In this document: positions 1 to 64,000 of the stretch, piece by piece | How the letters are laid out: each line of letters opens with the position of its first letter | Numbering within the stretch: the first letter of the stretch is position 1 | NCBI RefSeq assembly: GCF_000332155.1 | Contig: NZ_KB235903.1 | Coordinates: 715,156-779,155, forward strand | From: Kamptonema formosum PCC 6407 | GTDB lineage: Bacteria > Cyanobacteriota > Cyanobacteriia > Cyanobacteriales > Microcoleaceae | Length of the DNA stretch: 64,000 nt | Direction of reading: 5' to 3' | Notes under the pieces: generated by a model | Database searches by the model: none | Seen by the model: the letters and a program-made list of their open reading frames with translations, nothing else | What the model was told of the DNA's origin: nothing | Translations under genes and position numbers: made by a program

Positions 1-293
1 AGTCTGGTGATATCAAGTTCAGTTAATTAATCATTATTAGGAACACGGACAGGTTTCTGGATCTCTGGTTTAAGCCGGGAGATATTCGCAAACTTGCTCT
101 CGATCCGAATTATATATAATTAACCGGATTTGATATTACGACTTAACTGCTGTTGTTGGTGCTAAAGTAATTAAATAAATTATATCAGTTCGTATTTTAG
201 TAAACACCGTCTAATTAAGGCTGTACTCAGAGTCTCAAATCCATAGCTGAACAGCTTTCTATTTTTTTTTTGGGAAGAGGTACTAGCATTTCG

Positions 294-322
294 AGCTATA
301 GCAACCGTTTTGACGGTTAAGA
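294..322. repeat. Partial copy of a dispersed repeat with a GCTATAGCAACC core
   Basis: gctatagcaaccgttttgacggttaagac resembles the reverse complement of ggtcttgacggttgctatagcaacc at 23569-23593. It also resembles gatacagcaaccgctaagacc near 29028. Confidence 0.4.
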
Positions 323-502
323 CGTTATTAATTGCTGAAACCCTCGCTTTTATTGCTGTCAACATCCCTGTCTTCAGCCTTGAGCTTAAAATCTTACTAT
401 TTGTTGATGAGCGAATATTAATTACCGATCGGTCACTGAGTATTTAAGAGAAATCCCAAATCTAAAAGGAGATCTTGAAACAATTGCTGTATTTAAATAT
501 AC

Positions 503-535
503 AAAGCATCAGAAAATTTCTGATGCTTTTTCTTT
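503..535 (+). terminator. Intrinsic-terminator-like hairpin
   Basis: An 11-bp perfect stem (aaagcatcaga 503-513 / tctgatgcttt 519-529) with a 5-nt loop, followed by a T-rich tail. No obvious upstream gene in the window. Confidence 0.35.
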
Positions 536-713
536 ATATCTGCTTTAGAGATATTAAAAAATAATTAATGAATATTTAATTGTTTGGCATGAACAAAAGA
601 TCATTACTAATAAAGCCGGACAGTGGACAAAAATTTTTCTCAATCGACAAGGTTGTAAAGAACAGAATAGCTTTTATCAATATGGTACGCTGCCTAAAAC
701 CCTATTAAATTCA

Positions 714-1397
714 GTGATGGGCATTTGGCAACAACATCCAGGTGCGGCACGGATGTTAATTTGGTTATTATTTAAAACCAAAATGGGTAAAGAACAGCGT
801 GTCACAGTACCTACATTAATGCGCGTAGCGTATGGTGAGAAAAAATTCAATACTTTATCTTCACAAAAAGATGAACGCAAACGGCTAATGAAAATCTTTG
901 AAAATGATTTAGAAGTTATCAGTTGCTATGGAATAAACCCAGTATTCGATCCCATTACTTATCCACTAGAAATTCAACCCCTATGGGTGAAGCTCAAAAA
1001 TATTCCAGAAGAAGCAGAGGCGGCTTTAGACTTTTGGATTGCAGATGGTAGTAAGAATAATCGCCTAACTGATGTGGCACCTCGTGGTAAGTGGAATCGT
1101 TTAATGAACGCACGAGTATTACATTTTGAAATCCCGCCTGAATGGGAATCTCCCACCAAAATGAAAGTTATTCAGCCTCAAAAAACCAAAGAGAGAAATA
1201 GAACCAAGGTTAAACCATCGGTTGAACTTTCATCTCAACAGATTATTGAGGCAAGGAAGATAAGGCTTTTGAGTCAGAGAGAATTAGCATCATTAATGGG
1301 CAAAAGTCAAAGCTGGATTAGAGATATTGAAAATGGTCGCTTTCAAGTCAAGGGAGAAGACCAAATGTTACTGCGGAAAGTGTTAGGGATGATGTAA
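714..1397 (+). CDS. Hypothetical protein with C-terminal XRE-type helix-turn-helix
   Basis: 227-aa ORF with GTG/ATG start. The C-terminus LSQRELASLMGKSQSWIRDIENGR looks like an HTH_3/XRE motif. The N-terminal part is unrecognised. Confidence 0.5.
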   Translation: MMGIWQQHPGAARMLIWLLFKTKMGKEQRVTVPTLMRVAYGEKKFNTLSSQKDERKRLMKIFENDLEVISCYGINPVFDPITYPLEIQPLWVKLKNIPEEAEAALDFWIADGSKNNRLTDVAPRGKWNRLMNARVLHFEIPPEWESPTKMKVIQPQKTKERNRTKVKPSVELSSQQIIEARKIRLLSQRELASLMGKSQSWIRDIENGRFQVKGEDQMLLRKVLGMM

Positions 1398-1545
1398 CAG
1401 TTGTCAAGTAAGTGAGGTATGGATCTACAAATTACCAGGTGTACCTCAATTGTCTGAGAGTTGATATCAGTCAGATAAAACTCCCCCACGTCTTGAGATG
1501 GAGGAGTGACAAAAGTCTAACCTAAGCGTCAGGAATGTCAAAAGT

Positions 1546-1749
1546 CTAAGCTAAGCGTTTGGCTTCTACTGTTTGTGGTAATTTCAATGGTTCGAGTAAA
1601 TTAGCAATTTCTAATTCCCAACCATTTGTCAAAGTCAAGATTTTGTTCCCATTTAATTCCGTTTCACTCACTACTTCCTCTTCCAAATCTTTCTTGGCAA
1701 CGTAAACCATTAATTTGCCGGTTGTACCGCGACGTAACATTACTTTCAT
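1546..1749 (-). CDS. nifT: NifT/FixU small nitrogen-fixation protein
   Basis: 67-aa ORF MKVMLRR...LMVYVAKKDLEE...GWELE, typical NifT length and sequence. It starts 11 nt downstream of nifZ. Confidence 0.8.
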   Translation of the reverse strand: MKVMLRRGTTGKLMVYVAKKDLEEEVVSETELNGNKILTLTNGWELEIANLLEPLKLPQTVEAKRLA

Positions 1750-1760
1750 CTTTAATTACC

Positions 1761-2027
1761 TCAAATTACTGTTTCAAATGGTTCTAGTTCTCTGGCACGA
1801 CAACCAACAATATAGCCTGTTCCCATAAAATGCACAGCATAAATATAGGAGTTTTGTAAAAATGTCCCGATAGAAATCACATAGCCAATTTCACCCTTTT
1901 TTGCTAAAGTGGCCCCAATTTCCTGACCCGGAAAGGTTCCATCATTACGGATTAACTTGCGTGTTTGGACTTTTTGACCAATTTCAAAACAAGGAGGCAA
2001 GTCAAGTTCTAATTCATCTAGCTGCAT
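1761..2027 (-). CDS. nifZ: NifZ
   Basis: PPCFEIGQKVQTRKLIRNDGTFPG...GYVISIG...YAVHF matches the NifZ domain. The track ORF begins at a TTG (2039); the ATG at 2027 is preferred. Confidence 0.8.
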   Translation of the reverse strand: MQLDELELDLPPCFEIGQKVQTRKLIRNDGTFPGQEIGATLAKKGEIGYVISIGTFLQNSYIYAVHFMGTGYIVGCRARELEPFETVI

Positions 2028-2154
2028 AGATTCCCTCAATAGAAAAACTAAGTTTAGAAGTTTGACGAAATTAATTGTACTTGTTTGGCTGATGTTTAAA
2101 CCTCAAGGGAGAGAACATGGGCTATTTCTCTCTGGAATGTCTGCGGTCAAATAG

Positions 2155-2919
2155 CTACTTTTGACCAACTTGAAGGCGAAGAATATGCTCCTCTAATTTC
2201 TCAATTCGATCGACTAAACTGCGAATCAGTGCCGCTTCTGCATCTGGCATTTTTCCGTGTTCTAGTGGACAAGTATTTTGAGGAATGCGACGAATATTTC
2301 TACCAGGAACACCTACAACTGTACAATCTGAAGGCACGTCTCGTAATACAATAGAGCCAGCGCCAATGCGGACATAATCACCTACTTCAATATTACCTAA
2401 AACCTTCGCACCTGCCCCGACAACAACATACTTACCAAGAGTCGGATGACGCTTACCGCTTTCTTTTCCCGTACCTCCCAAAGTAACGCCCTGATAAATT
2501 AGGGTGTAATCTCCTAAAATTGCTGTTTCCCCAATGACTACTCCCATCCCATGATCGATAAATACCCCCTTACCAATGACCGCGCCAGGGTGAATTTCGA
2601 CACCGGTGAAGAATCGGGTTAGGTAAGAAATTAGACGGGGGAAAAAGGGAACTTTAAGATTGTGTAACCAGTGGGCAACCCGATGCATTTCCAAAGCATG
2701 AAACCCTGGGTAAAAGCAAAGAACTTCCAGCCAATTACGGGCGGCGGGGTCGCGCTCGAAAATAATCTGAAAATCAATTTTGATTGTTTGCCACCAGTTT
2801 AGAAGTGGATTAGTAGATTGGGCATCCTCTGTTGCTGCTGGAGTGGTTGTACGACCTTGAGCATACAGTTTTTCTTGTGAAATAGGCTTAACTGTTAAAG
2901 GGGCAAAAGTCTGTAGCAT
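2155..2919 (-). CDS. cysE: Serine O-acetyltransferase (nif-cluster CysE, also called NifP)
   Basis: Left-handed beta-helix hexapeptide repeats (GAVIGKGVFIDHGMGVVIGETAILGDYTLIYQGVTLGG) and a SATase N-terminal region. It heads the cysE-nifZ-nifT operon divergent from nifB. Confidence 0.85.
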   Translation of the reverse strand: MLQTFAPLTVKPISQEKLYAQGRTTTPAATEDAQSTNPLLNWWQTIKIDFQIIFERDPAARNWLEVLCFYPGFHALEMHRVAHWLHNLKVPFFPRLISYLTRFFTGVEIHPGAVIGKGVFIDHGMGVVIGETAILGDYTLIYQGVTLGGTGKESGKRHPTLGKYVVVGAGAKVLGNIEVGDYVRIGAGSIVLRDVPSDCTVVGVPGRNIRRIPQNTCPLEHGKMPDAEAALIRSLVDRIEKLEEHILRLQVGQK

Positions 2920-3009
2920 TGCTTTCCGGGGGGTGAAAAAGCCGTAATCTCCATCTCCTGCTTATATCAGATAGTTGAAAACTAGGTAGTTTGCTTAACC
3001 TGGATAGAA

Positions 3010-3224
3010 TTATTAAATTAATTAAAGATGTACTCAAGCACCAAATGCCTTGATAGGAGAGGGATTCATTTTTTTTTGGGGCTATAGGTACGAGTATTTT
3101 TGGCTATAGGTATGAGTATTTATCAGTGACGTACTCAGTATTTATGTACTCAGCCATAAGTCTCTTTCAGCAAGTATTTCAGACTATTTACGTACCAATT
3201 TTGGGGAAGAAAAAATTGTACTCA
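3010..3224. promoter_or_regulatory. Left arm of the mirror-symmetric motif array in the cysE/nifB divergent spacer
   Basis: GTACTCA occurs at 3030, 3131, 3146 and 3218. The box ggggctataggtacgagtatttttgg lies at 3078-3103, and ttattaaattaattaaagatgtactcaa at 3010-3037. Each has an inverted counterpart in 3617-3840. Confidence 0.45.
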
Positions 3225-3616
3225 CCATCTTTTTAGGACTTACTGGGTCTTTAACCCTGTTGGTTAAGTCGTGCTTTGTCAGAATGACTGTCTAGAAATT
3301 ATTTTTTAAATTTTTGTATATCTAACTACTATTTAAGCTTTTATGGCTTACAGTAAAAGTAGCGAGCATCATTTTTTATGTGGCACTTGAGGCAAATCCC
3401 CTATTATTACTTTTATTTTGTCTGTATCATTAGATACAATCAATAACTTTGGTAAAGAAATCGCCAAAAAAAATCCCAGGTCATAAAAAACTGATATATT
3501 AGATACAGAATTAAATTTAAGAATACCGTCAGCCATCTCTCCAAAAGATCGTCTCGGTTATCCCCCTTCTCAATTGCCCTATCAGATTAAATTTGGGGCA
3601 TCAAATTTATATTTTT

Positions 3617-3840
3617 TGAGTACCCATCAAGCCAGTAGAAAATTTGCTATAAATCTCATCAAACCCATGCGCCAACTGGGTTAGCTTTGAGTACAAAAAT
3701 ACCGCTTCTCGGCTACCTAAATACTTATCGCTTAGACCAAAAATACTCGTACCTATACCCCAAAATTTTTTTTCAAATCTATTTTTCCCTTACAGAGTAA
3801 GGATTACAGGTTTTGAGTACCTTCTTAATTAGTTTAATAA
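3617..3840. promoter_or_regulatory. Right arm of the mirror-symmetric motif array (candidate nifB upstream activating / promoter region)
   Basis: TGAGTAC occurs at 3617, 3688 and 3814. ccaaaaatactcgtacctatacccc at 3737-3761 and ttgagtaccttcttaattagtttaataa at 3813-3840 are reverse complements of left-arm boxes. The arm ends about 270 nt upstream of the nifB ATG. Confidence 0.45.
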
Positions 3841-4111
3841 GTCTTATCCCTAGCCATCTCTGCGGGAGGCAATTGAGTAGCTGCTATAAATTTCATAACG
3901 CCAGATGCTTAACCCGCCAAAGGTAATAGGTAATAGGTATTTAAGTAATTGGTAAATTCAAACAGTACCAAAAGCCAAATAACCGATGGATTCTGGGGGA
4001 AGTTAATGAATGGAATGGAGCCTAATATAGGGCCCAACGGATAAACAAAATAATTCCTGTTTGTTCATATTTCCTATAGCGTTGACGAGTCCACTGAATC
4101 CCATAAATTCA

Positions 4112-5566
4112 ATGACACCCCAACCTGGAATCCTTACTAAAACAAGCGCTACTCAATCTACTGGTTGTAGTTCTTCTAGCTGTGGTACTTCCACCGATGG
4201 AATTGACGAAAAACTTAAAAAGCGGATTGAAAACCATCCGTGTTATAGCGAAGAAGCACACCATCACTATGCCAGAATGCACGTTGCAGTTGCTCCCGCT
4301 TGCAACATTCAATGTAATTATTGTAATCGGAAATACGACTGTGCTAACGAAAGTCGTCCTGGGGTAGTTAGTGAACTGCTAACACCCGAAGAAGCCGCTC
4401 ATAAAGTATTAGTGATTGCCGGCAAAATTCCGCAAATGACAGTATTGGGAATTGCGGGCCCAGGCGACCCATTAGCCAACCCGGAAAAAACTTTCCGCAC
4501 CTTTGAGTTAATTTCTGATAAAGCCCCAGATATCAAGCTTTGTTTATCAACTAACGGCTTAATGTTGCCCGATTATGTTGAAAAAATTAAGCAACTCAAC
4601 GTGGATCATGTCACCATTACTATTAATATGGTAGATCCCGAAATCGGCACACAAATCTATCCTTGGGTTCACTATCGGCGGAAGCGTTACAAAGGCATTG
4701 AAGCAGCTAGAATTTTGCACGAACGGCAAATGGAAGGCTTACAAGCACTAAAAGAAGCCGATATTCTTTGCAAAGTGAACTCAGTAATGATTCCCGGAGT
4801 TAACGACCATCACTTACCAGAAGTAAATGAAGTGATTCGTTCTAAAGGGGCATTTCTTCACAACATTATGCCTCTGATTTCAGCACCAGAACATGGCACA
4901 CACTTTGGTTTAACTGGTCAGCGCGGGCCGACACCAAAAGAACTGAAAACAGTGCAAGATAACTGTGCTGGCAACATGAAGATGATGCGCCACTGTCGCC
5001 AATGTCGGGCCGATGCTGTAGGACTCTTAGGCGAAGACAGAAGCCAAGAATTTACTAAAGATAAATTCATGGAAATGCAGCCAGAGTACAACATTGAATC
5101 ACGGCAAGAAGTTCATGCTGGCATTGAGAAGTTTAAAGACGAACTCAAATCAGCCAAAGCAAAGCTCAAACCTAGTCAGAAAGTTGCTAACAGCCCCAAA
5201 ATTCTTGTAGCAGTAGCAACTAAAGGCGGTGGTTTAGTAAATCAGCACTTTGGTCATGCTAAAGAGTTTCAAATTTACGAAGTAGATGCTAACGAAGCTA
5301 AATTCGTCGGTCATCGCAAAATCGATCATTACTGCCAAAGCGGTTACGGCGAGGAAGCGACTTTAGAACACACGATTAAAGCTCTTTCTGATTGTAAAGC
5401 AATTCTAGTTTCCAAAGTCGGCGAATGTCCGAAAGCGGATTTACAAACAGCAGGTTTAGTTGTAGTGGAAGCTTACGACGTAATTGAGAAAGTTGCCCGT
5501 GCATTTTATGACACCCATATTCTCAAAAGCTCTAACGCTATTCCTGAGATTGTAGGTTGTATTTAA
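4112..5566 (+). CDS. nifB: Nitrogenase FeMo-cofactor biosynthesis radical SAM protein NifB (with C-terminal NifX-like domain)
   Basis: Radical SAM motif [15 protein letters not shown]-terminal [29 protein letters not shown] is NifX/NafY-like. The ATG at 4112 is preferred over the TTG at 4061. Confidence 0.9.
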
Positions 5567-5660
5567 TGGCTCTAGTTGATGGGTATGAGGTATAGCAGCC
5601 GCTTCCTAATTGCTAATTTATAAAGCTGTACTTCATTCCATTCACAACTGCTTCTTGCTT

Positions 5661-5712
5661 CCCAATTCCCAATTTCTAATTCCCTTTCCCATTTCCAATT
5701 CCCTGTTCCTAT
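5661..5712. repeat. Degenerate heptamer tandem repeat (CCAATTC-like) in the nifB-nifS spacer
   Basis: cccaattcccaatttctaattccctttcccatttccaattccctgttcc. Confidence 0.6.
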
Positions 5713-5733
5713 TGTCAATCTGAGGACAAGATT

Positions 5734-6942
5734 ATGTCAACTTGTATTTACCTAGATAATAATGCCACAACCAAGGTAGATCCAGGAGTGTTGGAAGCAA
5801 TGCTACCCTACCTAACCGAATATTATGGCAATCCCTCCAGTATGCACACCTTTGGGGGAAAAGTAGGAAAAGCTGTAAAACAAGCCAGAGCACAAGTAGC
5901 AGGTCTTTTGGGAGCAGATGATTCAGAAATTGTGTTTACCAGTTGTGGCAGTGAAAGTAACAATACAGCAATTAGGGCTGCATTAGCCGCTCAACCAGAT
6001 AGACGACATATTATTACTACCCAAGTAGAACACGCTGCTGTAATTAATGTTTGCAAACAACTAGAAAAACAAGGTTACACAGTTACTTATCTATCAGTTG
6101 ACCGTCAGGGACAATTAGATTTAATGGAATTGGAAGCTGCATTAACTGGAAACACAGCTTTAGTTTCCACCATGTATGCTAACAACGAAAGTGGGACAAT
6201 TTTCCCCATAGAAAAAATCGGTGCTTTAGCTAAAGAATATGGTGCAGTCTTCCATGTTGATGCAGTACAAGCCGTAGGTAAAATTCCTTTAAATATGAAG
6301 GAAAGTACCATTGACCTATTAACACTATCAGGTCATAAATTACACGCCCCCAAAGGCATTGGTGCTTTATATGTAAGACGCGGTTTCCATTTCCGTCCGT
6401 TGTTAATAGGCGGACATCAAGAACGGGGCCGGAGAGCAGGAACAGAAAATGTAGCGGGTATAATTGGTTTAGGAAAAGCAGCAGAACTCGAATTATTGCA
6501 TATGCCAGAAGCAATTCAGCGAGAAAGCAAATTGCGCGATCGCCTAGAAGAAAACCTGCTACTTACTATTCCTAATTGTGAAGTAAATGGCGACCCTGCT
6601 CATCGCTTACCTAACACCACTAATATTGGCTTCAAATACATCGAAGGCGAAGCTATCTTACTCTCATTAGATCGATACGGGATTTGCGCTTCTTCTGGTT
6701 CTGCTTGCACTTCTGGCTCTTTAGAACCCTCTCATGTTTTGCGGGCAATGGGTTTACCTTATGTTATCCTTCACGGTTCGATCCGATTTAGTCTTAGCCG
6801 TTACACAACTGATGCAGAAATAGATCGAGTTTTAACTGTAATGCCAGGAATTGTAGAGAGATTGCGTTCCCTTTCACCCTTCAATAGTGACTCTGCTGAC
6901 TGGTTGCAAGATAGACAAGAAGCCGTAACAGTTAGTAGATAA
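5734..6942 (+). CDS. nifS: Cysteine desulfurase NifS
   Basis: Class V aminotransferase with PLP-lysine context SGHKLHAPKG and active-site Cys in SSGSACTSG. Position is between nifB and nifU. Confidence 0.9.
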   Translation: MSTCIYLDNNATTKVDPGVLEAMLPYLTEYYGNPSSMHTFGGKVGKAVKQARAQVAGLLGADDSEIVFTSCGSESNNTAIRAALAAQPDRRHIITTQVEHAAVINVCKQLEKQGYTVTYLSVDRQGQLDLMELEAALTGNTALVSTMYANNESGTIFPIEKIGALAKEYGAVFHVDAVQAVGKIPLNMKESTIDLLTLSGHKLHAPKGIGALYVRRGFHFRPLLIGGHQERGRRAGTENVAGIIGLGKAAELELLHMPEAIQRESKLRDRLEENLLLTIPNCEVNGDPAHRLPNTTNIGFKYIEGEAILLSLDRYGICASSGSACTSGSLEPSHVLRAMGLPYVILHGSIRFSLSRYTTDAEIDRVLTVMPGIVERLRSLSPFNSDSADWLQDRQEAVTVSR

Positions 6943-6970
6943 AGCAGCAGTGAAAGCATAAAAAGCTTTT

Positions 6971-7027
6971 CAATTCTCAATTCCTAATTCTCAATTCCCA
7001 ATTCTCAATTCCCAATTCCCAATTCCT
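6971..7027. repeat. Heptamer tandem repeat (CAATTCC/CAATTCT) in the nifS-nifU spacer
   Basis: caattctcaattcctaattctcaattcccaattctcaattcccaattcccaattcc. Confidence 0.7.
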
Positions 7028-7055
7028 CCTCATACCCTTAATTTGGAAAACTGCC

Positions 7056-7952
7056 ATGTGGGACTACACTGAAAAAGTATTAGACTTATTCTACAACCCG
7101 AAAAACCAAGGGGCAATCGAAGAAACCAACGAACCAGGAATTGCCGTAGTCTTTGGCGAAGTAGGTAGTATTGCTTGCGGTGATGCTTTAAGACTACATC
7201 TCAAAATCGACGAACCCCAAGATACAATTCTCGATGCTCGTTTTCAAACCTTTGGTTGCACCAGCGCCATTGCTTCCTCTTCCGCTTTAACAGAATTAAT
7301 CAAGGGTTTGACATTAGATCAAGCCTTAAAAGTCACCAACAGAGAAATCGCAGATTTTTTAGGTGGTTTGCCTGAAGCTAAAATGCACTGTTCTGTAATG
7401 GGACAAGAAGCCTTAGAAGCTGCCATTTATAAATATCGTGGCATTGAACCAGAAGCACACCCTGAAGATGAAGGCACTTTAATTTGTAGTTGCTTTGGTA
7501 TCAGCGAACCGAGAATTCGTCGGGCAATTGTCGAAAACAATTTAACTACAGCAGAACAAGTAACTAGCTATATCAAAGCTGGTGGTGGTTGTGGTTCTTG
7601 TTTATATCCTATTGACGACTTAATTGCCGAAGTCTTCAAAGAGAAAGCCAACATCACCAAAGTTGCGACCGAGATTGCTTTTGCGAAAGAGACTAAAAAT
7701 CAATCACCTACACAACCTTTGACACCCATCCAAAAAATCTCTTTAATTCAGAAAGTTTTAGAAGAAGTGCGCCCATTGCTAATCGCAGATGGAGGTGACG
7801 TAGAACTTTATGACGTAGAAGGAGATATTGTCAAAGTCTTGCTCAAAGGAGCTTGTGGTTCTTGTCCTAGTAGTACATCCACTCTGAAAGGGTTAATCGA
7901 AACTACTTTGAAAGAGAAAGTTTTACCCAGTTTAGTAGTACAAGCACTGTAA
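7056..7952 (+). CDS. nifU: Fe-S cluster scaffold NifU
   Basis: N-terminal IscU-like Cys motifs (ACGDALRLHL, FGCTSAIASS, MHCSVM). Central 2Fe-2S Cys (CSCFG, GGGCGSC). C-terminal NifU CxxC (GACGSCPSS). Confidence 0.9.
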   Translation: MWDYTEKVLDLFYNPKNQGAIEETNEPGIAVVFGEVGSIACGDALRLHLKIDEPQDTILDARFQTFGCTSAIASSSALTELIKGLTLDQALKVTNREIADFLGGLPEAKMHCSVMGQEALEAAIYKYRGIEPEAHPEDEGTLICSCFGISEPRIRRAIVENNLTTAEQVTSYIKAGGGCGSCLYPIDDLIAEVFKEKANITKVATEIAFAKETKNQSPTQPLTPIQKISLIQKVLEEVRPLLIADGGDVELYDVEGDIVKVLLKGACGSCPSSTSTLKGLIETTLKEKVLPSLVVQAL

Positions 7953-8151
7953 ACTAGCGGGCTATTGACTCATCAGATTTCCTACAACAAATTCACGAGT
8001 AATTATGAAATTTACCAGAAAATATCAAGAGGAGCGTCCTCCCCCCATAGTTAGGTTTCAGATTCTAAGTTTCACAATTGATACTTATTTCTGAACCGAA
8101 CCACTCAAGACCTCTTCTTAAACAACAAACCCACTCATTTACAAAGGATAA

Positions 8152-9060
<909 letters not shown>

Positions 9061-9252
9061 ACCCTAGTAATCAAGGGGATAGGCTAAAACAAGAAAAGGA
9101 AAGATTTTCTTATCTAAAATCCCAAATAGGTCTCAGGTGTGAGGTTTCAGATGAATTATTGTTGGAGCCTGAAACTCAAAACCTGAAACCGACCTGAAAC
9201 CTATCCCCTATTCCCTATTTCCTATTCCCTACTCACTCAGAGAGGCAGATTT

Positions 9253-10737
9253 ATGACTCCTATCGAATCTACTACTATTGACCCTCAAGACTTAGCTGCG
9301 GAAGTTGTTGACAAAAAAGCCCTGATCAAAGAAGCTTTAGAACTCTATCCCGATAAAGCTAAGAAAAAACGGGAAAAGCACCTGAATGTCTACGAAGAAG
9401 GCAAATCAGATTGTGGCGTTAAGTCTAATATCAAATCCGTTCCCGGTTCCATGACCACACGCGGCTGCGCCTACGCTGGATCGAAAGGCGTAGTTTGGGG
9501 CCCAATCAAAGACATGATTCACATCAGTCATGGCCCCGTAGGTTGCGGTTATTATTCCTGGTCTGGTCGTCGCAACTACTATATCGGAACTACAGGCATT
9601 GATAGCTTTGGCACAATGCAATTTACATCCGATTTCCAAGAAAGAGATATCGTATTTGGTGGTGATAAAAAACTTGCCAAACTAATTACTGAACTAGACG
9701 AACTCTTCCCCTTAAATAGAGGCGTTTCGATTCAGTCTGAGTGTCCTATTGGTCTCATCGGAGACGATATCGAAGCTGTTGCCAAGAAAGCCAGCAAAGA
9801 AATCGGAAAAACCGTTGTACCTGTACGTTGTGAAGGCTTCCGGGGTGTCTCTCAATCCCTGGGACACCACATTGCAAACGACACTATCCGGGATTGGGTT
9901 TTTCCTCAAGCAGACAAGAAAAAGAAAGAACTGGGTCATGAAGGTACTCCCTACGATGTCGCAATTATTGGAGACTATAACATCGGTGGTGATGCTTGGT
10001 CTAGCCGCATTCTTCTCGAAGAAATTGGCTTGCGCGTAGTAGCTCAATGGTCGGGAGATGGCACGCTTCACGAAATGATGATGACCCCAACTGTGAAGCT
10101 AAATTTAGTTCACTGCTATCGCTCCATGAACTATATTAGCCGCCACATGGAAGAAGCTTATGGCATTCCTTGGTTGGAATATAACTTCTTTGGCCCAACT
10201 CAAATTGCTGCATCTCTGCGAGAAATTGCAGGTAAGTTTGACCAAAAAATCCAAGATAATGCTGAAAAAGTCATTGCTAAGTATGAAGCCCAAACTAAGG
10301 CCGTACTTGACAAATTCTACTCGCGCCTAGAAGGTAAGACTGTCGCTTTAATGGTTGGTGGTTTGCGTCCCCGCCACGTCGTTCCTGCCTTCCACGATTT
10401 AGGAATGAAACTAATCGGTACTGGTTACGAGTTTGGTCACAATGATGACTACAAACGCACGACTCATTACATTGAAGACGGCACCTTAATTTATGATGAC
10501 GTTTCTGCTTATGAGTTCGAGCATTTTGTCAAGGAACTCAAGCCAGATTTAATTGCTTCCGGCATCAAAGAGAAGTATGTTTTCCAGAAAATGGCGCTTC
10601 CCTTCCGCCAGATGCACTCTTGGGATTATTCTGGCCCTTATCACGGTTACGATGGTTTTGCTATCTTCGCCCGCGATATGGATTTAGCCCTTAATAGTCC
10701 AACTTGGGGATTAATTGGTGCTCCTTGGAAGAAGTAA
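9253..10737 (+). CDS. nifD: Nitrogenase MoFe protein alpha chain NifD (uninterrupted)
   Basis: [43 protein letters not shown] (P-cluster and FeMo-co ligand contexts). Confidence 0.95.
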
Positions 10738-10897
10738 CCAAAACAGATTAGGGGAATACTACTAAGGATGAACGCTAAAAGTTTAAAATCCCCAAAACTA
10801 TCTCTCGATTTTCATCCTTAGTTCCTCCTAAATACAAGTTTTTTGTTATTTCCAACTCTCTACGCTACACTCCCTCATAAATATTGGAGATTGAGTC

Positions 10898-12436
10898 ATG
10901 CCTCAGAACAATATAGACAAAATTGACGACCACGTTACACTATTTCATCAGGAAGAATATCAACAGCTATTTGCTGGGAAAAAGGAATTTGAAGGCGGCC
11001 ACAGCCCAGAAGAAGTAACTCGAATTGCAGAATGGACAAAGACTTGGGAATATCGCGAGCAAAACTTTAGCCGCGAAGCTTTAACAGTTAATCCAGCTAA
11101 GGCTTGTCAGCCTCTAGGCGCAATTTTAGCAGCAGTAGGTTTTGAAGCTACCCTGCCCTTTGTTCACGGTTCTCAAGGTTGCGTTGCCTACTTCCGTTCT
11201 CACTTTACTCGTCACTTCAAAGAACCATTTTCAGCAGTGTCTTCTTCAATGACTGAAGATGCAGCGGTCTTTGGCGGACAGAATAATATGATTGATGGCT
11301 TGGCGACTTCTTATAATCTCTACAAGCCAAAGATGATTGCTGTCTGTACTACTTGTATGGCGGAAGTGATTGGGGATGACTTGCAAGCCTTTATTAATAA
11401 TGCCAAGGCTGCAGGTTCTGTTCCTCAAGAATATCCCGTTCCTTACGCTCATACACCTAGCTTTGTCGGCTCCCATATTACGGGTTACGACAATATGATG
11501 AAGGGAATTTTATCGAACCTAACAGCCGGTAAAAAAGCCGAAACGACTAACGGTAAGATTAACTTTATTCCCGGCTTTGAAACTTACATTGGTAACTTGC
11601 GCGAAGTCAAGAGAATTGGCTCTCTAATGGGCATAGACTATACGCTGCTGGCGGATAATTCTGAATATCTAGATTCACCAAATACTGGAGAATACAAAAT
11701 GTATCCCGGCGGTACGCCACTGGCAGAGGCAGCCGATTCCATTAATGCAGAAGCGACGATCGCTTTACAATCTTATTCAACCACTAAAACTCGCGATTAC
11801 ATTGATAGCGAGTGGAAGCAACCTACTTATGTCTGCCGTCCTGTAGGTATCCGGGGAACTGATGAATTCTTGATGAAATTATCGGCTCTGACAGGTAAAC
11901 CAATTCCTCAAGAATTGGAAGACGAACGGGGTCGGGCAGTAGACGCGCTAACGGATTCGCAATCATGGCTGCATGGCAAGCGGGTGGCAATGTATGGCGA
12001 TCCAGATTTGGTGATTGGATTAACCCAATTCCTGCTAGAAATTGGTGCTGAACCTGTGCATATCTTGGTAAGCAATAGCAACAATTTGTTTGAAAAAGAG
12101 TTGCAAGCAATTCTAGATGCTAGCCCCTTTGGTAAGGGTGCAACTATCTGGGGTGGTAAGGATTTGTGGCATCTACGTTCTCTCTTATTCACAGAACCCG
12201 TAGATCTATTAATCGGCAACTCCTACGGCAAGTATCTGTGGCGCGATACCAAAACTCCTTTAGTGCGAATTGGCTATCCTATCTTTGACCGCCACCACCT
12301 GCACCGCTATTCTACTTACGGTTATCAAGGTGCGATCAATTTGCTCAACTGGATTGTAAATACGCTACTTGACGAACTGGATCGCAATACCATTATCCCA
12401 GCGAAGACTGATATTTCCTACGACTTGATTCGATAA
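10898..12436 (+). CDS. nifK: Nitrogenase MoFe protein beta chain NifK
   Basis: [29 protein letters not shown]. Follows nifD. Confidence 0.95.
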
Positions 12437-12577
12437 ATAGGGTGGTGGGCATGGGAAGAGTTTTGAGTTAAAGAACTGAGTTAAAGAACTAATTCTCCTT
12501 ACCTTCCCTGCCTCCCCTTGCCTTTCTCTGCCTCCCCCTGCCTCCCCTGTTCCTCCTCCTCCCTATCTTCAAGTCCT

Positions 12578-12922
12578 ATGACTACTATCACCCACACGCA
12601 CGATAGCCACACGCACGATCGCCACCCTCACGACCATTACCTCGGCCCCAGAGAAAAGTCTGGTTTCGATCCTCTCTTCCTCCTGCGTCGATGGGTGGAT
12701 AGAGTTCCAGTAAGCGATCGCCAATTTGCCCATCTTATTTGCCAGGTAATTCCCTGTTGTTGTCCTTTTGAACGAGATGTTAATCTGTTCGGACACGCCT
12801 ATCACATTCCGCCTCTGTGCAAATTAAACCCTCTGTATGACGAGTTTGTTGGCTTACGCTTCCGCGCTCTTAGTTATCTAGCAGATGTTTGTTTAGAAGA
12901 CATCACAAAATACATCTGCTAA
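12578..12922 (+). CDS. Mo-dependent nitrogenase C-terminal-domain family protein with His-rich N-terminus
   Basis: CQVIPCCCPFERDVNLFGHAYHIPPLCKLNPLYDEFVGLRFRALSYL resembles the cyanobacterial Mo-nitro_C family found between nifK and nifE. The ATG at 12578 is preferred over the TTG at 12518. The N-terminus is THTHDSHTHDRHPHDH. Confidence 0.7.
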   Translation: MTTITHTHDSHTHDRHPHDHYLGPREKSGFDPLFLLRRWVDRVPVSDRQFAHLICQVIPCCCPFERDVNLFGHAYHIPPLCKLNPLYDEFVGLRFRALSYLADVCLEDITKYIC

Positions 12923-13025
12923 GTAGAAAAGTTTTGAGTTATGAAGCGAGGAAAAGTCCTTAAAATTCTTTAATTCAAAACTCAAAACTCCTAACTCCTA
13001 ACTATTCTCTTTCCCCCTGACTCCT

Positions 13026-14408
13026 ATGAAGATTACTCAAGGAAAAATTAACGAACTCCTCAGCGAGCCAGGTTGCGAACACAATCATCACAAGCATGGG
13101 GAAAAAAAGAAGAAAGCCTGCCAACAACAAGCCCAACCTGGTGCGGCTCAAGGAGGATGTGCTTTCGATGGGGCGATGATTGCTCTAGTACCTATTACCG
13201 ATGTGGCACACTTGGTTCACGGGCCGATCGCCTGTGCGGGCAATTCTTGGGGAAGTCGAGGCAGTCTTTCCTCTGGTTCTCATCTTTATAAGATGGGTTT
13301 TACTACCGATCTGAGTGAGAATGATATCATTTTTGGTGGCGAGAAACGGCTCTACAAAGCTATTTTGGAAGTCCAAGAACGCTATCAACCAGCAGCAGTT
13401 TTTGTTTACTCCACTTGTGTTACTGCCTTGATCGGAGATGACTTAGATTCCGTTTGCGAAGCTGCGGCGAAGAAGATAGGAACTCCTGTAATTCCTGTTA
13501 ATTCTCCGGGATTTATTGGGAGTAAAAACTTAGGGAATCGAGTAGGTGGAGAATCGCTATTAGAGTATGTAATCGGGACTGCGGAACCTGAATTTACCAC
13601 GCCCTATGACATTAACCTCATTGGCGAATACAATATCGCTGGGGAATTGTGGGATGTAATGCCACTGTTTGAAAAACTAGGCATTCGCGTGCTGGCAAAG
13701 ATGACTGGGGATGCTAGGTATCAGGAAATTTGTTACGCTCACCGAGCCAAACTAAATGTCACAATTTGCTCGAAAGCACTGATCAATATTGCTCGGAAAA
13801 TGGAGGAACGCTACGGCATTCCCTACATTGAAGAGTCTTTTTACGGGGTGGAAGATGTCAACCGTTGCTTGCGAAATATTGCTCTGAAATTAGGCGATCG
13901 CACATTGCAAGCACGAGTAGAAGCACTAATCGCTGAAGAAACCGCCCAGCTCGATCGGGATTTAGCCCCCTATCGCGCTCGACTCAAGGGCAAGCGGGTA
14001 GTGCTCTACACAGGTGGGGTGAAGAGTTGGTCAATTATCTCTGCTGCCAAAGACTTAGGGATGGAAGTAGTCGCCACCAGCACCAAGAAAAGCACAGAGG
14101 AAGACAAAGCCCGGATTCGGGAATTGCTGGGCGCGGAGGGGATCATGATGGAAAAGGGCAATGCCCAGGAATTGCTGAAAGTGATTGCCCAAACCAAGGC
14201 CGATATGTTGATTGCCGGGGGGCGCAATCAATACACAGCCCTAAAAGCTCGCATTCCTTTTCTAGATATCAATCAAGAACGCCACCATTCCTATGCCGGA
14301 TATGCAGGCATGGTATCGATGGCCAGAGAGTTAGAAGAAGCTCTCTACAGCCCAATTTGGGAGCAACTTCGCCAACCGGCACCCTGGGAAAAAGAGGAGG
14401 CAATCTGA
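13026..14408 (+). CDS. nifE: FeMo-cofactor scaffold NifE
   Basis: NifD-like: [26 protein letters not shown]. Precedes nifN. Confidence 0.9.
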
Positions 14409-14409
14409 A

Positions 14410-15708
14410 ATGGCTACGATCGCAACTCCCAAAAAATCAGTGGCGGTGAATCCGCTTAAACAAAGTCAGCCTTTGGGCGCTACTCTAGCGTTTTTGGGGC
14501 TCAAAGGGATGATGCCTCTACTGCACGGTTCTCAAGGATGTACTGCCTTTGCCAAGGTAACGCTAGTGCGACATTTCCGAGAAGCAATTCCGCTGGCGAC
14601 TACGGCAATGACGGAAGTAACCACGATTCTAGGTGGAGAGGAAAATGTAGAACAGGCAATTCTGACTTTGGTGGAAAAAGCTCAGCCACTAATGATCGGT
14701 TTGTGTACGACGGGATTGACGGAAACGCGAGGTGATGACATGGAGGGTATTCTCCGCACCATCCGCAAGCGCCACCCGCAATTATACGATTTGCCGATTG
14801 TGTTTGTCTCTGCACCGGACTTTCAAGGAGCATTACAAGATGGCTTTGCCGCTGCGGTAGAAAGCATGATGCGCGAACTTCCCCAAGTTGGGGAAACGCG
14901 ATCGCATCAGGTGACGCTACTGGTTAGTTCCGCCTTTTCCCCTGGAGACGTGCAAGCAGTCAAGGAAATCATCGCTGCTTTTGGACTAACTGCGATCGCA
15001 GTTCCCGATCTATCCACCTCCCTAGACGGTCATTTGGAAGACTCCTACAGCGCGGTGACAGGTGGGGGTACAACTCTACCAGAACTCCGGGCAATTGGTA
15101 GTTCTATTTATACCTTGGCCCTGGGCGAGAGTATGCGCGAGAGTGCGACGATCCTGGAAAAGCAGTTTGGGATTCCATTTGAGGTGTTTCCCCACTTAAC
15201 CGGATTAGCCGCTGTCGATGAGTTTTTACAAGCGCTTTCGGATCTCAGCGGCGTGGATGTGCCAGCAAAATACTGCCACCAACGCCGTCAGTTGCAGGAT
15301 GCGATGTTGGATACTCATTTCTACTTTGGACACAAGCGCGTCTCTTTAGCACTAGAACCGGATTTATTGTCTGCAACTGTCTGGTTATTGAAGGGGATGG
15401 GGGCAGAAATTCAGGCAGCAGTGACGACGACGCGATCGCCCCTGCTAGAAAAACTCCCAGTAGAAACAGTGACAATTGGCGATTTGGAAGATTTTGAGCA
15501 ACTGGCAGCAGGTTCAGATTTGTTGATTACCAACTCTCACGGCGCAGGAATATCTCGTCGCCTCCAGATTCCCCTCTATCGTCAAGGTTTCCCCATTTAC
15601 GATCGCTTGGGTAACGGTCAGCGTTGCACTGTCGGCTATCAGGGAACTACACAGCTTTTGTTTGATATCGGCAATTTATTTTTAGAGCAAGAAGAATCAA
15701 GCGATTGA
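14410..15708 (+). CDS. nifN: FeMo-cofactor scaffold NifN
   Basis: NifK-like: PLGATLAFLGL, HGSQGCTAFAK, CTTGLTETRGDD. The ATG lies 1 nt after the nifE TGA. Confidence 0.9.
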   Translation: MATIATPKKSVAVNPLKQSQPLGATLAFLGLKGMMPLLHGSQGCTAFAKVTLVRHFREAIPLATTAMTEVTTILGGEENVEQAILTLVEKAQPLMIGLCTTGLTETRGDDMEGILRTIRKRHPQLYDLPIVFVSAPDFQGALQDGFAAAVESMMRELPQVGETRSHQVTLLVSSAFSPGDVQAVKEIIAAFGLTAIAVPDLSTSLDGHLEDSYSAVTGGGTTLPELRAIGSSIYTLALGESMRESATILEKQFGIPFEVFPHLTGLAAVDEFLQALSDLSGVDVPAKYCHQRRQLQDAMLDTHFYFGHKRVSLALEPDLLSATVWLLKGMGAEIQAAVTTTRSPLLEKLPVETVTIGDLEDFEQLAAGSDLLITNSHGAGISRRLQIPLYRQGFPIYDRLGNGQRCTVGYQGTTQLLFDIGNLFLEQEESSD

Positions 15709-15786
15709 AAAGGTTAGATTAACTCCGCATCATTTGGCTTGGTTATGCTCTTTCTTCTCTTTCATTTTCTCATGAGGAGGCAAGCA

Positions 15787-16191
15787 ATGAAAATTGCATT
15801 CACGACTAGCGATCGCGTTCACATCAATGCTCACTTTGGTTGGGCAAAAAAGATTGATGTCTATGAAGTTTCAACTGAGGGTTATCAATTCTTAACAACT
15901 CTCAAGTTCGAGGGCGATCTCAAAGAAGATGGTAATGAAGACAAACTCTTACCCAAAATTGAGGCCCTCGCCGACTGCACAATTGTTTATGTTTCAGCAA
16001 TTGGTGGTAGTGCTGCCGCCCGGTTAATCAAAAAGCGGATCACTCCCATTAAAGCCCAATCGGAAGAGCAAGAAATTAGCGATGTCCTCGAAAAGTTAGT
16101 CACAACTTTGAAGGGAAATCCACCGCCTTGGCTGCGAAAAGTCTTGCAACAGTCCAACCATTTCCCCCAAGAAGAATTAGAGTTAAATTAG
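15787..16191 (+). CDS. nifX: NifX
   Basis: KIAFTTSDRVHINAHFGWAKKIDVYEV (dinitrogenase FeMo-co binding fold). The ATG at 15787 is preceded by gaggagg. The track ORF start at 15739 is rejected. Confidence 0.85.
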   Translation: MKIAFTTSDRVHINAHFGWAKKIDVYEVSTEGYQFLTTLKFEGDLKEDGNEDKLLPKIEALADCTIVYVSAIGGSAAARLIKKRITPIKAQSEEQEISDVLEKLVTTLKGNPPPWLRKVLQQSNHFPQEELELN

Positions 16192-16205
16192 AGGAGATTT
16201 ACCCA

Positions 16206-16664
16206 ATGAATGCAACTGAAACCGCCACCGAGAACACCTCATCTGATGTCATTAAGCATCCCTTTCTTCAGGAACTATTACGGCAAATCCGAGCCGAGGA
16301 TTCCTACGGTTTTTACCGCAATTGGTCGGATGAACTCATCCTCAAACCTTTTGTAGTCACCAAGCAAGAAAAGCGCAAAATCCCAGTGGATGGCGATGTT
16401 GAGCCTAATACCAAAGGACGCATTCAATTATTTTATCGCGCGATCGCAGCTCGGATTGAAAAAGAAAGCGGGCTACTTTCTCAGATAGTAATTGATTTAA
16501 GTCACGAAGGCTTTGGCTGGGCATTAGTCTTTTCTGGCCGTCTCCTACTGGTTGCTAGAACCTTGCGCGATGCTCAACGCTTCGGTTTTGACTCCTTAGA
16601 AAAGCTAGCAGAAGAAGGAGAAAAGCTCACCTTATCGGGAATTGAACTAGGTAAATCCTATTGA
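16206..16664 (+). CDS. NifX-associated nitrogen-fixation protein (DUF269 family)
   Basis: GFGWALVFSGRLLLVARTLRDAQRFGFDSLEKLAEEGEKL and the position immediately after nifX. The ATG at 16206 is preferred. Confidence 0.75.
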   Translation: MNATETATENTSSDVIKHPFLQELLRQIRAEDSYGFYRNWSDELILKPFVVTKQEKRKIPVDGDVEPNTKGRIQLFYRAIAARIEKESGLLSQIVIDLSHEGFGWALVFSGRLLLVARTLRDAQRFGFDSLEKLAEEGEKLTLSGIELGKSY

Positions 16665-16675
16665 GGAGAACTGTC

Positions 16676-17548
16676 ATGTTACATCTCACACCTACTGAGT
16701 TAGAACGCTACCGTCGCCAAATTATGCTTCCTGGTTTTGGGGAAGAGGCTCAAAAACGATTGAAGTCATCAACAGTATTGGTGACAGGTGTCGGTGGATT
16801 AGGTGGCACTGCTGCACTTTATTTAGCAGTAGCAGGAGTTGGGCGATTAATCCTAGTTCGAGGTGGAGAATTGCGCCTTGATGACATGAATCGCCAGATT
16901 TTGATGACTGACGATTGGGTAGGTAAGCCTAGAGTATTTAAAGCCAAAGAAACACTAGAGGAAATCAATCCTGATGTCCAAGTAGATGCAATTTTTGAGT
17001 ATGTTACACCCGAAAATGTAGATACTTTGGTACAAGCTGCCGATATTGTCCTCGACTGCGCTCATAACTTCATTGAACGCGACTTGTTAAATGCTGCCTG
17101 CGTGCAATGGGATAAGCCAATGGTAGAAGCAGCCATGAACGACATGGAGGCATATTTAACCACAATTGTACCGGGCGAAACTCCTTGTTTATCTTGCATT
17201 TTTCCCGAAAAACCTGATTGGGATAAGCGCGGTTTTGGCGTAATCGGTGCAGTATCTGGAACTCTAGCTTGTCTGACAGCACTAGAGGCAATTAAGCTAC
17301 TGGCAGGAATTGGCAAACCGTTACTTTCTCAATTGTTAACGATGGATTTAGGCAGTTTGGAATTTGCGAAACGTCGTCCTTATCACGATCCAAATTGTCC
17401 AGTTTGTAGCCACAAGAGTAGAGACAAATTGGAAAGCAAGTTGAATCAAAAATTCCCAACTCCAAATCCTTCTAGGTCGAGTGCAACCAAACGGGAAAAA
17501 CCGGGTATTCCTCTCCCCCAAAATTCCTTGCCAATCGCTATTTCGTAG
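16676..17548 (+). CDS. hesA: HesA (MoeB/ThiF-family adenylyltransferase)
   Basis: YRRQIMLPGFGEEAQ, VTGVGGLGGTAALYLAVAGVGRLILV, and the CLSC and CPVC pairs. The ATG at 16676 follows a gaggag RBS. Confidence 0.85.
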   Translation: MLHLTPTELERYRRQIMLPGFGEEAQKRLKSSTVLVTGVGGLGGTAALYLAVAGVGRLILVRGGELRLDDMNRQILMTDDWVGKPRVFKAKETLEEINPDVQVDAIFEYVTPENVDTLVQAADIVLDCAHNFIERDLLNAACVQWDKPMVEAAMNDMEAYLTTIVPGETPCLSCIFPEKPDWDKRGFGVIGAVSGTLACLTALEAIKLLAGIGKPLLSQLLTMDLGSLEFAKRRPYHDPNCPVCSHKSRDKLESKLNQKFPTPNPSRSSATKREKPGIPLPQNSLPIAIS

Positions 17549-17658
17549 ATGTTCTCTGCATCTAATTTCTGAAGTTAATCTCTACTTCCTCAGAATTAAA
17601 ACTGGGTAAAATTTACCCGATTAGCTATTAACCCTTACCAAATCTCTTAGGAGTCTTT

Positions 17659-18030
17659 ATGACAGTTACATTAACAGAAGTGGCCGAATTGCGGCTTCGC
17701 GCCTTTCTACAAGGTTCTAGCAAAGCTGAAAATCAGGCACAACGGGGAGTTCGATTTTCCATTGTGGATGGAGGCTGTAGCGGTTATCAATATTCTTTGG
17801 ATATTATCAACGAACCAAAGCCAGATGATGTGCTGGAACAACAGGGGAAAATCCGAGTATATATTGACAAGGAAAGCGCACCTTTATTGGAAGGTGTTGT
17901 AGTTGATTACGTTGAAGGTTTAACTCAAAGTGGCTTTAAGTTTTTAAACCCTAATGCTACTGATACCTGCGGCTGCGGTCAATCTTTCCAAGCAGGAAAT
18001 TGTACTCCTACAGGTGTGCCTTGTAGCTAA
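17659..18030 (+). CDS. hesB: HesB/IscA-type Fe-S cluster assembly protein
   Basis: FSIVDGGCSGYQY and C-terminal CGCGQSF. Confidence 0.85.
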   Translation: MTVTLTEVAELRLRAFLQGSSKAENQAQRGVRFSIVDGGCSGYQYSLDIINEPKPDDVLEQQGKIRVYIDKESAPLLEGVVVDYVEGLTQSGFKFLNPNATDTCGCGQSFQAGNCTPTGVPCS

Positions 18031-18073
18031 CCTTTCGCTGATTTTTTCTTTTTCGATTTCAAGGAATTGACAA

Positions 18074-18373
18074 ATGGCAACTTATAATGTGCGGCTGATC
18101 AACAAGAAGCGAGAAATTGATGTTACTATCCCTGTTGAGGATGATAAATACATTCTGACAGCGGCAGAAGAACATGATATAGAGTTACCTTTTTCCTGTA
18201 GTTCTGGTTCTTGTTCTAGCTGTGTTGGTAAACTAATGGAAGGCAAAGTCGATCAATCAGAGCAGGTGTTTTTAGAGGACGAACAAATAGAAAAAGGATT
18301 TGTTCTTCTCTGCGTAGCTTATCCCCGTTCTGATTGTACGATTCGTACTCACCAAGAAGCTTATCTGGTCTAA
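18074..18373 (+). CDS. fdxH: Plant-type [2Fe-2S] ferredoxin, nif-cluster type (FdxH)
   Basis: 99 aa, [13 protein letters not shown] ... LLCVAYP. Follows hesB as in other cyanobacterial nif clusters. Confidence 0.85.
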
Positions 18374-18540
18374 TTTATCTCTGGTCGATTTAGTCTGTTG
18401 GGCGCATCAGTTGCGGGATTGCTAGTAAGCAATTGGTGCAACCGACAAGTATTCGCACCGAGAATAGAGCAGATGTTTAAACAGAGTAAATTCAATCCCA
18501 AATCTCAACTTGATTAGACTATTGAAGGAGACACTTAACC

Positions 18541-18837
18541 ATGACGACATTAACCGGTTTGACTTTTGGCGGTACTACCTGGACACCCCAATTTGTGGAA
18601 GAAATTAACCAAGATAAATGTATTGGCTGTGGCAGATGTTTTAAAGCTTGTGGTCGCAATGTATTACAGCTAAGAGCCCTGAATGAAGATGGAGAATTTG
18701 TTGAAAATGAGGAAGAGGATGAGATTGAACGGAAAGTGATGAGTATTATTCATCCCGAATACTGTATTGGCTGTGAAGCTTGTTCGCGAGTTTGCCCCAA
18801 AAATTGTTACACTCACAGTTCGCTCGTCCAAGCTTAA
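18541..18837 (+). CDS. fdxB: 2x[4Fe-4S] ferredoxin (nif-specific ferredoxin III, FdxB-like)
   Basis: Two cluster motifs, [11 protein letters not shown] and [12 protein letters not shown]. Confidence 0.75.
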
Positions 18838-18853
18838 ATCACTGCTAATACTG

Positions 18854-19495
18854 ATGGAAGAGGGAGAAAAAAGTCAAGTTTTTGACCGAGATTGGACTGC
18901 TTATTATCAAGCAGTTGCGGGTCGCTCTCCACGCCCAACTTTACTAACAGCTTTAGCCAGATTTGAAACAGAGCAATCTTTTAATTCAAATCCTTTTGCT
19001 ATAGACCTTGGTTGTGGGGATGGGCGAGATACGATAGAGTTGCTGAAACGCGGGTGGCGGGTATTAGCAATTGACGGTCAAGTAGATGCAATTACTCGTT
19101 TACGTAACCGTTTAGATGTTGATTTTAAACTTCTAGAAACCCGAGTTGAGCGTTTTGAATTAGTTACTCTACCGGATTCAGTAGATTTGGTTAATGCTAG
19201 TTTTTCTCTCCCTTTTTGCCCCCCGGCTAATTTCTCTGAACTGTGGGAAAAAATAGCCACTTGTTTGAGGGAAGGAGGGCGTTTTTCTGGACATTTCTTT
19301 GGTGAACGAGACTCATGGGCAGATCGTAGTTATATGACTCATGTTACTCGTAAACAATTGACAGATTTGCTACAAAATTGCTGGAAGATTGAGGTATTTG
19401 AGGAAGAAGAGCATTTAGGAACAACCCCTTTGGGGGAGGAGAGATACTGGCATATTTTTCATATTGTAGCACGTAAACATCTCGAAAAATTTTAG
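18854..19495 (+). CDS. Class I SAM-dependent methyltransferase
   Basis: IDLGCGDGRDTIELLKRGWRVLAIDG (motif I). The ATG at 18854 is preferred; the longer track ORF would overlap fdxB. Confidence 0.65.
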   Translation: MEEGEKSQVFDRDWTAYYQAVAGRSPRPTLLTALARFETEQSFNSNPFAIDLGCGDGRDTIELLKRGWRVLAIDGQVDAITRLRNRLDVDFKLLETRVERFELVTLPDSVDLVNASFSLPFCPPANFSELWEKIATCLREGGRFSGHFFGERDSWADRSYMTHVTRKQLTDLLQNCWKIEVFEEEEHLGTTPLGEERYWHIFHIVARKHLEKF

Positions 19496-19502
19496 GTAAA
19501 TT

Positions 19503-19769
19503 ATGACAGCACAACGCGAAGAGCTTTACATGAATTTGATTGATAAACTGTTACATTGTCCCAATGGCAAAGAACCAGAGGTATTAGATAGTCATCAAGA
19601 TTTGATTGATGCTGGTTTAATACAAGCTATGGCAAAAGTAGCGGCATACTTTGCTCACCATGATAATCCAGACGCATCTAAGTTCTTAATTCATGTTGCC
19701 CGTGAATTGTCAAAACAGTTAGGATTATATACCGAACCTAATCAAGTTGCCCCCACTGAAAATATCTGA
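19503..19769 (+). CDS. Small conserved hypothetical protein
   Basis: 88-aa ORF 8 nt after the methyltransferase stop. LLHCPNGKEPEVLDSHQDLIDAGLIQAM resembles an N-terminal module I have seen on large cyanobacterial repeat proteins. Confidence 0.4.
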   Translation: MTAQREELYMNLIDKLLHCPNGKEPEVLDSHQDLIDAGLIQAMAKVAAYFAHHDNPDASKFLIHVARELSKQLGLYTEPNQVAPTENI

Positions 19770-19805
19770 ATATTTCCCGTGTTTTTAGACCGGGAATCTC
19801 AAAAA

Positions 19806-19858
19806 TTTACACATAAACCAGAGTTGAAACACTTTTAGCAATCTGGTTTATGTGTAAA
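19806..19858. terminator. 17-bp perfect hairpin between convergent genes (candidate bidirectional terminator)
   Basis: tttacacataaaccaga (19806-19822) pairs with tctggtttatgtgtaaa (19842-19858). There is an A-run on the left side (a T-run on the minus strand). Confidence 0.45.
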
Positions 19859-19896
19859 TTATAGGTATGTAAATTATAAGTATGTAAATTATACAG

Positions 19897-20002
19897 GACT
19901 TATGCACCTAACCAAAGAAACCGGGTTTTTTGACGAAAATACTTCGTTGTTACCCACCGATGATCTCAAAAACCCGGTTTCTGGAGCCATGAGCGTAAGT
20001 CC
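19897..20002. repeat. Foldback element with AGAAACCGGGTTT inverted termini (copy 1)
   Basis: ggacttatgc...aagaaaccgggtttttt...aaaaacccggtttctgg...gcgtaagtcc. A second copy lies at 24872-24957. Confidence 0.5.
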
Positions 20003-20015
20003 TATTATATAGGTA

Positions 20016-20225
20016 TTAATCAACAGCAATAATTAAATCTGATGCCTTAATTACTGCGTAAGCTTCTTTGCCTTCTACTATTTCTAGATTGGCAGCAGAT
20101 GCTTTTGTGATAATGGCAACTACTTCAAGTTCAGGAGCAATTTCTAGCGTTACTTCAGCATTAACTGCTCCCACCAATACTTGTTTTACTTTAGCTTTGA
20201 GAACGTTACGAGCGCTAATTTTCAT
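20016..20225 (-). CDS. mop: Molybdenum-pterin-binding protein Mop (TOBE domain)
   Basis: 69 aa: MKISARNVLKAKVKQVLVGAVNAEVTLEIAP...AYAVIKASDLIIAV. Confidence 0.8.
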   Translation of the reverse strand: MKISARNVLKAKVKQVLVGAVNAEVTLEIAPELEVVAIITKASAANLEIVEGKEAYAVIKASDLIIAVD

Positions 20226-20978
20226 TTTTCGAGCTTACCTGGTATTTTCATTAATATTGTATCACCCAAATCTATATTCCAATTGTAATTAAATTTACAT
20301 TTGAAGGTGTTGTTTCTACAAGTTGAGCCTGAAGTTTTTGTTTGTTTATAAATATTGTTTGCAATAACATTTATTTACTTCAAATAAATGCTTAATAAAT
20401 AACTTTAAAAACAGAGGCAGTAAAATTTAGTTGAATAATCCACATTAAATTGTCACAAATATTTTCCCGATTACTCCTACCTTGTATCGTTGCAATACTG
20501 CCATAATTAGTCAAACAGTCAAACACTAATCAAACAATTCATTATTGACTTGTTTAAAGCCATATTCACTCAACTTTATTAAGCTATAAAGTTGAGAAAC
20601 TACTACTTGAATCTTACTTTCCAGATTCGTCATAATATACCATTAGCATTTCATAAAAAATTTTTTCAGAGTTGAATTTTGAGAATCATCGACCATTGCT
20701 GTTATTGTGAGAACTAAGTAGATTAGCGGGAAAATACATTAAGTATGTCATTCCGAGTGAAACGTTGACGTAGCCTGCCCGTTAGGGCTTAGCAATCCCA
20801 ACGGCGAGGATAGCTTTACATTCTGTTACATACCAAGATTGCTCTGCACCTATCTACTTAACTAGAACCAAACTTACACATTAATGTGTCAAACTCAGAT
20901 CACCCGAACTCTTCTTAAAATGGGTTTAAGGAATATCTCTGGGTAAGTCCTACATCAAATACTTTGGAGAACAGAATT

Positions 20979-23384
20979 ATGACACCTGTAGAAGTTGAAA
21001 AAACACCAATGACTGAGCAAGAAGTAGAAAAGCTGTGGGAAGCATTTAAAATGTTTGATGCGGACGGTAGCGGTGCTATTTCAGCAGAAGAACTGGGTCA
21101 AGTGATGCGATCCTTGGGACAGAGCCCCAGCGAGACAGAACTGCGGGACATGATTAAAGAAGTAGATGTTGACCTGTCGGGAAGTATCGATTTTGAAGAA
21201 TTTAAAGCGTTAATTGTCTCCCAACAAGGCGATCGCACCAGCCGCCTAAAACTAGCATTCAGCGTCTTTGATGAGGACGGCAGCGGTCAAATCACCGTCA
21301 ACGAGCTGCGTAGTGTGATGAGTCAGTTTGGGCTGACAGATAAAGAACTTAATGAGATAGTACAAGAAGTCGATCATGATGGCGATGCCTCCATTGACTT
21401 TGAAGAGTTCTGTAAACTGGTGCCCGAAGAGTCCGAGATCGCTACAGGTTATCAAGACTCACCCATTCCCCCCACCACTTCACCTCAGCCAACTGCAACT
21501 GATGGGAGTACAACAGCCACCGAAAGCACACCCACGATCGCCAACGAGGTAGAACCCAGCACCACACCCACACCACAGGAAACACTCAGCGAAATAGATG
21601 CAGAGGTAGCAAGACTCACAGAACTACTCGCCAAACACCCACAGAACGAGACAAAGCGCGGTACATCGCGCTTACAGATGCAAATTGGTCTATTTCGCCT
21701 AATCCAGGGAGCCGCCTATCGCTGCTTCCGCGAGAGTTTCTCCGCCAACCACGAAACTCACCTGCGCGTCAGAAATCTACCCTACAGAATCACTGATTTC
21801 GTGCGGTTTGTGAAGACTGCGATCGCGCTTTACAAAGGATTAGGGATCGTCGAACCAGCTTGCAACCCCTTACTGGATGCAGTGGTAGAATCAATTACTA
21901 ATGAGTATGCTCGACTAGAAGACCGGATTAAGAATTGGAAAGCGATCGAAAAAACCCCAGAAATGTTGGCAGAACAAAAAGCCATGTTAGAGGCGCGGGG
22001 TAAATCTGCCACTGTCAAAGAAAAGTTTGCCGCCGGAGTTGAGTTTGCCATCACCATCAAGAAAAAACGTCTCAACTTGCGCGATGTTGCTGAAGGTGTA
22101 CTTGCCATCAATGAGCTCAACCGACTCAGGAAGATGGAACTCAATCAAGAGATTGCTCCAGAAGTAGAGCAATCAGCCGGAGATCCCAAAGATTACCTCA
22201 AAAAGTGGAACCGAGTCCTCCTCTCTGATGCCTCCGAACAAGTCGATGGTGCAATGATGCCAGTAGCTTATTGGTATGAGGAATTTATGCCAAAACTGTT
22301 GGCTGCTTTCAGCGTTAATACCGTCGCCGATATCCAAAGTAATACCGTTCCTGACGAAGCAGCTTTGGACAAGTGGTATCAATCTACTAAGGAGTCAGGA
22401 GAATTTAACGTTTATGGTGCCGATGTTGCAGACGGCTTTTCCAAATGCACTCCCCAACAAAAACTAATGCTTAAACAAGCTTGGCGACTCACTCACAACT
22501 ACTTAAATGGGGTGCAAAAACGGCGGGAACGTCAGGAATTTGGACGCGACTCTGGCGCACTTTCCCATTATGTATCATTCATTGATATATCCCTGGGCCG
22601 CAGCGATATTAAGGATGCTCAGATGCGCGTCAGTTTTCCATACTATATCGGGCCAGCGGTTTGGCGTTTCTTCCACACCAGTGCGGAAATTGTATCTACT
22701 AAAACGCCTGAGAAACAAAAAGCCTTGATAGCCGTTTTCAAGGAGTTTTTTCAACTGTTTGCCACGATGTATCCCTGTCCCTACTGTCGCCATCATCTCA
22801 ATGCCTATGTTGTGCAGAATAAGGAAGTGGAAATGTACCCTGTGGAGTACCTCGTACTCGGCCGCGACGTGAATCTTACTGACTTTAAGGTATCCCTAGA
22901 AGCAAAGCTTTCTACTGTGGTTGATGGCCCTTCTCTGCGCTTATTTTTCTGGAAGTTACACAACACTGTGTCTTCATCTATTGCTCGTTCGGAAGAGTGG
23001 TATCACAAGGATGAAAAAGCTTTTTACACTACTCGCTATTGGCCGAGTCTTGACTCGGAGTTAGCGCGTGCCAAAGCACTCAAACATATCAGCATTTCAA
23101 CCGATCGCATCTATGGTCTTTATGGGATGCTGAAGCCTGCATCGCGGCTTTCGGCTGTGAGAACTACATTGCAAAAGCTTTTGGAAAAAGGCGATATCGA
23201 AGGGATTAAGGCGGCCTGTACGATCGCAGAAGATTATATTAAGGATTTGGAGGAGGCTGCGATCGGCGGAAATTTCCTACAAGATACATATTACTTCGAT
23301 CCTGACCTGGTTGATAAAGCTCCACACTTTACTCCTGATGAAGAACAATTTGCCCGCAGTGGTGTGTTTGTGGAGGTTGTTTAA
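20979..23384 (+). CDS. Fusion protein: calmodulin-like 4x EF-hand + Pro/Thr linker + unknown region + Erv1/ALR-like CxxC sulfhydryl oxidase domain
   Basis: EF loops DADGSGAISAEE, DVDLSGSIDFEE, DEDGSGQITVNE and DHDGDASIDFEE. C-terminal VWRFFHTSAE...FFQLFATMYPCPYCRHHL...FFWKLHNTV matches the Erv/ALR W..H...YPCxxC...W..HN.V pattern. The ATG at 20979 follows ggaga. Confidence 0.8.
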   Translation: MTPVEVEKTPMTEQEVEKLWEAFKMFDADGSGAISAEELGQVMRSLGQSPSETELRDMIKEVDVDLSGSIDFEEFKALIVSQQGDRTSRLKLAFSVFDEDGSGQITVNELRSVMSQFGLTDKELNEIVQEVDHDGDASIDFEEFCKLVPEESEIATGYQDSPIPPTTSPQPTATDGSTTATESTPTIANEVEPSTTPTPQETLSEIDAEVARLTELLAKHPQNETKRGTSRLQMQIGLFRLIQGAAYRCFRESFSANHETHLRVRNLPYRITDFVRFVKTAIALYKGLGIVEPACNPLLDAVVESITNEYARLEDRIKNWKAIEKTPEMLAEQKAMLEARGKSATVKEKFAAGVEFAITIKKKRLNLRDVAEGVLAINELNRLRKMELNQEIAPEVEQSAGDPKDYLKKWNRVLLSDASEQVDGAMMPVAYWYEEFMPKLLAAFSVNTVADIQSNTVPDEAALDKWYQSTKESGEFNVYGADVADGFSKCTPQQKLMLKQAWRLTHNYLNGVQKRRERQEFGRDSGALSHYVSFIDISLGRSDIKDAQMRVSFPYYIGPAVWRFFHTSAEIVSTKTPEKQKALIAVFKEFFQLFATMYPCPYCRHHLNAYVVQNKEVEMYPVEYLVLGRDVNLTDFKVSLEAKLSTVVDGPSLRLFFWKLHNTVSSSIARSEEWYHKDEKAFYTTRYWPSLDSELARAKALKHISISTDRIYGLYGMLKPASRLSAVRTTLQKLLEKGDIEGIKAACTIAEDYIKDLEEAAIGGNFLQDTYYFDPDLVDKAPHFTPDEEQFARSGVFVEVV

Positions 23385-23458
23385 CCCTCAGTAAATTCAA
23401 TCCTCAATAATTTACTCAAAGGTATGTAGTTGCGCTTTAGCGCAGACAGCGCAACTAT

Positions 23459-23712
23459 AGCTAGGGGCTAGGGGCTAGGGAAGAAGCGAAAGAAGGGAAA
23501 GAGAATAAAAGTAACAACTTCGTCGTCAACACTCAGCCGAACGGTTCGAGGATTTAGAATGCCCTAATGGTCTTGACGGTTGCTATAGCAACCTTCTTAG
23601 TAGTTAAGACCTTCTGAGTTCCACCAAACTAGCTGATTCTCTTCCCTTCTTCCCTAGCCTCTTCTTCCTTCTTCCCTAGCCCCTAGCCCCTAGCCTCTAG
23701 CCCCTCTTCCCC
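23459..23712. repeat. Roughly 250-bp palindromic repeat element: (GGGGCTA)n arms around a GGTTGCTATAGCAACC core
   Basis: Left arm gctaggggctaggggctagggaagaag, right arm cttccctagcccctagcccctagc. The perfect 16-bp palindrome lies at 23578-23593. Confidence 0.55.
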
Positions 23713-23793
23713 TGTCATAGTTCCCTGACATTTGACTTGCAACTCGAAGTCGTTATGAGTATGATTTAAAAAGAAGCAAAAAATAGAGCCGCA

Positions 23794-24054
23794 ATGAGGA
23801 TAGAAGAAATACCTATCAAACAGATTCGCCGCCCCCTGCCGCGAGTCAACGACCAAACCAAAGTAGCCGCGCTCATGGAATCCATCCGCGAGGTAGGATT
23901 AAAAGAGCCAATCGACGTGCTAGAAGTAGATGGCAAGTATTATGGCTTCTCAGGTTGCCACAGATATGAAGCTTGCGATCGCCTCGGCCTCGAAACCATC
24001 CGCTGCAAAGTCCGCCGAGCCCCCCGTTCCGTTTTGCAGATGCACCTAGCCTAA
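23794..24054 (+). CDS. srxA: Sulfiredoxin (ParB/Srx fold)
   Basis: 86 aa with the signature FSGCHRYEA. Confidence 0.75.
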   Translation: MRIEEIPIKQIRRPLPRVNDQTKVAALMESIREVGLKEPIDVLEVDGKYYGFSGCHRYEACDRLGLETIRCKVRRAPRSVLQMHLA

Positions 24055-24150
24055 GAGGTTAGCTGAAGCCAGCTCATCCTTTTAGCAGATGCTTCTGTCA
24101 CCAGTTTTTTCTAAAATTTCTCTAATTACAATTAACTTGAGGCAAACATA

Positions 24151-24714
24151 ATGAGTAAGAACAACCACAAACAAGCTCTTTACCCAACTCGTATCGATCT
24201 GTCCGCAGAAACGCGCACTAAACTTGTTGGGATTCTTAACGACACTTTGGCAAACACCCTCGACTTAAAAACTCAAGTCAAGCAAGCCCACTGGAACGTC
24301 AAAGGCTTAGATTTTTACCAGTTACACTTGCTCTTTGACGAAATGGCAGGAGAATTAGAAGAGTACGTCGATATGTTTGCCGAAAGGATCACAGCTTTGG
24401 GCGGGTTGGCTTTGGGAACAGCCCGCATCGCCGCCGCAGAATCGAGCTTGCCAGAGTACCCCTTCGATATCCTTGATGGTAAATCCCATATTACCGCCTT
24501 AGCCGATCGCTATGCTCCCTATGGTAAGTTGTTGCGGGATGCGATCGATAAGACAGGAGAATGGGGCGATGCTGACACTGCTGACTTATACACCGAAGTC
24601 TCGCGGGCGATCGATAAGCGGCTGTGGTTCTTGGAAGCCCACCTGCAACCCTCAGAGATTGCTTCAGAAGATGAGGAAGTGGCTGGGAAAAAAGAAAAAG
24701 TCAAGCACAAGTAG
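24151..24714 (+). CDS. dps: Dps-family DNA-binding ferritin-like protein
   Basis: LDLKTQVKQAHWNVKG..FYQLHLLFDE, ferritin-like ferroxidase residues, and a Lys/Glu-rich C-terminal tail. Confidence 0.85.
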   Translation: MSKNNHKQALYPTRIDLSAETRTKLVGILNDTLANTLDLKTQVKQAHWNVKGLDFYQLHLLFDEMAGELEEYVDMFAERITALGGLALGTARIAAAESSLPEYPFDILDGKSHITALADRYAPYGKLLRDAIDKTGEWGDADTADLYTEVSRAIDKRLWFLEAHLQPSEIASEDEEVAGKKEKVKHK

Positions 24715-24789
24715 AATTGGTTAACGGTTAACTATTAACAGTTAACTGTTAACCGTTAGTTGTTTGCTTACTGAGTTAGACATTATAGA

Positions 24790-24847
24790 GTGGTGCGGAC
24801 ATCTTGCCCGCGATTCTCTAGGATAGCGGGCAAGATGCCCGCACCAC
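24790..24847. repeat. 22-bp-stem hairpin repeat (GTGGTGCGGACATCTTGCCCGC / GCGGGCAAGATGCCCGCACCAC)
   Basis: The arms at 24790-24811 and 24826-24847 are complementary with one mismatch. Downstream of dps. Confidence 0.6.
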
Positions 24848-24871
24848 AAACTACAGCACTTTCAAGGTAAG

Positions 24872-24957
24872 TGAGGTACAGAGAAACCGGGTTTCTTGAA
24901 TAAAACCGATTTCTGGCGATAAATAAGCGAAGAAACCCGGTTTCTGGGGTGTACTTC
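24872..24957. repeat. Foldback element with AGAAACCGGGTTT inverted termini (copy 2)
   Basis: gaggtacagagaaaccgggtttcttg...gaagaaacccggtttctggggtgtacttc. Same termini as 19897-20002. Confidence 0.5.
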
Positions 24958-25065
24958 ATAAACCTGGAATCCGCTCTATATAATTCTGATGTACTCGGAA
25001 TTGACACTCTCAGGTCTAAAGACACTGAGATTCTTGAAGAGCCCAGATTATGAATAAAATTTTAA

Positions 25066-25117
25066 CCAATTACCAATTACCAATTACCAATTTCCAATTT
25101 CCAATTTCCAATTTCCC
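25066..25117. repeat. Heptamer tandem repeat (CCAATTA / CCAATTT)
   Basis: ccaattaccaattaccaattaccaatttccaatttccaatttccaatttcc. Confidence 0.7.
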
Positions 25118-25139
25118 AAAGACTTAGAAGGGATAATGC

Positions 25140-25796
25140 GTGACAGTTAAAATTTCAGATTACACCCTCGAATTGCAACGCCTGATGCAACAGGCGGGGT
25201 TTTCTAGTTTGAGAGCGTTGAGTCAGGCAAGTGGCGTTTCTGAACTGGATTTGATCCGCTTGCGGCGGGGGTTAGCTTTGCAGACGCGAGCAGATACGCT
25301 AGTAAAAATTAGTCAAGCTTTGGAAATTTCTATAACAGAGTTATTGGCAACTTTTGCTCCTGGGTCTGTAGAATTGCCCCAGGAGTCAGGATCGGCAGCA
25401 ATAGCACAGGAATACGATCGCCTGCAAACTCAGATGCAGCAGCAGCGAGAAACTTTAATACAGGAATTTCAGCAACAAACATTGCAAATCTTGGAATCTT
25501 GGATGCTGCAATGGCCAACTGCGGCAAGTAAAGCTCAGGAAAATCCCGACTTATCAGCAGTGAAATTGCTGCCATTACTACGGCCAATCGAACAGCTATT
25601 GCAGGAATGGGGAGTAGAGGCGATCGCCACAGTCGGAACATCCATTCCCTATGACCCCCAATTTCACCAGCTAATGGAAGGAACCGCTCAGCCAGGGGAA
25701 ACAGTCAAAGTGCGCTACACTGGCTATCGGCAAGGAGACAAACTTCTCCACCGCGCCAAAGTCAGCCCCATTACTTCCAAAGTTCTCGAAACTTGA
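25140..25796 (+). CDS. HTH domain protein with GrpE-like C-terminal domain
   Basis: N-terminal LRALSQASGVSELDLIRLRRG (HTH). C-terminal IPYDPQFHQLMEG...VKVRYTGYRQGDKLLHRAKVS resembles the GrpE beta-domain. GTG start. Confidence 0.5.
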   Translation: MTVKISDYTLELQRLMQQAGFSSLRALSQASGVSELDLIRLRRGLALQTRADTLVKISQALEISITELLATFAPGSVELPQESGSAAIAQEYDRLQTQMQQQRETLIQEFQQQTLQILESWMLQWPTAASKAQENPDLSAVKLLPLLRPIEQLLQEWGVEAIATVGTSIPYDPQFHQLMEGTAQPGETVKVRYTGYRQGDKLLHRAKVSPITSKVLET

Positions 25797-25950
25797 TAGA
25801 ATTATGGCTGTCTGACCAACCTTTAATCATCAAGCTTTTTGTGGATCGTCCTAAAAAAGGTTGTTATTAAGAATCCTCGCGTCTTTAGACTGGGGAGTGT
25901 CAAACTAAAGTAATCTGGCTACTGATAATCGGATATAGCACGTGGAAAAT

Positions 25951-26277
25951 ATGAGTCCTGTAGTTAAAATTATTCAACCCTCCGGCATTTTAGACGGTAC
26001 AAAGGCAAGTCAATTCCGCCAAGAGATTAGCGATCTAGTGGAATCTGGGGCAGATGTGGTATTAATAGACTTCCAAGATGTGACATTTATGGATAGTTCT
26101 GGCTTAGGCGCTTTAGTCCTGGCGCTGAAAACTGTACGCGCCGCCGGCAGCCAACTGGTAGTCTGTTCTATCAACGAGCAAATCAGAATCTTGTTTGAAC
26201 TCACTAGCATGGATCGAGTTTTCGAGATATTTCCCAGCCGCGACGCTTTTAATACCAAGATTCTCTCCAGCAGCTAA
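25951..26277 (+). CDS. Anti-sigma-factor antagonist (STAS, RsbV/SpoIIAA-like)
   Basis: VVLIDFQDVTFMDSSGLGALV with the phosphorylatable Ser context. Confidence 0.8.
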   Translation: MSPVVKIIQPSGILDGTKASQFRQEISDLVESGADVVLIDFQDVTFMDSSGLGALVLALKTVRAAGSQLVVCSINEQIRILFELTSMDRVFEIFPSRDAFNTKILSSS

Positions 26278-26333
26278 ACTTTTTAGGCGATCGCCGCTTG
26301 CAAATTTCTCCAAAATGTGCTAGAGGAGATAAG

Positions 26334-27467
26334 TTAGCCAAAGTTGACTTTGAGTAAAGACCAATCATCATCAAAAGCAGCTTTGGCGTTTAAATTTTGA
26401 ACGTAGTTAAAAACTCGGTCAAGATCGTCAGCATTTCTGTTGTGAGGAGTAGTAATTAGGTCAATAAAAGCATCAAGCCCCCAGATATTGCCATCAGGTT
26501 GATGAATCTCGTAAACCCCATCACTGAAGATATACAGCGTACTCAACTCATCTACATAGCAGGAATTATCGAGATATTCAGCATCTGGGAACATCCCAAC
26601 TGGCATTCCGGGAGTTTTTAGGCGTTTGGCTTTGGGGATACCTCCATCTGTGGATACCAAGACGGCGGGGGGATGGCCGGCACTGGCATATACTAGCTGG
26701 CGCTGAGGTCGGTTGTAAACACCGTACCACATTGTAAAATACTTGTCATTTTGATAACTCATCTGAAAAGTAGTATTGAGCGATCGCAGCACCTCGCTAG
26801 GTTGGTAGTAGTTAATATTGGGAATAGCTCGCGATCGCAGCAAATTTAGAACTGCCACAGAGGGAAGCGCCGCCCTCAAACCATGTCCAGCCACATCCAG
26901 CAAGTAAATCGCCAAATAATCAGAGTCCAGCCAAGTATAGTCAAAGCAATCTCCACCCAACTGCCTCGAAGGGATAAACTTCGCCTCCACGCTCACAGGT
27001 TCCGTCAAAGGATCTGGGAGTAGCGATCGCACATACTCAGCCGCCTCAGCTAACTCAGCCTCCAGTAACCCCTTAGCAATTTGTAAATCTCGGCTGAGCT
27101 GGTGTAGGCGCAGCCCCGCCCGCACTCTGGCTTGCAACTCATTGAGTTCAATCGGCTTAGAGATAAAATCATCCGCGCCAGCATCAAGACCCTTAACGCG
27201 ATCGGCTACCGATCCCAGCGAAGTCAACAAAAAGAATTGAGTAGTTGACAAATCTGGATTTGCCTTAACTCGGCGGCACACCTCTATTCCCGTCAGACGC
27301 GGCATAATCCAGTCGCAAATGATCAGAGCTGGGCGCAACTGTTGAGCCTGTGTAATACCGTCTTCGCCATTGCTCGCTACCGTAACCTCATAACCCTGTT
27401 TTTTCAGGGTTCTTCTCAGCAGCTCTTGAACGGCAGTATCGTCGTCAATAACCAGAATTTGAAACAT
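26334..27467 (-). CDS. Response-regulator receiver fused to PP2C/SpoIIE phosphatase (RsbU-like)
   Basis: The REC domain has ILVIDDD, LIICDWIMP and KP. The C-terminal part has GGDCFDY...DVAGHG...SDGVYE. Confidence 0.85.
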   Translation of the reverse strand: MFQILVIDDDTAVQELLRRTLKKQGYEVTVASNGEDGITQAQQLRPALIICDWIMPRLTGIEVCRRVKANPDLSTTQFFLLTSLGSVADRVKGLDAGADDFISKPIELNELQARVRAGLRLHQLSRDLQIAKGLLEAELAEAAEYVRSLLPDPLTEPVSVEAKFIPSRQLGGDCFDYTWLDSDYLAIYLLDVAGHGLRAALPSVAVLNLLRSRAIPNINYYQPSEVLRSLNTTFQMSYQNDKYFTMWYGVYNRPQRQLVYASAGHPPAVLVSTDGGIPKAKRLKTPGMPVGMFPDAEYLDNSCYVDELSTLYIFSDGVYEIHQPDGNIWGLDAFIDLITTPHNRNADDLDRVFNYVQNLNAKAAFDDDWSLLKVNFG

Positions 27468-27657
27468 GGGGGCTCAGGTAGTACAAGTTTTTCAAGGTCT
27501 GGGGGTAGTCAATCAATAATCTTCACTCAGCACGCTTGCCACAATTGAGTATAGTCTAATAAGATAGCAGTCGAGCTAAATGCTAGGCGAGTCAACAGTC
27601 GCGCTCAATTTAGACTTAGACTTGATTTAAAATACGGCATAACTTTAGTGGCTTAGC

Positions 27658-28122
27658 GTGGTTGAATTAAAAAGTTCTGACAAGTCGCCAGTACCGGGGA
27701 AAGCCCACATTCAAGTCAATCCAGATCTGAAGGAATTAGACCCTGTTTTGTCTTGGTTTGCCCAATTGCATCAGCCGCCAATTCCCACCAGTATTTGGCT
27801 CAGGTGTCAATTAGCCCTAGCTGAGGGTTTTACCAATGCGGTTCGCTATGCCCACAAAGGCAAACCGGACATTCCTATTGACATTGAGGTAGCCCTGTTT
27901 CCCGAACGCTTAGAGATTAGAATCTGGGATTACGGCCCATCCTTTGATTTAGAACAGAAAATCAAGGAACTATCCGACGATCGAGTGGATACGTTTTCTG
28001 GTGGCGGCCGAGGCGTAAAATTGATGAAGGACATAGCCGATCGTCTGAGTTATACCGCTACTGCCGATAACCGGAACTGTCTATTAATCGTCAAAGGTTA
28101 TTCCCCCCAAATTGAAGCATGA
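27658..28122 (+). CDS. Anti-sigma regulatory factor Ser/Thr kinase (RsbW-like, HATPase_c)
   Basis: LALAEGFTNAVRYAH ... IRIWDYGPSFD ... GGGRGVKLM. GTG start. Confidence 0.75.
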   Translation: MVELKSSDKSPVPGKAHIQVNPDLKELDPVLSWFAQLHQPPIPTSIWLRCQLALAEGFTNAVRYAHKGKPDIPIDIEVALFPERLEIRIWDYGPSFDLEQKIKELSDDRVDTFSGGGRGVKLMKDIADRLSYTATADNRNCLLIVKGYSPQIEA

Positions 28123-28177
28123 ATGGTTGGCAGGTTGGGGGGTTCAGTCAAATAATTGAGAAGGAAACAACCCTGCT

Positions 28178-28939
28178 CTAGGAAAGGGGATTGAGCCAAC
28201 GTAGGATTTCCCGTTTTAACTGATTCAGTTCCCGGTAGACTTGTTGTTTCACCCACTGACCAATAGCATCTAGGGGGGTAAAAACTTGACCAACAGGCCA
28301 GCTTACATCTTGACCCAAGGGCGTTTGGTGGTTGCCGGCCATTGTCTGTAACGCAACCATACCGGGAAAACGGGGTTGGAGTATCTTTGCTAATATTATG
28401 CTCTGGTCGAGATTGTCATCGGCAAATTTCACTAGGAGGTTACGCCGAATTTGATAGTGTTCTTGGACTATACGATTAGTTTCTTGGGGGGAAGGAGTAA
28501 ACTCAACGTTAAAGACGGGGGATATTTGCTCTACGATCGGGATTGCGTCGCGGGCTGCATAGTTGTTAAAAGAAATCAAGATATTACCCGCCCGTTCTAC
28601 GTCAAATAGACTGCCGATGAGTAGGTGTAACTTGCAACCCATGCTGTGTCCGATGCCGTAGATGGGGAAGTATGCCTTGCGTAAGGTTTTAGTAGCGTAC
28701 AAGCGATCGAGGGCGTTTTCAAATTTGTTGAGGACATCGCGGGCGATCGCAACATGATCTAAAGTATTCACAAATGGTGTAGCAACCACAATATATCCTT
28801 GTCCTGCCAATTCCTCTAATAGCCACCGATAGGTCAATTGCGGTGCTGTGGCTACAAAAGCCCCCCCTAGAAAATGTACGATCGCGCTAGGTCGCGGTGG
28901 AATTAATACCCAGTTCCCAGAAATTTCTTGCCAGTCCAT
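28178..28939 (-). CDS. DUF1350-like alpha/beta-hydrolase-fold protein
   Basis: VHFLGGAFVATAPQLTYRWLLEEL and the GHSMGC nucleophile elbow. Confidence 0.6.
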   Translation of the reverse strand: MDWQEISGNWVLIPPRPSAIVHFLGGAFVATAPQLTYRWLLEELAGQGYIVVATPFVNTLDHVAIARDVLNKFENALDRLYATKTLRKAYFPIYGIGHSMGCKLHLLIGSLFDVERAGNILISFNNYAARDAIPIVEQISPVFNVEFTPSPQETNRIVQEHYQIRRNLLVKFADDNLDQSIILAKILQPRFPGMVALQTMAGNHQTPLGQDVSWPVGQVFTPLDAIGQWVKQQVYRELNQLKREILRWLNPLS

Positions 28940-29017
28940 AAATTAATATCTTAAAACTATAGCTAAAGGTAGAAGGCAGAAAGCCGTTTTTGAGTGTACC
29001 CAAATCATGGTATTAGT

Positions 29018-29356
29018 GATACAGCAACCGCTAAGACCCTTATGGGCTCTGAATTACTCAAACCGTTACTTTTATTCTATTTTCCTCCTTCTCTTACCCT
29101 TCTTACCGGAGCATCGTAGCCCCTAGCCTAAGCGCCCCTTTTTACCCTAGCGACGATAATAATTACCTATGATGCCCTTAAGTATATGTCAGAACTTCAG
29201 GCTGAAGGTAAAATTAGGCACTTAGCTTTGATAGGACTTAACGGTTTAAGAGGGGCTAGGGGCTAGGGGCTAGGGGCTAGGGAAGACGGAAGAAGGGTTT
29301 AGAATCAGGGTTTTAAATTTAGAATGTCTTAACTGCCTTGGCAACTGCTATATCAG
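29018..29356. repeat. Second copy/variant of the GGGGCTA-array + GCTATAGC-core repeat family
   Basis: gatacagcaaccgctaagaccc...agaataaaagtaac (reverse complement) and aggggctaggggctaggggctaggggctagggaagacggaagaagg...gcaactgctatatc parallel the element at 23459-23712. Confidence 0.45.
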
Positions 29357-29989
29357 AAAAATATTGGGGGCAACCCGAATCAAATACGGGAATGTTGAAC
29401 GCTACCAGCTTAAAAAAATATAAAAAAATGCTGGATGCTTATGGGAATTGGAGTTGATTTCAAAAGTTACTGAGTGTACTTAAAAATATGCCGATAAGCA
29501 CAATGTTAGTATCTCTAATATGTCAGTTCGATACATTCTAGATCGAACAAAGGATGGGCGATAGGGAAGATCGAGGAAATGGAGAAATAGGGAGTATGCG
29601 GGAGATGGGAAAGGTGCTAGGAGTGTAGCCTTCTGGATACAGATCGCATCGCCCCAGATCGCCCCAGCACCTTGTAGCGAGCGTTAATTCAACAAATATC
29701 TAGGAACTGGGGTTACGTAGCTGAAGTTACGGTGTATCAATTTAAAAAAGCCCTTAGTTGAAAATACTGACTAATATAAATTTATGATGAAGTTGCATAA
29801 AACTTACTAGACAAGATGAGGGGAATAAGAGATATTATACTTAAGAAGCGAAAATTTACATAATATAGTCTAAATTAACAGACTGATAACAGACTTAATG
29901 GCTCTTAAGCCAAGTTAAGAGCTTCTTTATAAGAACTATCAGGGGTTTTATAAGCGTAGTAATTCAACACTTAGAAAAGGGAATCAGCC

Positions 29990-30802
29990 ATGAAATTAAT
30001 TCGGAAAGCAACTCTAACAACAGGATTGTTGATAGCCGCAGCTACATTTGGAACGGCTGCCCCTGCTCAAGCGTTCTCTCTCTACTTTGGTGAAGATTTG
30101 GGACAGGGAGAGCAAGTGCGCCTAAATGCCACTCCCAACGCTAATAGAGCCAGAGATGAGTTCCTCTCTAACCTCATAGGAGTAGGAACTGAAAACTTTG
30201 AGCGTTACTCAGTGGAAACGGAGGCTCCTCTGTCCATCAGTTTCGGCAGTGCTGGAACCGCCACTCTCCTTGGCAATGGTTTTATCGATAGTGTTAACGG
30301 AAATACTACTAATGGAGTGGGACGCTATCCAATTTCTGGTAATAAATACTGGGAGGCTAGCAATCTATTCGGGATTACCTTCTCAAAGGCAGTAGCTGCT
30401 TTCGGCTTTTACGGGGTTGATATTGGTGATTTTGAGGGACAACTAACGTTAACGCTGTTGAACACTCTTACCAATTTCCAGCAGACAGTCACGGTTCCCC
30501 ATACGATGCAGGGATTAGGCGGTGGAGTGCTCTATTTTGGTTTGATTGCTGAATCGGATGAACTGTTTGACCGAATTATGTTTGGCAATACTGCACCAGG
30601 AGTAGATTATTTTAGTTTTGACAACATGACGGTGGGTAGCCTCGAACAAGTTGTGCCAACGGAAACGGTTCCTGATGGAGGCCTTGGTCAAGGATCGTCG
30701 CAACCAGTACCCGAACCCTTGAGTATGGCGGGGATGATCTTGGGAGGGGCGATGCTTGCTGGTACTCGGAAGTTGCGCCAAACGGCAAAAAGTGGTGACT
30801 AA
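29990..30802 (+). CDS. Secreted PEP-CTERM-anchored protein
   Basis: Signal peptide ending AAPAQA. The C-terminus VPEPLSMAGMILGGAMLAGTRKLRQ is a PEP-CTERM sorting signal. Confidence 0.7.
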   Translation: MKLIRKATLTTGLLIAAATFGTAAPAQAFSLYFGEDLGQGEQVRLNATPNANRARDEFLSNLIGVGTENFERYSVETEAPLSISFGSAGTATLLGNGFIDSVNGNTTNGVGRYPISGNKYWEASNLFGITFSKAVAAFGFYGVDIGDFEGQLTLTLLNTLTNFQQTVTVPHTMQGLGGGVLYFGLIAESDELFDRIMFGNTAPGVDYFSFDNMTVGSLEQVVPTETVPDGGLGQGSSQPVPEPLSMAGMILGGAMLAGTRKLRQTAKSGD

Positions 30803-30946
30803 CAAAGGCTGAAATGGCATTGAGCAGTAAAATCCGATCGTCTTTATCCCTTGCTAAGGAACTTTTTCCTTAAAGTTAGGAAATCCCTGGGCGTTGCAGT
30901 TGGTAACTTGCTAAGCTTGAGCTAATTGCTCCCGATGAGGGAAGTT

Positions 30947-33055
30947 ATGAAAAGTTGCACAGAAAAAATCGCTCTGCTTCATTGTAATTATCAAGTCAAA
31001 GTTCGTACTCTGAAATGGTTAGTTGCTATCCTAGCAGCAACACTGACGATCGCAACAGTAGGGGCAGTCAAACCTGCACCTGCTGCTGAGCTAGTAACGC
31101 AAGCTAACTCTAGCCAAAGGCTCAGCCCAGTACCCCAGATGAGTCCGCAAATAGAGACAGTACAACAAGACTTACTGGGTGGAATCTTACCAATTATTCT
31201 GATCGGTGGCGCAATCGTCTGCATTCCTCTATTTTTTGGGGGTTTGGTGGTAATAGGCGATCGCGAAGTCGGCATTATCAGCAAAAAATTTAGCTTTTCG
31301 GGAAAATCCCTGCCCCCCGGCCGTTTAATTGCCCTCGATGGCGAAGCTGGATATCAGGCCGATACCTTACCTCCAGGGTGGCACTGGGGCTATTGGCCCA
31401 TACAGTACAACGTTCGCAAAGAACCCGTTACTGTAGTCCCCCAAGGTGAAATTGCTCTAATTGTCGCCGCAGATGGTGCGCCCATTCCGCCGCAGCGCAT
31501 TCTCGGCAAAGTTACAGATTCTGATAATTTCCAAGATGCCCGTAAATTCCTCAAAAGTGGTGGGGAAAAAGGTCGCCAACTGGGTATTATTACCACTGGT
31601 ACTTACCGTATTAATACTGCTCTGTTCACGGTAATTACTGCTGCTAACGCCGCTAAACATGGCATGAGTGCCGAACAGTTACGCCTCTACAGTATCAACC
31701 CCGATAAAGTTGGAATTGTCACCACATTTGACGGTATCCCGATTGAAGCTGGCGAAATCGCGGGAGAAACGATCCCCGATCACGACAATTTCCAAAACGC
31801 TCAGAAATTCATCAGTGGCGGTGGTAGGCGCGGGTTGCAAGAACAAGTTTTGCTCTCTGGTTCTTGGAACCTGAACCCTTGGTTTGCTGGTGTCGAACAA
31901 GTGGCGATGACAGAAATTCCGATCGGCTATGTTGGCGTGGTAATTTCTTATGTAGGCAATACCTCGGAAGATGTCAGCGGTGCTGCTTTTACTCATGGAA
32001 ACTTAGTAAATCCTGGCAATAAAGGTGTTTGGGTTGCACCTCTTTATCCTCGCAAACATCCGCTCAATACTCGGATTTTAAAAGTAGAGTTAGTGCCTAC
32101 TACTAACATTGTGCTTAACTGGTCGAGGCGCATGGAAAGACATAGTTATGATTCTCAACTTTCGTCTCTGACTGTGTGTTCTAAAGATGGTTTTTCCTTT
32201 GATTTAGAAGTATCACAAATTATTCACGTCGGGGCTTTAGATGCTCCCAAAGTGATCTCGCGGGTGGGTTCGATGCAAAATTTAGTGGATCATGTTTTGC
32301 AACCGACTATTGGCAATTACTTTCGTAATTCTGCCCAGGCTTATACTGTGTTGGACTTTCTGACGGCTAGAAGTGAGAGACAAGCGGAGGCTGCGGAGTA
32401 TATTAAAAGCGCACTTCGTTCTTACGATGTGCAGGCAATTGATACTTTGATCGGGGATATTTTGCCGCCTGCGGAACTGATGCAGACGCAAACCGATCGC
32501 AAAATTGCTGAAGAACAACGCAAGACCTATGATGTGCAGCAAATGGCTCAAACTCAACGGCAGCAGTTGGTACGGGAAACGGCCCTCGCGGATATTCAGC
32601 AAGAAATGGTTAAATCTGAGCAGGGTGTGAAAATTGCTGAGTTGAAGGCGAATGCTCAAATTCAGGAAGCAATGGGGGAGGCCGAGTCAATTCGGATGAC
32701 GGGAAATGCTAAGGCTGAAGCTTATCGCGCGGGGGTGGTGGCTTTGGGAACTTCTGGCTATACAGCGTTGCAGCTTATGCAGGTAATTGGCGATCGCCAA
32801 GTTCGGGTTGTTCCCGATGTTGCTGTCACTGGTAACGGCGGTGGTACGGGGTTAATTGATGGGTTACTGGGGATGATGCTGTGGAATCAAAATGGTAAGC
32901 ACGAAAGTTCTGATCCTACAACACAGGGAGAATCGACTGTTTTGCCTTCTGTCACAACAGCAGTCTCAAATCCGGCGGGATCTCCTGCGGCTCAAAAAGC
33001 TAAAAGCGATCGGCACTTGCATAAATCGCCCCTAGATTCTCCTCCTTTAAGCTAG
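30947..33055 (+). CDS. Flotillin-like SPFH/band-7 membrane protein
   Basis: N-terminal TM segments and a duplicated motif (F.DA.KFL.SGGE/RRG.Q). There is also an Ala/Glu/Gln-rich coiled-coil flotillin tail. The ATG at 30947 follows gaggga. Confidence 0.75.
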   Translation: MKSCTEKIALLHCNYQVKVRTLKWLVAILAATLTIATVGAVKPAPAAELVTQANSSQRLSPVPQMSPQIETVQQDLLGGILPIILIGGAIVCIPLFFGGLVVIGDREVGIISKKFSFSGKSLPPGRLIALDGEAGYQADTLPPGWHWGYWPIQYNVRKEPVTVVPQGEIALIVAADGAPIPPQRILGKVTDSDNFQDARKFLKSGGEKGRQLGIITTGTYRINTALFTVITAANAAKHGMSAEQLRLYSINPDKVGIVTTFDGIPIEAGEIAGETIPDHDNFQNAQKFISGGGRRGLQEQVLLSGSWNLNPWFAGVEQVAMTEIPIGYVGVVISYVGNTSEDVSGAAFTHGNLVNPGNKGVWVAPLYPRKHPLNTRILKVELVPTTNIVLNWSRRMERHSYDSQLSSLTVCSKDGFSFDLEVSQIIHVGALDAPKVISRVGSMQNLVDHVLQPTIGNYFRNSAQAYTVLDFLTARSERQAEAAEYIKSALRSYDVQAIDTLIGDILPPAELMQTQTDRKIAEEQRKTYDVQQMAQTQRQQLVRETALADIQQEMVKSEQGVKIAELKANAQIQEAMGEAESIRMTGNAKAEAYRAGVVALGTSGYTALQLMQVIGDRQVRVVPDVAVTGNGGGTGLIDGLLGMMLWNQNGKHESSDPTTQGESTVLPSVTTAVSNPAGSPAAQKAKSDRHLHKSPLDSPPLS

Positions 33056-33122
33056 CTTGATTGTGGTAAGTTCGTATGTATTGATATTTTGTACCATTAT
33101 CAATACTACGAGAAATTGACTC

Positions 33123-33407
33123 ATGTCTGAAACGTTTTCAACTGAAATTAGCGATCGCATCTGCTCTCACATGAACGAAGATCATGGGAATGCTGTAGTG
33201 CTTTACGCTCAAGCATTTGGTGGCATTTCCAGTGCAGCATCAGCACAAATGCGGGCAATTGATGCTACTGGCATGAATTTAACTGCTCAAGTCAATGGCG
33301 AAGATGTGCCCGTCCGTGTTAGCTTCGACCATATTTTAAAAGATGCCGAAGATGCTCACCACACTCTGATTGCTATGGTTAAACAGGCGCGGCAACTTAG
33401 CGAATAA
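33123..33407 (+). CDS. DUF2470-family protein
   Basis: ICSHMNEDHGNAVVLYAQAFGG is typical of DUF2470. Confidence 0.6.
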   Translation: MSETFSTEISDRICSHMNEDHGNAVVLYAQAFGGISSAASAQMRAIDATGMNLTAQVNGEDVPVRVSFDHILKDAEDAHHTLIAMVKQARQLSE

Positions 33408-33715
33408 ACTAAATTTAAGCGATGTTAGGCTTGCTAATTCTTTCGATCTCTAGACTTACACACCGAGCGCGAAAACAAATCAGAGATTGTTTGGGGATTA
33501 GTTAATTCCTGGCAATACTTCCGACTGCTTCGCTGCGATGCCTTCGGCCGGCGTAGCCATCGCAACGACGAAAGATGCTAAGCTTGCCTAATTCCAAGCA
33601 CAACTACCAAGACAGTTAGGACGTTCTTAAATTACGGAAATTATTGCTTTGATTGCATATTATTTCTGATTTAAAACTGCTGAATTTTGCAATAAATCTA
33701 AAATCGTTAAATTCA

Positions 33716-35299
33716 ATGATAGAAAATCCTCTTTATCCTAAAGGCAGTAATGCTGTTATTGGAGACGAAAATGCGCCTTTGTCTCCACTTGTAAAAAAAC
33801 TAAATTTAATGATTTTGGCGCGTTACCCACTACTATATATTGTCGCCGCCGAAGAAGAACCCGCCGAAGAAATAATTTCGCAAGTAGCACGAGAGCTAAC
33901 TCCTTCGCGCCGAATTTTATTGTGGGATATTGTGCGCGGCTGGGATGACAATGGCTCTGCTAAAGGCTCAGTAATGGCAGCACTGGATCGAATTAGCAAA
34001 ACTTCGGCTGAGGAATATACAATATTTGTACTGCGCGATTTACATCCTATTTTGAAATATCCCTACACAGAAAAAAATGCTCCCGCAGTTCGGGAGTTGC
34101 GGAATTTGGCACGGGAATTAAAGCGCAGCCGTAAGACGATAATTTTAACTTCTCACGTACTGGAATTACCAGAAGAATTGAAGGAGGAAGTAACAGTAGT
34201 TGACTTTCTTTTACCCAACGTAGAAGAGATTAATTATTTAATTTCTCAGTTTACCGATCGTCCAGAACAGTTAGAGATGAGCGACCTAGCAAAGGAACAG
34301 TTAGTAAAAGCTTGTCAAGGATTAAGTAGAGCTAGAATTAGGCGGGTTTTAGCTAAAGCCTTAGCAGCAAAACAGCAGATAAATGAGTCCGATATAGATG
34401 AGGTATTGGAAGAGAAGCGACAAGCAATTAGGCAGACGGGAATTCTAGAGTTTTTTACGACAAAAGAATCGCTAAAAAGTGTAGGGGGATTAGATAATTT
34501 AAAAGAGTGGATAAAACTGCGACAGGATGCTTTTACTGAGGAGGCTCAGCGCTACGGTATACCTAATCCTAAAGGAGTTTTGCTCGTAGGAATTCAAGGT
34601 AGTGGTAAATCACTTGCTGCTAAAAGTATTGCTCATGAATGGCATTTACCACTGTTACGAATGGATACTGGGAAGCTATTCGGGGGAATTGTAGGGGAAA
34701 GTGAAAGCCGCATTAGGCAAATGATTGAGTTAGCAGAAGCGATCGCGCCTTGTGTTTTGTGGATAGATCAAATTGACCTGGCTTTTGGGAATATTAATAG
34801 CGCTACAGAAAGGGATTCAGGTACGTCGCGGCGGGTATTTAGCAGTTTGATCAATTGGATGCAGGAAAAGACAAGTTCTGTGTTTATTGTGGCAACTGCA
34901 AATAATGTACGAATGTTGCCGATTGAGTTGTTACGAAAGGGTAAATTTGATGAGATTTTCTTTTTAAGTTTGCCCCATGAAATGGAAAGGTTAGAGATTT
35001 TTAAAGTACATTTGCAGCGGTTGCGTGGCGAAAGGTTAGGAGAGTTTGATTTGGCTTTGTTGGCAAGGCGTACTCAGGATTTTAGTGGTGCAGAAATTGA
35101 ACAAGTTGTGATTGACGGGTTATATCGGGCATTCGGGACTTTTGTCAATGGACAGCGTAAAGATTTGACAACGGAGGATATTTTAAGTGCAATTGAGGAT
35201 ACTGTACCATTGGCTGCGTTCGCAGGAGATAGAATTCAAGATTTGAATCAGTGGGCGACTGAAACTGGGGCGAAAATAGCATCTAAGGATAAGTATTAG
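33716..35299 (+). CDS. Ycf46-like AAA+ ATPase
   Basis: Walker A GIQGSGKSLAAK, then LFGGIVGESESRIRQMIELAE. The Walker B region reads CVLWIDQIDLAF. The ATG at 33716 is preferred. Confidence 0.75.
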   Translation: MIENPLYPKGSNAVIGDENAPLSPLVKKLNLMILARYPLLYIVAAEEEPAEEIISQVARELTPSRRILLWDIVRGWDDNGSAKGSVMAALDRISKTSAEEYTIFVLRDLHPILKYPYTEKNAPAVRELRNLARELKRSRKTIILTSHVLELPEELKEEVTVVDFLLPNVEEINYLISQFTDRPEQLEMSDLAKEQLVKACQGLSRARIRRVLAKALAAKQQINESDIDEVLEEKRQAIRQTGILEFFTTKESLKSVGGLDNLKEWIKLRQDAFTEEAQRYGIPNPKGVLLVGIQGSGKSLAAKSIAHEWHLPLLRMDTGKLFGGIVGESESRIRQMIELAEAIAPCVLWIDQIDLAFGNINSATERDSGTSRRVFSSLINWMQEKTSSVFIVATANNVRMLPIELLRKGKFDEIFFLSLPHEMERLEIFKVHLQRLRGERLGEFDLALLARRTQDFSGAEIEQVVIDGLYRAFGTFVNGQRKDLTTEDILSAIEDTVPLAAFAGDRIQDLNQWATETGAKIASKDKY

Positions 35300-35302
35300 A
35301 AA

Positions 35303-35492
35303 GAAGGGGCTAGGGGCTAGGGGCTAGGGACTAGGGAAAGAGGGGGAGATGGGCGAGGGGGGAGATGGGGGAGATGGGGGAGATGGAGAGGATGGGTAAT
35401 TAGCGATTAGCGATTAGCAATTAGCAATTAGCGATTAGCAATTAGCAATTAGCAATTAGCAATTACCAATTAGCAATTAGCAATTACCAATT
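35303..35492. repeat. Composite tandem-repeat block: (GGGGCTA)n, (GGGGGAGAT)n, (AATTAGC/AATTACC)n
   Basis: Three different short-unit arrays abut one another directly downstream of the AAA+ gene. Confidence 0.85.
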
Positions 35493-35501
35493 ACCAATTA
35501 C

Positions 35502-35792
35502 CTATCTACTTCCACCCGCAGACTCATCTTTTGGTGGATTATCTTGTCTCTGGGCGTAAATATTTCCTGATTTTTCAATTAATCTTGAATCTCGTTGCTT
35601 TGATATAATGTCATTACGAGGAACCGATTTAAGAACTGTCGAAGCTTCAGCGACTAAGGGGTGCGCGATGACTACCCTGGCTGAAGGCATCGCAATTGCT
35701 AATGCTGCGGTTCCGGTCAAAAATAGAGAATGCACTCTGGAAAAACTTAGCTTCATCTCCATCACCAAGAGAAAGCGGTCTATGTTTTTCAA
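35502..35792 (-). CDS. Possible small secreted protein (weak)
   Basis: 96-aa ORF with an internal hydrophobic signal-like segment LFLTGTAALAIAMPSA. No recognisable family. Confidence 0.25.
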   Translation of the reverse strand: MKNIDRFLLVMEMKLSFSRVHSLFLTGTAALAIAMPSARVVIAHPLVAEASTVLKSVPRNDIISKQRDSRLIEKSGNIYAQRQDNPPKDESAGGSR

Positions 35793-36217
35793 TATTTCAC
35801 GGCAATCGAGCTCAATGTTTGTCTGTGTAGTTAAAACTCACAAGGTAAGAGGAAAAGATAGCTGCATACACATCTGTGAATCTGCCTACACAAAGACACT
35901 ACTTTTTTACTTAGGGGGCTAGCTTAAGAGTAAATGGCTAATGGCTAATGGCTAATTGGTAATTGGTAATTGGGATACACAGATTTTACAGATTCCTCTG
36001 ATTTCACAGACTAAACGATCGTGACTCTAACTAATCCGTGTAATCCGTGTAATCGGTAAAATCCGCGATCGTAACTGGTAATTGGGAGGAAAGTTAAATG
36101 ATTAATAAGTGAAATTAGTTGCTTTATTGCTGATTTATGGTTGTATTTAACCGTACAAAATTCCCTATAAAACTAAAATATTTAGCAATACACTAGCATT
36201 AACTATAGGAAGCAAAG

Positions 36218-38077
36218 ATGAATCAATTAGAGTTCACGAAAGCATTTACAGCTTTGACACCAAGACAGCAAGAAGTGTTGTTAAAAGTTTTAGCTGGTGA
36301 AAAAGATGCAGATATTGCTGCTTCGTTACATATCACCAAAGAAACTGTGAGAAAACATATTGAAAATATTTGCGAAGCCTTTGGTTTGAGATATCAACAA
36401 GATCATGGCTTATCGCACCGCCCTAATTTAATTGCTCTATTTGCTAAATACAGACCGGAATTATTTAGCCGTTATCCTCAAAATAGCAGAAATAATACTC
36501 AAGTTTTGCTCAGCTACTACCGTAGTTTTGAACTAGATTTAGGTTTAATATCGCAGTTAGATGCGGCATTAAAAGCTAATGGGTGTAGAGTCTTTCAAGC
36601 TGGCAGTAATCTGCGAATGGCAAAAAACGGCCCACAGCAAATTTACGCAGAATTGAATCAAAGTGATTATTTATTGCTACTTTTATCGCCGCTTTCAGCT
36701 TGCAGCGAGATGGTGACAGAAGAGGTAAGGACTGCCAAAACTCTGCAAGGTTCGCGGGAGGGCAAACCTGTAATTATTCCGATTCGGATTAATTGCCCTT
36801 TTAGTTTACTAAACCATGATTTACGTGGCTATCTTCAGGGAATTAATGATTATGAGTGGTTGAAACCTGATGATACAGCAAAAATTGTCACGAGAATATT
36901 AGAAGTGATATTAGGCAGCAAAAGGCAAGAGGAAAAAGTAGTAGATAGCGGCTTAAATTCGTCTACAAATCAAGAGAAAGGAAGAAATTTAGAAACGCCA
37001 ACAGCTTTCCCGATAGTTTATGCTTTGACTCCAAATTACCCACCACAACCAATAGCAGAACCGGAGTTACCGAGAGGACAAGTCGAGTTAGCTTCTGCGT
37101 TTTATGTGGAAAGACAAGGAATTGAAGATCGTTGTTATGAGGCGATCGCGAAACCAGGTGCATTAATCCGCATCAAAGCGCCTCGCCAGATGGGAAAAAC
37201 TTCTCTAATGGCGAGAATTCTTCGCCGCGCCGAGTTGCAAGACTTTGCCGTAGTCCCTTTAAGCTTTCAGTTGGCAGATAGTAAAGTTTTTACCGATTTA
37301 GAACAGTTTTTGCGGTGGTTTTGTGCAAATGCTGCTTTGCAGCTAGATTTGCCGGATCGCTTAGCTGAATATTGGAATGGGATTTTTGGTGCTAAAGTAG
37401 CTTGTAAATCTTATTTTGAAAGATATTTGCTAGCAAATATTACAACTCCTTTAGCTTTAGGTTTAGATGAAGTAGATGTAGTGTTTAGATATCCTGAATT
37501 AGCCGCTGATTTTTTGGGATTGTTGCGTGCGTGGCACGAGGAAGCTAAAAATCGGGATATTTGGAAAAAATTGCGTTTAGTTGTCGTACACTCTACAGAG
37601 GTTTACGTGCCGATGGATGTCAATCAATCGCCATTTAATGTAGGTTTACCGATTGAGTTGCCGGAATTTAAACCGGAACAAGTGAAAGAATTAGCATTGC
37701 GGCATGGGTTGGCTTGGGGTGCAAAAGAAGTTGAGCAATTAATGGCAATGGTGGGAGGACATCCTTATCTGATTAGGTTGGCTTTCTATCACATTTCCCG
37801 ACAGGAAATAACTTTGTCAGAATTGTTAGCAACAGCACCGACTGATGCGGGACTTTATAGCGATCATTTGCGGCGGCATCTGTGGAATTTAGAACAGCAT
37901 CCAGACTTAGCAGCCGCTATAAAAAAGGTGGCAGATAGTGCTAGTCCAGTGCAACTAGAGTCAATGCAAGGTTTTAAGTTGCATAGTATGGGATTAGTGG
38001 AGTTTCAAGGTAATCAAGTAAGGCCCCGCTGCAATTTGTACCGCAATTATTTTAAGGTGCGTTTAGGAAATGAATAA
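36218..38077 (+). CDS. LuxR-type HTH + TIR-like domain + P-loop STAND/AAA-like (AAA_35-type) ATPase
   Basis: HTH: LTPRQQEVLLKVLAGEKDADIAASLHITKETVRKHIENI. TIR-like: VLLSYYRS...YLLLLLSPLSACSEMVTEEV...PVIIPIR. NTPase: FYVERQ...APRQMGKTSLMARIL and LGLDEVDVVF. Confidence 0.7.
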   Translation: MNQLEFTKAFTALTPRQQEVLLKVLAGEKDADIAASLHITKETVRKHIENICEAFGLRYQQDHGLSHRPNLIALFAKYRPELFSRYPQNSRNNTQVLLSYYRSFELDLGLISQLDAALKANGCRVFQAGSNLRMAKNGPQQIYAELNQSDYLLLLLSPLSACSEMVTEEVRTAKTLQGSREGKPVIIPIRINCPFSLLNHDLRGYLQGINDYEWLKPDDTAKIVTRILEVILGSKRQEEKVVDSGLNSSTNQEKGRNLETPTAFPIVYALTPNYPPQPIAEPELPRGQVELASAFYVERQGIEDRCYEAIAKPGALIRIKAPRQMGKTSLMARILRRAELQDFAVVPLSFQLADSKVFTDLEQFLRWFCANAALQLDLPDRLAEYWNGIFGAKVACKSYFERYLLANITTPLALGLDEVDVVFRYPELAADFLGLLRAWHEEAKNRDIWKKLRLVVVHSTEVYVPMDVNQSPFNVGLPIELPEFKPEQVKELALRHGLAWGAKEVEQLMAMVGGHPYLIRLAFYHISRQEITLSELLATAPTDAGLYSDHLRRHLWNLEQHPDLAAAIKKVADSASPVQLESMQGFKLHSMGLVEFQGNQVRPRCNLYRNYFKVRLGNE

Positions 38078-38104
38078 TTAAAAAACTAGAGATAAAAAGT
38101 TGAC

Positions 38105-39277
38105 ATGAGATATGAAGTCAATTTAGAATATACTTATCAAGTTGGGGGCTGCTTGCCGCTAGATGCACCAACTTATATCACTAGAAAAGCCGATATTGAG
38201 TTAATGGAAAGTTTGAAAGCCGGAGAATTTTGTTATGTGTTAAATTCACGCCAAACTGGAAAGTCTTCCTTGCGAGTTAGAACGATGCAAAGGTTGCAAG
38301 CTGAAGGTTTTGCCTGTGCAGCAATTGACTTAACGGCAATTGGCAATCGCAATATTGAAGCTCACCAATGGTATGCTGGTTTAGTTTATAGTTTAGCTAA
38401 TGGTTTTGATATTTTAGATCGGTTTGATGTCAGTCGCTGGTGGTGCGATCGCGAACTACTTTCTCCCGTGCAAAGGTTTAGTCAGTTTCTTGAAGAGGTG
38501 CTGTTAAAAGAGGTTGCTCAAAATTTAGTCATTTTTATTGATGAAATTGATAGCATTCTCAGCTTGAACTTCCTTCCTGACGACTTTTTTGCTGCGATCG
38601 AAGCTTGCTATAATAGACGTGCAGAGGAGGTAAAATACAGGCGACTTACTTTTACAATCTTGGGTGTGGCAAACAAGAGCGATTTGATAATTGACAAACA
38701 TCGGACGGCAATTTTTAGTATTGGTAGAGCTATTCATTTAGAGGGTTTTCAGTTGCAGGAATGCCAGCCTTTAGCCGCTGGGTTAGCTGAGAAATTAGAG
38801 AATGCTGAGAATGCGATCGCAGAGATATTATCTTGGACGGCAGGACAACCATTTCTAACTCAAAAGCTATGCAAACTATTAATACAAAAACTTCTGAATA
38901 ATTGTCAATCCCGAATCCTAAATTCTCCAACTGAAGTTTCTGAGTTGGTAAATTATTTAGCCATTAATCAGATCGTAGAAAACTGGCAAGGACAAGATGA
39001 GCCAGAGCATTTAAAGACAGTGCGCGATCGCGTACTCAGAAAATCAGATCGACCTAGCCACCTGCTAGAATTATATCAGCAAGTTTTGCAAAACAAACAA
39101 ATTGTTGTTGATGATAGTTCTGAGCAATTAGAATTGAGACTTTCAGCATTAGTAGTCAAACGTGAAGGAAAGTTGGAGGTTGCTAACCGGATATACAAAT
39201 CAGTTTTTAACATTAATTGGGTGGAAGAACAATTAGCACTTATGCGCGAGAATGCCCTTCCCATTTTTAATTCTTAA
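38105..39277 (+). CDS. P-loop STAND/AAA-like ATPase (stand-alone paralog)
   Basis: [20 protein letters not shown]...[27 protein letters not shown], Walker [12 protein letters not shown], and [13 protein letters not shown]. This module usually sits at the N-terminus of large cyanobacterial repeat proteins. Confidence 0.7.
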
Positions 39278-39297
39278 TTTTTAATTATTAATTGCTT

Positions 39298-40191
39298 ATG
39301 CCCTATAGCTTGGTTTTAAACTTATTGCCATCTTCGCCAATCCCACCCCAATTTTTGACTGGGCGGCATCTTCATGCTTTGTTCTTAAAATTAGTAAGTG
39401 CAGTAGATACTGATTTAAGTGCTTATTTGCACGATCAAGCTAATGAAAAAGCTTTCACCCTTAGCCCCTTACAAGTATCTAAAAAAGAAGGGCAAAAAAT
39501 TAAGATAATAGGGGAAAATAAGAGAATCGATCCTCTAGGTTCTAGGACTTTACAGTGGGAATACAAACAAGTAATTAGCGGAAATACACCGATTTGGTGG
39601 CGTATTTCTCTTTTAGATGATAGTTTATTCGCCCGCCTGACTCAACTTTGGTTGCACCTAAATTTCGATCGCCCTTGGCATCTCGGCCCCGCAGATTTAC
39701 ACATTACTAGCATCTTAGCAGTACCGCAACCTGCCCAGCCTTGGGTGAATGCGATTTCCTATACACAATTATACGAGCAAGCTTCAGCAGAAGAACGGCA
39801 AATTGCTTTTAGTTTCTGCACTCCGACTAATTTCCGTCAAGGTCAATACGATACACCGATGCCAACTAGAGACACTATTTTTGGTAGCTTGCTAAATCGC
39901 TGGAATAAATATAGCAATATTCCTCTAGATCGTACTATTATCGAGCCTATTTTTCCCAGCTTTTTTGACATTCATACTGAAATGTTAGCTGATTCTCGCA
40001 GTAAATTTATTGGGTGTGTCGGCGAAGTTAGCTATCGAATTATGGGCGATGTTGAGCCGCTAAAGATTAAACAAATTAATGCCTTAGCAGATTTTGCTCT
40101 CTATAGCGGAGTGGGGAGGAAAACACCGATGGGTATGGGAATGGTACGGCGGCTGCAAGAGTTCAGTAATGCTAACGGTTACAGAATGTAA
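39298..40191 (+). CDS. Cas6-like RAMP protein (orphan; no CRISPR array in the window)
   Basis: The C-terminal loop GVGRKTPMGMG fits the Cas6 GhGxxxxxGhG motif. N-terminal GRHLHALFLKL is a candidate His. The size (about 297 aa) fits a double RRM. The start is 20 nt after the upstream gene. Confidence 0.6.
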   Translation: MPYSLVLNLLPSSPIPPQFLTGRHLHALFLKLVSAVDTDLSAYLHDQANEKAFTLSPLQVSKKEGQKIKIIGENKRIDPLGSRTLQWEYKQVISGNTPIWWRISLLDDSLFARLTQLWLHLNFDRPWHLGPADLHITSILAVPQPAQPWVNAISYTQLYEQASAEERQIAFSFCTPTNFRQGQYDTPMPTRDTIFGSLLNRWNKYSNIPLDRTIIEPIFPSFFDIHTEMLADSRSKFIGCVGEVSYRIMGDVEPLKIKQINALADFALYSGVGRKTPMGMGMVRRLQEFSNANGYRM

Positions 40192-40819
40192 GATTACCGC
40201 GACCATCTGGATTTCCATTAGAAATCCACCCTTTCAGCGGGGATTCAATTTCAATCCAGTTAAGATTTTCCACTGTTCTAATGATTACTGGAACGTCTGT
40301 AGGTTTGACTATTTCTCCATTCCTGACTCGCCCTACTAGACGAGACTTAGTGGTAGCATCTGAATGAATTGCTAAACCATCTTGCGCTGAGGAATTGACA
40401 CGGTAACAGGGGTTTTCAGCCAGAGATATTTTCATGGCTATGGCGGTGACAGTAGCTTTAAAACTGCCATTAATCCAACAGCCGTATTCTATCTCTCCTG
40501 AACCTATGGTATTAACATCGCGGCTGACTCTATACCAATAAGTCTCTAATTGTCTTTTCTCTGTATGGGGAGTATCAACCTCTCCAAAGCACTGATTTTG
40601 CAGTTCCATTCCTAACCCTAAATCCATATTAGATAGCCCAAACTCTAATCCTGCATCTTTGAGGTTTTCCCAAGGTTGCCACAAACTCCAACCTCGTTGA
40701 GAGATATTAGTAGGGCCATTTGGATTGTCTGGATTCGCTTTAACAGGTAAGGAGGAAATTATTAAGGTGGCGATAGCTGAAATCGCTAGAGTTGAGGGAA
40801 ATAAATTGGGTAATTTCAT
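40172..40819 (-). CDS. Secreted protein with C-terminal SH3b-like domain
   Basis: Signal peptide ending PVKANP. C-terminal YRVNSSAQDGLAIHSDATTKSRLVGRVRNGEIV...NWIEIESPLKGWI. It overlaps the Cas6-like 3' end by 20 nt (convergent). Confidence 0.55.
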   Translation of the reverse strand: MKLPNLFPSTLAISAIATLIISSLPVKANPDNPNGPTNISQRGWSLWQPWENLKDAGLEFGLSNMDLGLGMELQNQCFGEVDTPHTEKRQLETYWYRVSRDVNTIGSGEIEYGCWINGSFKATVTAIAMKISLAENPCYRVNSSAQDGLAIHSDATTKSRLVGRVRNGEIVKPTDVPVIIRTVENLNWIEIESPLKGWISNGNPDGRGNLTFCNR

Positions 40820-40901
40820 GGTAATTATCTTGTCTAATCCCGTTAGACCTCAAAGGTTAACGGGATGAAAAAATTAGTAGATTGTAAGATTGAGCAATTA
40901 G

Positions 40902-41762
40902 TTAGTTAGTTGAGGATGATTGTATCTGTTGTACCTGTAACCAAGCGGCTAAATCTGCTACATTAGAGAAGTCAAGCAGCGCTTCTCCCAAGTTTTCTAA
41001 TTGAGGGATTGCTAATCTTTGAATCTGTTCGCTTAGTTGTGGTTCTAACTCCCCAAAACGCCGTGAAATCTGGCGTTGTAGAATTGCTACTTCTCCTCGC
41101 TGCATACCTTGTTGTACACCTTGTTGTACACCTTGTTGCAGAATATCTTGATAGGTGACTGATTCTCTCATAATATCCTCTCTGAATAATTGACGAATCA
41201 ATTTTTTCTCAAACCGTAGACCAGCTAGGACGAAAACACAAGCTGAGATGTTATTCCGTTGCTCTGTTTCTTCAATGATAGCAACTTGCTGAGCAACTTG
41301 CTCTAATAAAGTATTAGGGTTGTCGCTTTGAGCTAAAGCAGCCAGGGGTAAAAGTTCTGGTGTAACTAAAAGTGGAGCGGGATTTTGTTCCCACATCCGA
41401 ATAATTCGATAGCGGTGTGTCGTATAATTATCTTGATATTGATTCTGCAATACTAATTCTGAATTAGTACGTTTGAGGAAAATAACTACCTGTTCAATAG
41501 GTAAGCGATATTTCCTTGTTAATATAGCTTTATATTCAAGCATCCGCAAGGGAATTGGCGGATTTGAATAGGGTACTGTTTGAAATTCTAGATGCAGAAT
41601 TTGGTTATCAGTTTGTAGCAAAACAAGAGCATCTGCCTCAATCGGTTCGGGTATAATTTCGGTTTTAAGTACCCGGATATTTTCCGGTTCTGTATTTAGT
41701 AGCCAGCGGACAAATGAGGCTGGAGATTTTTCGGCGAGATATTTACAAGTGTTGTCGTACAT
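40902..41762 (-). CDS. Rpn/YhgA-like PD-(D/E)xK recombination-promoting nuclease / putative transposase (DUF4351 C-terminus)
   Basis: MYDNTCKYLAE..P..FVRWLL, ADALVLLQTDNQILHLEFQT, and a C-terminal QGVQQGVQQGMQRGE + RRFGEL tail. Confidence 0.7.
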   Translation of the reverse strand: MYDNTCKYLAEKSPASFVRWLLNTEPENIRVLKTEIIPEPIEADALVLLQTDNQILHLEFQTVPYSNPPIPLRMLEYKAILTRKYRLPIEQVVIFLKRTNSELVLQNQYQDNYTTHRYRIIRMWEQNPAPLLVTPELLPLAALAQSDNPNTLLEQVAQQVAIIEETEQRNNISACVFVLAGLRFEKKLIRQLFREDIMRESVTYQDILQQGVQQGVQQGMQRGEVAILQRQISRRFGELEPQLSEQIQRLAIPQLENLGEALLDFSNVADLAAWLQVQQIQSSSTN

Positions 41763-41861
41763 GACTCTACAATCGATTTTTACACAACTCAATTCCAAAG
41801 ATTAGGTTAGTTGTTATCTCTACTGATAACTCCGCTGGCTTTTTGATACTAGAGCAACTTT

Positions 41862-42188
41862 TTACTCTTCTTTTGGCTTAATTTCGCTGACAATTTCATA
41901 AATATCAGTATCAGGAACTTTAGCAAATAAATGATTCATCTGCTTCAATATTTCCTGGTAAGCTTCGCTTTGATTAGATGCCATATCTTCTACGCTATCC
42001 CAGAAAATTATGGCAAGTCCTTTGTCTGTCTCCGGCAATTGTAGTAGGTATGCTCCCTTAAAACCATGAGCATAGGTTGATACAGCCTTTTGATAAAGTT
42101 GCTTGGCTTCTTCAAACTTACCGGGTTTAAATTCTCCGATGGCGACGTAGGCAAATTGATGCCGCAGAAAATCTAGAAATTCTGACAT
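41862..42188 (-). CDS. Small ABM/Dabb-like (alpha+beta barrel) hypothetical protein
   Basis: About 108 aa: AYVAIGEFKPGKFEEAKQLY...AIIFWDSVEDMASNQ. Assignment by general resemblance only. Confidence 0.4.
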   Translation of the reverse strand: MSEFLDFLRHQFAYVAIGEFKPGKFEEAKQLYQKAVSTYAHGFKGAYLLQLPETDKGLAIIFWDSVEDMASNQSEAYQEILKQMNHLFAKVPDTDIYEIVSEIKPKEE

Positions 42189-42536
42189 TAGTTTTACTTT
42201 GGGTAAAGGTTGATACACAAAATAGAATTTTACCCTATAACTGTAATTTTAGTAAATGCGGCTGTAAGTATTTATTTAAAAAGAAAAATTATATTGTGAG
42301 ATGGGCAAGACTCCTGTCTGTCCTGATTTAGAGGTCGGTGGGAGGCTAATTTGTCTATACTGGATCGAGATTGAACAAAGTATGCTAGTATTAGCGCCAA
42401 CTGTTGAAGCATTAAGGCTAGACAATAGCATAAGTCAGGAATTAGGATTCATAATTGATATATTATCCTGAATAGCTCAGGATTCAGAATTAAAACTCTA
42501 ACTCCTAAATTATTTTTGAAACTACCAATAATCAAT

Positions 42537-43673
42537 ATGGCCTTAGTTAAAATTGTAATTGTTGAAGATGAAAGAATAATTGCTCTTGACCTTAAGAGCA
42601 GTTTAAATAAATTCGGGTATGAAGTCTGTGGAATATTTTCTTCGGGAGAAAAGGCCCTAGAAAAAATTGGCGAACTCCAACCGGATTTAGTTTTAATGGA
42701 TATTCTTTTGAAAGGTAAGATGGATGGCGTGCAAACGGCTGAAAAAATTAGCAGCAAATTTCAGATCCCTATAGTATTTTTAACCGCTCACACCGATGAA
42801 ACTAATTTGCAGAGAGCGAAAGAAACTTATCTTTTTGGATATATTGTCAAACCTTTTGAGGAAAGAGATTTGTACACAACTGTCGAGATTGCTCTTTATC
42901 GGGCGAAAGCGGAATCTGAAATTCGGAAAGCCTTAGAAAAAGAAAAGGAACTAAACGAACTAAAATCCCGATTTGTTTCGATGGTTTCCCATGAATTTCG
43001 CACGCCGTTAGCAACGATATTATTTTCGGCTGGTTTGCTGGAAAATTATGGTCAAAAATGGTCAGAAGATAAAAAAATTACTCATTTACAACGCATTCAA
43101 ACAGCAGTCAAGCAGATGACAGTACTTTTAGAAGATATCTTAATTATCGGCAAATCAGAAGCGGTGAAACAGGAATTTAAACCCGTTACTATAGATTTAA
43201 AAAAATTCTGTATTGAAATTATAGAAGAATTGCAACTGGTGGCGAATGAACATGAGATTATATTTGAGTGTAGTGCCGAGAACACTGAGGTAGAAATGGA
43301 TGAAAAGCTGCTAAGGCAGATTCTCTGTAATTTACTGTCAAATGCTATCAAATATTCCGATCGAGGGAGCCGGATTCATTTCGATCTGACTTTTAGGGAG
43401 GCTGAATTTACAACTAATGATTTAGAATTAAATCCTCCTGCAAAAGTTGCTATTTTCCGCATTCAAGACGAGGGAATTGGGATTCCCCTAGAAGATAGAC
43501 CGCGAATGTTTGAGACATTTTACCGTGCTAAAAATGTGGGTACAATATCAGGGACAGGATTAGGTTTAGCGATTGTTAAAAGGTCTGTAGAGTTGCACGG
43601 AGGTCAAATAGAAGTAGGCAGCGAAGTAGGAGTAGGAACAGTTGTAGCAGTTACTTTACCTGTACCAAAATAG
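42537..43673 (+). CDS. Hybrid response-regulator/histidine kinase (REC-HisKA-HATPase)
   Basis: REC: IVIVEDE, DLVLMDILL, KP. H-box: SHEFRTPLATI. N/G boxes: NAIKYS, DEGIGIP, GTGLGLAIV. Confidence 0.85.
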   Translation: MALVKIVIVEDERIIALDLKSSLNKFGYEVCGIFSSGEKALEKIGELQPDLVLMDILLKGKMDGVQTAEKISSKFQIPIVFLTAHTDETNLQRAKETYLFGYIVKPFEERDLYTTVEIALYRAKAESEIRKALEKEKELNELKSRFVSMVSHEFRTPLATILFSAGLLENYGQKWSEDKKITHLQRIQTAVKQMTVLLEDILIIGKSEAVKQEFKPVTIDLKKFCIEIIEELQLVANEHEIIFECSAENTEVEMDEKLLRQILCNLLSNAIKYSDRGSRIHFDLTFREAEFTTNDLELNPPAKVAIFRIQDEGIGIPLEDRPRMFETFYRAKNVGTISGTGLGLAIVKRSVELHGGQIEVGSEVGVGTVVAVTLPVPK

Positions 43674-43965
43674 AGGTGAGTGGGAGTTGGGGTTGAAAAC
43701 AGGAGATTACTGTTTATACATCTGTAACTGAAAAACTGGAGCGGCGATCGGTTCTTGACATTGCTATAGCCTTAAGATATACTTTTAACTAAGTATAGGG
43801 ATGGCTGGTTATGAAGATTATAAATTTAAAATTAAAATTAAAGATGGTGGCAACTCGCCCTGACACTAGCTGATATTATATAAACACAAATTAATTGCAT
43901 ATTATTGCCTGTTAGCAATTGTTAATTGTTAACGAGCAATCACAGTTAACGGTTAAAGTTAACAA

Positions 43966-46900
43966 ATGGGGGATGTTATGGATAGGGTAGAAATGTACAG
44001 GACAATTGAAACATTGCAGCAGCGAGTAAAGTTCTTAGAAGCAGAAATTACTCAACTGCTTGACAGTAGGAAGAGGGAACTGGAACAGCAGGTACTAGAA
44101 CGGACGGTATGGCAACAGCAGGTGAAGCGAGAACGGCTTTTAGCGAGTACGGCCTGGGGGATTCGCCAGTCCTTGAATCTAGAGGAAATTTTGAGCGGGG
44201 TAGTCAAGGAAGTACGCAATTTGTTGCAGTGCGATCGCGTGGTTGTTTACCAGTTTGGCTCCAGAATGGACGGTACGATCGTTGCAGAATCCGTCGCTCC
44301 CGGTTGGTCTAAAACTCTGGGCAATTATATTCCCGACACCTATTTGCAGGAAAATCAGGCTTTAAAGTACCGCTGGGGACACAAGCAAGCGATCGCAGAC
44401 ATTTCTCAAGCTGGGTTCAAAGATTGTCATCGGGAATTATTAGAACGCTTGCAGATTCGCGCTCAACTCAGCGTTCCCATCTCGATCGAGCGACATTTCC
44501 CACTCGCGAGTCAGGAAACTCAAAACTCTACCCCACTGCTGTGGGGTTTGCTATTTGCCAATCAATGTTCTGCGCCGCGTCTGTGGCGAGAGTCAGAATT
44601 AGAATTGCTAGACGAACTAGGAGTACAAATCGCGATCGCCATTCAGCAGAATTGCTTGTTTGGTGAGTTGCACGCTGAACTCACAAAACGCCAACAATTA
44701 GAAATTGCCCTTACTGAAAGCGAAGAAAGATTTCGCTCCATTGCTAACAGTCTCCCTGTCTTATTATGGATGTCCGATCCCACCGGGGAACGCAATTTTT
44801 TCAATCAAACTTGGTTAAACTTCACGGGGCGCACTCTTGAACAAGAAATTAATCACAGTTGGATGCGAGGGTTGCACCCAGAAGATTGCCAGAAATCTGT
44901 AGAAACTTACCTTTGTGCTTTCCACCAACGGCAAAGTTTCCAAATAGAATACCGCTTCCGACGCGCTGACGGCAAATATCGCTGGCTGTTGGATAAAGGA
45001 GCCCCCAGATTCTCCTCAGATGGCAGTTTTGCCGACTATATTGGCTCCTGTATTGACATCACCGATCGCAAATGGGCGGAGGATGGGCTATACCAAAGCG
45101 AACGCCTCTATGCAACGCTAACAGAAGTCTCGCCTGTAGGCTTCTTCCGCACGGATGTTGAGGGGAAAAATTTATATAGCAACGAGCGCAGTTGCGAAAT
45201 CACTGGCCTCGAACCAGGAGAAAGCGTAGGATATGGTTGGACAAAGAACCTGCATCCAGACGATCGCGATCGCGTTTTAGCTGAATGGCATCAAGCCATT
45301 CAAACAGAGGAAATATTTAGCTCCGAATATCGGTTTCTACGCCCGGACGATACTGTAAAATGGGTATTTGGTCAAGCCGTAGCTGAGAGGGAAGACAACG
45401 GCACAGTAGTCAGTTATATTGGCACTATTACCGACATTAGCGATCGCAAACAAGCTGAAGCCAAGTTGCAAACAGCCTACCAACAATTAACTTTTCACGT
45501 CGAAAACTCCCCTTTAGCCGTCATCGAATGGGACAAACATTTTCGAGTAAAACGCTGGTCAAAGCAAGCAGAAAAAATCTTCGGTTGGCAAGAAGAAGAA
45601 GTTTTGGGGCTTCACCCTAACGAGTGGTCAATTGTATTTGTCGATGAGATCGAGAGCGTGAATGAAGTATTAAGCCGCTTGCTGACTGGGATGGAGTCTC
45701 GAAATACTAGCTACAACCGCAATTATACCAAAGAAGGTGCAGTGATCTACTGCGAATGGTACAATTCCGTACTCTTTGACAGCGCCGAAAATCTGATATC
45801 TATCCAGTCATTAGTTCAAGATGTAAGCGATCGTAAAGGTGCAGAAACAGCCCTACAACATTTAGCCGGAGAGTTAGAAATTAGAGTTCAGGAACGAACG
45901 CAGGAATTAGCTACCACCGTGAAACTTTTACAGCAAGAAATTGCCGAGCGCGAGCAAGCCCAAAAAGAATTACTTGTGGTTAAAGAGCGCTTACAATATT
46001 TGCTATCCGCTAGCCCGACAGTGATTTATAGTTGCAAGGCAGAAGGCAATTACGCCACAACTTTTATCAGTGACAACATTGCCGTTTTGTTAGGATACAA
46101 ACCCACAGATTTTATAGAAGAATCTAGTTTCTGGATTAATGGCATTCACCCCGAAGACGTACCGCGTATTTTCAATGAAATGATGTCCAATTTTGGCGGC
46201 AGTAAGCACATCCTTGAATACCGCTTTTTAGACGCATTCGGAAATTATGTTTGGTTACAAAATGATTTAACACTGGTACGAGACTCAGCGGGAAATCCCT
46301 TAGAAATAGTTGGTTCAATGATCGATATTACTGCTAAAAAACTAGCAGAATCAGCACTTTTAGCAGCTAAGGAACAATTACAAGCCGTGATCGATGCCGT
46401 CCCTGGATTTGTGTCTTGGATTGGTGCAGATTTGCGGTTTCTGGGGGTGAATCGGCAATTAGCACTGATGTTTAATCTGTCTCCCGATACGTTTGTTGGC
46501 AAGGAAGTCGGATCGATCGATTGTAATTTTAACTGTACAGATTTTATTAGTGATTTTTTTACTGCTTCTGACACCTCAACCAGTCAAGAAATCACCCTCG
46601 CACTTGCCAGCGATCGGTTATTACCTCAGAGCCGTACTTATTTAGTAGTTGCTCAGAAATATAACCAGGAACAAGCTGCGATCTTTGTAGGAATTGACAT
46701 CACCGAACGCAAACAAGGCGAGGAGCAAATCAAAGCTTCACTTAAGGAAAAAGAAGTATTGCTCAAAGAAATTCATCACCGCGTAAAAAACAATCTACAA
46801 ATCATTTCTAGCTTGCTCAAACTTCAGTCTAAATATATCAAAGATCCAGAATCAATGGTACTCTTTCTGGATAGCTACAACCGGATCAGATCGATGGCTT

Positions 46901-47364
46901 TGATTCATGAAAATTTGTACAGAACCACAGACTTAGCTAGAATTGATACTGCTGAATACATCCGCAAATTGGTATCGAACTTGTCTAGCTCTTATGGCTG
47001 TTCGTCAAGACTAATAGAAGTCAAACTAGAAATTGAAAGCATTTGTTTAGATATTGATACCGCAATTCCTTGTGGTTTAATTATCAACGAACTGGTTTCA
47101 AATGCTTTTAAATATGCTTTCCCACAGGGTCAGAAGGGAAAAATATTAGTGAGTTTTAAATTAGAAAATAACACTAACTTTGTTTTAAGAGTCAGCGATA
47201 GCGGCGTTGGCTTCCCTGAAAATTTTGACTGGGAGCAAACCGAATCTCTCGGATTGCAGCTAGTTGTGAATTTAACCGAACAATTAGGCGGTAATATAGA
47301 ATTAGATCGAAGTCGCGGTACAGACTTTCAGGTATACTTTGCCAAGAATACCCGTACTAAATGA
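43966..47364 (+). CDS. Multi-sensor (GAF + several PAS/PAC) histidine kinase with HisKA_2-type core
   Basis: GAF: CDRVVVYQF. Repeated PAS/PAC signatures: YRFRRADGKYRWL, YRFLRPDDTVKWV, YRFLDAFGNYVWL. H-box: EIHHRVKNNLQIISSLL. Confidence 0.85.
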   Translation: MGDVMDRVEMYRTIETLQQRVKFLEAEITQLLDSRKRELEQQVLERTVWQQQVKRERLLASTAWGIRQSLNLEEILSGVVKEVRNLLQCDRVVVYQFGSRMDGTIVAESVAPGWSKTLGNYIPDTYLQENQALKYRWGHKQAIADISQAGFKDCHRELLERLQIRAQLSVPISIERHFPLASQETQNSTPLLWGLLFANQCSAPRLWRESELELLDELGVQIAIAIQQNCLFGELHAELTKRQQLEIALTESEERFRSIANSLPVLLWMSDPTGERNFFNQTWLNFTGRTLEQEINHSWMRGLHPEDCQKSVETYLCAFHQRQSFQIEYRFRRADGKYRWLLDKGAPRFSSDGSFADYIGSCIDITDRKWAEDGLYQSERLYATLTEVSPVGFFRTDVEGKNLYSNERSCEITGLEPGESVGYGWTKNLHPDDRDRVLAEWHQAIQTEEIFSSEYRFLRPDDTVKWVFGQAVAEREDNGTVVSYIGTITDISDRKQAEAKLQTAYQQLTFHVENSPLAVIEWDKHFRVKRWSKQAEKIFGWQEEEVLGLHPNEWSIVFVDEIESVNEVLSRLLTGMESRNTSYNRNYTKEGAVIYCEWYNSVLFDSAENLISIQSLVQDVSDRKGAETALQHLAGELEIRVQERTQELATTVKLLQQEIAEREQAQKELLVVKERLQYLLSASPTVIYSCKAEGNYATTFISDNIAVLLGYKPTDFIEESSFWINGIHPEDVPRIFNEMMSNFGGSKHILEYRFLDAFGNYVWLQNDLTLVRDSAGNPLEIVGSMIDITAKKLAESALLAAKEQLQAVIDAVPGFVSWIGADLRFLGVNRQLALMFNLSPDTFVGKEVGSIDCNFNCTDFISDFFTASDTSTSQEITLALASDRLLPQSRTYLVVAQKYNQEQAAIFVGIDITERKQGEEQIKASLKEKEVLLKEIHHRVKNNLQIISSLLKLQSKYIKDPESMVLFLDSYNRIRSMALIHENLYRTTDLARIDTAEYIRKLVSNLSSSYGCSSRLIEVKLEIESICLDIDTAIPCGLIINELVSNAFKYAFPQGQKGKILVSFKLENNTNFVLRVSDSGVGFPENFDWEQTESLGLQLVVNLTEQLGGNIELDRSRGTDFQVYFAKNTRTK

Positions 47365-47397
47365 GCCGATATAAATTATCAAGGAGCTAGCAACACA

Positions 47398-48111
47398 GTG
47401 AAAAAAATTTTAGTTGTTGAAGATGAAAAATTGATTAGGCTTAACATTTTAGAGTGTTTGGAGAATGCCAATTTTGTGGCATTTGGTGCAGAAAATGGCA
47501 GCAAAGGTATTCAATTAGCAGGAATATATCAACCAGATTTGATTATTTGTGATATTATGATGCCCGACATTGACGGCTATTCAGTTCTAACAAAAGTACG
47601 CCAAAATATTGTTACTGCTACTACTCCTTTCATTTTTTTATCAGCTAAAAGTGAAAGAGAAGATATGCGTTTGGGTATGGAACTGGGAGCAGATGATTAT
47701 ATTACCAAGCCTTGTACGCCTACAGAACTACTCAGCGCGATCGCAGCCAGATTAGAAAAACATAATGCCTACATTCAACAGTCTGCTAGCGAACGCGATC
47801 GCGCTAAATCTTTACAAAAAAGAGTCCAAGAACTCCAGCAAATCAGTGAAACTAGAGAAGAACTACTAAGAAGACTTTCAGAAGACTTACGAGATCCGAT
47901 GTCTAATATCAATATGGCGGTGGAAATGTTGAAATTAGCCCCTTCTCAGCAAGCTCGCGATCGCTACCTCAAAATTTTGCAGCAAGAGTGCGCTCGCGAA
48001 TTAACAATCCTCAATCAAATCTCCAACTGGCAAGATTTTTTAACTCCCGAAAATATCCGGCTACTGAATAGATTGAATATTTCTAATAATTCTAATCAGC
48101 ATAACCCATGA
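47398..48111 (+). CDS. Response regulator with degenerate, His-less DHp-like tail (no ATPase domain)
   Basis: The REC domain closely parallels that of the next gene. The tail LSEDLRDPMSNINMAVEML aligns with the H-box LPHELRTPLNGILGFTEVL but has D in place of H. GTG start after aaggag. Confidence 0.8.
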   Translation: MKKILVVEDEKLIRLNILECLENANFVAFGAENGSKGIQLAGIYQPDLIICDIMMPDIDGYSVLTKVRQNIVTATTPFIFLSAKSEREDMRLGMELGADDYITKPCTPTELLSAIAARLEKHNAYIQQSASERDRAKSLQKRVQELQQISETREELLRRLSEDLRDPMSNINMAVEMLKLAPSQQARDRYLKILQQECARELTILNQISNWQDFLTPENIRLLNRLNISNNSNQHNP

Positions 48112-48218
48112 TGAAATCATAGTACATTTAGCAGGAATGCTAGCAAACAAACTATTGTCGATCTTCATAGTTTAAGATTTATAAAAACTATTTAAGCAAA
48201 GAGAGGAGAATAAAAATA

Positions 48219-49307
48219 ATGCCTAAAATCTTGGTAATAGAAGATGAAGAATTAATCAGAGAAAACATTTTAGAACTGCTGGATGCTGAGGAGTTTGAAG
48301 CTCTAGGTGCAGCCAACGGAAAAATTGGTGTAGAGATGGCAGCTCAACAACAACCAGATTTGATTTTGTGCGATGTGATGATGCCAGAACTTGATGGTTA
48401 TAGCGTTTTAGCTGCTTTGCGATCGCATCCACTTACAGCCACCATTCCCTTCATCTTTCTAACAGCAAGAGCTGAAAAAGCTGACACCCGCAAAGGCATG
48501 GAGTTAGGAGCAGATGATTATATTCCCAAACCTTGTACGCCAGCAGAATTGCTAGCTGCGATCGCAACTAGGCTACAAAAGCAAGCCATAATTAACAAAC
48601 ATTCTGAAAAAAGAATGGATGATTTACGTAGAAATATCACTCGTTCTCTGCCTCACGAACTACGAACTCCCCTAAATGGAATTCTGGGTTTTACTGAAGT
48701 TCTTATATCCGAATACGACTACCTAGAACCATCAGAAATTAGGGAAATCATACAACGAATTCACTATTCTGGAAAGCGCTTAGAGCGGCTAATAGTAAAT
48801 TTTTTAATTTATACAGAGCTGGAAATATTAGCAGCTAATCCACAGCGCATCAAGACACTCCGCGACACTCTGGTGAACTCTGCTGAAGCTGTGATTGCAG
48901 AACAAGCTTGCCAACAAGCTAAACAGGCACAAAGAGAAGCTGATTTACAACTAAACCTCCAAGATTTCTCCGTACCAATGGCGGCAATATGGCTAAATAA
49001 AGCAGTAGAAGAACTTACAGGTAATGCTTTTAAATTTTCGCAGCCAGGTACGCCAGTCAGGATATCAACTGTGGTGGAGAATAATATATTTATATTATCA
49101 GCAACTAACAAGGGTCGGGGCATGACCGCCGAGCAGATTGCTCAACTAGGAGGTTATATGCAATTTGAACGTAAAATTTATGAACAGCAAGGTTCTGGTT
49201 TAGGATTGAGTATTGTTAAACATATTGCTGAATTGCATGGTGGAAAATTAAAAATAGAAAGTATTCCCAGTAAAGAAACTACAGTTTTCGTTTTTCTTCC
49301 TTTGTAG
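48219..49307 (+). CDS. Hybrid response-regulator/histidine kinase
   Basis: REC (ILVIEDEE, DLILCDVMMP, PKP), H-box PHELRTPLNGI, and GSGLGLSIVKHIAELHGG. Confidence 0.85.
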   Translation: MPKILVIEDEELIRENILELLDAEEFEALGAANGKIGVEMAAQQQPDLILCDVMMPELDGYSVLAALRSHPLTATIPFIFLTARAEKADTRKGMELGADDYIPKPCTPAELLAAIATRLQKQAIINKHSEKRMDDLRRNITRSLPHELRTPLNGILGFTEVLISEYDYLEPSEIREIIQRIHYSGKRLERLIVNFLIYTELEILAANPQRIKTLRDTLVNSAEAVIAEQACQQAKQAQREADLQLNLQDFSVPMAAIWLNKAVEELTGNAFKFSQPGTPVRISTVVENNIFILSATNKGRGMTAEQIAQLGGYMQFERKIYEQQGSGLGLSIVKHIAELHGGKLKIESIPSKETTVFVFLPL

Positions 49308-49387
49308 ATGTAAAGTTGATTGATTATTATACAAATAAAAAGCTACACTCTAAACTGTGCTAAGTAGTCGGATATAATTAAACTCCG

Positions 49388-49451
49388 GGTGGGCGCTCGC
49401 CGCAAAAAACCTGTAACTCATAGAAGAAGATGGTTGCGGCGAGCGCCCACC
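49388..49451. terminator. Perfect 18-bp GC-rich hairpin between convergent genes
   Basis: ggtgggcgctcgccgcaa (49388-49405) pairs with ttgcggcgagcgcccacc (49434-49451) across a 28-nt loop. It abuts the stop codon of the minus-strand gene at 49452. Confidence 0.5.
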
Positions 49452-50639
49452 TTACAATTTATTGCCAAGGTACTCAACCTTCCAAGATATTTGACGACCT
49501 GAACGACCTGAACGAACAAAACGAAATCCTTCGTATTCAAAGCTGACTGAGTTTTTAGTAATGAACGAAGTAGATACACCAAGCAACTGAGCAATTTGGT
49601 TAGTTGTTAATTCTGATCGTTGAGATGCTGCTTTTTTCAGAGGCTCTAGATGTTCTGGTGGACGATTAACTTCCAGTAAAGTAGATTGAAATTGACTATC
49701 TGAGGAGGATAGGGATTCACAACTGGTACTAGATGAAGCCCGAATTTTAGAGAAGGATTGAGTAAAAGATAAAGCAATTCCAAGATTGGAAACAATCAAA
49801 TAGGCGATAAAACTTGGGGAGGAAAAAGCAACTCGCCCGTATCTTACGATAGGGATCTCGCGATTATTATTGAAACGTCGGTCTGGTTCACCATCACGGC
49901 GAACATATTTCCAAGTTTTCCCAATAACTGTTGCATCACTTGGAAGCGACTCTTGCTCTACATATTCCAAATCTTGCAAGGATACCTGTACTTCATTGTA
50001 AGAAATTGCACTATAAACACCATCTTGAAATACAAAAAAGCGATCGGGAAGTAGATACAGTTTAATGCTTCCTGCATCAACACCCCAAACATCAACGTTA
50101 GTTTTGAGAAGATTGGGATTTTGCTTCCCAATTTTTGCTCGCTGTCGTATGAGTGCTGAGTTAGAGCCAGCATTTCTCTTCCAATCACCGACGGCGACTT
50201 GTGATTTCAATCGCCATGAGCTTTTTGTTGCAGATAGATTGGAAAAAGACGCAATACCGTCATAAAATTTCTTCTCTGAATAGTCATCAGAAAACTCATA
50301 AAAAAGTGGCGTTGTCTTGCGTTTAACATCTGCCTTGTAGACTACATAAGTAACAACTGCTAAAATGATAGATAATGGAACGAAAACAAACAGTAGAATT
50401 AATGTGGCAATTCCACAGTAGATAGAATAGTACGGACTTTTAACTCTTTTGTTAATTTGATCAATAATTTCTGCTGCTGACCTATCTAAAATTACTTCCT
50501 CGTAATCTTCTGAATCTTCATGTGTAGAGCCATAAGCTCTTTCAGGAGCTTGATAAGTCTTCTGTTGATATGTAGTACCTTTTTTACCAACTTTAATTAC
50601 AGTATCTGGAACCTGCTGCTTTTTTTTAGATGAAGTCAT
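49452..50639 (-). CDS. Unknown membrane-anchored protein with C-terminal HTH-like segment
   Basis: TM segment YCGIATLILLFVFVPLSIILAVVTYVVY. The central domain is unrecognised. C-terminal LTTNQIAQLLGVSTSFI looks like an excisionase/MerR-type HTH. Confidence 0.5.
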   Translation of the reverse strand: MTSSKKKQQVPDTVIKVGKKGTTYQQKTYQAPERAYGSTHEDSEDYEEVILDRSAAEIIDQINKRVKSPYYSIYCGIATLILLFVFVPLSIILAVVTYVVYKADVKRKTTPLFYEFSDDYSEKKFYDGIASFSNLSATKSSWRLKSQVAVGDWKRNAGSNSALIRQRAKIGKQNPNLLKTNVDVWGVDAGSIKLYLLPDRFFVFQDGVYSAISYNEVQVSLQDLEYVEQESLPSDATVIGKTWKYVRRDGEPDRRFNNNREIPIVRYGRVAFSSPSFIAYLIVSNLGIALSFTQSFSKIRASSSTSCESLSSSDSQFQSTLLEVNRPPEHLEPLKKAASQRSELTTNQIAQLLGVSTSFITKNSVSFEYEGFRFVRSGRSGRQISWKVEYLGNKL

Positions 50640-50649
50640 TGTAATATAG

Positions 50650-51369
50650 TTAGTCCTTATGGGTTGGAATTGATTTATTCAAATGAGTGAAGTAGTGTTG
50701 GCTTCCTAGAACAATACCTAACGACAACATTACGATGAATATGAAACCAACAATCATGAACTTGGATTTTGAAAAGTTGTCAGCTTTGCGTGACTTTTCT
50801 GTAGACTTAGGTATGAAGTTACTAGGTGATAAAACTTTGTAAAGACGACTTGAAAATAAATGCAATTCATCCTGAGAAGTTAGTTTATAAATTCTATTAG
50901 ATTCTAAAATTTTTGAATTTTTAACAGCTTCGATCAATTTAGGATCGGGGGAACTTGGACGAAAATTGTCCCACTGATATTCACAGCTCTCATAGAATAA
51001 TTGAAATTCCGCAACTTTGAAAAATCTAGCTTCGTCTTTGTCGGCAATTACAAGATACTCAGCTTCATTTATACGTCCTTTTTTGAATAATCGATTAATG
51101 TAATAAATCGCCTGGGCAATAACCTTTGCTGCAACCTCTATATCGCCAAGTTTGACTGAATACTTGAATTCAAATAGAACCTTATTGACCACTAAATCAT
51201 GTCTTTCCTGAGTCTTAACTGGTAGAGAAAACTCTCTGATATAAGCAGCCTTAACTTCTTCTTCATTGGTTGCACTCTGTAGAGCCTCAATAAAACTAAA
51301 CTCCTGAGCTTCTGACCAGAGCTTTCCTTGTTGATTTGTTCGCTTTGCTTGCTCTTCCCACGCCCCCAT
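50650..51369 (-). CDS. Unknown protein with possible PD-(D/E)xK motif and C-terminal TM anchor
   Basis: RHDLVVNKVLFEFKYS fits a D-x9-ExK arrangement. C-terminal TM segment FMIVGFIFIVMLSLGIVLG. It lies 10 nt upstream of the next gene. Confidence 0.5.
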   Translation of the reverse strand: MGAWEEQAKRTNQQGKLWSEAQEFSFIEALQSATNEEEVKAAYIREFSLPVKTQERHDLVVNKVLFEFKYSVKLGDIEVAAKVIAQAIYYINRLFKKGRINEAEYLVIADKDEARFFKVAEFQLFYESCEYQWDNFRPSSPDPKLIEAVKNSKILESNRIYKLTSQDELHLFSSRLYKVLSPSNFIPKSTEKSRKADNFSKSKFMIVGFIFIVMLSLGIVLGSQHYFTHLNKSIPTHKD

Positions 51370-51686
51370 AAAGAAAATTCCTAGCTGTAAAGCTTTATCA
51401 ATGGTGACACTATCCTAACTTACCGCACCCATACCCTCAAGTTCAACGTGCCAACTGAGGGTGAAAAAACTTAACTATTAATTTAATTGTGCCGCATACT
51501 CAGCAAGCAATCAAGGAATTATCGAAAATTCATTTCCCTTATCCTGTAGTTAGGCCTGATCTTAAAGAGAAGGCTACCGCGCCCTTGGCTGTTCCCCTAC
51601 AACTCAAAACTCCTTCCCTTTACCATCTTGACTACTCTAGGGCTAGCGTGGACTAGACTGGGTATGTTGATTTTGGTTAAAATATC

Positions 51687-51983
51687 ATGAACTCTTCATC
51701 TAAAGGCCGCCTAGTTTGGAACCATTCCACCCACATCCCCGGTTTAATCCCCATCCTAGAGCGCCTCACCTATCTAAACGGCATTCAAACAGTCACTCCA
51801 GCCGTCATCGGCCATGTTAGAGGCCATATTCCCCGCTTAACATTAAGAGTATCAGTACCCATTCGCGGCGGATTTAAACTAATCGCCAGACAGGGTAAAA
51901 CTGTACAAGAGGTATTTATATTAACAACTCTGAGTCAAGGCGACTTAGAAAGTGCGATCGCGCAAGCCTTACTCAAGGGGTGA
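51687..51983 (+). CDS. Conserved cyanobacterial hypothetical protein (possibly DUF2103-like)
   Basis: 98-aa ORF: GRLVWNHSTHIPGL...GGFKLIARQGKTVQEVFILT. Family name recalled with low certainty. Confidence 0.45.
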   Translation: MNSSSKGRLVWNHSTHIPGLIPILERLTYLNGIQTVTPAVIGHVRGHIPRLTLRVSVPIRGGFKLIARQGKTVQEVFILTTLSQGDLESAIAQALLKG

Positions 51984-52049
51984 AAAAGTTAAAAATTTTC
52001 AACTAATCCTTCCCACATATCAGTTTTCAATTGATTACGTACTGCTCTT

Positions 52050-52125
52050 GATTAGCAATCAGCAATTAGCCATTAGCCATTAGCAATTAGCTATTAGCCA
52101 TTAGCAATTGTTGATTAGCTAACAT
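52050..52125. repeat. AATTAGC-type heptamer repeat that runs into the 3' end of cpcF
   Basis: gattagcaatcagcaattagccattagccattagcaattagctattagccattagcaattgttgattagctaacat. The last 12 codons of cpcF (MLANQQLLMANS) are encoded by it. Confidence 0.7.
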
Positions 52126-52716
52126 TGCACGAGCCCGAACTGCCAAAATTTCATCTGTCTTGATTATTTCCTCAAGCCGAGCTAAAACCTCAGCTAACCA
52201 ATTAGCCTGCACTGTCGCCGCAGCCAAAGCTTGCAATCCTCCCACTGCTGCATAGCGAACCACCCACTCCGGGTCTTGAGACGCTTGTAGCAGGGTTTTG
52301 CAAGCTATTAATTGAGCTTCTGCAACCCTTTCTGGTGGCAATTGTTGCCAGCAAATCGTCCCTAAACCCTTAGTGGCGGCGCGACGCACGCTAAGAGCAA
52401 AATCATTAATGGCTGCATCTACTAAAACCTCTAAACCGCGTGGATCTCCAACTCCCGCTAAGGCGCGAATTGCCCAAGCTCTAGCACCGTAATTATAGCC
52501 GTCAAGCTGTTCTAGTAAGGGCAGTACGGCGGGTTCTCCCACTTGAATTAGACCTTCAACGGCTGCAACTGCGGCACCGGGGTTGTTATAGCCGAGAACT
52601 GTAATTAAAGTGGGAATTGCGCTCTCTGAACCAGTTGCAGCTAAAGCTTTAACTGCATTTAATAAGCTATCGGCTGAATCTGCTTTTTCAACTTCACGAA
52701 TTAGTTCTATTACCAT
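52087..52716 (-). CDS. cpcF: Phycocyanin alpha-subunit phycocyanobilin lyase, CpcF subunit
   Basis: HEAT-like repeats (ARAWAIRALAGVGDPRGLEVL, VRYAAVGGLQ). Position after cpcE. Confidence 0.85.
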   Translation of the reverse strand: MVIELIREVEKADSADSLLNAVKALAATGSESAIPTLITVLGYNNPGAAVAAVEGLIQVGEPAVLPLLEQLDGYNYGARAWAIRALAGVGDPRGLEVLVDAAINDFALSVRRAATKGLGTICWQQLPPERVAEAQLIACKTLLQASQDPEWVVRYAAVGGLQALAAATVQANWLAEVLARLEEIIKTDEILAVRARAMLANQQLLMANS

Positions 52717-52868
52717 TTATTTATGTTAAGACTTACTTACTCACTACTATTTTCTGTCATTACGACCCAAGGGAACTAATCTAAGGGTAGGAAGCCAGCC
52801 CGAAGCAATTGCTACTCTCGATTTTTCGTTGCTGTTACTAAGTCCTGTAAACATTAAGAGAGAGAACT

Positions 52869-53699
52869 TTAGAGCAAACTATCCATCAGGGTCATTACTT
52901 GGACAGATTCATCAGATAAATAGAGGGATGGTGTTTGGTTCAGGTGGTGTTCTAATATTCCTTTAAGAGCAATCAGTTTAAGGCTATTTTCTGCTAAAGT
53001 TTCTGCGATCGCCACAGCTCCGGGCAAATAACCGATCGCTCCTAAATCCATTAAAGCCGATCGCCGCAATTGCAAATCACCGCCCTCTAAAGCTTGAACT
53101 AGGCGATCGCCATAAACTGCTTGACCTGTTAACTGGTACATTGCTCGCGCAGCAGCGTATTGTACCCGTTCTACAGGATGGTCTAGAAATGGGGCAATTA
53201 AGTCTGTTGCCGATCGAGCTTGGAGGGTTCCTAATGCTTCAATCACGGCATCATAAGGCTGTACTAAGTGAGGTTTTCCTGGTACTCGCACCGCAGCGGC
53301 CAAACCCCCTTCTAGCAATTTTACCAGTGCCGGAATGACCGTGCGATCGCCTAGCATTTCTAATGCCTGTACCGCCGCTTCCCGCACGTAATAGTCGGAG
53401 CATTCTAAACATTTAATCAGCGTCGGTATCGCTTGTTTATCTTCCAGTTTCCCCAATGCCCGCGCTGCATTGCGTTGTAGGGAATAGTCCCCCGCTAGAG
53501 TCAGTTCTGACTCTTCTTCCAAAGCGGCAATTAAACCTGCAATTGCCTCTGGTTCCTTAACTCGAAACCGACCAATCCACCAGGCGGCATAATAGCGAAG
53601 GCTATAATCTTGGTGGCTCAAATTCGCGATCGCCACATCCACCGTTAAAGACTCGGCCCCACTCATCTCCGGTGGCAAACCTGCTTCTGAATACTCCAT
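52869..53699 (-). CDS. cpcE: Phycocyanin alpha-subunit phycocyanobilin lyase, CpcE subunit
   Basis: LRYYAAWWIGRFRV, YYVREAAVQALEMLGD (HEAT repeats). Confidence 0.9.
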   Translation of the reverse strand: MEYSEAGLPPEMSGAESLTVDVAIANLSHQDYSLRYYAAWWIGRFRVKEPEAIAGLIAALEEESELTLAGDYSLQRNAARALGKLEDKQAIPTLIKCLECSDYYVREAAVQALEMLGDRTVIPALVKLLEGGLAAAVRVPGKPHLVQPYDAVIEALGTLQARSATDLIAPFLDHPVERVQYAAARAMYQLTGQAVYGDRLVQALEGGDLQLRRSALMDLGAIGYLPGAVAIAETLAENSLKLIALKGILEHHLNQTPSLYLSDESVQVMTLMDSLL

Positions 53700-53888
53700 A
53701 ATTCTTTATCTAGCAATCACCAAGAGGGTGAGAAAATTTTTAATTACTAAAACCATTAATTTAGATCGCCTTTTCTTTCAGACTTCTGCTATAAATGGTT
53801 AATTGCTAACAACTAATTCCCAAATGCTAATTTACATAACTAGCAATCAGTAATTAGCTATTAGCAATTAGTTATTAGCTATTAGCTA

Positions 53889-54143
53889 TTAGTTCTGCTC
53901 GGCTTCGACCGCACCATTTGTCAATGGTTGAATGCTAACAATTGTTCCACCTAAGCGAGCAATCCGTTCCATTTCCTGATTCATCCGGCTGTAAGGCACG
54001 ACGATTAATGTACTGCCAGAGCGAATCTGATAGTCATTGTGAGCCGTGTTTTCATTTTGGCGCAAGCCAGTCACTTCATAGCGAAAGCAGCGAGTGCTAG
54101 ACGAGGAAGTGCTTGGTTTTCCAGCTACGTTTTGACTCAACAT
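53889..54143 (-). CDS. cpcD: Phycobilisome small rod-capping linker CpcD
   Basis: The CpcD domain is RCFRYEVTGLRQN...IVVPYSRMNQEMERIARLGGTIVSIQPL. The ATG at 54143 is preferred. Confidence 0.85.
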   Translation of the reverse strand: MLSQNVAGKPSTSSSSTRCFRYEVTGLRQNENTAHNDYQIRSGSTLIVVPYSRMNQEMERIARLGGTIVSIQPLTNGAVEAEQN

Positions 54144-54226
54144 TGTGCTTTTCACTTCCAACTTTTGAAGATTTATCAACCAAATTGCCAATGCTTAACA
54201 GTTAACATTTAACAGTTAACTGTTAA

Positions 54227-55096
54227 CTAAATAGCAGTAACGCTGGCAATTCTGCCACCCAGGCGATGAATTTTCTGCATTTCATTGAGTAGTGCTTCGC
54301 CAGGTATGACGAAAGCCCTGCTGCTGCGGCGCACACTGGGATATCCGCCAACACGAATACCTGCCACTTCAAGGCGGTACAAACGACCTTCTTTGCCGTA
54401 AGCTGCTGCGCCACCTAAACCAGTGCTAGGAGTAACGTTGGCACTAGAAGGACGATAAGCCCAGCCGTCGTTGCCGCCAGAGGGCCCAATAATCGCACTC
54501 ACCGTGTTGGAACCAAGTTCTCCAGCTAGGCGAGAGGAGTTACCTTCTAATTGAGCGCGATCGCTATTAGCATAGCCCCGGTATAAGCGGAATATGCGGG
54601 TAAACCCAACAGATCTTTGTCCTCGTTGAAAGACAAAGGCTCGGCAGTAAGGCACAATATCTTCACCGAAGTTTTCTTGATACTCTACAGAGTCAATGTA
54701 GGAATCAATATCAGCATCGTAACCTTGAGATTGGTACAAATTCAAATGATGGATCACTTCCGACTCATCGTAGGGAGCGCGACCTAGCAAATGTTTGTAG
54801 TTAAGTTCAATCAACCGGGTTTGGAAACTGTTGTAGAAAAACTTGGTTTTGTACAGTTCCGATTTCGCCACAGCCCGGACAAATTCCCGTACTGTCAAGC
54901 TACCATCAGACAGCAAAGACTCAGCACCGACTAGACGCTCTGATTTCATTACGTAGTCGTTACCCAATAGCTGACGATAAACAGCCTTAATCACAACTTG
55001 TGCGTCTTCTTTAGTCCAATTTTGACGCAATTCAAGCTTGGGTGCATCGCTATAAGCTGATGTTCCTAGTCTTGATGCTTGAGCGGTAATAGGCAC
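54227..55096 (-). CDS. cpcC: Phycobilisome rod linker polypeptide CpcC
   Basis: PBS-linker domain ([12 protein letters not shown]...[12 protein letters not shown]...[15 protein letters not shown]) plus a C-terminal CpcD domain. GTG start after aggagga. Confidence 0.9.
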
Positions 55097-55556
55097 GTCA
55101 AATCCTCCTGTGATTCACAATATCGTTCTTCGATTTGGGATTTTAGATTTTAGATTTTGGATTTATCCCTAATACACAAATAGAGAGATTAAAAATTTCA
55201 GAAAAAGCAAACTTTTCCCTTGCTAAAGCTAGGGGCTTGTTCCCAAAAAATCATCCAAAATTAAAAATCTAAAATCTTACAGCCAGTTGTTGGTCGTTAA
55301 CTTTTAACTGTTGGCGGCAAAACAGTTAATGGGCAACTGATAAAGAACTGTGTCCCTGATTTAGCTAGGGAAATGCTTATGATACTGCCGCATACAGTCA
55401 ATTTTTTATCGGTTTGCTCTTAATTAACTTCCAACCAGAAAACTTGTTTATTGCTCTTTGCAGCATCTACTGAAAACCGAAGATGCCCGGGAATGTAAAC
55501 AACCGCTAACCTATTTGCTAACAGCAGCTTACCTTTCCGGGCATCACGAGCGCGAT

Positions 55557-56045
55557 CTAGCTCAGGGCGTTGATTGCGTAGTCGATGTAGGAGTTAGCTT
55601 CAGAGGCAGCGTCGCCACTTAAACCGTGATTAGCTTTGATGTACTTGAGGGCTTCAACGTACCAGCTAGGAGACAACTCGAATGTGCGGTTGATTTCGTC
55701 GAGTCCTGCAATCAGGTACTCGTCGATGGGGCCGGTACCACCAGCAACCAAGCAGTAAGTGATCTGGCGCAGGTAGTAACCGATGTCGCGGGCGCACTTG
55801 GCTTTACCACGAGCATCAGAGGCGTAGTTATTCCCTTGCATTTGAGTGGTGTAGGGGAATTTGTTGTACACTGCTTGAGCTGCACCATCGGTCAAGCGCT
55901 GAGCGTTAGCGCTCAAGGATTTGGCGGCTTCTAAGCCAGAGGTGGCTTGGCGGAAGCGACCGAAAGCTACTTGGAGTTCGGTGCTGCTCAGGAAGCGGCC
56001 TTGAGAATCGGCGGCTGTCACTGCTTCAGTCAAAGGGGTTTTCAT
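55557..56045 (-). CDS. cpcA: C-phycocyanin alpha subunit
   Basis: MKTPLTEAV...[11 protein letters not shown]...[13 protein letters not shown]. Confidence 0.97.
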
Positions 56046-56147
56046 TGTTGAGGTATCTCCCTAGTGTTTTGCTTTGGTGTTCGTAACAAGTTTGTTTTGT
56101 GCAGATGCGATCGCTCGCGTCTTACAGAATATGACCGACAGGGCTTT

Positions 56148-56669
56148 TTAGCCTACAGCAGAGGCAGCACGGTCGAAGTAGCCACCGATTTCAGAAACCA
56201 AGGAGCTGCAATCACCACGAGTGATGCCATTGGTATCGTTAACGATCGCGATCGCTGCTTCCTTCATTTTTTGGACACCGGCTGCAACAGAACCACCGGG
56301 AACTCCCAGAGCTTGGTAAGTTTCGCGGAGACCATTCAAGCAGCGATCGTCTAAAATGCTGGCATCGCCTGCGAAAGTTGCGTAGGTGACATAACGCAAG
56401 ATGATTTCCATGTCGCGTAAGCAAGCTGCCATACGACGGTGGGTGTAAGCATTACCGCCAGGAGCGATCAATTGGGGCTGTTCGGCGAACAAAGAACGAG
56501 CTGCGTTAGCAACGATGCTGGAAGCGTTGCCGGTAATCCGGTTAACTGCATCAATGCGCTTGTTGCCATCTGCAACCATGCTGCTCAGGGCATCCAATTG
56601 ACTGTTGGCGAGGAATTCGCCGCGAGCGTCAGCTTGGGAAACCACTTTGGTGAATGCGTCAAAACTCAT
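56148..56669 (-). CDS. cpcB: C-phycocyanin beta subunit
   Basis: [17 protein letters not shown]...[18 protein letters not shown]...GDCS. Confidence 0.97.
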
Positions 56670-58292
56670 GAACGAACTCTCCTACTTTTGGACTTAATTA
56701 CGATACAAAACTGTTCAGTTAAAATCGATTCAGGCTGCTAGAGAGCCTGGAAAGGTTGAATACAGACCCCAGCTACTAGGCTGGCAGGCTTGGTTTCTGT
56801 CTTTGCCTCTGCTCTGGCTTTTTCCTGCCTGGCAACGGGCTCTTAAGAAACCTTAGAGAATTTTACACCGTTTATGAGAGGTAACAAACCTTGTCAATCA
56901 GTGTTTTTATTAACTGTTCGCCTGTTGTCTTAACCCTTCAGATAATCTTTATACAATGATGTCGAGCGTTTGTTTATTACAAATTATTACGGAATTTAAT
57001 CTTTTTTCATAGATTAAAAGTGGTAGGACTTAGCTCTAAAATTTACTCCTTTTGATAGATGCGCTTGCAGAGCTTCAACAGTCTAGGAGCTTCAGCTCTA
57101 CCTTAAGTGGGCAGAGTAGGGATTGGGCAGGAAAGACCTAAAGCGCGATCGCCCTTGGGCGATGCCCCTTACTCCCCGTTTTGTTAAGTAATGTAAACTA
57201 AATTAAAATTTAGTATGTAAGAAGCGGTGAAAGGGACTACTACGAAATATTTGAATATTGTCGTAGTGACTTGAGCGGCTCCCGATGTTTTAGTTAGGAA
57301 GTTGAGCGGCTACTAGGACTTAAAAATACCATCCGAACCATGACTATAGTCTAGCACCAGATACGCGACCCAAACATTCTGTGACTATTTCCTCCCTTGC
57401 ATTGCTAAATATTAGTGAAAGCTACTTTCTAAGCTTTCCCTAACCATCCGCTCTCTTGCTCTAGTAATAAGTACCGATGAATGCTACTTTCTAACCAACG
57501 AGCGGGAGGTTGTACCCAATCCTAGTTAACTGTTATAGTGGGTATCATTCCGCGATTTATCGTAGTAATTTTCACAAATAATAGCCCGCTCGCCCTAATC
57601 ATACCAAATAGTTCTGCCCCTAGAATTCTCTCGCAGTTTTAACGACAATCTCTCAAGCAACCAACATTTAGATAGCATTTATATTCATCAAAAGTAGCAT
57701 TTACAAGGTAAAAAAGCCGATCTCGTACCCATGTGTACGTGAGTGTAAAGGATAACATTCTTGGTAGTGCTGTTTGACAAGTCTCGCTTTTTGTTTTACT
57801 GTCACCGCTCGATTTCATACATATAATTACACCTTAACTAATGTTATAAATACAGCGAATCAAGTCGCTATTACCACATATTTCATGAGAAAAAGAGTGA
57901 ATCAAGTTGCGCCTCGAATATATTTTAATTCTAATGATCCTAGTAGCGATTGGAGTCGTTTTTGCGTACACTAATCACGACCCGAAATTCCAATTTCTTT
58001 ACTTTAGTTTACAAAAGTGCCACGATTAGGGAAGATTACAAGTCAAAGGTCAAGACTCCCGCCAGTAGTCAAGCTGCGGTGTAAGAGTTAAAATCCTTGG
58101 ACTCAAAGGATTGACCACAACTACTTGGGTAAAACCCCAAAAAATTGCTAATTTTTATGTAGTGGTGGGTCAAAGTTATTCAGCCGGAGGAAAGTAAGCG
58201 GACACACAGAGAGAAATACGCAATTTTTCTTCTCCCTCCTGCTTCCTTTTTTCTCCCACAACAAACCCCACAAGCCCAATGCCTTAAGCCCA

Positions 58293-61133
58293 ATGCCCCA
58301 TCCTCAAACTATGCCTTCAAATTCTCCGTTAGCTTGGCACAGCCTAGAAATTGACAAAACCCTGCAACAGCTAAGCAGCGACCCCGACACTGGTCTGAGC
58401 GCTCAAGAGGTGTCACAACGCTTGCAGCAATACGGCCCGAACGAACTCGAAGAGATAGCAGGGCGTAGCCCTTTGTCGATTTTTATCGACCAGTTCACCA
58501 ACATTATGCTGTTGATGCTGATGGGCGTGGCTGTAGTTTCGGCTATTTTGGACATCAGAAGTAACAGTTTCCCCAAAGACGCGATCGCGATTTTTGCCAT
58601 AGTCGTCCTTAACGGTATCTTGGGCTATCTCCAAGAAAGCGGTGCCGAAAAAGCCCTCGCTGCCCTCAAAAACCTAGCTTCTCCCCTAGTGCGAGTAGTG
58701 CGCGATCGCAAAATTTCGGAAATTACCGCCAAAGAACTCGTACCGGGAGACATCATGCTGCTGGAAGCCGGGGTAAAAGTAGCAGCCGATGGCCGTCTGA
58801 TCGAAGCATCCAACTTGCAAGTTAGAGAATCGGCCCTCACAGGGGAAGCTGTACCAGTCACCAAACAAGCTGGGGTAGAACTCAAAGAAGATACATCTTT
58901 AGGCGATCGCATCAACTTAATTTTTCAAGGCACAGAAGTAGTCCAAGGCAGGGCAAAGGCGATCGTCACCGGCACCGCAATGGATACGGAACTGGGTAAA
59001 ATTGCCGCCCTTCTCCAGTCCGTAGAAAGCGAACCAACACCGCTACAACAGCGGATGACTCAGCTAGGAAACGTTCTAGTCTCAGGAGCCCTGGGCTTAG
59101 TTGCCATCGTCGTCATTGGCGGAATGCTCAAATTTGATGGCGGCGGGCTGGGGTTCGATACCAGTAGATTTGAAGAACTGCTAGAAGTCTCCCTAAGTAT
59201 GGCAGTGGCCGTCGTTCCCGAAGGTCTATCAGCCGTAGTCACAGTCACTCTGGCACTAGGAACTAGGCGGATGGTCAAGCGTAACGCCCTAATCCGCAAA
59301 CTGCCAGCAGTAGAAACTTTAGGTTCCGTCACCACGATTTGTTCCGACAAAACCGGTACCCTGACTCAAAATAAGATGGTAGTTCAGGGAGTCAATACCG
59401 CCAGCTACAGGGCGGCCCTGACTGGGGAAGGCTATGCCCCCATCGGCGAGTTCATGGATAGCGCCTCTAACAAAATTGAGAATTTAGAAGAATATCCCGA
59501 ACTCGAATCTATACTCGTCGCCTGTGCAGTCTGTAATGATGCAGTATTGCAGCAAGAAAAGGGCGAATGGATAATTTTAGGCGACCCCACAGAAGGAGCT
59601 CTACTTTCCTTGGCGGGAAAAGCCGGGATTTACAGGGAACAGCAAGCTAGAGTTTTACCTCGCGTGGCAGAGTTCCCCTTCTCCTCGGAACGCAAGCGGA
59701 TGAGCGTGATTTGCGAAATGCCAGGACATGGAGGGAAATGGGCTGTACCTCTGGAAAATGAGGAAGAGGCAAATTATTTAATGTTTACCAAGGGCTCTCC
59801 AGAATTGATTTTGGAGCGCTGTAAATCTATTGTCACGGGCGATCGCGCCGATTTTCTCACTGATGAAGTTCGCACCAGCATCCTAGAGCAAAATAATGAC
59901 ATGGCAAGTCGCGGCCTGCGCGTACTTGGTTTGGCTTATAAATCTTGGGAAAGCTTGCCGTCAGAAGCTTCTGAAGAAACTAGCGAGACAGAGATGGTTT
60001 GGCTAGGGCTGGTGTGTATGCTAGACGCACCTCGACCAGAAGTAAGGGACGCAGTGGCAAAGTGTCGCGACGGTGGTATCCGCGCCGTGATGATTACAGG
60101 CGATCACCAGTTAACGGCAAAGGCGATCGCGATCGATTTAGGAATTGCCCAAGCAGGCGATCGCGTCCTCACCGGTCAAGAATTAGAAAGGCTCAGTCAA
60201 GAAGAACTCAAGGAGTTAGTTAGTAGCGTCAGCGTCTACGCCCGTGTCTCCCCAGAACACAAACTGCGAATAGTTAAAGCCTTGCAAAGTCTAGGCAAAT
60301 TTGTCGCCATGACAGGGGACGGCGTAAATGACGCTCCCGCCCTCAAGCAAGCAGATATCGGTATTGCAATGGGTATTACCGGCACCGATGTCAGCAAGGA
60401 AGCTAGCGATATGGTGCTGATCGATGACAACTTTGCCACCATTGTCGCCGCCGCTGAGGAAGGGCGAGTTGTTTACACCAATATTCGCCGCTTTATTAAG
60501 TACATTTTGGGTAGCAACATTGGCGAAGTTTTGACAATTGCAGCCGCTCCTTTAATAGGTTTGGGAGGAGTTCCCCTCTCGCCTTTACAAATTTTGTGGA
60601 TGAATTTAGTTACAGATGGCGTTCCTGCTTTAGCTTTGGCAGTGGAACCAGCGGAGCCAAATGTAATGAAGCGACCTCCTTTTAGCCCCCGCGAAAGTAT
60701 TTTTGCCAGAGGGTTAGGTCTATATATGGTTCGCATCGGGATTGTTTTTGCAATTATCACGATCGCGATGATGGCTTGGGCTTATAGCTTTACTCACGCT
60801 CCTGAGTATACGGGCGATCGAGACACTTGGAAGACGATGGTGTTTACAACTCTCTGTTTAGCTCAGATGGGACACGCGATCGCGATTCGCTCTAATACTC
60901 AACTAACCATTGAGTTAAACCCGATGACTAATCTCTTTGTTTGGGGAGCTGTAATTGTCACTACTATTTTGCAGCTAATGTTGATTTATGTTCCTTTCCT
61001 GAGAGACTTCTTCGGCACGCAGATTTTGAGTCCGATGGAACTTGCTATTTGCTTTGGTTTCAGTGCGTTGATGTTTGTTTGGATTGAAATGGAAAAGCTG
61101 TTTGTGCGCTTTTACCGTAAATCTCAGCATTAG
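58293..61133 (+). CDS. Cation-transporting P-type ATPase (type IIA, Ca2+-ATPase/PacL-like)
   Basis: CSDKTGTLT phosphorylation site, TGES-type [23 protein letters not shown]. Confidence 0.9.
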
Positions 61134-61302
61134 GATTTGCTGGGTAGAAATACAATAAAGAATTAGTAGTTTGGGTGGAGCATAGCGAAACCCAACTCTA
61201 ATTAATTAAAAATTAAAAATTAGAATTTAAAAATTAACACCTAATAAATCAATAGCTATCAACCAACAACTATCAACTAACAACTAACAACTAACTATTC
61301 TG

Positions 61303-62490
61303 ATGTATTTGAGAAGTATCCACCTCCGACAGTTTCGCAACTACCGAGATCAGAAGGTAATATTTGATGCTCCTAAAACAATTTTGGTTGGCAATAATGC
61401 TCAAGGAAAATCTAATTTATTAGAAGCAGTAGAGTTGCTTTCAACTCTCAAAAGCCATAGAGCAACACGCGATCGCGATTTAATCCTTGACGCTAAACCC
61501 ATAGGGCAAATTGATGCTAGCTTAGAACGGCAAACTGGGATAATTGATTTAACTTTAACCCTTCGCAATCAGGGAAGGCGCACTGTTGGACTCAACGGCG
61601 AACCTCTGCGTCGGCATTTAGACTTTTTGAGCGTACTCAATACAGTACAGTTTTCGAGTTTAGACTTAGATTTAGTGCGAGGTAGCCCAGAACATCGGCG
61701 GGACTGGATCGATCGCTTAGTCACGCAATTAGAACCTGTCTATGCTCACATTTTACAGCAATATAACCAAATTCTGCGGCAGCGAAATGCTTTTTTGAGG
61801 CGAGAGAAAGAGCAAGCGAACAAAGGAGAATTACCAACCACCAATTACCAATCACCAATTACTAATTACCAATCACCAATTACCAATTCCGAATTAGCTT
61901 TATGGGATGCACAATTAGCAACTGCGGGAGCTCGTGTTATCCGCAGACGCGATCGCGTTTTAGAGCGGTTAATCCCTTTAGCTCAAAGTTGGCATCGCTC
62001 AATTAGTGGTAGTATGGAGGTTTTAGATGTTAAGTACATACCTAATGTAGAAGTAATCCAAGAATTAATTGCTCGCGATCGTCTTGAAGGAGTACGTCAA
62101 GCTTTTTTAGATAAAATTAGGGAAAGAGCGATCGCCGAATATTACCAAGGTACTACCTTAGTCGGCCCTCACCGAGATGATATTTCTTTTACTATTAATA
62201 ATACTCCTGCTCGTCAATACGGTTCCCAAGGTCAGCAGCGCACTCTAGTATTAGCATTAAAATTAGCCGAATTACAACTCATTGAAGAAGTTGTTGGCGA
62301 ACCTCCCCTATTATTGCTTGACGATGTACTTGCAGAACTAGATCTCAATCGCCAAAATCAACTTTTAGAGACTATTCAAGAGCGATTTCAAACTCTAATT
62401 ACTACTACCCATTTAGGTGCTTTTGATGCCCAGTGGTTGCAGCAAACCCAAATTTTATCAGTCCAAGCTGGACAAATCACTCAAATTTAA
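61303..62490 (+). CDS. recF: DNA replication and repair protein RecF
   Basis: Walker [14 protein letters not shown], signature [16 protein letters not shown], Walker [13 protein letters not shown]. Confidence 0.9.
61831..61890 (+). repeat. CCAATTA-type heptamer repeat inside the recF reading frame
   Basis: ttaccaaccaccaattaccaatcaccaattactaattaccaatcaccaattaccaattcc encodes [20 protein letters not shown]. Confidence 0.85.
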
Positions 62491-62660
62491 AGTTTATATT
62501 TAAGATTGTAGATTGACAGATTAAATATTTAATGGTATGTCCAGATAATTTGATAGTAATTTAGTTCTGCGATCCCCAAATCAAGATAGGATGAAAGTTA
62601 AATTTAATTACGGATTTTCCGTTCCATTTCTAATGAGTCTTGTCAGGAACTCAGGGCTCA

Positions 62661-62728
62661 AGCCACTGAGCTTGTAAGAAGTTGCAAGCTATTCTGACCA
62701 GCCTAAGCCTTAAGTGGCTACGTTTTTT
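62661..62728 (+). terminator. Intrinsic-terminator-like structure with T6 tail
   Basis: The outer stem is agccact (62661-62667) / agtggct (62713-62719). The inner stem is agcttg/caagct, followed by acgTTTTTTg. Confidence 0.45.
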
Positions 62729-63042
62729 GAGTCACGACACCGGCGAATGCGAAGCTAGTTTTCCGCTCTGTCATCTGCAATTAAACAGTTTTAAAGTCAC
62801 TGAAACAGTGTTGCAGGTTTAACAAGCTCTTAAAACATTGGCGAAGCTAACATCACCCCGCAAGGGAGGCTCGAAAGAGCAAAACATTATGCGTACAGGA
62901 TTGCGAGGTTTGAGATGGTAATTGTCCCATCGAAAGTACATTACAAAAGTACACCAAGCTAAACAATCCCAAGGCGGTAATGGACAAAAAAGATTCACGG
63001 TGGTTAAAACCACCGTGTCGTTTCCCACATACCGAGTTTTTT

Positions 63043-63441
63043 ATGAAGCACTATGTTTCCCGCCTGCTAGCCTTGGTTTTGGTGGTTGTCATCGGCTTAA
63101 TCGGCTGTTCCAATGTCCCGTCCACTCTGACTGGAGATTATCGCCAAGACACATTAGGATTAGTCAACAGTTTGAGAACAGCGATCGCCTTACCAGACAA
63201 TTCCCCAGATAAGGCCCCCGCTCAAGCAGATGCGCGTCAAAAAATCAATGATTTTGCCGCTACTTACCGCCGGGATGGAACGCTGACCAAGCTTACATCC
63301 TTTACAACAATGCGAACAGCATTGAATTCTTTAGCTGGACATTACAGTTCCTATCCCAACCGTCCTCTGCCGGACAAATTGAAGAAGCGCCTAGAATCCG
63401 AATTTCAGCAGGTAGAAGCTGCATTGAAGCGAGGAGCTTGA
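63043..63441 (+). CDS. psb27: Photosystem II assembly lipoprotein Psb27
   Basis: Lipobox LIGCSN, then TGDYRQDTL..V..LR and ALNSLAGHYSSYPNRPLPDKLKKRL. Confidence 0.85.
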   Translation: MKHYVSRLLALVLVVVIGLIGCSNVPSTLTGDYRQDTLGLVNSLRTAIALPDNSPDKAPAQADARQKINDFAATYRRDGTLTKLTSFTTMRTALNSLAGHYSSYPNRPLPDKLKKRLESEFQQVEAALKRGA

Positions 63442-63666
63442 GCGATCGAGGAAATTTGAAGGATGAAGTTTGGGGCAGAAATTAAGTATTTTCAGGCTTC
63501 ATCCTTCACATTTAAGGACTTTCACAGGAAAGTCCTAGTCATTTTTACGCCCGTTCTCCAAGGGCGTTTTTTAAGTGTGCGATAATGCTGAAAAGTTTGG
63601 CAGGGTGCTGAATAACTATTGAATCCTGTCCTTTTACTCCCTTGCGAGCCATCTTCTGATTGCCTT

Positions 63667-64000
63667 ATGAAATTTGCCTTAACTCGGAACACCACGCCTC
63701 AACGCCAGCGGCAGATATTGAGCGCGGTTGCTGCGATTTTAACCAGTAGCCTTTTCCACCCCTTCATCCTCAACAAACCCGCTCAAGCGGAAACTTTAAG
63801 CTACTGTAAGTTATCACCAAATGATGTTCAGCAAAAAGAAAATTTACGCCAAGAAGCATTAACAGGAAAGCCAGAAGCTCAGCAAGCCTATTTTTCGATT
63901 TTGGCTGAACACGCACGACAAATGACAGAGTGCCGCACTAGAACTTGGCCGCAAACTCAGGCAATTTGGTTGCGTTTATATCCCTGCGATGCGAGGCCCG
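63667..64000 (+). CDS. Partial ORF (5' part) encoding a signal-peptide protein; runs off the window
   Basis: The ATG at 63667 opens a frame that stays open to 64000: MKFALTRNTTPQRQRQILSAVAAILTSSLF...AQAETLSYCKL. Confidence 0.3.
   Translation, partial: MKFALTRNTTPQRQRQILSAVAAILTSSLFHPFILNKPAQAETLSYCKLSPNDVQQKENLRQEALTGKPEAQQAYFSILAEHARQMTECRTRTWPQTQAIWLRLYPCDARP

Follow-up and report, generated by a model that had tools for sequence, protein, structure and literature searches.

The window analysed here, a 64,000-nt stretch of Kamptonema formosum PCC 6407 DNA, contains two divergently oriented groups of nif genes separated by a spacer of 1192 bp (2920-4111). cysE/nifP, nifZ and nifT flank the spacer on the minus strand, and nifB, nifS, nifU and nifH flank it on the plus strand. 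Comparison with NCBIfam and Pfam upheld the gene identities proposed in the initial annotation of this DNA, which had been made from the sequence without database searches. The NifB protein of the window is WP_007356922.1/CBN57728.1, and contig CACA01000315.1 from strain PCC 6506 is 99.99% identical to the window region. Because L011 is labelled K. formosum as well, it was considered that a single Kamptonema genome might carry both nif clusters; this was dropped, as their co-occurrence in the same genome is unsupported. The spacer had been described as 1.2 kb long and free of open reading frames. The length is correct, the second part of the description is not: Public annotation places a 55-aa ORF on the minus strand at 3369-3536. 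Similarity to this ORF is patchy and confined to close relatives. It was rejected as a gene, since it belongs to no Pfam family, is only patchily similar to other sequences and overlaps, on the opposite strand, the conserved element UE described below. Rfam covariance models run against both strands of 2850-4200 yielded no match at E <= 1.

Two arms within the spacer are imperfect reverse complements of each other, as had been claimed, and all sequence matches quoted in support of this claim were found in place. When the left arm is locally aligned, with gaps, to the reverse-complemented right arm, the score is 73, compared to 20.0 +/- 2.7 with a maximum of 30 (z ~20) for 500 dinucleotide-preserving shuffles. 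In direct orientation, as a control, the arms score 18. A repeat finder detected two mirrored blocks: 3006-3037 and 3813-3844 are 84% complementary over 32 nt, 3075-3122 and 3718-3765 are 81% complementary over 48 nt. The heptamer GTACTCA/TGAGTAC occurs 14 times in the window compared to 4.9 expected copies, a number reached in none of 100 shuffles. Half of these boxes (7 of 14) are located inside the arms, and their polarity is opposite in the left and the right arm: GTACTCA is found on the plus strand at 3030, 3131, 3146 and 3218 and on the minus strand at 3617, 3688 and 3814. At the rate of the remaining window, the arms with their 399 bp should contain 0.04 boxes (Poisson P ~7e-14 for seven). 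The 24-mer GGCTATAGGTACGAGTATTTTTGG, around GGTACGAGTA, is present in the window only at 3080 (+) and, with one mismatch, at 3737 (-), with 0 copies expected. The outer limits initially set for the arms, 3010 and 3840, are too narrow, as the similarity runs on to the two extended -10 boxes. Once these are included, each mirrored unit comprises about 265-275 bp (3617-3890 on the plus strand, 3224-2961 on the minus strand). Since the conserved blocks run from box 1A to TGnTATAA, the mirrored unit is a whole promoter and not only an array of upstream boxes. The parts of both units and the other features of the region are summarized in Table 1.

Table 1. Features of the nifP/nifB region of K. formosum PCC 6407. 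Positions are those of the window; negative numbers in the last column are distances to the start codon of the gene on the respective side.
Feature	Sequence	Position	Strand	Remarks
Third, shortened module		180-291	-	Profile match, E 6e-11
cnfR 3' remnant		612-1397	+	Codons 274-534 including the HTH domain
cysE/nifP		2155-2919	-	First gene of nifP-nifZ-nifT; ATG at 2919
Extended -10, nifP side	CTGATATAAG	2961-2970	-	TG 67 nt past start of 1C
Box 1C, nifP side	TGAGTACATCTTTAATTAATTTAATAATT	3008-3036	-	-117
Motifs 2A + 2B and A run, nifP side	...AAATACTCATACCTATAGCC / AAAAATACTCGTACCTATAGCCC	3066-3126	-	22-bp tandem pair
Extra box, nifP side	TGAGTACG	within 3130-3152, from 3137	-	-218; strain-specific
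Box 1B, nifP side	TGAGTACATAAATACT	within 3130-3152, from 3152	-	-233
Box 1A, nifP side	TGAGTACA	3217-3224	-	-305
Partial second UE core copy		3420-3438	+	Perfect TGTA-N8-TACA palindrome; outside the window kept only in L009, the closest relative
UE	AAAAAACTGATATATTAGATACAGAATT	3485-3512	+	Conserved element in mid-spacer, extended -10-like
Box 1A, nifB side	TGAGTACC	3617-3624	+	-495
Box 1B, nifB side	TGAGTACAAAAATACC	3688-3703	+	-424
Motif 2A, nifB side	TACCTAAATACTTATCG	3714-3730	+	Name according to bioRxiv 10.1101/2025.04.01.646610
Motif 2B, then A/T run, nifB side	ACCAAAAATACTCGTACCTATACCCC	3736-3776	+	
Box 1C, nifB side	TGAGTACCTTCTTAATTAGTTTAATAAGT	3814-3842	+	-298
Extended -10, nifB side	CTGCTATAAA	3881-3890	+	TG 68 nt past start of 1C
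nifB		4112-5566	+	ATG at 4112

CnfR-dependent nif promoters are characterized by three repeated TGAGTACA(A) boxes designated 1A, 1B and 1C (bioRxiv 10.1101/2025.04.01.646610, PMC8510180, PMC5943405). Two A/C-rich motifs, 2A and 2B, are located between 1B and 1C (bioRxiv 10.1101/2025.04.01.646610). These promoters are of the extended -10 type and lack a -35 box (PMC8510180). The motifs have been published for the regions ahead of A. variabilis nifB1, nifB2 and nifP as well as for the L. boryana nifB-nifP intergenic region (bioRxiv 10.1101/2025.04.01.646610, PMC8510180, PMC5943405). [quoted passage not shown] 2014, 2016, as cited in PMC5943405 and bioRxiv 10.1101/2025.04.01.646610). Purified CnfR is reported to bind fragments containing these regions (Rachedi et al. 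2023, as cited). The published roles of the boxes vary among genes and species: L. boryana nifB can do without box 1B, which is important in A. variabilis (bioRxiv 10.1101/2025.04.01.646610). Each box is therefore no more than a candidate for contact with CnfR.

All these parts are found in the Kamptonema spacer. Three TGAGTACA(A) boxes precede the promoter on both sides. The motif AAATACT(C/T)(G/A)T(A)CC is present in two copies per side that are 22 bp apart, and its columns are invariant in the 12-module alignment described below. AATAC occurs three times per side at a spacing of exactly 22 bp; on the nifB side, these repeats are located at 3698, 3720 and 3742, the first of them within box 1B. 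The cores of the extended -10 boxes are TGCTATAAA at 3882-3890 (+) for nifB and TGATATAAG at 2969-2961 (-) for nifP. A scan for sigma-70 promoters yielded no -35/-10 pair at either of the two positions. Thus, the suggestion that the same ordered module lies ahead of both genes proved right: Three boxes, 2A, 2B and an extended -10 box are present on each side.

To compare this arrangement with relatives, the orthologous spacers of six other genomes were collected through their NifB proteins. The order and spacing of the motifs are kept in five other genomes, in agreement with the conservation that had been anticipated for orthologous spacers. The mirror layout was found in L006, L010, L012 (Allocoleopsis franciscana) and L004, the last being a Leptolyngbya locus that agrees in gene order with the published L. 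boryana nif cluster. It is present in four other genera, among them Leptolyngbya boryana, with almost equal distances to the start codons. On the nifP side of the window and its relatives, these distances are nearly fixed (-305/-231 to -233/-115 to -118). An alignment of 12 modules, seven from the nifB side and five from the nifP side, displays the block order 1A; 1B TGAGTACAnAAATAC; 2A; 2B AAAAATACTCGTACCTATAGCCC; A/T run; 1C TGAGTACAnnnTTAATTAnTTTAATAA; TGnTATAA. The last block is invariant in all 12 modules. Both window modules match the profile built from this alignment over its full length (E 2.5e-72 and 1.9e-68), and the same profile also finds both modules in the more distant L011.

The spacing of the boxes was determined in 144 distinct modules. 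1A and 1B are separated by 70-75 bp, except for five modules with 82-84 bp, and 1C is 66-69 bp away from the -10 box. The distance between 1B and 1C is either 114-119 or 124-128 bp, with no module in between. Both classes are represented in the window, where 1B and 1C are 126 bp apart in the nifB-side module and 116 bp apart in the nifP-side module. The two classes are one helical turn apart, which suggests that the boxes are kept on one face of the DNA. Such helical-turn steps constrain models of the contact between CnfR and RNA polymerase.

Where start sites have been mapped in other species, they are located immediately past the extended -10 box that follows box 1C. For nifB, they have been located at -282 in Anabaena 7120 and at -296 in Nodularia. 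In A. variabilis, transcription starts at -328 for nifB1 and at -34 for nifP (bioRxiv 10.1101/2025.04.01.646610). Among Nostocales loci, the -10 box ends about 300-312 nt ahead of nifB. By analogy, the Kamptonema start sites would lie downstream of the arms, as expected if the arms serve in activation. For nifB, a start site is predicted at ~3897 (+) with a leader of ~215 nt, for nifP at ~2954 (-), ~35 nt ahead of the ATG.

For a wider census, a 22-base signature that combines 1C with the extended -10 box was used (TGAGTAC N4-5 TAAT NANTNNAA N38-48 TGNTATAA). Its only two matches in the window are at 3814-3889 (+) and 3036-2962 (-), and all of IMG/VR contains one match. In a collection of species genomes, it is found in at least 120 places, and among the matches listed, nearly all are cyanobacterial. 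The listed set comprises 84 matches in 80 loci. Of these matches, 49 precede nifB (25) or nifP (24). About 26 of the 84 precede a gene for a membrane protein of ~140 aa with an N-terminal hydrophobic stretch, probably the alr2522 family. The remaining ones are situated at locus edges or ahead of unidentified genes. The promoter of the alr2522 family has been described as a third CnfR-bound promoter (Thiel preprint). The signature singles out CnfR-type promoters: Among the matches listed, it is almost restricted to cyanobacteria and to three gene families.

Taken together, the spacer very probably contains two complete CnfR-type nif promoters arranged back to back, one facing each operon. The architecture, the mirror duplication and the conserved position and spacing are observed directly. 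CnfR dependence, in vitro binding and start sites are transferred from the literature on other species and would apply to Kamptonema by analogy. The arrangement itself is already known: It is the standard CnfR promoter pair of non-heterocystous cyanobacteria, here in a well-preserved Kamptonema example, for which precise coordinates of both promoters are now available. The proposal that one activator, CnfR/PatB, controls both operons is supported, as the arms match the published CnfR cis-elements and their order and spacing are kept in the five other genomes. Each module spans ~270 bp: 1A (TGAGTAC) is followed after 71-72 bp by 1B and then by 2A/2B, the A/T run and 1C, with the extended -10 box (TGnTATAA) 67-68 bp past 1C and no -35 box. 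By analogy with the systems cited above, CnfR/PatB would bind the upstream boxes and recruit or activate RNA polymerase at this -35-less promoter. The nifB-side promoter would drive nifB-nifS-nifU-nifHDK... and the nifP-side promoter nifP(cysE)-nifZ-nifT. If CnfR/PatB acts at both promoters, both operons would therefore be turned on together.

The gene for the presumed activator is located close by. CnfR proteins are characterized by two 4Fe-4S motifs at the N-terminus and an XRE HTH at the C-terminus. Contig CACA01000315.1 (PCC 6506, L002) carries an intact cnfR gene of 534 aa that is convergent with and adjoins nifT. Its product contains an N-terminal 4Fe-4S domain (Fer4) and a C-terminal HTH_3 domain and shares 64% identity, over its full length, with an XRE regulator from A. 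variabilis. Based on these domains and this identity, it is considered the CnfR orthologue. Compared to this contig, the window displays one deletion of 861 bp (contig positions 3478-4338) with the junction at 611/612 and an AAT microhomology. The deletion removes 43 bp upstream of cnfR, the start codon and codons 1-273 including the Fe-S domain. The deleted piece was not found elsewhere in the window, and in a related metagenome contig, cnfR is intact. Because the adjoining cnfR is truncated at its 5' end, the array may be idle unless a second cnfR copy exists. If the deletion is no assembly error, this strain combines an intact cis-array with a dead adjoining activator gene.

Other readings of the mirror symmetry were weighed against the promoter pair. 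The initial annotation had offered a MITE-like foldback element as an alternative, with the arms as terminal inverted repeats of a mobile element inserted between cysE and nifB. Long imperfect inverted repeats do flank an AT-rich core of ~390 bp, and small repeats are abundant in cyanobacterial genomes. Nevertheless, this alternative has hardly any probability left. Between the two arms, identity is only 53%, whereas each arm shares 71-76% with the orthologous arm of related genera. The two arms of any one genome share 50-55% identity, which does not exceed the value for a nifB arm and the nifP arm of another genome. From these values it follows that the duplication is old and that the copies have been evolving separately. 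Near-identical terminal inverted repeats with discrete ends were not found; the similarity comes in blocks, and the conserved blocks reach the -10 boxes. No second full copy is present elsewhere in the 64 kb window, and no empty site was detected among the relatives: Both arms occupy the same positions in L006, L010, L012, L004 and L011, and in five genomes of different genera, their distances to the start codons are equal. In L083, too, the 1C-plus-extended -10 signature is present on both strands, before nifB and before nifP. In Nostocales, lone modules precede unlinked nifB or nifP genes and a third gene family. Moreover, the core varies between 229 and 392 bp among relatives yet keeps a conserved, oriented element.

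It is also conceivable that a single module is the activator-binding region for both promoters and the other one a decaying duplicate. Such sharing has been proposed for the A. variabilis nifZ2-nifB2 spacer, where the nifZ2 side (L007) matches the profile weakly and retains no more than two exact boxes. For the window, this is improbable: Both modules match the profile throughout, each side keeps all boxes and its own extended -10 box, and both modules are as similar to their orthologues (71-76%) as given above. The stand-alone nifP promoters of Nostocales contain the full module. It is likewise improbable that a regulator different from CnfR (such as NtcA or some other factor) is the main ligand of the boxes, with CnfR dependence being indirect. 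The varying effects of the boxes among genes, the perfect TGTA-N8-TACA at 3421-3436 and the truncation of the adjoining cnfR in the window could be taken in its favour. This palindrome is, however, located between the arms and kept only in the closest relative, GTA-N8-TAC is absent from the arms, and purified CnfR reportedly binds such fragments (Rachedi et al. 2023, as cited). In an NtcA-activated promoter, GTA-N8-TAC would be centred near -41.5 of a TAN3T -10 box. Such a promoter was rejected as a candidate, since the arms contain no such site and the copy at 3421-3436 is kept only in L009 and wrongly distanced from both -10 boxes.

The two CnfR-type promoters of Kamptonema have a close counterpart in L. 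boryana, where divergent nifP and nifB genes are likewise about 1.2 kb apart and a module faces each gene. In the Leptolyngbya locus L004, 1C and the extended -10 box are found at 5639-5714 (+) and 4868-4793 (-), the block order is that of the window, and the central UE is present at 5349. The gene content differs: L. boryana carries nifENXW behind nifP, nifVZT behind nifK, and fdxN, whereas fdxN is missing from the window and the operon there is nifP-nifZ-nifT. In L. boryana, box 1B occurs in degenerate forms (TAGAGTAC, TGAGTGT). Promoter function has been demonstrated for L. boryana and is predicted for the Kamptonema pair. The A. variabilis nifB1, nifB2 and nifP promoters share with the window the three TGAGTACA boxes, 2A and 2B (Thiel laboratory preprint 2025). 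They also share the extended -10 box without -35, the long nifB leader and the short nifP leader. The nifB2 boxes (L007) at -550/-479/-352 have spacings of 71 and 127 bp. In contrast to the window with its two full modules, nifP of A. variabilis is unlinked to nifB, and the nifZ2 side of the nif2 spacer contains a partial module only.

A formal parallel is the NifA/sigma-54 system of Proteobacteria. There, too, repeated activator sites are located upstream of nif promoters without a normal -35 box, they are often common to or duplicated between divergent operons, and helical phasing matters. NifA is an enhancer-binding AAA+ protein unrelated to the XRE-HTH/ferredoxin protein CnfR, the promoters are of the -24/-12 instead of the extended -10 type, and the binding motif is TGT-N10-ACA.

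Between the two modules, the spacer contains the conserved element UE with the consensus A6-7 n TGnTATnTT(A/G)GATACAGAA, which resembles an extended -10 box after an A tract. The two 1A boxes that enclose this centre are ~390 bp apart in the window and 229-392 bp apart among relatives. Without exception, UE is oriented towards nifB. It precedes the nifB-side 1C by 244-359 nt (in most cases ~320 nt) and 1A by ~120 nt. It was found in 38 distinct sequences from heterocystous and non-heterocystous genera (Kamptonema, Leptolyngbya, Nostoc, Anabaena, Calothrix). Nearly every nifB upstream region examined contains it, and it is the most invariant block of that region. At the equivalent position before nifP-side modules, UE was never found. 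In a metagenome scan with the 16-base UE core, a short and noisy pattern, ~111 of 120 matches look like chance, and the nine with an A tract all precede TGAGTAC boxes. The literature searched contains no mention of UE and nothing relevant on an sRNA upstream of nifB; UE may be previously undescribed. For the transfer of nif clusters to other hosts, the full regulatory unit counts, on the nifB side ~400 bp from UE to the -10 box.

About 25 nt past UE, Nostocales, L. boryana and others carry CTGGAGTAG...CTACTCCAG followed by a T run. In most of the nifB upstream regions, UE is thus followed by the hairpin CUGGAGUAG...CUACUCCAG and then by a run of U. RNAfold formed the hairpin in every case tried. 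In an alignment of 29 sequences, 93.5% of the cells pair, and all 24 one-sided changes lead to G-U on the nifB strand, which suggests a structured RNA. Covariation amounts to only three double-sided changes and did not beat the shuffle control. The hairpin is absent in Kamptonema and its close relatives. L010 is devoid of the entire segment past UE, and RNAfold found no significant structure in the Kamptonema version (z -1.4). As a tentative and rather doubtful interpretation, UE could be a small nifB-coupled transcription unit that consists of an extended -10 promoter and encodes an RNA of ~55-60 nt with an invariant 5' end. Such a putative RNA may act in trans as an sRNA, or it may be an upstream transcript with a modulating effect on the CnfR module. 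A search of the window for a trans target, the complement of the putative 5' end, returned only UE itself. Alternatively, UE may be the site for a second protein or regulator; either way, it is a lead.

In addition to the promoter pair, the window contains a third, shortened module near its left end. It begins with a 2B-like motif (AATGCTAGTACC) and an A run, to which 1C (TGAGTACAGCCTTAATTAG, 229-211) and TGATATAA (187-180) are added. Here, 1C is only 42 nt away from the TG. The module is kept in a related contig (L142). It faces a gene situated just beyond the window edge that encodes a cupin-like protein of 206 aa; next to this gene come those for CBS/CP12 and Fe-SOD.

The central conserved element of the nifP/nifB spacer (UE), which is oriented towards nifB, is strongly conserved and specific to the nifB side. 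Its consensus comprises an A tract followed by TGnTATnTT(A/G)GATACAGAA. A total of 38 distinct sequences carry UE, and these represent many cyanobacterial genera. Downstream of UE, most lineages have a hairpin plus a T run. It has no Rfam family, and no mention of it was found in the literature. A second conserved stretch was detected in the module alignment: Over its first ~30 nt (CATAACGCCAGATGCTTAACCCGCCAAAGG; 3891-3925, + strand), the predicted nifB leader is near-identical in the window, its closest relative L009 and the orthologous spacers L006 and L010, and this stretch is still recognisable in more distant genomes. This region may be a conserved 5'-UTR element.

Coordinates of the features (window positions) and loci with the ~140-aa protein gene
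Feature	Position or loci	Strand	Remarks
UE	3485-3512	+	conserved across cyanobacterial genera, nifB side
UE partial copy	3420-3438	+	perfect TGTA-N8-TACA palindrome
Third CnfR-type module, shortened	180-291	-	2B-like motif, A run, box 1C, extended -10
Deletion junction	~611/612 (within 560-720)		comparison with L002
cnfR remnant	612-1397	+	C-terminal HTH half
~140-aa protein gene	L014, L020-L022, L029, L037, L039, L041, L046, L048, L051, L052 and others		3' of signature match

The window carries a third, shortened module of the CnfR type, in which box 1C and the extended -10 box are separated by just 42 nt. It is kept in the related contig L142 (4076-4200) and faces a gene for a cupin-like protein (206 aa), downstream of which lie CBS/CP12 and Fe-superoxide dismutase genes; all of these are located just beyond the window edge. 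A UE-like sequence, TTTGTATATTTAAATACAG, was observed at ~488-512 on the - strand.

The cnfR gene itself is truncated. A comparison with contig CACA01000315.1 from PCC 6506 (L002) revealed that 861 bp of the latter (3478-4338) are absent from the window, whereas the two are otherwise 99.99% identical. Compared to L002, cnfR has lost its start codon with this deletion, as well as codons 1-273, which cover the 4Fe-4S domain, and only its C-terminal HTH half survives. The missing 861-bp piece was not found elsewhere in the entire 64-kb window.

Nif gene content differs between related genomes. While fdxN is present in the Leptolyngbya locus L004 and in L011, none was found in the 167-bp nifB-nifS gap of the window (5567-5733). 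Likewise, nifV adjoins nifZ in L006, L010, L011 and Allocoleopsis franciscana (L012), whereas no nifV is located beside nifP in the window. An ORF of 377 aa at 26334-27467 (- strand), which has the length of NifV, is a candidate. L011 (GCA_000332335.1, KB235948.1), labelled Kamptonema formosum, carries a nif cluster unlike that of the window: It comprises both fdxN and nifV, its two promoter modules are more diverged, and its NifB and CnfR are 85% and 59% identical, respectively, to the window proteins. Therefore, the name Kamptonema spans at least two nif cluster types.

The 22-base signature composed of box 1C and the extended -10 box also precedes a third gene family. Among the matches listed, ~26 of 84, from Nostocales and Chroococcidiopsis, are located upstream of a gene for a ~140-aa protein with the N-terminus MKAKLLNVLTVCVVTL... 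and without Pfam family. This protein probably belongs to the alr2522 family; the alr2522 promoter is listed as CnfR-bound in one preprint. One signature match (L090, 3114-3190, - strand) was observed in a MAG labelled Candidatus Gracilibacteria, where it precedes a NifP-like gene (57% identity). Most likely, this is a wrongly binned cyanobacterial contig.

Follow-up and report, generated by a model that had tools for sequence, protein, structure and literature searches.

Three genes follow one another on the + strand of the 64 kb window, by which we mean the whole stretch of Kamptonema DNA that was analysed: gene 1 at 36218-38077, gene 2 at 38105-39277 and gene 3, a cas6 gene, at 39298-40191. 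The gaps measure 27 nt between genes 1 and 2 and 14-20 nt between gene 2 and cas6, and no terminator-like site was found between the three genes, which may be co-transcribed in Kamptonema. This verified the open reading frames described in the earlier note as three co-directional, closely spaced genes.

Domain content of the three genes

Gene 1 (619 aa) encodes a LuxR/GerE-type HTH (aa 12-56, nt 36251-36385; Pfam GerE, E=2.5e-9), a TIR_2 domain (aa 97-196, nt 36506-36805; 44.5 bits for a Pfam cut-off of 28), a low-confidence and probably disordered linker (aa 236-295) and an AAA_35 NTPase (aa 285-613, nt 37070-38056; Pfam E=1e-152) with Walker A (G326-K327-T328), Walker B (D417-E418) and GxP-like (G513-G514-H-P516) motifs. 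The columns of the TIR motif S163-E164-M-V-T-E168-E169 are invariant in 94 homologues. In a profile-to-PDB alignment Glu169 (codon 36722-36724) lies opposite the second Glu of ROQ1 'STWCLEEL' and the Glu of Cat1 'DWCWDEL', which we take to be the catalytic residues of the TIR motif (SxWCxxE); by analogy, the TIR domain of gene 1 is a putative NADase. The best Foldseek match of the gene 1 AF2 model (mean pLDDT 79.9) is the plant TIR-NLR RPP1 (TIR-NB-ARC; E=2.5e-10), and the gene is under purifying selection (dN/dS 0.11-0.15). The GerE-TIR_2-AAA_35 architecture occurs in at least 80 protein clusters, and elsewhere the TIR-AAA_35 core bears swappable N-terminal modules (HTH, trypsin-like protease or cyclase).

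Gene 2 (390 aa) has AAA_35 as its sole domain (aa 15-368, nt 38147-39208; Pfam E=1.8e-26), with Walker A G52-K53-S, Walker B D146-E147 and GxP G247-Q-P249, in agreement with its previous description as an NTPase on its own. Its fold matches those of NB-ARC, CED-4, MalT and Avs3/4/5, and its NTPase is divergent from that of gene 1 (20% identity). The Walker A and B motifs, the GxP motif and an NBD-helical-winged-helix module mark these NTPases as STAND/NLR-like. Both proteins end in the AAA_35 module; Pfam found no C-terminal repeat or sensor domain, and neither Kamptonema protein has an obvious sensor domain. The RPP1-like model, the NB-ARC, CED-4 and Avs folds and the invariant TIR Glu all bear out the conflict-system character that had been proposed for genes 1 and 2.

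The pair was compared with known systems. Like TIR-NLR and Avs proteins, gene 1 places an N-terminal TIR with a Glu at the catalytic position before a Walker A/B NTPase, a GxP motif and a winged-helix region. Unlike them, it uses an NTPase of the AAA_35 family of cyanobacteria, to which the nearest solved folds are those of PABY2304 and SSO1545, archaeal PF01637-type ATPases; genes 1 and 2 have no C-terminal TPR, LRR or WD40 sensor, gene 1 adds the N-terminal LuxR HTH, and the unit is a pair of divergent NTPases. As in the type III CRISPR-associated TIR effectors Cat1 and TIR-SAVED, a TIR NADase-type domain adjoins a cas gene, and among PDB sequences the gene 1 TIR profile matches Cat1 best (E=4e-4). 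Unlike those effectors, the locus lacks CARF and SAVED sensors as well as type III genes, and the adjoining cas gene is an I-D cas6 with no cyclase-containing effector complex. The pair matched no described defence-system model of PADLOC, and none of the Avs and bNACHT models was matched significantly; the matches were weak and partial (CARF3, 2e-8; SAVED_TIR, 1e-4; PDC-S27, 3e-5), and those of gene 1 to CARF3 and SAVED_TIR are limited to its HTH or TIR region. The pair also resembles the apoptosis-like NTPase conflict systems of cyanobacteria (Kaur, Burroughs, Iyer & Aravind 2020, PMC7159879): both are enriched in multicellular cyanobacteria and have swappable N-terminal effector modules, and CHAT and NACHT genes are neighbours in Coleofasciculus. 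That paper mentions neither Cas6 nor AAA_35 by that name, although AAA_35 may correspond to one of its 'nSTAND' families. No experimental study of any AAA_35 protein was found in the searchable literature.

Gene 3 reads 297 aa from its ATG and 299 aa from a TTG at 39292. It contains CRISPR_Cas6_N (nt 39298-39777; E=2e-69, 232.8 bits) and CRISPR_Cas6 (nt 39811-40146; E=5e-22, 79 bits) domains, scores 79.8 bits against NCBIfam cas_cas6 (TIGR01877; cut-off 58.65) and, by its match to PADLOC Cas6d (E=3e-138), is a full-length type I-D Cas6. These are the families of the known type I-D Cas6 proteins (Cas6d; Anabaena Alr1566, Synechocystis Cas6-1), and gene 3 is 63-70% identical to the cassette-encoded Cas6 of Nostoc and Coleofasciculaceae. 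As in those enzymes, the conserved His and Lys residues (His24, His26, His45, Lys51) and the glycine-rich loop (G271-G281, nt 40108-40140) are kept; they belong to 81 residues conserved at 97% or more in each of the two clades, solitary and I-D cassette, and at conserved positions the Kamptonema protein carries no change of its own. Judged by sequence, gene 3 probably encodes a type I-D-family Cas6 with intact catalytic function. Profile searches back the HTH, TIR, P-loop NTPase and Cas6 identifications of the earlier note, including the glycine-rich loop, and the structural match to RPP1 agrees with the TIR. Unlike type I-D Cas6, gene 3 stands outside a cas cassette with no array within 64 kb. 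It is an orphan within the window, as had been claimed: a TRF and spaced-repeat search found no CRISPR array, the I-D repeat core had no window match at up to 3 mismatches, and tblastn of the window with I-D Cas3', Cas10d, Csc2, Csc1, Cas4, Cas1 and Cas2 gave no match.

Two syntenic blocks and their junction

To the right of cas6, on the - strand, lie an SH3_3-like gene (40172-40819), the last 20 nt of which overlap cas6, and an Rpn/DUF4351 gene (40902-41798). Both are lineage-specific, the latter being absent from Kamptonema UHCC 0994, and they sit between cas6 and an ABM-like gene (41862-42218, - strand; 108-118 aa; Pfam ABM). The ABM-like gene is convergent with cas6, is 84% identical to its Microcoleus vaginatus orthologue and is conserved next to solitary cas6, on its right, in 51 loci; we regard it as genomic context of cas6 and not as a proven partner. 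Upstream of gene 1 are two intergenic blocks of heptamer repeats (35305-35500 and 35930-35973) and a small divergent ORF of 96 aa (35502-35792, - strand), which is kept beside the pair in Oscillatoriales USR001 and in a JGI contig. An AAA ATPase also lies upstream, with sub-threshold similarity to IetA. Collinearity with Microcoleus extends over about 20 kb on the right of cas6 but is lacking on the left, where the synteny is with USR001. Between gene 2 and cas6, at 39263-39298, TRF identified AT-rich heptamer repeats of the TTAATTC/T type. Comparison of this junction in the window locus and in L001, L014, L015 and L096 revealed a different repeat, (CTAACAA)n, in L015, which comes from a Kamptonema MAG. 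Kamptonema joins two syntenic blocks at a short, variable heptamer-repeat junction. The order of the trio is kept in all Kamptonema-type loci (the window, L001/L002, L014, L015 and L096), and the arrangement is maintained between Kamptonema genomes at dS 0.5-1.0.

A scan with one genome per species returned 80 cas6 loci. Of these, 36, together with two that have an unclustered ABM neighbour, show the order NUDIX-PeptM1-DeoC-cas6-ABM-RR-DUF2103-HEAT-cpc, and up to 10 kb from cas6 these ~38 loci have neither cas genes nor AAA_35 genes; like the window, they also have no array and no I-D repeat. Another 33 carry the canonical I-D cassette Cas3'-Cas10d-Csc2-Csc1-Cas6-Cas4-Cas1-Cas2 with an array, and only three genomes, all Kamptonema, have the AAA_35 pair beside cas6. 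The solitary clade is monophyletic, spans ~41 species-level genomes of Kamptonema, Microcoleus and Tychonema and holds one syntenic chromosomal position by housekeeping genes (the cpc operon region), where synteny and the tree indicate that cas6 is ancestral, without the pair. Unlike the Cas6 of I-D cassettes, its members are solitary and vertically inherited, differ by 13 clade-discriminating residues and have a longer internal insert (25-42 aa vs 12-21 aa). Purifying selection on cas6 is strong (dN/dS 0.08-0.17).

The gene 1 and gene 2 pair is widespread in filamentous cyanobacteria. It recurs in six independent cyanobacterial lineages, and in the five other than Kamptonema Cas6 is never found beside it. 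In USR001 and the JGI contig the left flank of the pair consists of Band_7 and the 96-aa ORF, as it does in the window, and the partner is short (390-401 aa) with no third gene. Elsewhere the partner of gene 1, of which gene 2 is a short form, usually bears, or precedes, Sll1247_N/C domains (with or without pentapeptide repeats); Planktothrix, Roseofilum and an ENA contig have the pair with an Sll1247-domain partner, and in loci L218, L221 and L223 Sll1247_N/C domains fill the slot after the AAA_35 partner. The pair is most likely an uncharacterised NLR-like TIR module. The proposal of a single three-gene system did not survive the comparison across genomes: the trio occurs in Kamptonema only and is not co-conserved, an outcome that the earlier note had named as refuting it, with ~38 genomes having Cas6 alone and five lineages having the pair alone. 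A functional link between Cas6 and the TIR protein is largely refuted, and a new Cas6-linked defence system is not supported because two independently conserved units adjoin only in Kamptonema.

Interpretation of the locus

The locus is probably a composite, in which an NLR-like pair and a solitary, trans-acting Cas6 of the I-D family are independent units joined in Kamptonema. If the pair works like TIR-NLRs and Avs proteins, a trigger would be sensed through the partner of gene 1, the AAA_35 modules would oligomerise in a nucleotide-dependent manner and cluster the TIR domains, and the intact Glu169 site of the clustered TIRs would cleave NAD+ or make a nucleotide signal, with arrested growth or death as the outcome. 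The HTH could serve in DNA tethering or in autoregulation. The cas6 gene probably parted from its cassette in an ancestor shared by Kamptonema, Microcoleus and Tychonema; since then it has been passed on vertically, alone and at a fixed site. It probably processes crRNAs in trans, cutting pre-crRNAs from arrays elsewhere in the genome whose repeats would end in the I-D hairpin and handle (...ATCCCTATYAGGGAT/TGAAAC); the expected crRNA 5' handle is ATTGAAAC. The 3' 22 nt of the I-D repeat are invariant across 24 I-D arrays. A metagenome scan was queried with the I-D repeat ATCCCTATYAGGGATTGAAAC; the matches listed do not reach the 6.76 Mb Kamptonema contig.

Among the alternatives, it is unlikely, though less so than the others, that the solitary clade is an exapted host enzyme that cuts cellular or mobile-element RNA and has no CRISPR role. 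The fixed site by housekeeping genes in ~41 species-level genomes, the discriminating residues, the longer insert and the strong purifying selection would fit such a role, as would the failure to find the I-D repeat in ~1 Mb of flanks from ~57 solitary-class loci. However, every residue conserved in cassette Cas6 is retained, no candidate non-CRISPR substrate was found, and relatives have CRISPR arrays or I-D loci: six arrays are reported in Microcoleus asticus IPMA8, which has solitary cas6 (L042; PMC7251104), and I-D loci with arrays in Tychonema species (PMC9958718). CRISPR-Cas occurs in >80% of Oscillatoriales genomes (PMC11903412), and trans action is established in Anabaena, where dispersed orphan arrays are processed by I-D and III-D Cas6 enzymes (bioRxiv 10.1101/2020.04.14.041012). 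That cas6 is the decaying remnant of a lost I-D cassette is scarcely credible, even if no cas genes or array adjoin it: the ORF is full length in ~41 species, the 81 conserved residues are kept, and the selection analysis refutes decay. A horizontally acquired accessory defence island bordered by the repeat blocks, as suggested in the earlier note, is very improbable. The slightly low GC, an Rpn-family gene nearby and the upstream AAA ATPase with its sub-threshold IetA similarity speak for it. The repeat blocks exist but do not mark borders, because similar heptamer arrays recur across the window at 12 or more other sites (including 5.6, 7.0, 25.1, 29.2, 52.0, 53.8 and 61.8 kb); the locus is indeed AT-richer than the window mean (GC 0.400 vs 0.428) but not distinctively so, since GC is no higher in 17% of 4-kb windows. 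On both sides the locus is syntenic with other genera, and its borders have no integrase or tRNA.

The three genes could also be a true system in Kamptonema, the TIR/AAA_35 module having captured the solitary Cas6, which might then sense by RNA binding or act as an RNA-processing arm in the Sll1247-type slot. The short gaps, the conserved order, the occupation of the post-partner slot by Sll1247_N/C in other loci and purifying selection on all three genes would agree with this reading. We nevertheless think it improbable, for the adjacency is confined to one genus, a short partner exists with no third gene in USR001 and the JGI contig, cas6 was at the site ancestrally without the pair, and the window holds no I-D repeat-like RNA substrate. 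Moreover, Kamptonema Cas6 is unchanged at conserved positions and is closer to cassette Cas6 (67% identity) than are the Microcoleus solitary copies (61%). Since the gaps are tight, no terminator intervenes and the order has persisted between diverged genomes, the composite trio may still be co-expressed with some functional coupling within Kamptonema. A specific form of such coupling, in which Cas6 replaces an Sll1247-type sensor as third component and an RNA recognised or cut by Cas6 licenses NAD+ depletion by the TIR, is more doubtful than the three-gene system in general; if true, the Kamptonema trio would be an RNA-triggered NLR-like abortive-infection system.

Composition of the three-gene locus

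The earlier note had read three neighbouring genes as one candidate defence system, and the three ORFs were located exactly where it had placed them, all on the plus strand: gene 1 (36218-38077, 619 aa), gene 2 (38105-39277, 390 aa) and gene 3 or cas6 (39292/39298-40191, 299 aa from a TTG or 297 aa from an ATG). Gaps of 27 nt (gene 1/gene 2) and 14-20 nt (gene 2/cas6) separate them, and no terminator-like sites were found in between. Every domain proposed (HTH, TIR, NTPases and Cas6) was confirmed by profile searches. Gene 1 carries a GerE HTH (aa 12-56), a TIR_2 domain (aa 97-196, 44.5 bits for a cut-off of 28) and an AAA_35 NTPase module (aa 285-613, E=1e-152), and AAA_35 is the sole domain of gene 2 (E=1.8e-26). 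Gene 3 contains CRISPR_Cas6_N and CRISPR_Cas6, exceeds the cut-off of NCBIfam cas_cas6 and matches the PADLOC Cas6d model over its full length (E=3e-138). Within the 64-kb window this Cas6 is indeed an orphan: we found no CRISPR array and, by tblastn, no type I-D cas gene besides gene 3.

The idea of an AT-rich island bordered by repeats was not supported. The GC content of the locus (0.400) falls short of the window mean (0.428) by about one standard deviation, but 17% of the window's 4-kb windows have an equal or lower value. The flanking repeat blocks exist, but they are of a heptamer-array type present at a dozen or more other sites of the window, and we rejected them as island borders. 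Such heptamer tandem repeats (AATTAGC, CAATTCC, AGGGGCT and others) are abundant in the window's intergenic regions, for example at 5659, 6971, 25066, 29251, 35305-35500, 52051, 53853 and 61829.

Other features were observed in the window. A HEARO RNA (62642-62856, plus strand; Rfam RF02033, 152 bits, E=4.5e-32) lies a short distance downstream of an ATPase ORF of 395 aa (61303-62490) and is followed by a 153-aa ORF (62980-63441). The ATPase matches PADLOC mad3 (E=4.5e-32) and also resembles the N-termini of AriA, GajA and PtuA. An AAA+ ATPase of CDC48/FtsH type (33653-35299, plus strand), present in Kamptonema and absent from the corresponding locus of Oscillatoriales cyanobacterium USR001, shows a sub-threshold likeness to the anti-phage ATPase IetA/IteA (PADLOC 3.8e-27; NCBIfam IteA 85 bits for a cut-off of 510), with no IetS-like protease beside it.

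A solitary type I-D Cas6

When Cas6 was looked up by exact match, the TTG-start form gave no match and the ATG-start form (protein P0001) led to Kamptonema animale CS-326, which has the nearest Cas6 (99% identity), and to a 6.76 Mb JGI contig that carries the same locus. For the context survey we used one genome per species and a Cas6 alignment, kept the best 80 loci and clustered all ORFs in their 10-kb flanks. Three context classes emerged among these 80 loci. The order gene 1-gene 2-cas6 occurs in three Kamptonema genomes (that of the window, UHCC 0994 and one MAG). In 36 loci of Microcoleus, Tychonema and relatives (Cas6 identity 70-74%) cas6 is solitary within the conserved order NUDIX, peptidase M1, DeoC, cas6, ABM-like (108 aa, convergent with cas6), response regulator, DUF2103, HEAT and phycobilisome linker/phycocyanin genes; two further solitary loci were added, whose ABM neighbour had failed to cluster. 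None of these 36 plus two Microcoleus/Tychonema-type loci has cas or AAA_35 genes within 10 kb of cas6. In the remaining class, 33 loci of Nostoc, Coleofasciculaceae and others (identity 63-70%), cas6 belongs to the canonical I-D cassette, ordered Cas3'-Cas10d-Csc2-Csc1-Cas6-Cas4-Cas1d-Cas2 and followed by a CRISPR array, with gene identities verified with NCBIfam. In a neighbour-joining tree the solitary Cas6 proteins, that of Kamptonema among them, group as a single clade, with the cassette proteins as its sister group. A second, cassette-borne Cas6 sought in Microcoleus through protein P0088 proved to be another solitary copy.

A pseudogene remnant was considered and rejected. The dN/dS of cas6 (0.08-0.17) indicates purifying selection, and 81 positions, among them H24, H26, H45, K51 and the glycine-rich loop, reach 97% conservation or more in the solitary and the cassette clade alike, with no Kamptonema-specific change at conserved positions. 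On the best-supported reading, gene 3 encodes a solitary type I-D Cas6 that is functional and has been passed on vertically.

Across 24 I-D arrays adjoining cassette Cas6s, the 3' portion of the repeat, AATCCCTATYAGGGATTGAAAC, is invariant; this motif does not occur in the window. Roughly 1 Mb of sequence flanking solitary-class loci, searched for I-D repeat-like hairpins with up to five mismatches, gave a single match, at chance level. On the 120 metagenome loci listed for the I-D repeat core, a set that does not include the Kamptonema contig, tblastn with Cas proteins and genes 1 and 2 revealed ordinary I-D cassettes and no AAA_35 linkage. In Anabaena, Cas6 enzymes mature the crRNAs of dispersed orphan arrays (bioRxiv 10.1101/2020.04.14.041012), and CRISPR arrays or I-D loci exist in relatives bearing the solitary gene (PMC7251104, PMC9958718). 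By this analogy the enzyme's most plausible role is a trans-acting one, on arrays elsewhere; their repeats would end in ATCCCTATYAGGGATTGAAAC, they would be found especially beside I-D cassettes without their own cas6, and the crRNAs would carry the 8-nt 5' handle ATTGAAAC. Exaptation of the solitary clade to a non-CRISPR role, a reading on which its 13 diagnostic substitutions and longer insert have to be set beside the positions shared with cassette enzymes, appears unlikely.

Several features were seen beside cas6 genes. Many Nostoc I-D cassettes (loci L060 and L071-L093) have a conserved 206-aa 2OG-Fe(II) oxygenase-like gene directly preceding cas6 and, between cas3' and cas10d, a gene for a YhcG/DUF1016 PD-(D/E)xK nuclease (L090 is an example of both, 9339-9962 and 2926-3954). 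Several cassettes also have, upstream of their cas3' end, one or two isolated I-D repeats on the minus strand, opposite to the main array (L054 2466-2562, L060 1970-1990, L063 1822-1913, L078 1664-1754, L080 3137-3266 and others). In Microcoleus, solitary cas6 and the ABM-like gene converge, and their stop codons meet without a gap (L022 10882/10883 and other loci); Kamptonema cas6 shares 20 nt with the 3' end of an SH3-like gene (window 40172-40191). Convergent transcription could affect cas6 expression. Further Cas6d genes without recognisable cas neighbours in the available flanks (L065/L066 of Scytonema HK-05 and PCC 10023, L087 of Iningainema, L068 of Caldora, and L055) fall outside the Microcoleaceae clade, and solitary I-D Cas6 may have more than one origin. 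In Microcoleus sp. D2_18a_B4, a 34-nt unit different from the I-D repeat occurs five times with a 65-nt period (L039 892-1189), some 9 kb upstream of the solitary cas6.

The TIR-AAA_35 gene pair

USR001 and a JGI contig (L094 and L095) carry close homologues of gene 2, with 70-75% identity, that immediately follow a GerE-TIR_2-AAA_35 gene. The two loci have the same left flank as the window, consisting of an ORF of 270 aa, Band_7 and a small ORF of 96 aa in divergent orientation; downstream of the pair, cas6 is absent and unrelated genes take its place. The 96-aa ORF (window 35502-35792, minus strand, divergent from gene 1) is 44-54% identical in the same place in both, and may belong to the pair module or its regulation. 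In Planktothrix and Roseofilum a more distant gene 1 homologue is followed by an AAA_35 partner of 825-860 aa with Sll1247_N/C domains. Over its first 373 residues the Planktothrix partner shares 55% identity with gene 2, which is only 20% identical to the AAA_35 module of gene 1. An ENA contig has a 457-aa AAA_35 partner and then a separate Sll1247_N/C plus pentapeptide-repeat gene. Coleofasciculus has no partner downstream, and CHAT, AAA_35 and AAA_35/NACHT genes divergently upstream; there, a CHAT protease, a 348-aa AAA_35 protein and an AAA_35/NACHT protein of more than 985 aa (L220 1-5634) suggest a larger conflict-gene neighbourhood. Overall, the GerE-TIR_2-AAA_35 architecture comprises at least 80 protein clusters (59-97% identity), with sister architectures in which a trypsin-like protease replaces the HTH or a cyclase is added.

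Both genes are under purifying selection (dN/dS 0.11-0.15 for gene 1, 0.17-0.21 for gene 2), and the Walker A, Walker B and GxP motifs are invariant in both NTPases. The best match of the gene 1 AlphaFold model (pLDDT 79.9) is the plant TIR-NLR RPP1. By sequence, gene 1 matched only HTH structures in the PDB; TIR structures were reached with a TIR-region profile, which places E169 opposite the glutamate in the catalytic motifs of ROQ1 and Cat1. Across 94 homologues, S163-E164 and E168-E169 do not vary. The next matches of gene 2 were NB-ARC, CED-4, Cdc6/ORC, Avs5, MalT and Avs3. Genes 1 and 2 are best regarded as an NLR-like TIR module of two genes, of a kind typical of filamentous cyanobacteria. 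The paired-NTPase layout recalls sensor/helper NLR pairs; the Kamptonema pair has no evident sensor domain. No strong match to PADLOC models and no published experimental study of an HTH-TIR-AAA_35 plus AAA_35(-Sll1247) pair was found, and Kaur et al. 2020 (PMC7159879) names neither Cas6 nor AAA_35. The literature searched likewise yielded no relevant work on the AAA_35 family, Sll1247 or cas6 genes that are solitary or orphan.

A probable composite locus and its significance

About 20 kb of the window to the right of cas6 is collinear with Microcoleus vaginatus; the left flank lacks this collinearity, which places cas6 at a synteny breakpoint. The 14-27 nt gene 2/cas6 junction is made of heptamer repeats whose unit differs between Kamptonema genomes. 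A composite locus is the best-supported reading, in which a left block (Band_7 to gene 1-gene 2) would have been joined to a right block (cas6-SH3-ABM onwards). The proposal that TIR, STAND and Cas6 form one system is not supported, since co-conservation across genomes, which had been set as its test, came out against it. Judging from the gene spacing, co-transcription of the three genes in Kamptonema is plausible; a functional link between Cas6 and the pair there is improbable.

A Cas6-TIR-STAND system, if true, would be a new class of defence system, and the comparative evidence is against it. What stands instead are two leads, the solitary Cas6 and the TIR-AAA_35 pair, both variants of kinds already known. 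The second is a widespread, uncharacterised gene pair. The first is a lone intact type I-D Cas6 kept at a fixed core-genome site across one cyanobacterial family, which raises the question of whether crRNA maturation is centralised in trans in this family or the enzyme has been exapted.

Follow-up and report, generated by a model that had tools for sequence, protein, structure and literature searches.

A stand-alone Cas6d paralogue retained at a fixed chromosomal site in Kamptonema, Microcoleus and other Microcoleaceae, and its candidate RNA substrate

CRISPR-Cas systems of filamentous cyanobacteria are fragmented, and many of their arrays lack cas genes. In Arthrospira, cas clusters and arrays are unlinked, which was counted here as a precedent. 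TtCas6A of Thermus thermophilus HB8 (TTHA0078; PDB 4c8y, 4c8z and 4c97) is, like the gene described below, a stand-alone Cas6. It coexists with the operon-embedded TtCas6B and acts in trans on remote arrays, cleaving their hairpin repeats so as to leave an 8-nt handle (PMC3902920). The active site of TtCas6B is formed by His23, His42 and Tyr256, where His42 is the main catalytic residue and His23 has a minor role in stabilising the scissile phosphate, and the RNA is contacted by Ala145, Ser147, Thr153 and Lys253 (PMC3902920). In the filamentous cyanobacterium Anabaena sp. PCC 7120, in which CRISPR-Cas is fragmented, there are two Cas6 enzymes with cross-recognition, and Cas6 enzymes process remote, cas-less orphan arrays, according to Reimann et al. 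(2020; 10.1101/2020.04.14.041012). Both Anabaena cas6 genes lie inside cas cassettes, whereas the gene studied here is isolated. The Cas6d enzymes of cyanobacterial type I-D systems, such as Synechocystis Cas6-1 (Slr7014) and Anabaena Alr1566, belong to the same protein family as its product, and the canonical cas6d gene is found between csc1 and cas4-cas1-cas2, 2–3 kb from an array. Stand-alone Cas6 paralogues are thus already known, and what is less ordinary in the present case is conservation throughout a family at a fixed chromosomal site. To our knowledge, such family-wide syntenic conservation has not been described for TTHA0078.

The window analysed here is a stretch of 64 kb (64,000 nt) from Kamptonema formosum PCC 6407, in which nif and phycobilisome genes are also present. 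The following features surround the gene of interest.

36218 to 39277, forward strand: HTH(LuxR)-TIR-AAA_35 gene and AAA_35 gene, read as an independent two-gene module (Pfam).
39298 to 40191, forward strand: stand-alone cas6d, paralogue of the crRNA endoribonuclease genes of the type I-D family (Pfam, NCBIfam, PADLOC and Cas6 fold).
40172 to 40191, no strand assigned: 20-nt overlap between the 3' ends of cas6d and a convergent SH3_3-like gene (ORF coordinates).
41862 to 42218, reverse strand: ABM-like gene for 118 aa, the convergent synteny anchor of the solo cas6d (tblastn, weak ABM match and synteny with Microcoleus).

The cas6d ORF encodes a product of 297 aa. A mechanically compiled ORF list places its start at a TTG codon at 39292, 6 nt upstream of the ATG at 39298, but the ATG is taken to be the right start because all homologues open with MPHSL or MPYSL. 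The protein is matched by the Pfam families CRISPR_Cas6_N (PF19308; 2.2e-69, 232.8 bits, cut-off 23.9) and CRISPR_Cas6 (PF10040; 4.6e-22, 79 bits, cut-off 25), by the NCBIfam model TIGR01877 (79.8 bits, above the cut-off of 58.65) and by the PADLOC Cas6d profile PDLC02042 (3.1e-138), of which positions 1–271 of 271 are covered. It is 99% identical to a Kamptonema animale CS-326 protein named Cas6 by NCBI, and its closest relatives outside the solo group defined below are every one encoded within type I-D loci. The AlphaFold model (pLDDT 69) contains two beta-alpha-beta domains, as had been anticipated from a size fitting two RRM folds, and every one of its 30 best Foldseek matches in the PDB is a Cas6 protein, with TtCas6B at the head of the list (4c9d; E 1.5e-16, TM 0.65–0.72). 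Hence, the Cas6/RAMP fold, on which the original prediction of a Cas6-like protein depended, was obtained. TtCas6B and TtCas6A are also the top PDB matches by sequence and are the nearest solved structures, though the Thermus enzyme shares only 22–27% identity with the window protein and represents a different Cas6 subfamily. The scores above the thresholds of curated models, the tandem ferredoxin/RRM fold, the G-rich loop and the active-site His assign the protein to the Cas6 family, and the full-length match to the subtype profile together with grouping with the Cas6 of type I-D loci assigns it to Cas6d. As judged from its sequence and modelled fold, the ORF is a genuine full-length Cas6d and more than 'Cas6-like'.

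A scan with one genome per species provided 80 loci for comparison, which fell cleanly into two groups. The array-linked group includes 16 loci (from Nostoc, Coleofasciculaceae, Symploca and others), in which cas6d is part of type I-D-type cas loci that carry cas4-cas1-cas2, plus effector genes where the contig extends upstream. An array is located 2–3 kb downstream of cas6d in 13 of the 16; no array was seen in the other three, two of which stop at the cas genes or shortly beyond them. The solo group consists of the window and 61 further loci from Kamptonema, about 50 Microcoleus species, Tychonema, Lyngbya CCAP 1446/10 and some MAGs, and neither an array nor a cas gene was found within 10 kb of cas6d in any of these 62 loci. 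Loci L060 and L077, which had been considered as a type III seed, were rejected, being type I-D variants with Cas3d.

The solo Cas6d proteins are monophyletic, with a bootstrap value of 95/100 in a neighbour-joining (NJ) tree; the phylogeny against array-associated Cas6 called for in the original prediction therefore places them in a clade of their own. Identity between the window protein and array-linked Cas6d is 60–72% over ungapped alignment columns, and the array-linked proteins share 61–98% identity among themselves, a range that takes in the values for the window protein. Pairwise dN/dS in the solo clade is 0.10–0.17, with dS from 0.4 to saturation, which is similar to the 0.05–0.12 of array-linked Cas6d. 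Given these low ratios at dS values up to saturation, the solo cas6d is a long-lived selected gene and not a remnant.

No CRISPR array was found in the 64-kb window using TRF, a direct-repeat scan and a spaced-repeat scan. The tandem repeats near cas6d are heptamers and nonamers only, at 35305–35500, 35930–36065 and 39263–39298 (TRF), which bears out the earlier observation of 7–9-nt microsatellites in place of CRISPR repeats. With up to 3 mismatches allowed, the type I-D repeat core did not match anywhere in the window, a fuzzy repeat-core search over the 1.13 Mb of the solo loci, window included, revealed no hairpin resembling a repeat, and a scan for a hairpin followed by ATTGAAA detected no solitary repeat. 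Spaced repeats flagged as possible arrays in L021, L030, L038, L048 and L051 were rejected as spacer-less tandem repeats. No tblastn match to cas3', cas10d, csc2, csc1, cas4, cas1 or cas2 was obtained in the window and the 61 other solo loci, and no Cas family is represented among the other window ORFs of at least 150 aa. Thus, the window gene has neither the cas neighbours nor the array of a local type I-D CRISPR-Cas locus, and, unlike canonical cas6d, it is flanked by 24–39 kb free of cas genes and arrays. Transcripts of the region at 35.8–36.2 kb, which had been put forward as candidate RNA substrates, carry no structured-RNA signal, and the only Rfam match there is below threshold and falls on a microsatellite. 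The conserved part of the intergenic region just upstream (~35.50–35.79 kb) is a minus-strand ORF for a small secreted protein with a signal peptide.

The catalytic residues of the window protein were mapped on TtCas6B by phmmer alignment to 4c98 and 4c9d, and the following parts of the gene were assigned.

39373 to 39375, forward strand: His26 codon (GRHLHALF motif), equivalent of TtCas6B His23 (phmmer alignment; invariant in 36 homologues).
39430 to 39432, forward strand: His45 codon (LHD motif), equivalent of TtCas6B His42 (phmmer alignment; invariant in 36 homologues).
39478 to 39552, forward strand: variable loop rich in Lys and Arg, residues 61–85, present in the solo clade only (alignment of solo and array-linked proteins).
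39820 to 39873, forward strand: equivalent of the Cas6 beta-hairpin, TPTNFRQGQYDTPMPTRD, residues 175–192, of the hairpin type that enters the RNA major groove (TtCas6B alignment).
40108 to 40143, forward strand: G-rich loop GVGRKTPMGMGM, residues 271–282 (aligned to the TtCas6B G-loop; invariant in 36 homologues).

The segment GVGRKTPMGMG at residues 271–281 fits the GhGxxxxxGhG pattern of the Cas6 C-terminal loop, and K275 within it corresponds to Lys253, through which TtCas6B contacts the RNA. The two motifs noticed originally, the G-rich loop and GRHLHALF, are therefore both present, and the loop and the GRHLHALF histidines are invariant. The proposal of a catalytic His in GRHLHALF holds in so far as H26 corresponds to His23, but the main catalytic role does not fall to this residue, as it is H45 of the LHD motif that matches His42; His45 is the likely general-acid catalytic histidine. 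The position of Tyr256 is occupied by Met278 in all Cas6d proteins. Residues H26, H45, R180, Q181 and K275 and the entire G-loop are invariant in both solo and array-linked proteins (36 homologues), and the GRHLHALF, LHD and GVGRKTPMGMGM motifs are shared with canonical Cas6d. From this conservation, the window Cas6d is predicted to be an intact, catalytically competent endoribonuclease.

If the gene were the decaying, functionless relic of a type I-D locus since lost, it might be expected to stand isolated from cas genes and arrays, as it does, and to have been lost in a relative, as occurred in L085 (see below). However, the reading frame is intact in 62/62 solo loci, dN/dS remains at 0.10–0.17 across saturated dS, and the catalytic and RNA-binding motifs are all invariant, which makes such decay a very improbable explanation.

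The chromosomal site of the solo gene is defined on its downstream side. The ABM-like gene was found after cas6d in 59 of 61 solo loci by tblastn and abuts it in most. A gene of the SH3-like type lies between the two in the window and in L001, L002 and L003, and the window has an Rpn-like gene there as well; its SH3-like (40172–40819) and Rpn-like (40902–41798) genes are insertions between cas6d and the ABM-like gene. The product of the convergent gene at 40172–40819 has a signal-peptide-like N-terminus, and its SH3_3 match is weak (24.6 bits against a cut-off of 27). Hence, the overlap of 20 nt with a convergent gene for a secreted SH3b-like protein, as first described, is real, while the domain assignment is sub-threshold. 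In Microcoleus, the solo cas6d is preceded by genes for a DeoC-type aldolase, an M1 peptidase and a NUDIX protein and followed by the ABM-like gene, a response regulator gene and HEAT-repeat genes; in the window, HEAT-repeat genes precede the phycobilisome genes. Synteny between the window and Microcoleus extends downstream over ~10 kb of Microcoleus sequence, and upstream it breaks between genera. As indicated by phylogeny and gene order, the solo cas6d is a chromosomal paralogue that has been passed on vertically within Microcoleaceae, in Kamptonema, Microcoleus, Tychonema and their relatives.

On its upstream side in the window, cas6d follows the HTH(LuxR)-TIR-AAA_35 gene (36218–38077) and the gene for a shorter AAA_35 protein (38105–39277), both identified using Pfam. 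Between the stop codon of the latter and the start of cas6d, which is encoded on the same strand, there are only 20 nt and no promoter-like site, and the NTPase pair and cas6d are probably co-transcribed in Kamptonema. This close arrangement, which the window shares with two further Kamptonema loci (L001 and L002), is what speaks for a defence system in which Cas6 would serve the two NTPases as an RNA sensor or processor, as suggested in the original prediction. However, the pair precedes cas6d in these three loci only and is absent from the other 59 of the 62 solo-cas6 loci, and synteny is broken upstream of cas6d between genera and kept downstream. Conversely, when a metagenome scan was made with the TIR-AAA_35 protein as the query, Cas6 was found in none of the 26 loci obtained (0/26), 12 of which keep the two-gene pair. 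In L085, a close relative, the sequence is collinear with 36634–39246 and 41862–42258 of the window and lacks 39247–41861, so that the NTPase pair is retained and directly adjoins the ABM-like gene, and cas6d is missing.

Conserved co-occurrence of Cas6 and the STAND-like NTPases across lineages was therefore not observed. Since the pair is widespread without Cas6 and L085 keeps it without cas6d, the adjacency is considered fortuitous, and recruitment of Cas6 by its NTPase neighbours into a common defence system is highly unlikely. By these comparisons, the pair is an unrelated module that was inserted beside cas6d in Kamptonema and is not functionally tied to it. The case is a warning against assigning function from adjacency, and the TIR/AAA_35 pair, as a separate conserved two-gene module, merits a study of its own.

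A Csc2 search revealed type I-D systems in many Microcoleus strains, and six type I-D loci, distributed over five genomes of Microcoleus and Prado104, were read. Both a type I-D locus and a solo gene are present in Microcoleus D2_18a_B4 (L081 and L038, respectively), Microcoleus AR_TQ3_B6 (L082 and L014) and Oscillatoriaceae Prado104 (L109 and L059); the further type I-D loci are from M. vaginatus GB2-A3 (L110) and two other strains (L111 and L112). Five of the six have the gene order cas3'-cas10d-csc2-csc1-cas6-cas4-cas1-cas2 followed by an array of 51–76 repeats, and in the sixth (L109) the contig ends just after cas6, before any array. Given that each of the six includes its own cas6, the possibility that the solo gene is a type I-D cas6 that moved away from its locus was rejected. 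In the three genomes compared, the solo copy and the type I-D-linked Cas6d share only ~58% identity, which shows that the former is a second paralogue. Tight clustering with the Cas6 of a type I-D locus elsewhere in the genome, the result named in the original prediction as refuting it, was thus not observed in these three relatives.

A search with Cas10d further detected type I-D Cas10d in Tychonema LEGE 07203, which has the solo gene (L041), and a type I-D system in 'Kamptonema cortianum'; the same search gave no match under the name K. animale. Type I-D loci have been described in Tychonema (PMC9958718), and six CRISPR arrays in Microcoleus asticus (PMC7251104). A literature search for the CRISPR content of Kamptonema yielded nothing specific.

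As the type I-D loci of the five genomes read have their own Cas6d, their arrays can do without the solo copy. Neither a module devoid of cas6 nor an orphan array came to light among the loci read from genomes with the solo gene. The predicted substrate class (see below) is common to the solo enzyme and the type I-D-linked paralogue of the same genomes, and this would also suit a competitor that binds the repeats of the type I-D Cas6d and so limits or tunes the supply of crRNA to effector complexes. Precedents are cross-recognition by a second Cas6 in Anabaena, reported to limit accumulation of type I-D crRNA (10.1101/2020.04.14.041012), and a type III-associated Cas6 of Thermus reported as a negative regulator of type I-B (PMC12102369). 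Regulation of this kind cannot be separated from simple redundancy by sequence analysis, and it is regarded as improbable.

The substrate was approached through the arrays beside relatives of the window protein. All 18 have 37-nt repeats, for example GCCGAAAACAACCTAAAACCCTATCAGGGATTGAAAC, in which positions 19–24 and 26–37 are invariant in 18/18 arrays, CCCTAT(C/T)AGGGATTGAAAC, and the 5' half is variable. The enzymes encoded beside these arrays are 55–72% identical to the solo Cas6d copies and 60–72% identical to the window protein. They differ from one another by up to 39%, yet their repeats share the invariant 3' half. Because the divergence of the window protein is within the canonical range and the mapped equivalents of active-site and RNA-contact residues are all kept, the same hairpin is the most parsimonious substrate.

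Thus, it is expected that the solo Cas6d would bind the short GC-rich CCC/GGG hairpin that cyanobacterial repeats of the type I-D class carry in their 3' half, in the form ...AAYCCCTAT(C/T)AGGG/ATTGAAAC, where the slash marks the predicted cut. The RNA would be repeat transcripts from arrays elsewhere in the genome, either type I-D arrays, cas-less 'orphan' arrays or those of cas6-less modules. Cleavage would take place at the base of the hairpin to leave the ATTGAAAC handle, with His45 acting as the general acid and His26, Arg180 and Lys275 holding the RNA. In this way, the solo enzyme would supply or modulate crRNA maturation in trans.

The processing of remote CRISPR arrays in trans is the best reading of the window Cas6d and is, on balance, probable. 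Hosts such as Microcoleus D2_18a_B4 and AR_TQ3_B6, among others, have type I-D arrays of 51–76 repeats, which was counted in its favour. Whereas trans activity of TtCas6A has been demonstrated biochemically, we infer that of the window Cas6d, together with its substrate, from sequence and from analogy. Action on a distant array, one of the two roles proposed originally, fits all of the findings, namely an intact Cas6d, purifying selection and similarity to array-linked enzymes. The gene is dispensable at least in L085, as it has been lost there.

The solo clade differs from array-linked Cas6d by 13 fixed substitutions and by the basic loop at residues 61–85, which is predicted to be disordered (pLDDT < 50 in the AlphaFold model); canonical Cas6d has neither. 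One of the substitutions, A178N, falls in the beta-hairpin beside the invariant R180 and Q181, two residues ahead of the position matching Ala145, an RNA contact of TtCas6B. Given the 13 fixed differences, one of them in the RNA-recognition hairpin, and the clade-specific loop, the specificity of the solo enzyme may have shifted. These changes are consistent with a domesticated Cas6 that has a host role outside CRISPR immunity, as a site-specific RNase or RNA-binding regulator of a cellular hairpin RNA. It is also in keeping with such a role that the gene is family-wide, syntenic and vertically inherited amid housekeeping genes, that purifying selection acts on it, in contrast to the mobility and patchy distribution usual for CRISPR-Cas loci, and that it coexists with a type I-D locus already having its own Cas6d.

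However, a candidate non-CRISPR substrate was not found, with no repeat-like hairpin in the window or the 1.13 Mb and no Rfam match nearby. Moreover, the equivalents of active-site and RNA-contact residues are the same as in canonical Cas6d, divergence from the canonical enzymes does not exceed that among canonical enzymes with one common substrate, and the gene was lost in L085. A host role is hence unlikely, although it deserves consideration. The more specific proposal, that the solo Cas6d was domesticated and selected independently of CRISPR immunity and that the basic loop and A178N mark a shift in specificity to a cellular hairpin RNA, is slightly more doubtful again.

Should cellular RNA prove to be the target of the solo Cas6d, the enzyme would clearly exemplify a Cas nuclease co-opted into host RNA metabolism. 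If it processes arrays in trans, those to benefit would be resident, orphan or newly acquired arrays, or else the supply of crRNA would be tuned. A selected, vertically inherited Cas6d paralogue present throughout the family would then give Microcoleaceae a constant capacity for crRNA maturation that is independent of any CRISPR-Cas locus.

The nitrogenase gene cluster, which includes genes for four Oxidored_nitro proteins, NifH, NifU, a class-V aminotransferase and FeMo-cofactor proteins, lies in the window together with the phycobilisome operon, and their presence confirms a core chromosomal setting. An HNH-endonuclease-associated RNA was detected by Rfam RF02033 with a score of 152 bits (gathering score 83), and is followed by a 153-aa ORF at 62980–63441.

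Window, about 4000–19500 and 52000–56700: nitrogenase gene cluster and phycobilisome operon with HEAT-repeat lyase-like genes
Window, 62642–62856, plus strand: HEARO RNA (OMEGA-type)

Two genes separate the solo cas6 from its convergent ABM-like neighbour, and the product of the second is PD-(D/E)XK transposase-like.

Window, 40172–41798, minus strand: secreted SH3_3-like gene and Rpn-family/DUF4351 gene

In Microcoleus, both genes are missing from the cas6/ABM site. The Rpn-family gene is also missing from this site in the Kamptonema locus L001, and neither gene is present in L085, a close relative that lacks cas6.

Isolated Cas6d genes were found in two further loci, both outside the Microcoleaceae solo clade; that of L062 is sister to the clade.

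L062, 6692–7573: isolated Cas6d gene of an uncultured Microcoleus MAG, with DUF1822, CHAT-CHASE2 and MOSC genes as neighbours
L073, 5634–6479: isolated Cas6d gene of Caldora, flanked by transposases

Tandem repeats of 57–58 nt, each containing two short hairpins, recur across several Microcoleus and Lyngbya comparison loci. Those in L021, L030 and L051 lack spacers and do not represent CRISPR arrays.

L021, about 7290–7500; L030, about 17620–17830; L051, about 18890–19100: spacer-less tandem repeats of 57–58 nt (GGGGAAACTCGGCGATTGAAATCGCGTCTACACAGACAAAACCCGCCTGCGCGGGTT)

Upstream of cas6, an AAA+ ATPase gene adjoins the TIR-AAA_35 gene, and this arrangement is conserved in L001 and in comparison locus L083.

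Window, 33653–35299, plus strand: AAA+ ATPase gene, Cdc48/FtsH type, 548 aa
Window, about 35502–35792, minus strand: small ORF whose N-terminus (MKLSFSRVHSLFLTGTAALAIAMP...) resembles a signal peptide
Window, 36218–39277: HTH(LuxR)-TIR-AAA_35 gene (619 aa) and shorter AAA_35 gene (390 aa)

The best PADLOC matches of the ATPase are to IetA (3.8e-27); its score of 85 bits with the NCBIfam IteA model is far below the cut-off of 510, and no protease partner was found near the gene. The small ORF, which is retained in L001 and L083 and gave no match in a Pfam search, accounts for what is conserved in the 0.9 kb of intergenic sequence separating the ATPase and TIR-AAA_35 genes. Long arrays of heptamer repeats flank this ORF (AATTAGC repeated 14.7 times at 35398–35500).

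The HTH(LuxR)-TIR-AAA_35 and AAA_35 genes form a conserved two-gene module, found as a pair, 50–85% identical, in 12 of the 26 metagenome loci. A PADLOC search revealed no model for this module, giving only weak matches to CARF-HTH and SAVED_TIR domains. The module appears to be a STAND-like conflict system with a TIR effector.

Follow-up and report, generated by a model that had tools for sequence, protein, structure and literature searches.

Two genes of Kamptonema formosum PCC 6407, here called A and B, lie on the minus strand between a two-component cluster and cpc-type genes. The TAA stop of A is separated from the ATG of B by exactly 10 nt, CTATATTACA. An earlier sequence-only reading of this DNA had described the same arrangement, which is confirmed here, and had taken the pair to be orphans, suspecting a nuclease with a membrane protein of the kind found in defence islands. 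The question raised by the locus is what such a pair might do, and how it came to reside among genes for signalling and light harvesting. Throughout, ‘the window’ refers to the whole 64,000-nucleotide stretch of contig NZ_KB235903.1 that was analysed; the features of interest are collected in Table 1.

The A-B cassette and its signals

On one side the cassette is flanked by genes for a PAS/GAF histidine kinase and two response-regulator/HisKA proteins. On the other side there follow, in order, a divergent DUF2103 gene, PBS-lyase HEAT-repeat genes (cpcF/E-like), a CpcD gene and a phycobilisome-linker gene (cpcC-like). No Rfam families or tRNA genes were found near the cassette. Homologues of A and B align with both N-termini from residue 1, and the start codons are therefore correct. 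A and B are real genes and both are under purifying selection, dN/dS being 0.07-0.22 for A and 0.13-0.21 for B.

Table 1. Coordinates of the A-B cassette and its features (positions in the window)
Feature	Position	Strand	Basis and remarks
Accessory segment (terminator hairpin, B, A, promoter region)	49336..51647		blastn against sister Kamptonema assemblies
Inverted repeat, perfect 18-nt, GC-rich, 28-nt loop	49388..49451		directly after the B stop codon
Gene B	49452-50639	minus	395 aa ORF; AF2 pLDDT 83; predicted membrane protein, core and C-terminal winged helix
B residues 329-390, predicted C-terminal winged helix-turn-helix	49470..49655	minus	pI 9.7; preceded by disordered Ser-rich linker 302-328
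B residues 110-301, conserved core	49737..50312	minus	motifs DWKRNAG, LPD, G-x-PDRRFNNN; mostly beta, C-terminal helix
B residues 68-101, 34-residue uncharged block with central Pro	50337..50438	minus	Kyte-Doolittle and uncharged-run analysis
B residues 13-30, Lys-rich beta-hairpin	50550..50603	minus	AF2 strands 13-18 and 21-30; aligns with last DUF4236 hairpin in distant relatives
Gene A	50650-51369	minus	239 aa ORF; AF2 pLDDT 82; predicted tail-anchored PD-(D/E)xK nuclease
A residues 204-223, C-terminal TM anchor	50701..50760	minus	uncharged hydrophobic segment; AF2 helix 201-232
A residues 21-181, nuclease domain	50827..51309	minus	homologous to N-terminal domain of type IIG-like nuclease-methyltransferase fusions
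A catalytic motif D58-x8-E67-F-K69 (DLVVNKVLFEFK)	51163..51198	minus	invariant in 30 sequences
Putative cassette promoter TTGAGG (51440-51435), N17, TAGGAT (51417-51412)	51412..51440	minus	upstream conservation

The impression that the genes are AT-richer than their neighbours was borne out by measurement. The cassette has a GC content of 37.1 % compared with 42.8 % for the window, and equally low values occur in only 4.8 % of windows of the same size. Among the 34 long ORFs of the window, A has the lowest GC and B the lowest GC3 (0.263). The AT-richness is thus real, yet modest.

Approximately 110 nt 5' of the A ATG are conserved in cyanobacterial loci whose flanks are unrelated. The hexamers of the putative promoter are kept, or lie nearer to the consensus, elsewhere (TATAAT in the loci L016 and L017), and an SD-like AGGA is located upstream of A at about 51383-51380. 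A scan for consensus promoters and terminators gave nothing above shuffle expectation in the window; it missed the conserved putative promoter because only 8 of the 12 positions match. At the other end of the cassette, the perfect inverted repeat is the only one of its kind in the window, with 0.04 expected by chance, and lies inside the variable segment described below; the 120 nt after the B stop have a minimum free energy of -50.6 kcal/mol. This repeat, placed between the convergent B and histidine-kinase genes, probably serves as the terminator for B.

A strain-variable slot

In sister Kamptonema assemblies, the sequences flanking the cassette are 97.4-98.6 % identical by blastn. Homology ends at 49335 (compared with L025) or 49362 (compared with L027 and L028) and restarts at 51648, the interior being non-homologous. 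A and B occupy the slot in L026 and L029. In L025 it holds full-length HEC-04 (E 7e-215), and in L027 and L028 a membrane protein of 749/788 aa that matches PDC-M09A and BnzA weakly. HEC-04 is a validated anti-phage ABC-ATPase-TOPRIM protein, for which apparent toxicity upon induction was reported in the validating study (bioRxiv 10.1101/2024.01.29.577857). A defence hotspot is marked by conserved flanks around cargo that varies between non-homologous alternatives, a recognised defence gene among them, and the slot is a strain-variable hotspot of this kind. No target-site duplications or direct repeats were found at the Kamptonema junctions.

The slot aside, the immediate neighbours are housekeeping genes (two-component, phycobilisome), unlike those of a classical multi-system defence island. 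Nevertheless, the suspicion of a defence island gains independent support, because the slot is strain-variable and carries HEC-04 in a sister strain; the comparison with sister strains proposed in the sequence-only reading thus bore out variable presence between flanks of about 98 % identity. The strict co-conservation of the pair, set out below, points the same way, and the defence function itself is inferred. Neither protein matches a housekeeping family, the genes are conserved together and their composition departs from the average, in each case the opposite of what had been named beforehand as speaking against the idea.

Gene A encodes a predicted membrane-tethered nuclease

A proved to be no orphan, as 57 protein clusters match it, and every one that carries an organism name is cyanobacterial. 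Nothing significant was obtained for A or B in Pfam or NCBIfam. Relationships came instead from profile comparison. Residues 21-181 of A align with a family of proteins of ~800 aa, with an hhalign E of 6.5e-45 and 34 % identity. This family, itself unannotated, combines a nuclease with an N6-adenine-methyltransferase bearing FxTP, DMAAGTGNL and NPPF/Y motifs, and its profile matches M.BseCI, HsdM and the Pfam families N6_Mtase and Eco57I.

The D...ExK motif proposed earlier, RHDLVVNKVLFEFK, is present and has held up. D58, E67 and K69 are invariant across 30 homologues, as are E36-E38, K40 and Q86. In the 28-member type IIG-like family the aligned catalytic columns, D40, E49 and K51, are likewise invariant. 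A has the alpha-beta-beta-beta-alpha-beta core fold of the PD-(D/E)xK superfamily, and its family-conserved D...(D/E)-x-K motif falls on the second and third core strands. Judged by its sequence, A is a member of this superfamily, and cleavage activity is predicted. One relative of A has an added TIR domain. A-like domains in phages amount to weak single-domain matches in three Vibrio phages, and a search for A on plasmids gave no match.

The C-terminal TM helix reported earlier also stands: all 27 full-length cyanobacterial homologues of the alignment have a hydrophobic segment of 18-25 uncharged residues, the sequence of which drifts freely. The methyltransferase-fused relative P0057 lacks a TM anchor of this type. 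The linker that precedes the segment in A (residues 182-203) is Lys/Arg-rich, with a pI of 10.2, and by the positive-inside rule the nuclease is therefore predicted to be cytoplasmic.

Type IIG/IIL restriction enzymes (BpuSI, 3s1s; DrdV, 7lo5; the MmeI family) have the same E...D...ExK...Q columns as A, which is homologous to their cleavage domain by way of the ~800-aa family; solved type IIG enzymes themselves give no detectable sequence match to A. The architectures differ. Type IIG/IIL enzymes carry nuclease, gamma-class N6-adenine methyltransferase and target recognition in one chain, whereas A consists of nuclease, linker and TM segment only, and the type IIG-like fusions lack the TM anchor in which A ends. 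Furthermore, A has an obligate partner in B, a protein unlike any part of the ~800-aa fusion proteins. A split type IIG enzyme, with B as the detached methyltransferase/TRD half, was considered and rejected (hhalign probability 0.1 %), and methyltransferase families in Pfam, NCBIfam and PADLOC match neither protein; nor does a methyltransferase gene adjoin A. The evidence goes most of the way to establishing that the soluble domain of A is descended from, or co-ancestral with, the cleavage domain at the N-terminus of single-chain type IIG-like restriction-modification enzymes, and that the methyltransferase and specificity half has been lost, with a C-terminal TM anchor at the end.

Gene B encodes a predicted winged-helix membrane protein

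B is matched by 85 protein clusters and is no more an orphan than A. Of the features first ascribed to it, the Lys-rich N-terminus, the membrane block and the helix-turn-helix have stood, the last as a predicted winged helix; the single TM helix is less likely, and the excisionase-like character is not specifically supported. The C-terminal domain is predicted to be a generic winged helix. Two AF2 helices, 71-85 and 87-108, lie over the hydrophobic block, and all relatives of B have either an uncharged block of 34-43 residues or two segments of ~20 residues. Because of the central Pro and the two segments of the relatives, a helical hairpin is probably the membrane anchor of B, rather than a single TM helix. 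The topology is nonetheless uncertain, since a block of 34 residues is short for two full TM helices.

The core has no recognisable known fold, only weak PH-like fold matches being obtained. Its relatives are found among proteins containing DUF4236 (PF14020). Searches of B against these proteins with phmmer gave E values of 1e-46 to 1e-23 over 40-79 % of B, with invariant core columns. The PF14020 domain itself is not matched by B of the window at E<=1, and is matched by 12 distant relatives (best E 4.9e-17). DUF4236 proteins and B have in common the two-helix membrane hairpin and the core, at 30-39 % identity, together with the last DUF4236 beta-hairpin. They differ at the C-terminus, where DUF4236 proteins have J-domain, zinc-ribbon or SH3 modules and B has a winged helix in place of the J domain or zinc ribbon. 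J domains are borne at the C-terminus by distant relatives of B and must be cytoplasmic. DUF4236 proteins are not known to have a function, and the single literature hit on them was apparently incidental.

Like B, DUF4236 proteins occur in accessory or mobile DNA. Plasmid records of B relatives number 36, of which 16 are predicted to be conjugative, and B relatives also occur in a cyanophage. Genes adjoining those for B relatives encode TIR, HxsD/radical-SAM, SLFN-like helicase, relaxase and T4SS-coupling proteins. In phages the B core gives weak single-domain matches in two Microcystis phages, and in PHROGs B matches one unannotated family only.

Pairing and mobility of the cassette

The 12 distinct loci that were found all have B immediately after A, even where B is only ~25 % identical; the pairing is obligate. 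No A-like gene was found beside distant B-like genes, indicating that the pairing is specific to the winged-helix clade, the only one among DUF4236-core proteins with an A-like neighbour. A contig scan with A alone, seeded with exact peptides, yielded 5 loci only and is not an estimate of prevalence. The family has few members, and those with an organism name are all from cyanobacteria.

The neighbours of the pair differ from genome to genome, and no gene is conserved beside it in loci with annotated neighbours. Identity to the window proteins does not follow taxonomy. For B it is 81 % in a Nostoc copy and 52 % in Heteroscytonema, another Nostocales genome; A is 70 % identical in Nostoc sp. 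NZL and 46 % in Nostoc cf. edaphicum. These identities, the differing neighbours and the low GC indicate that the cassette is mobile or accessory. The dS between the cassette and that of Kovacikia is only 0.7-0.84. Taken together, it has largely been shown that A and B form an operon complete in itself, which moves horizontally and brings its own conserved putative promoter.

The cassette is accompanied by no integrase or transposase. A 9-10-nt inverted repeat (GTTAGGTTGC / GCAACCTAAC) flanks it in the loci L013, L015 and L018; 8 of the 11 loci examined lack this repeat, as does the window, and it is significant compared with shuffles in one locus only. A mobile element with terminal inverted repeats was accordingly rejected, the repeats occurring in 3 loci only and none at the Kamptonema junctions.

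Comparison with known defence systems

The scan for known defence systems suggested in the sequence-only reading returned none for A or B: PADLOC-DB v2.0.0, with catalogue coverage up to 2023, gave zero families for either protein at E<=1. A functional parallel may be drawn with SNIPE (PD-lambda-1), a nuclease that is bound to the membrane and cleaves the DNA of a phage as it is injected. SNIPE is a single polypeptide comprising an N-terminal TM segment, DUF4041 and a GIY-YIG nuclease; its homologues are targeted to the membrane by one or two TM segments or by PH-like domains, and infected cells survive and go on dividing (PMC13190303). By analogy, A-B would resemble SNIPE in having a nuclease without a methylase, a constitutive membrane anchor, a separate DNA-binding module and a self DNA spared by localization. 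The PH-like domains of SNIPE homologues may be compared with the weak PH-like fold matches of the B core. In contrast to the single chain of SNIPE, however, there are two proteins here, a C-terminally anchored PD-(D/E)xK nuclease and a partner whose winged helix would be the DNA-binding module. SNIPE has no sequence or fold relationship with A or B. DUF4041 has no Pfam match in either, and the one trace of GIY-YIG, SegE_GIY-YIG at E 0.51, is at chance level.

In the Shield system, ShdA is a membrane-bound RmuC-domain nuclease with an N-terminal anchor; without this anchor ShdA is apparently genotoxic, and accessory partner genes modulate it (PMC10270631). A differs in its C-terminal anchor and type IIG-like domain, and the Shield partners are unrelated to B. 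Neither RmuC (Pfam) nor ShdA (PADLOC) has a match in A or B. Kiwa (KwaA/KwaB) and Zorya deploy membrane-embedded sensors with DNA-binding or nuclease effectors at the site of phage entry (PMC12904381). The theme in common with A-B is that of a membrane component and a DNA-targeting component. There is no homology to A or B, the PADLOC models being silent; in contrast to those systems, both A and B are predicted to be membrane-anchored, with no motor and no tetraspanin-like sensor.

A working model and its alternatives

A predicted restriction-derived membrane nuclease, a putative DNA-binding partner and a slot that holds HEC-04 in a sister strain together make it probable that A-B is an anti-phage or anti-plasmid system not yet described. 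The reading that we favour, and can offer only tentatively, is that A-B is a mobile, methylation-independent, membrane-localized nuclease defence module, analogous but unrelated to SNIPE and Shield. According to the model, the soluble parts of A and B would both lie on the cytoplasmic side, at the inner face of a membrane, which in cyanobacteria may be the thylakoid or the plasma membrane, and there A would cleave foreign DNA as it enters the cell, whether by phage genome injection or by conjugative transfer. B may act as the sensor and as the DNA-binding subunit that targets or licenses A; the sensor role is a guess, since the B core has no recognisable fold. With no cognate methyltransferase, protection of the chromosome would come from spatial sequestration and auto-inhibition of A at the membrane, not from methylation. 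Sparing of self DNA through location has been shown experimentally for SNIPE (PMC13190303) and proposed for Shield (PMC10270631).

A bolder version of this model, which we regard as rather doubtful, is that A-B represents a new type of restriction. A tail-anchored, type IIG-derived nuclease that has shed its methyltransferase would act with a hairpin-anchored winged-helix partner, telling self from non-self by location and destroying DNA as it crosses the membrane. It would be an independent, two-protein reinvention of SNIPE, so far in cyanobacteria.

It is also conceivable, if unlikely, that the pair works by abortive infection in the manner of a toxin-antitoxin system. A would then be a toxic nuclease and B its membrane inhibitor and autoregulator, with the winged helix repressing the promoter; a signal of infection or stress sensed by B would free or activate A to cut both host and foreign DNA, and the cell would be killed or arrested. 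A winged-helix protein such as B could equally be an autoregulator or an antitoxin, and such a scheme would suit the tight operon with its own conserved putative promoter, the lack of a methyltransferase guarding self DNA, and the patchy, mobile distribution, with toxin-antitoxin and IS genes often close by in other genomes. The apparent toxicity of the alternative cargo HEC-04 on induction points in the same direction. However, both membrane anchors are kept family-wide although classical type II pairs have no need of them, B with its 395 aa is much larger than typical antitoxins, and the B core family is widespread without an A-like partner. Nothing here separates direct from abortive defence.

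EndA and NucA, the latter with its inhibitor Nin, are membrane nucleases that cut incoming DNA in natural transformation. A membrane-anchored nuclease with a second protein encoded downstream might do likewise, or might be a nuclease coupled to a tethered regulator and acting on host DNA. Such a role in host DNA processing is very unlikely, given that the slot is strain-variable with unrelated cargo in sister strains, that the cyanobacterial distribution is sporadic and phylogenetically incongruent, and that the GC content is low; the closest relatives of A are restriction-modification fusions and a TIR fusion, and no competence or pilus genes occur near any locus. Least probable of all is a selfish cassette driving its own spread through homing-like or transposition-like cleavage, for although PD-(D/E)xK nucleases act as homing endonucleases and as Tn7 TnsA, and promoter, A and B travel as an exact unit into unrelated sites, bracketed at three loci by the inverted repeat, that repeat is missing from the window and most loci and weak against shuffles in all but one, the junctions and gene content lack the duplications, direct repeats, integrase or transposase of such elements, and the conserved anchoring of both proteins fits poorly with chromosomal target sites.

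If the favoured mechanism, a tethered nuclease acting at the membrane, holds, spatial discrimination between self and non-self by such nucleases would have evolved more than once, and a restriction-modification cleavage domain stripped of its methyltransferase would represent an evolutionary route to methylation-independent immunity. It would also provide a defence system native to filamentous cyanobacteria, and a first function for the B-core/DUF4236 family, which is found on plasmids, conjugative elements and phages in several phyla. The RR-HK|DUF2103 locus, for its part, is a clean, small hotspot with at least three alternative cargos, which can be mined for candidate systems.

Genomic setting of the A-B cassette

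The minus-strand ORFs of A, a tail-anchored PD-(D/E)xK nuclease protein, and B, a predicted membrane protein with a probable C-terminal winged helix, lie exactly where the sequence-only reading had placed them (see table), separated by 10 nt (CTATATTACA). They are flanked on one side by genes for a PAS/GAF histidine kinase and two receiver/HisKA proteins and on the other by a divergent DUF2103 gene, followed by PBS-lyase HEAT-repeat genes (cpcF/E-like), a CpcD gene and a phycobilisome-linker gene (cpcC-like). The AT-richness that had been judged by eye is genuine though modest: the GC content is 37.1 % in the cassette and 42.8 % in the window, and 4.8 % of same-size windows (SD 3.5 %) are as low. 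Among 34 long ORFs, A has the lowest GC and B the lowest GC3. Both genes are under purifying selection (dN/dS 0.07-0.22 in five orthologous pairs). A Kamptonema genome, GCA_000180455.1 (NCBI assembly), is 100 % identical to the window across the cassette region.

A perfect GC-rich inverted repeat (GGTGGGCGCTCGCCGCAA / TTGCGGCGAGCGCCCACC) directly follows the stop codon of B, separating B from the convergently oriented kinase gene. It occurs once in the window, inside the strain-variable segment, and unrelated hairpins occupy the same place in other loci; it probably serves to terminate B transcription. Elsewhere in the window, three 1-kb bins with AT content at the level of the cassette or above may be further accessory insertions.

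Coordinates of the features discussed (window positions unless a locus is named)
Feature	Position	Strand	Size or content
A, ORF	50650-51369	minus	239 aa
B, ORF	49452-50639	minus	395 aa
Inverted repeat	49388-49451		18 nt, 28-nt loop
Candidate promoter	51440-51412		TTGAGG-N17-TAGGAT
Strain-variable slot	~49336/49363 to 51647
Tandem repeat	52051-52100		3 copies of a 14-nt unit
AT-rich bin	20001-21000		GC 0.330
AT-rich bin	1-1000		GC 0.344
AT-rich bin	3001-4000		GC 0.346
Slot cargo of L025	L025:4178-5701		one 507-aa gene
Second variable site	L025:7049-8993		498-aa kinase, 47-aa ORF
Surroundings of P0057	L006:10001-13498		P0057 (366 aa), 498-aa ORF, NERD protein
QXN68084.1	L021:3452-4525		357 aa

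A strain-variable slot

Sister Kamptonema loci were chosen as assemblies encoding an identical DUF2103 flank protein, and five were informative. Their flanks are 97.4-98.6 % identical to the window, whereas the segment between them, the slot, differs completely. A and B occupy it in L026, which equals the window, and in L029 (96.7 % nucleotide identity). In L025 (GCA_053572255.1) the cargo is a single gene, a full-length match to the PADLOC model HEC-04 (E 7e-215), an ABC-ATPase-TOPRIM protein shown by experiment to act against phages and to depend on its active site for this (bioRxiv 10.1101/2024.01.29.577857). L027 and L028 carry a protein of 788 or 749 aa whose N-terminus contains RR and whose membrane region is rich in Gly and Ala; it has only weak matches, to PDC-M09A and BnzA, and may represent another uncharacterised candidate system. 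Direct repeats were looked for at the slot junctions of the Kamptonema assemblies and none was found. The slot is a strain-variable hotspot. The comparison of presence and absence in close strains, called for by the sequence-only reading, favours an accessory, defence-type insertion, with alternative cargos, HEC-04 among them, between near-identical flanks.

A second strain-variable site lies only ~1 kb from the slot. In L025, an ETR1_N/HisKA/HATPase histidine kinase gene and a small ORF separate two HEAT-repeat lyase genes (cpcF/E-like) that lie side by side in the window, on either side of the gap between 52716 and 52869. In the window, the stop of the first of these lyase genes is closely followed by tandem ATTAGCA/ATTAGCC heptamers that look like a cyanobacterial short tandem repeat; a related stretch is found, inverted, in the L025 cargo segment.

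Origin and anchoring of A

Curated families (Pfam, NCBIfam, PADLOC) gave no match to A. Thirty homologs share invariant E36-E38, K40, D58, E67, K69 and Q86, together with the motifs ADKDEA (109-114) and PSSPDP (138-143). The comparison list for A is headed by BpuSI (type IIG, 7.9), DrdV (type IIL, 7.9) and EcoR124I HsdR (6.1), with many more PD-(D/E)xK proteins below. A has a nuclease fold and a conserved catalytic motif, from which its activity is predicted, and by sequence comparison it is homologous to R-M cleavage domains.

When 1.84 billion representatives were searched exhaustively with a profile, 319 relatives emerged, many of them ~800-aa proteins with an A-like domain at the extreme N-terminus. 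These are recognised as nuclease-methyltransferase fusions by their GEFFTP, WDMAAGTGNL and INPPFAT motifs, by the match of the family profile to M.BseCI and type I HsdM subunits (PDB), and by matches of individual members to Pfam N6_Mtase or Eco57I; the family carries no annotation in Pfam, in NCBIfam or at source. Residues 21-181 of A align to residues 3-168 of the family in profile-profile comparison (probability 100 %, E 6.5e-45). A is therefore a cleavage domain standing on its own, of the kind found in this divergent, unannotated type IIG-like R-M family. By descent it groups with type IIG-like cleavage domains, but it departs from the defining architecture of those enzymes in having neither methyltransferase nor target-recognition part (TRD). 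Among the relatives, P0178 (1068 aa, metagenome) is a single polypeptide comprising an N-terminal TIR domain, an A-like nuclease and an N6-methyltransferase. P0057 overlaps a 498-aa ORF, with which it possibly forms a frameshifted fusion enzyme; a NERD protein comes next.

Where the fusions have the methyltransferase, A carries a linker rich in Lys and Arg and then one hydrophobic helix (204-223). All 27 full-length homologs from cyanobacteria keep this segment despite free drift of its sequence, and the methyltransferase-fused relative P0057 lacks it. The positive-inside rule suggests that the nuclease domain faces the cytoplasm. The cassette contains no methyltransferase.

Architecture of B

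B begins with a Lys-rich beta-hairpin matching the final DUF4236 hairpin in alignment, followed by a 34-residue uncharged block with a proline at its centre, a conserved core (110-301; motifs DWKRNAG, LPD and G-x-PDRRFNNN), a Ser-rich disordered linker and a probable winged helix of basic character (wHTH). Relatives have either an uncharged block of 34-43 residues or two segments of ~20 residues, a pattern indicating that the hydrophobic region is probably a helical hairpin, which would put both ends of B on one side of the membrane. As the J domain at the C-terminus of distant relatives has to be cytoplasmic, the core and wHTH of B are probably cytoplasmic too. Hydrophobic anchors are conserved on both A and B, and membrane localisation is predicted.

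The wHTH adopts winged-helix topology in the AF2 model, gives sub-threshold HTH matches in 19/38 family members and is the best-preserved region of a very divergent ortholog. B belongs to an uncharacterised family sharing a DUF4236-associated core, on which the literature search yielded nothing but one apparently incidental mention. A simple split type IIG enzyme was considered for the pair and rejected, since B does not resemble the methyltransferase/TRD portion of the type IIG-like proteins.

Pairing and spread

In each of the 12 distinct loci recovered, B comes immediately after A, 8-50 nt downstream. The loci are from Kamptonema, Kovacikia, Leptolyngbyaceae, Coleofasciculaceae, Spirulina, Scytonema, Heteroscytonema and a number of metagenome-derived genomes, and in one of them B is only ~25 % identical. 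The neighbours are different in every genome and mostly housekeeping, with occasional IS and TA genes. The pairing is obligate and the cassette mobile. Across otherwise unrelated loci ~110 nt upstream of A are conserved; they include a plausible promoter (see table), whose hexamers are kept in other loci or lie closer to consensus there.

B from Hydrococcus, Kovacikia and one Nostoc is 81-83 % identical to the Kamptonema protein, and that of Heteroscytonema, another Nostocales genome, 52 %; A is 70 % identical in Nostoc sp. NZL and 46 % in Nostoc cf. edaphicum. Because identity does not track taxonomy and cassette dS against Kovacikia is only 0.7-0.84, A and B appear to have spread by horizontal transfer.

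In L013, L015 and L018, the cassette is framed by an inverted repeat of 9-10 nt (GTTAGGTTGC / GCAACCTAAC), about -105 nt from the A ATG and +16 to +23 nt past the B stop. It is missing from the window and most other loci and is significant against shuffles only in L013 (4/200); it could represent either an operator or what is left of cassette termini. In two unrelated genomes (L019, L020), an MMR_HSR1/DUF697 GTPase gene and a DUF433 (antitoxin-like) gene lie within ~1-2 kb of the pair on opposite sides, which could reflect chance or a relic of shared context.

Proposed function

It is tentatively proposed that A and B lie on the cytoplasmic face of a membrane, where B, as sensor and/or DNA binder, would license A to cleave incoming foreign DNA, and that the chromosome would be protected through membrane sequestration, not methylation. 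The sequestration mechanism is suggested by precedent. SNIPE, a TM-DUF4041-GIY-YIG protein, cuts phage DNA during injection, and without its TM domain becomes nucleoid-associated and toxic (PMC13190303); Shield is a membrane-bound RmuC nuclease (PMC10270631). Both have been reviewed together with Zorya and Kiwa (PMC12904381). The pair is alike in concept to SNIPE and Shield, but has none of the membership features of either family.

An abortive-infection or TA-like variant, in which B would inhibit A and act as an autoregulator, is a rather unlikely alternative to cleavage of incoming DNA licensed by B. A host DNA-uptake or other housekeeping role is highly improbable, and a selfish homing-like cassette slightly more so.

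No earlier account of the pair was found in the libraries and literature searched, with PADLOC-DB v2.0.0 as the defence catalogue. The pair is a small, testable candidate for membrane-tethered nuclease immunity or an R-M-derived nuclease system.

Distant relatives of B

No A-like neighbour was found beside distant B-like genes. Some of these genes lie on plasmids (36 records, 16 predicted conjugative), and some lie beside genes encoding TIR, HxsD/radical-SAM, SLFN-like helicase and relaxase proteins. One is carried by Microcystis phage Mea-Yong924-1 directly after the large terminase gene. The C-terminal half of its product, QXN68084.1, contains the B core domain (hhalign 99.7 %, residues 162-352) without the wHTH, and the protein may represent the B family in phage form, as a counterpart or a decoy.
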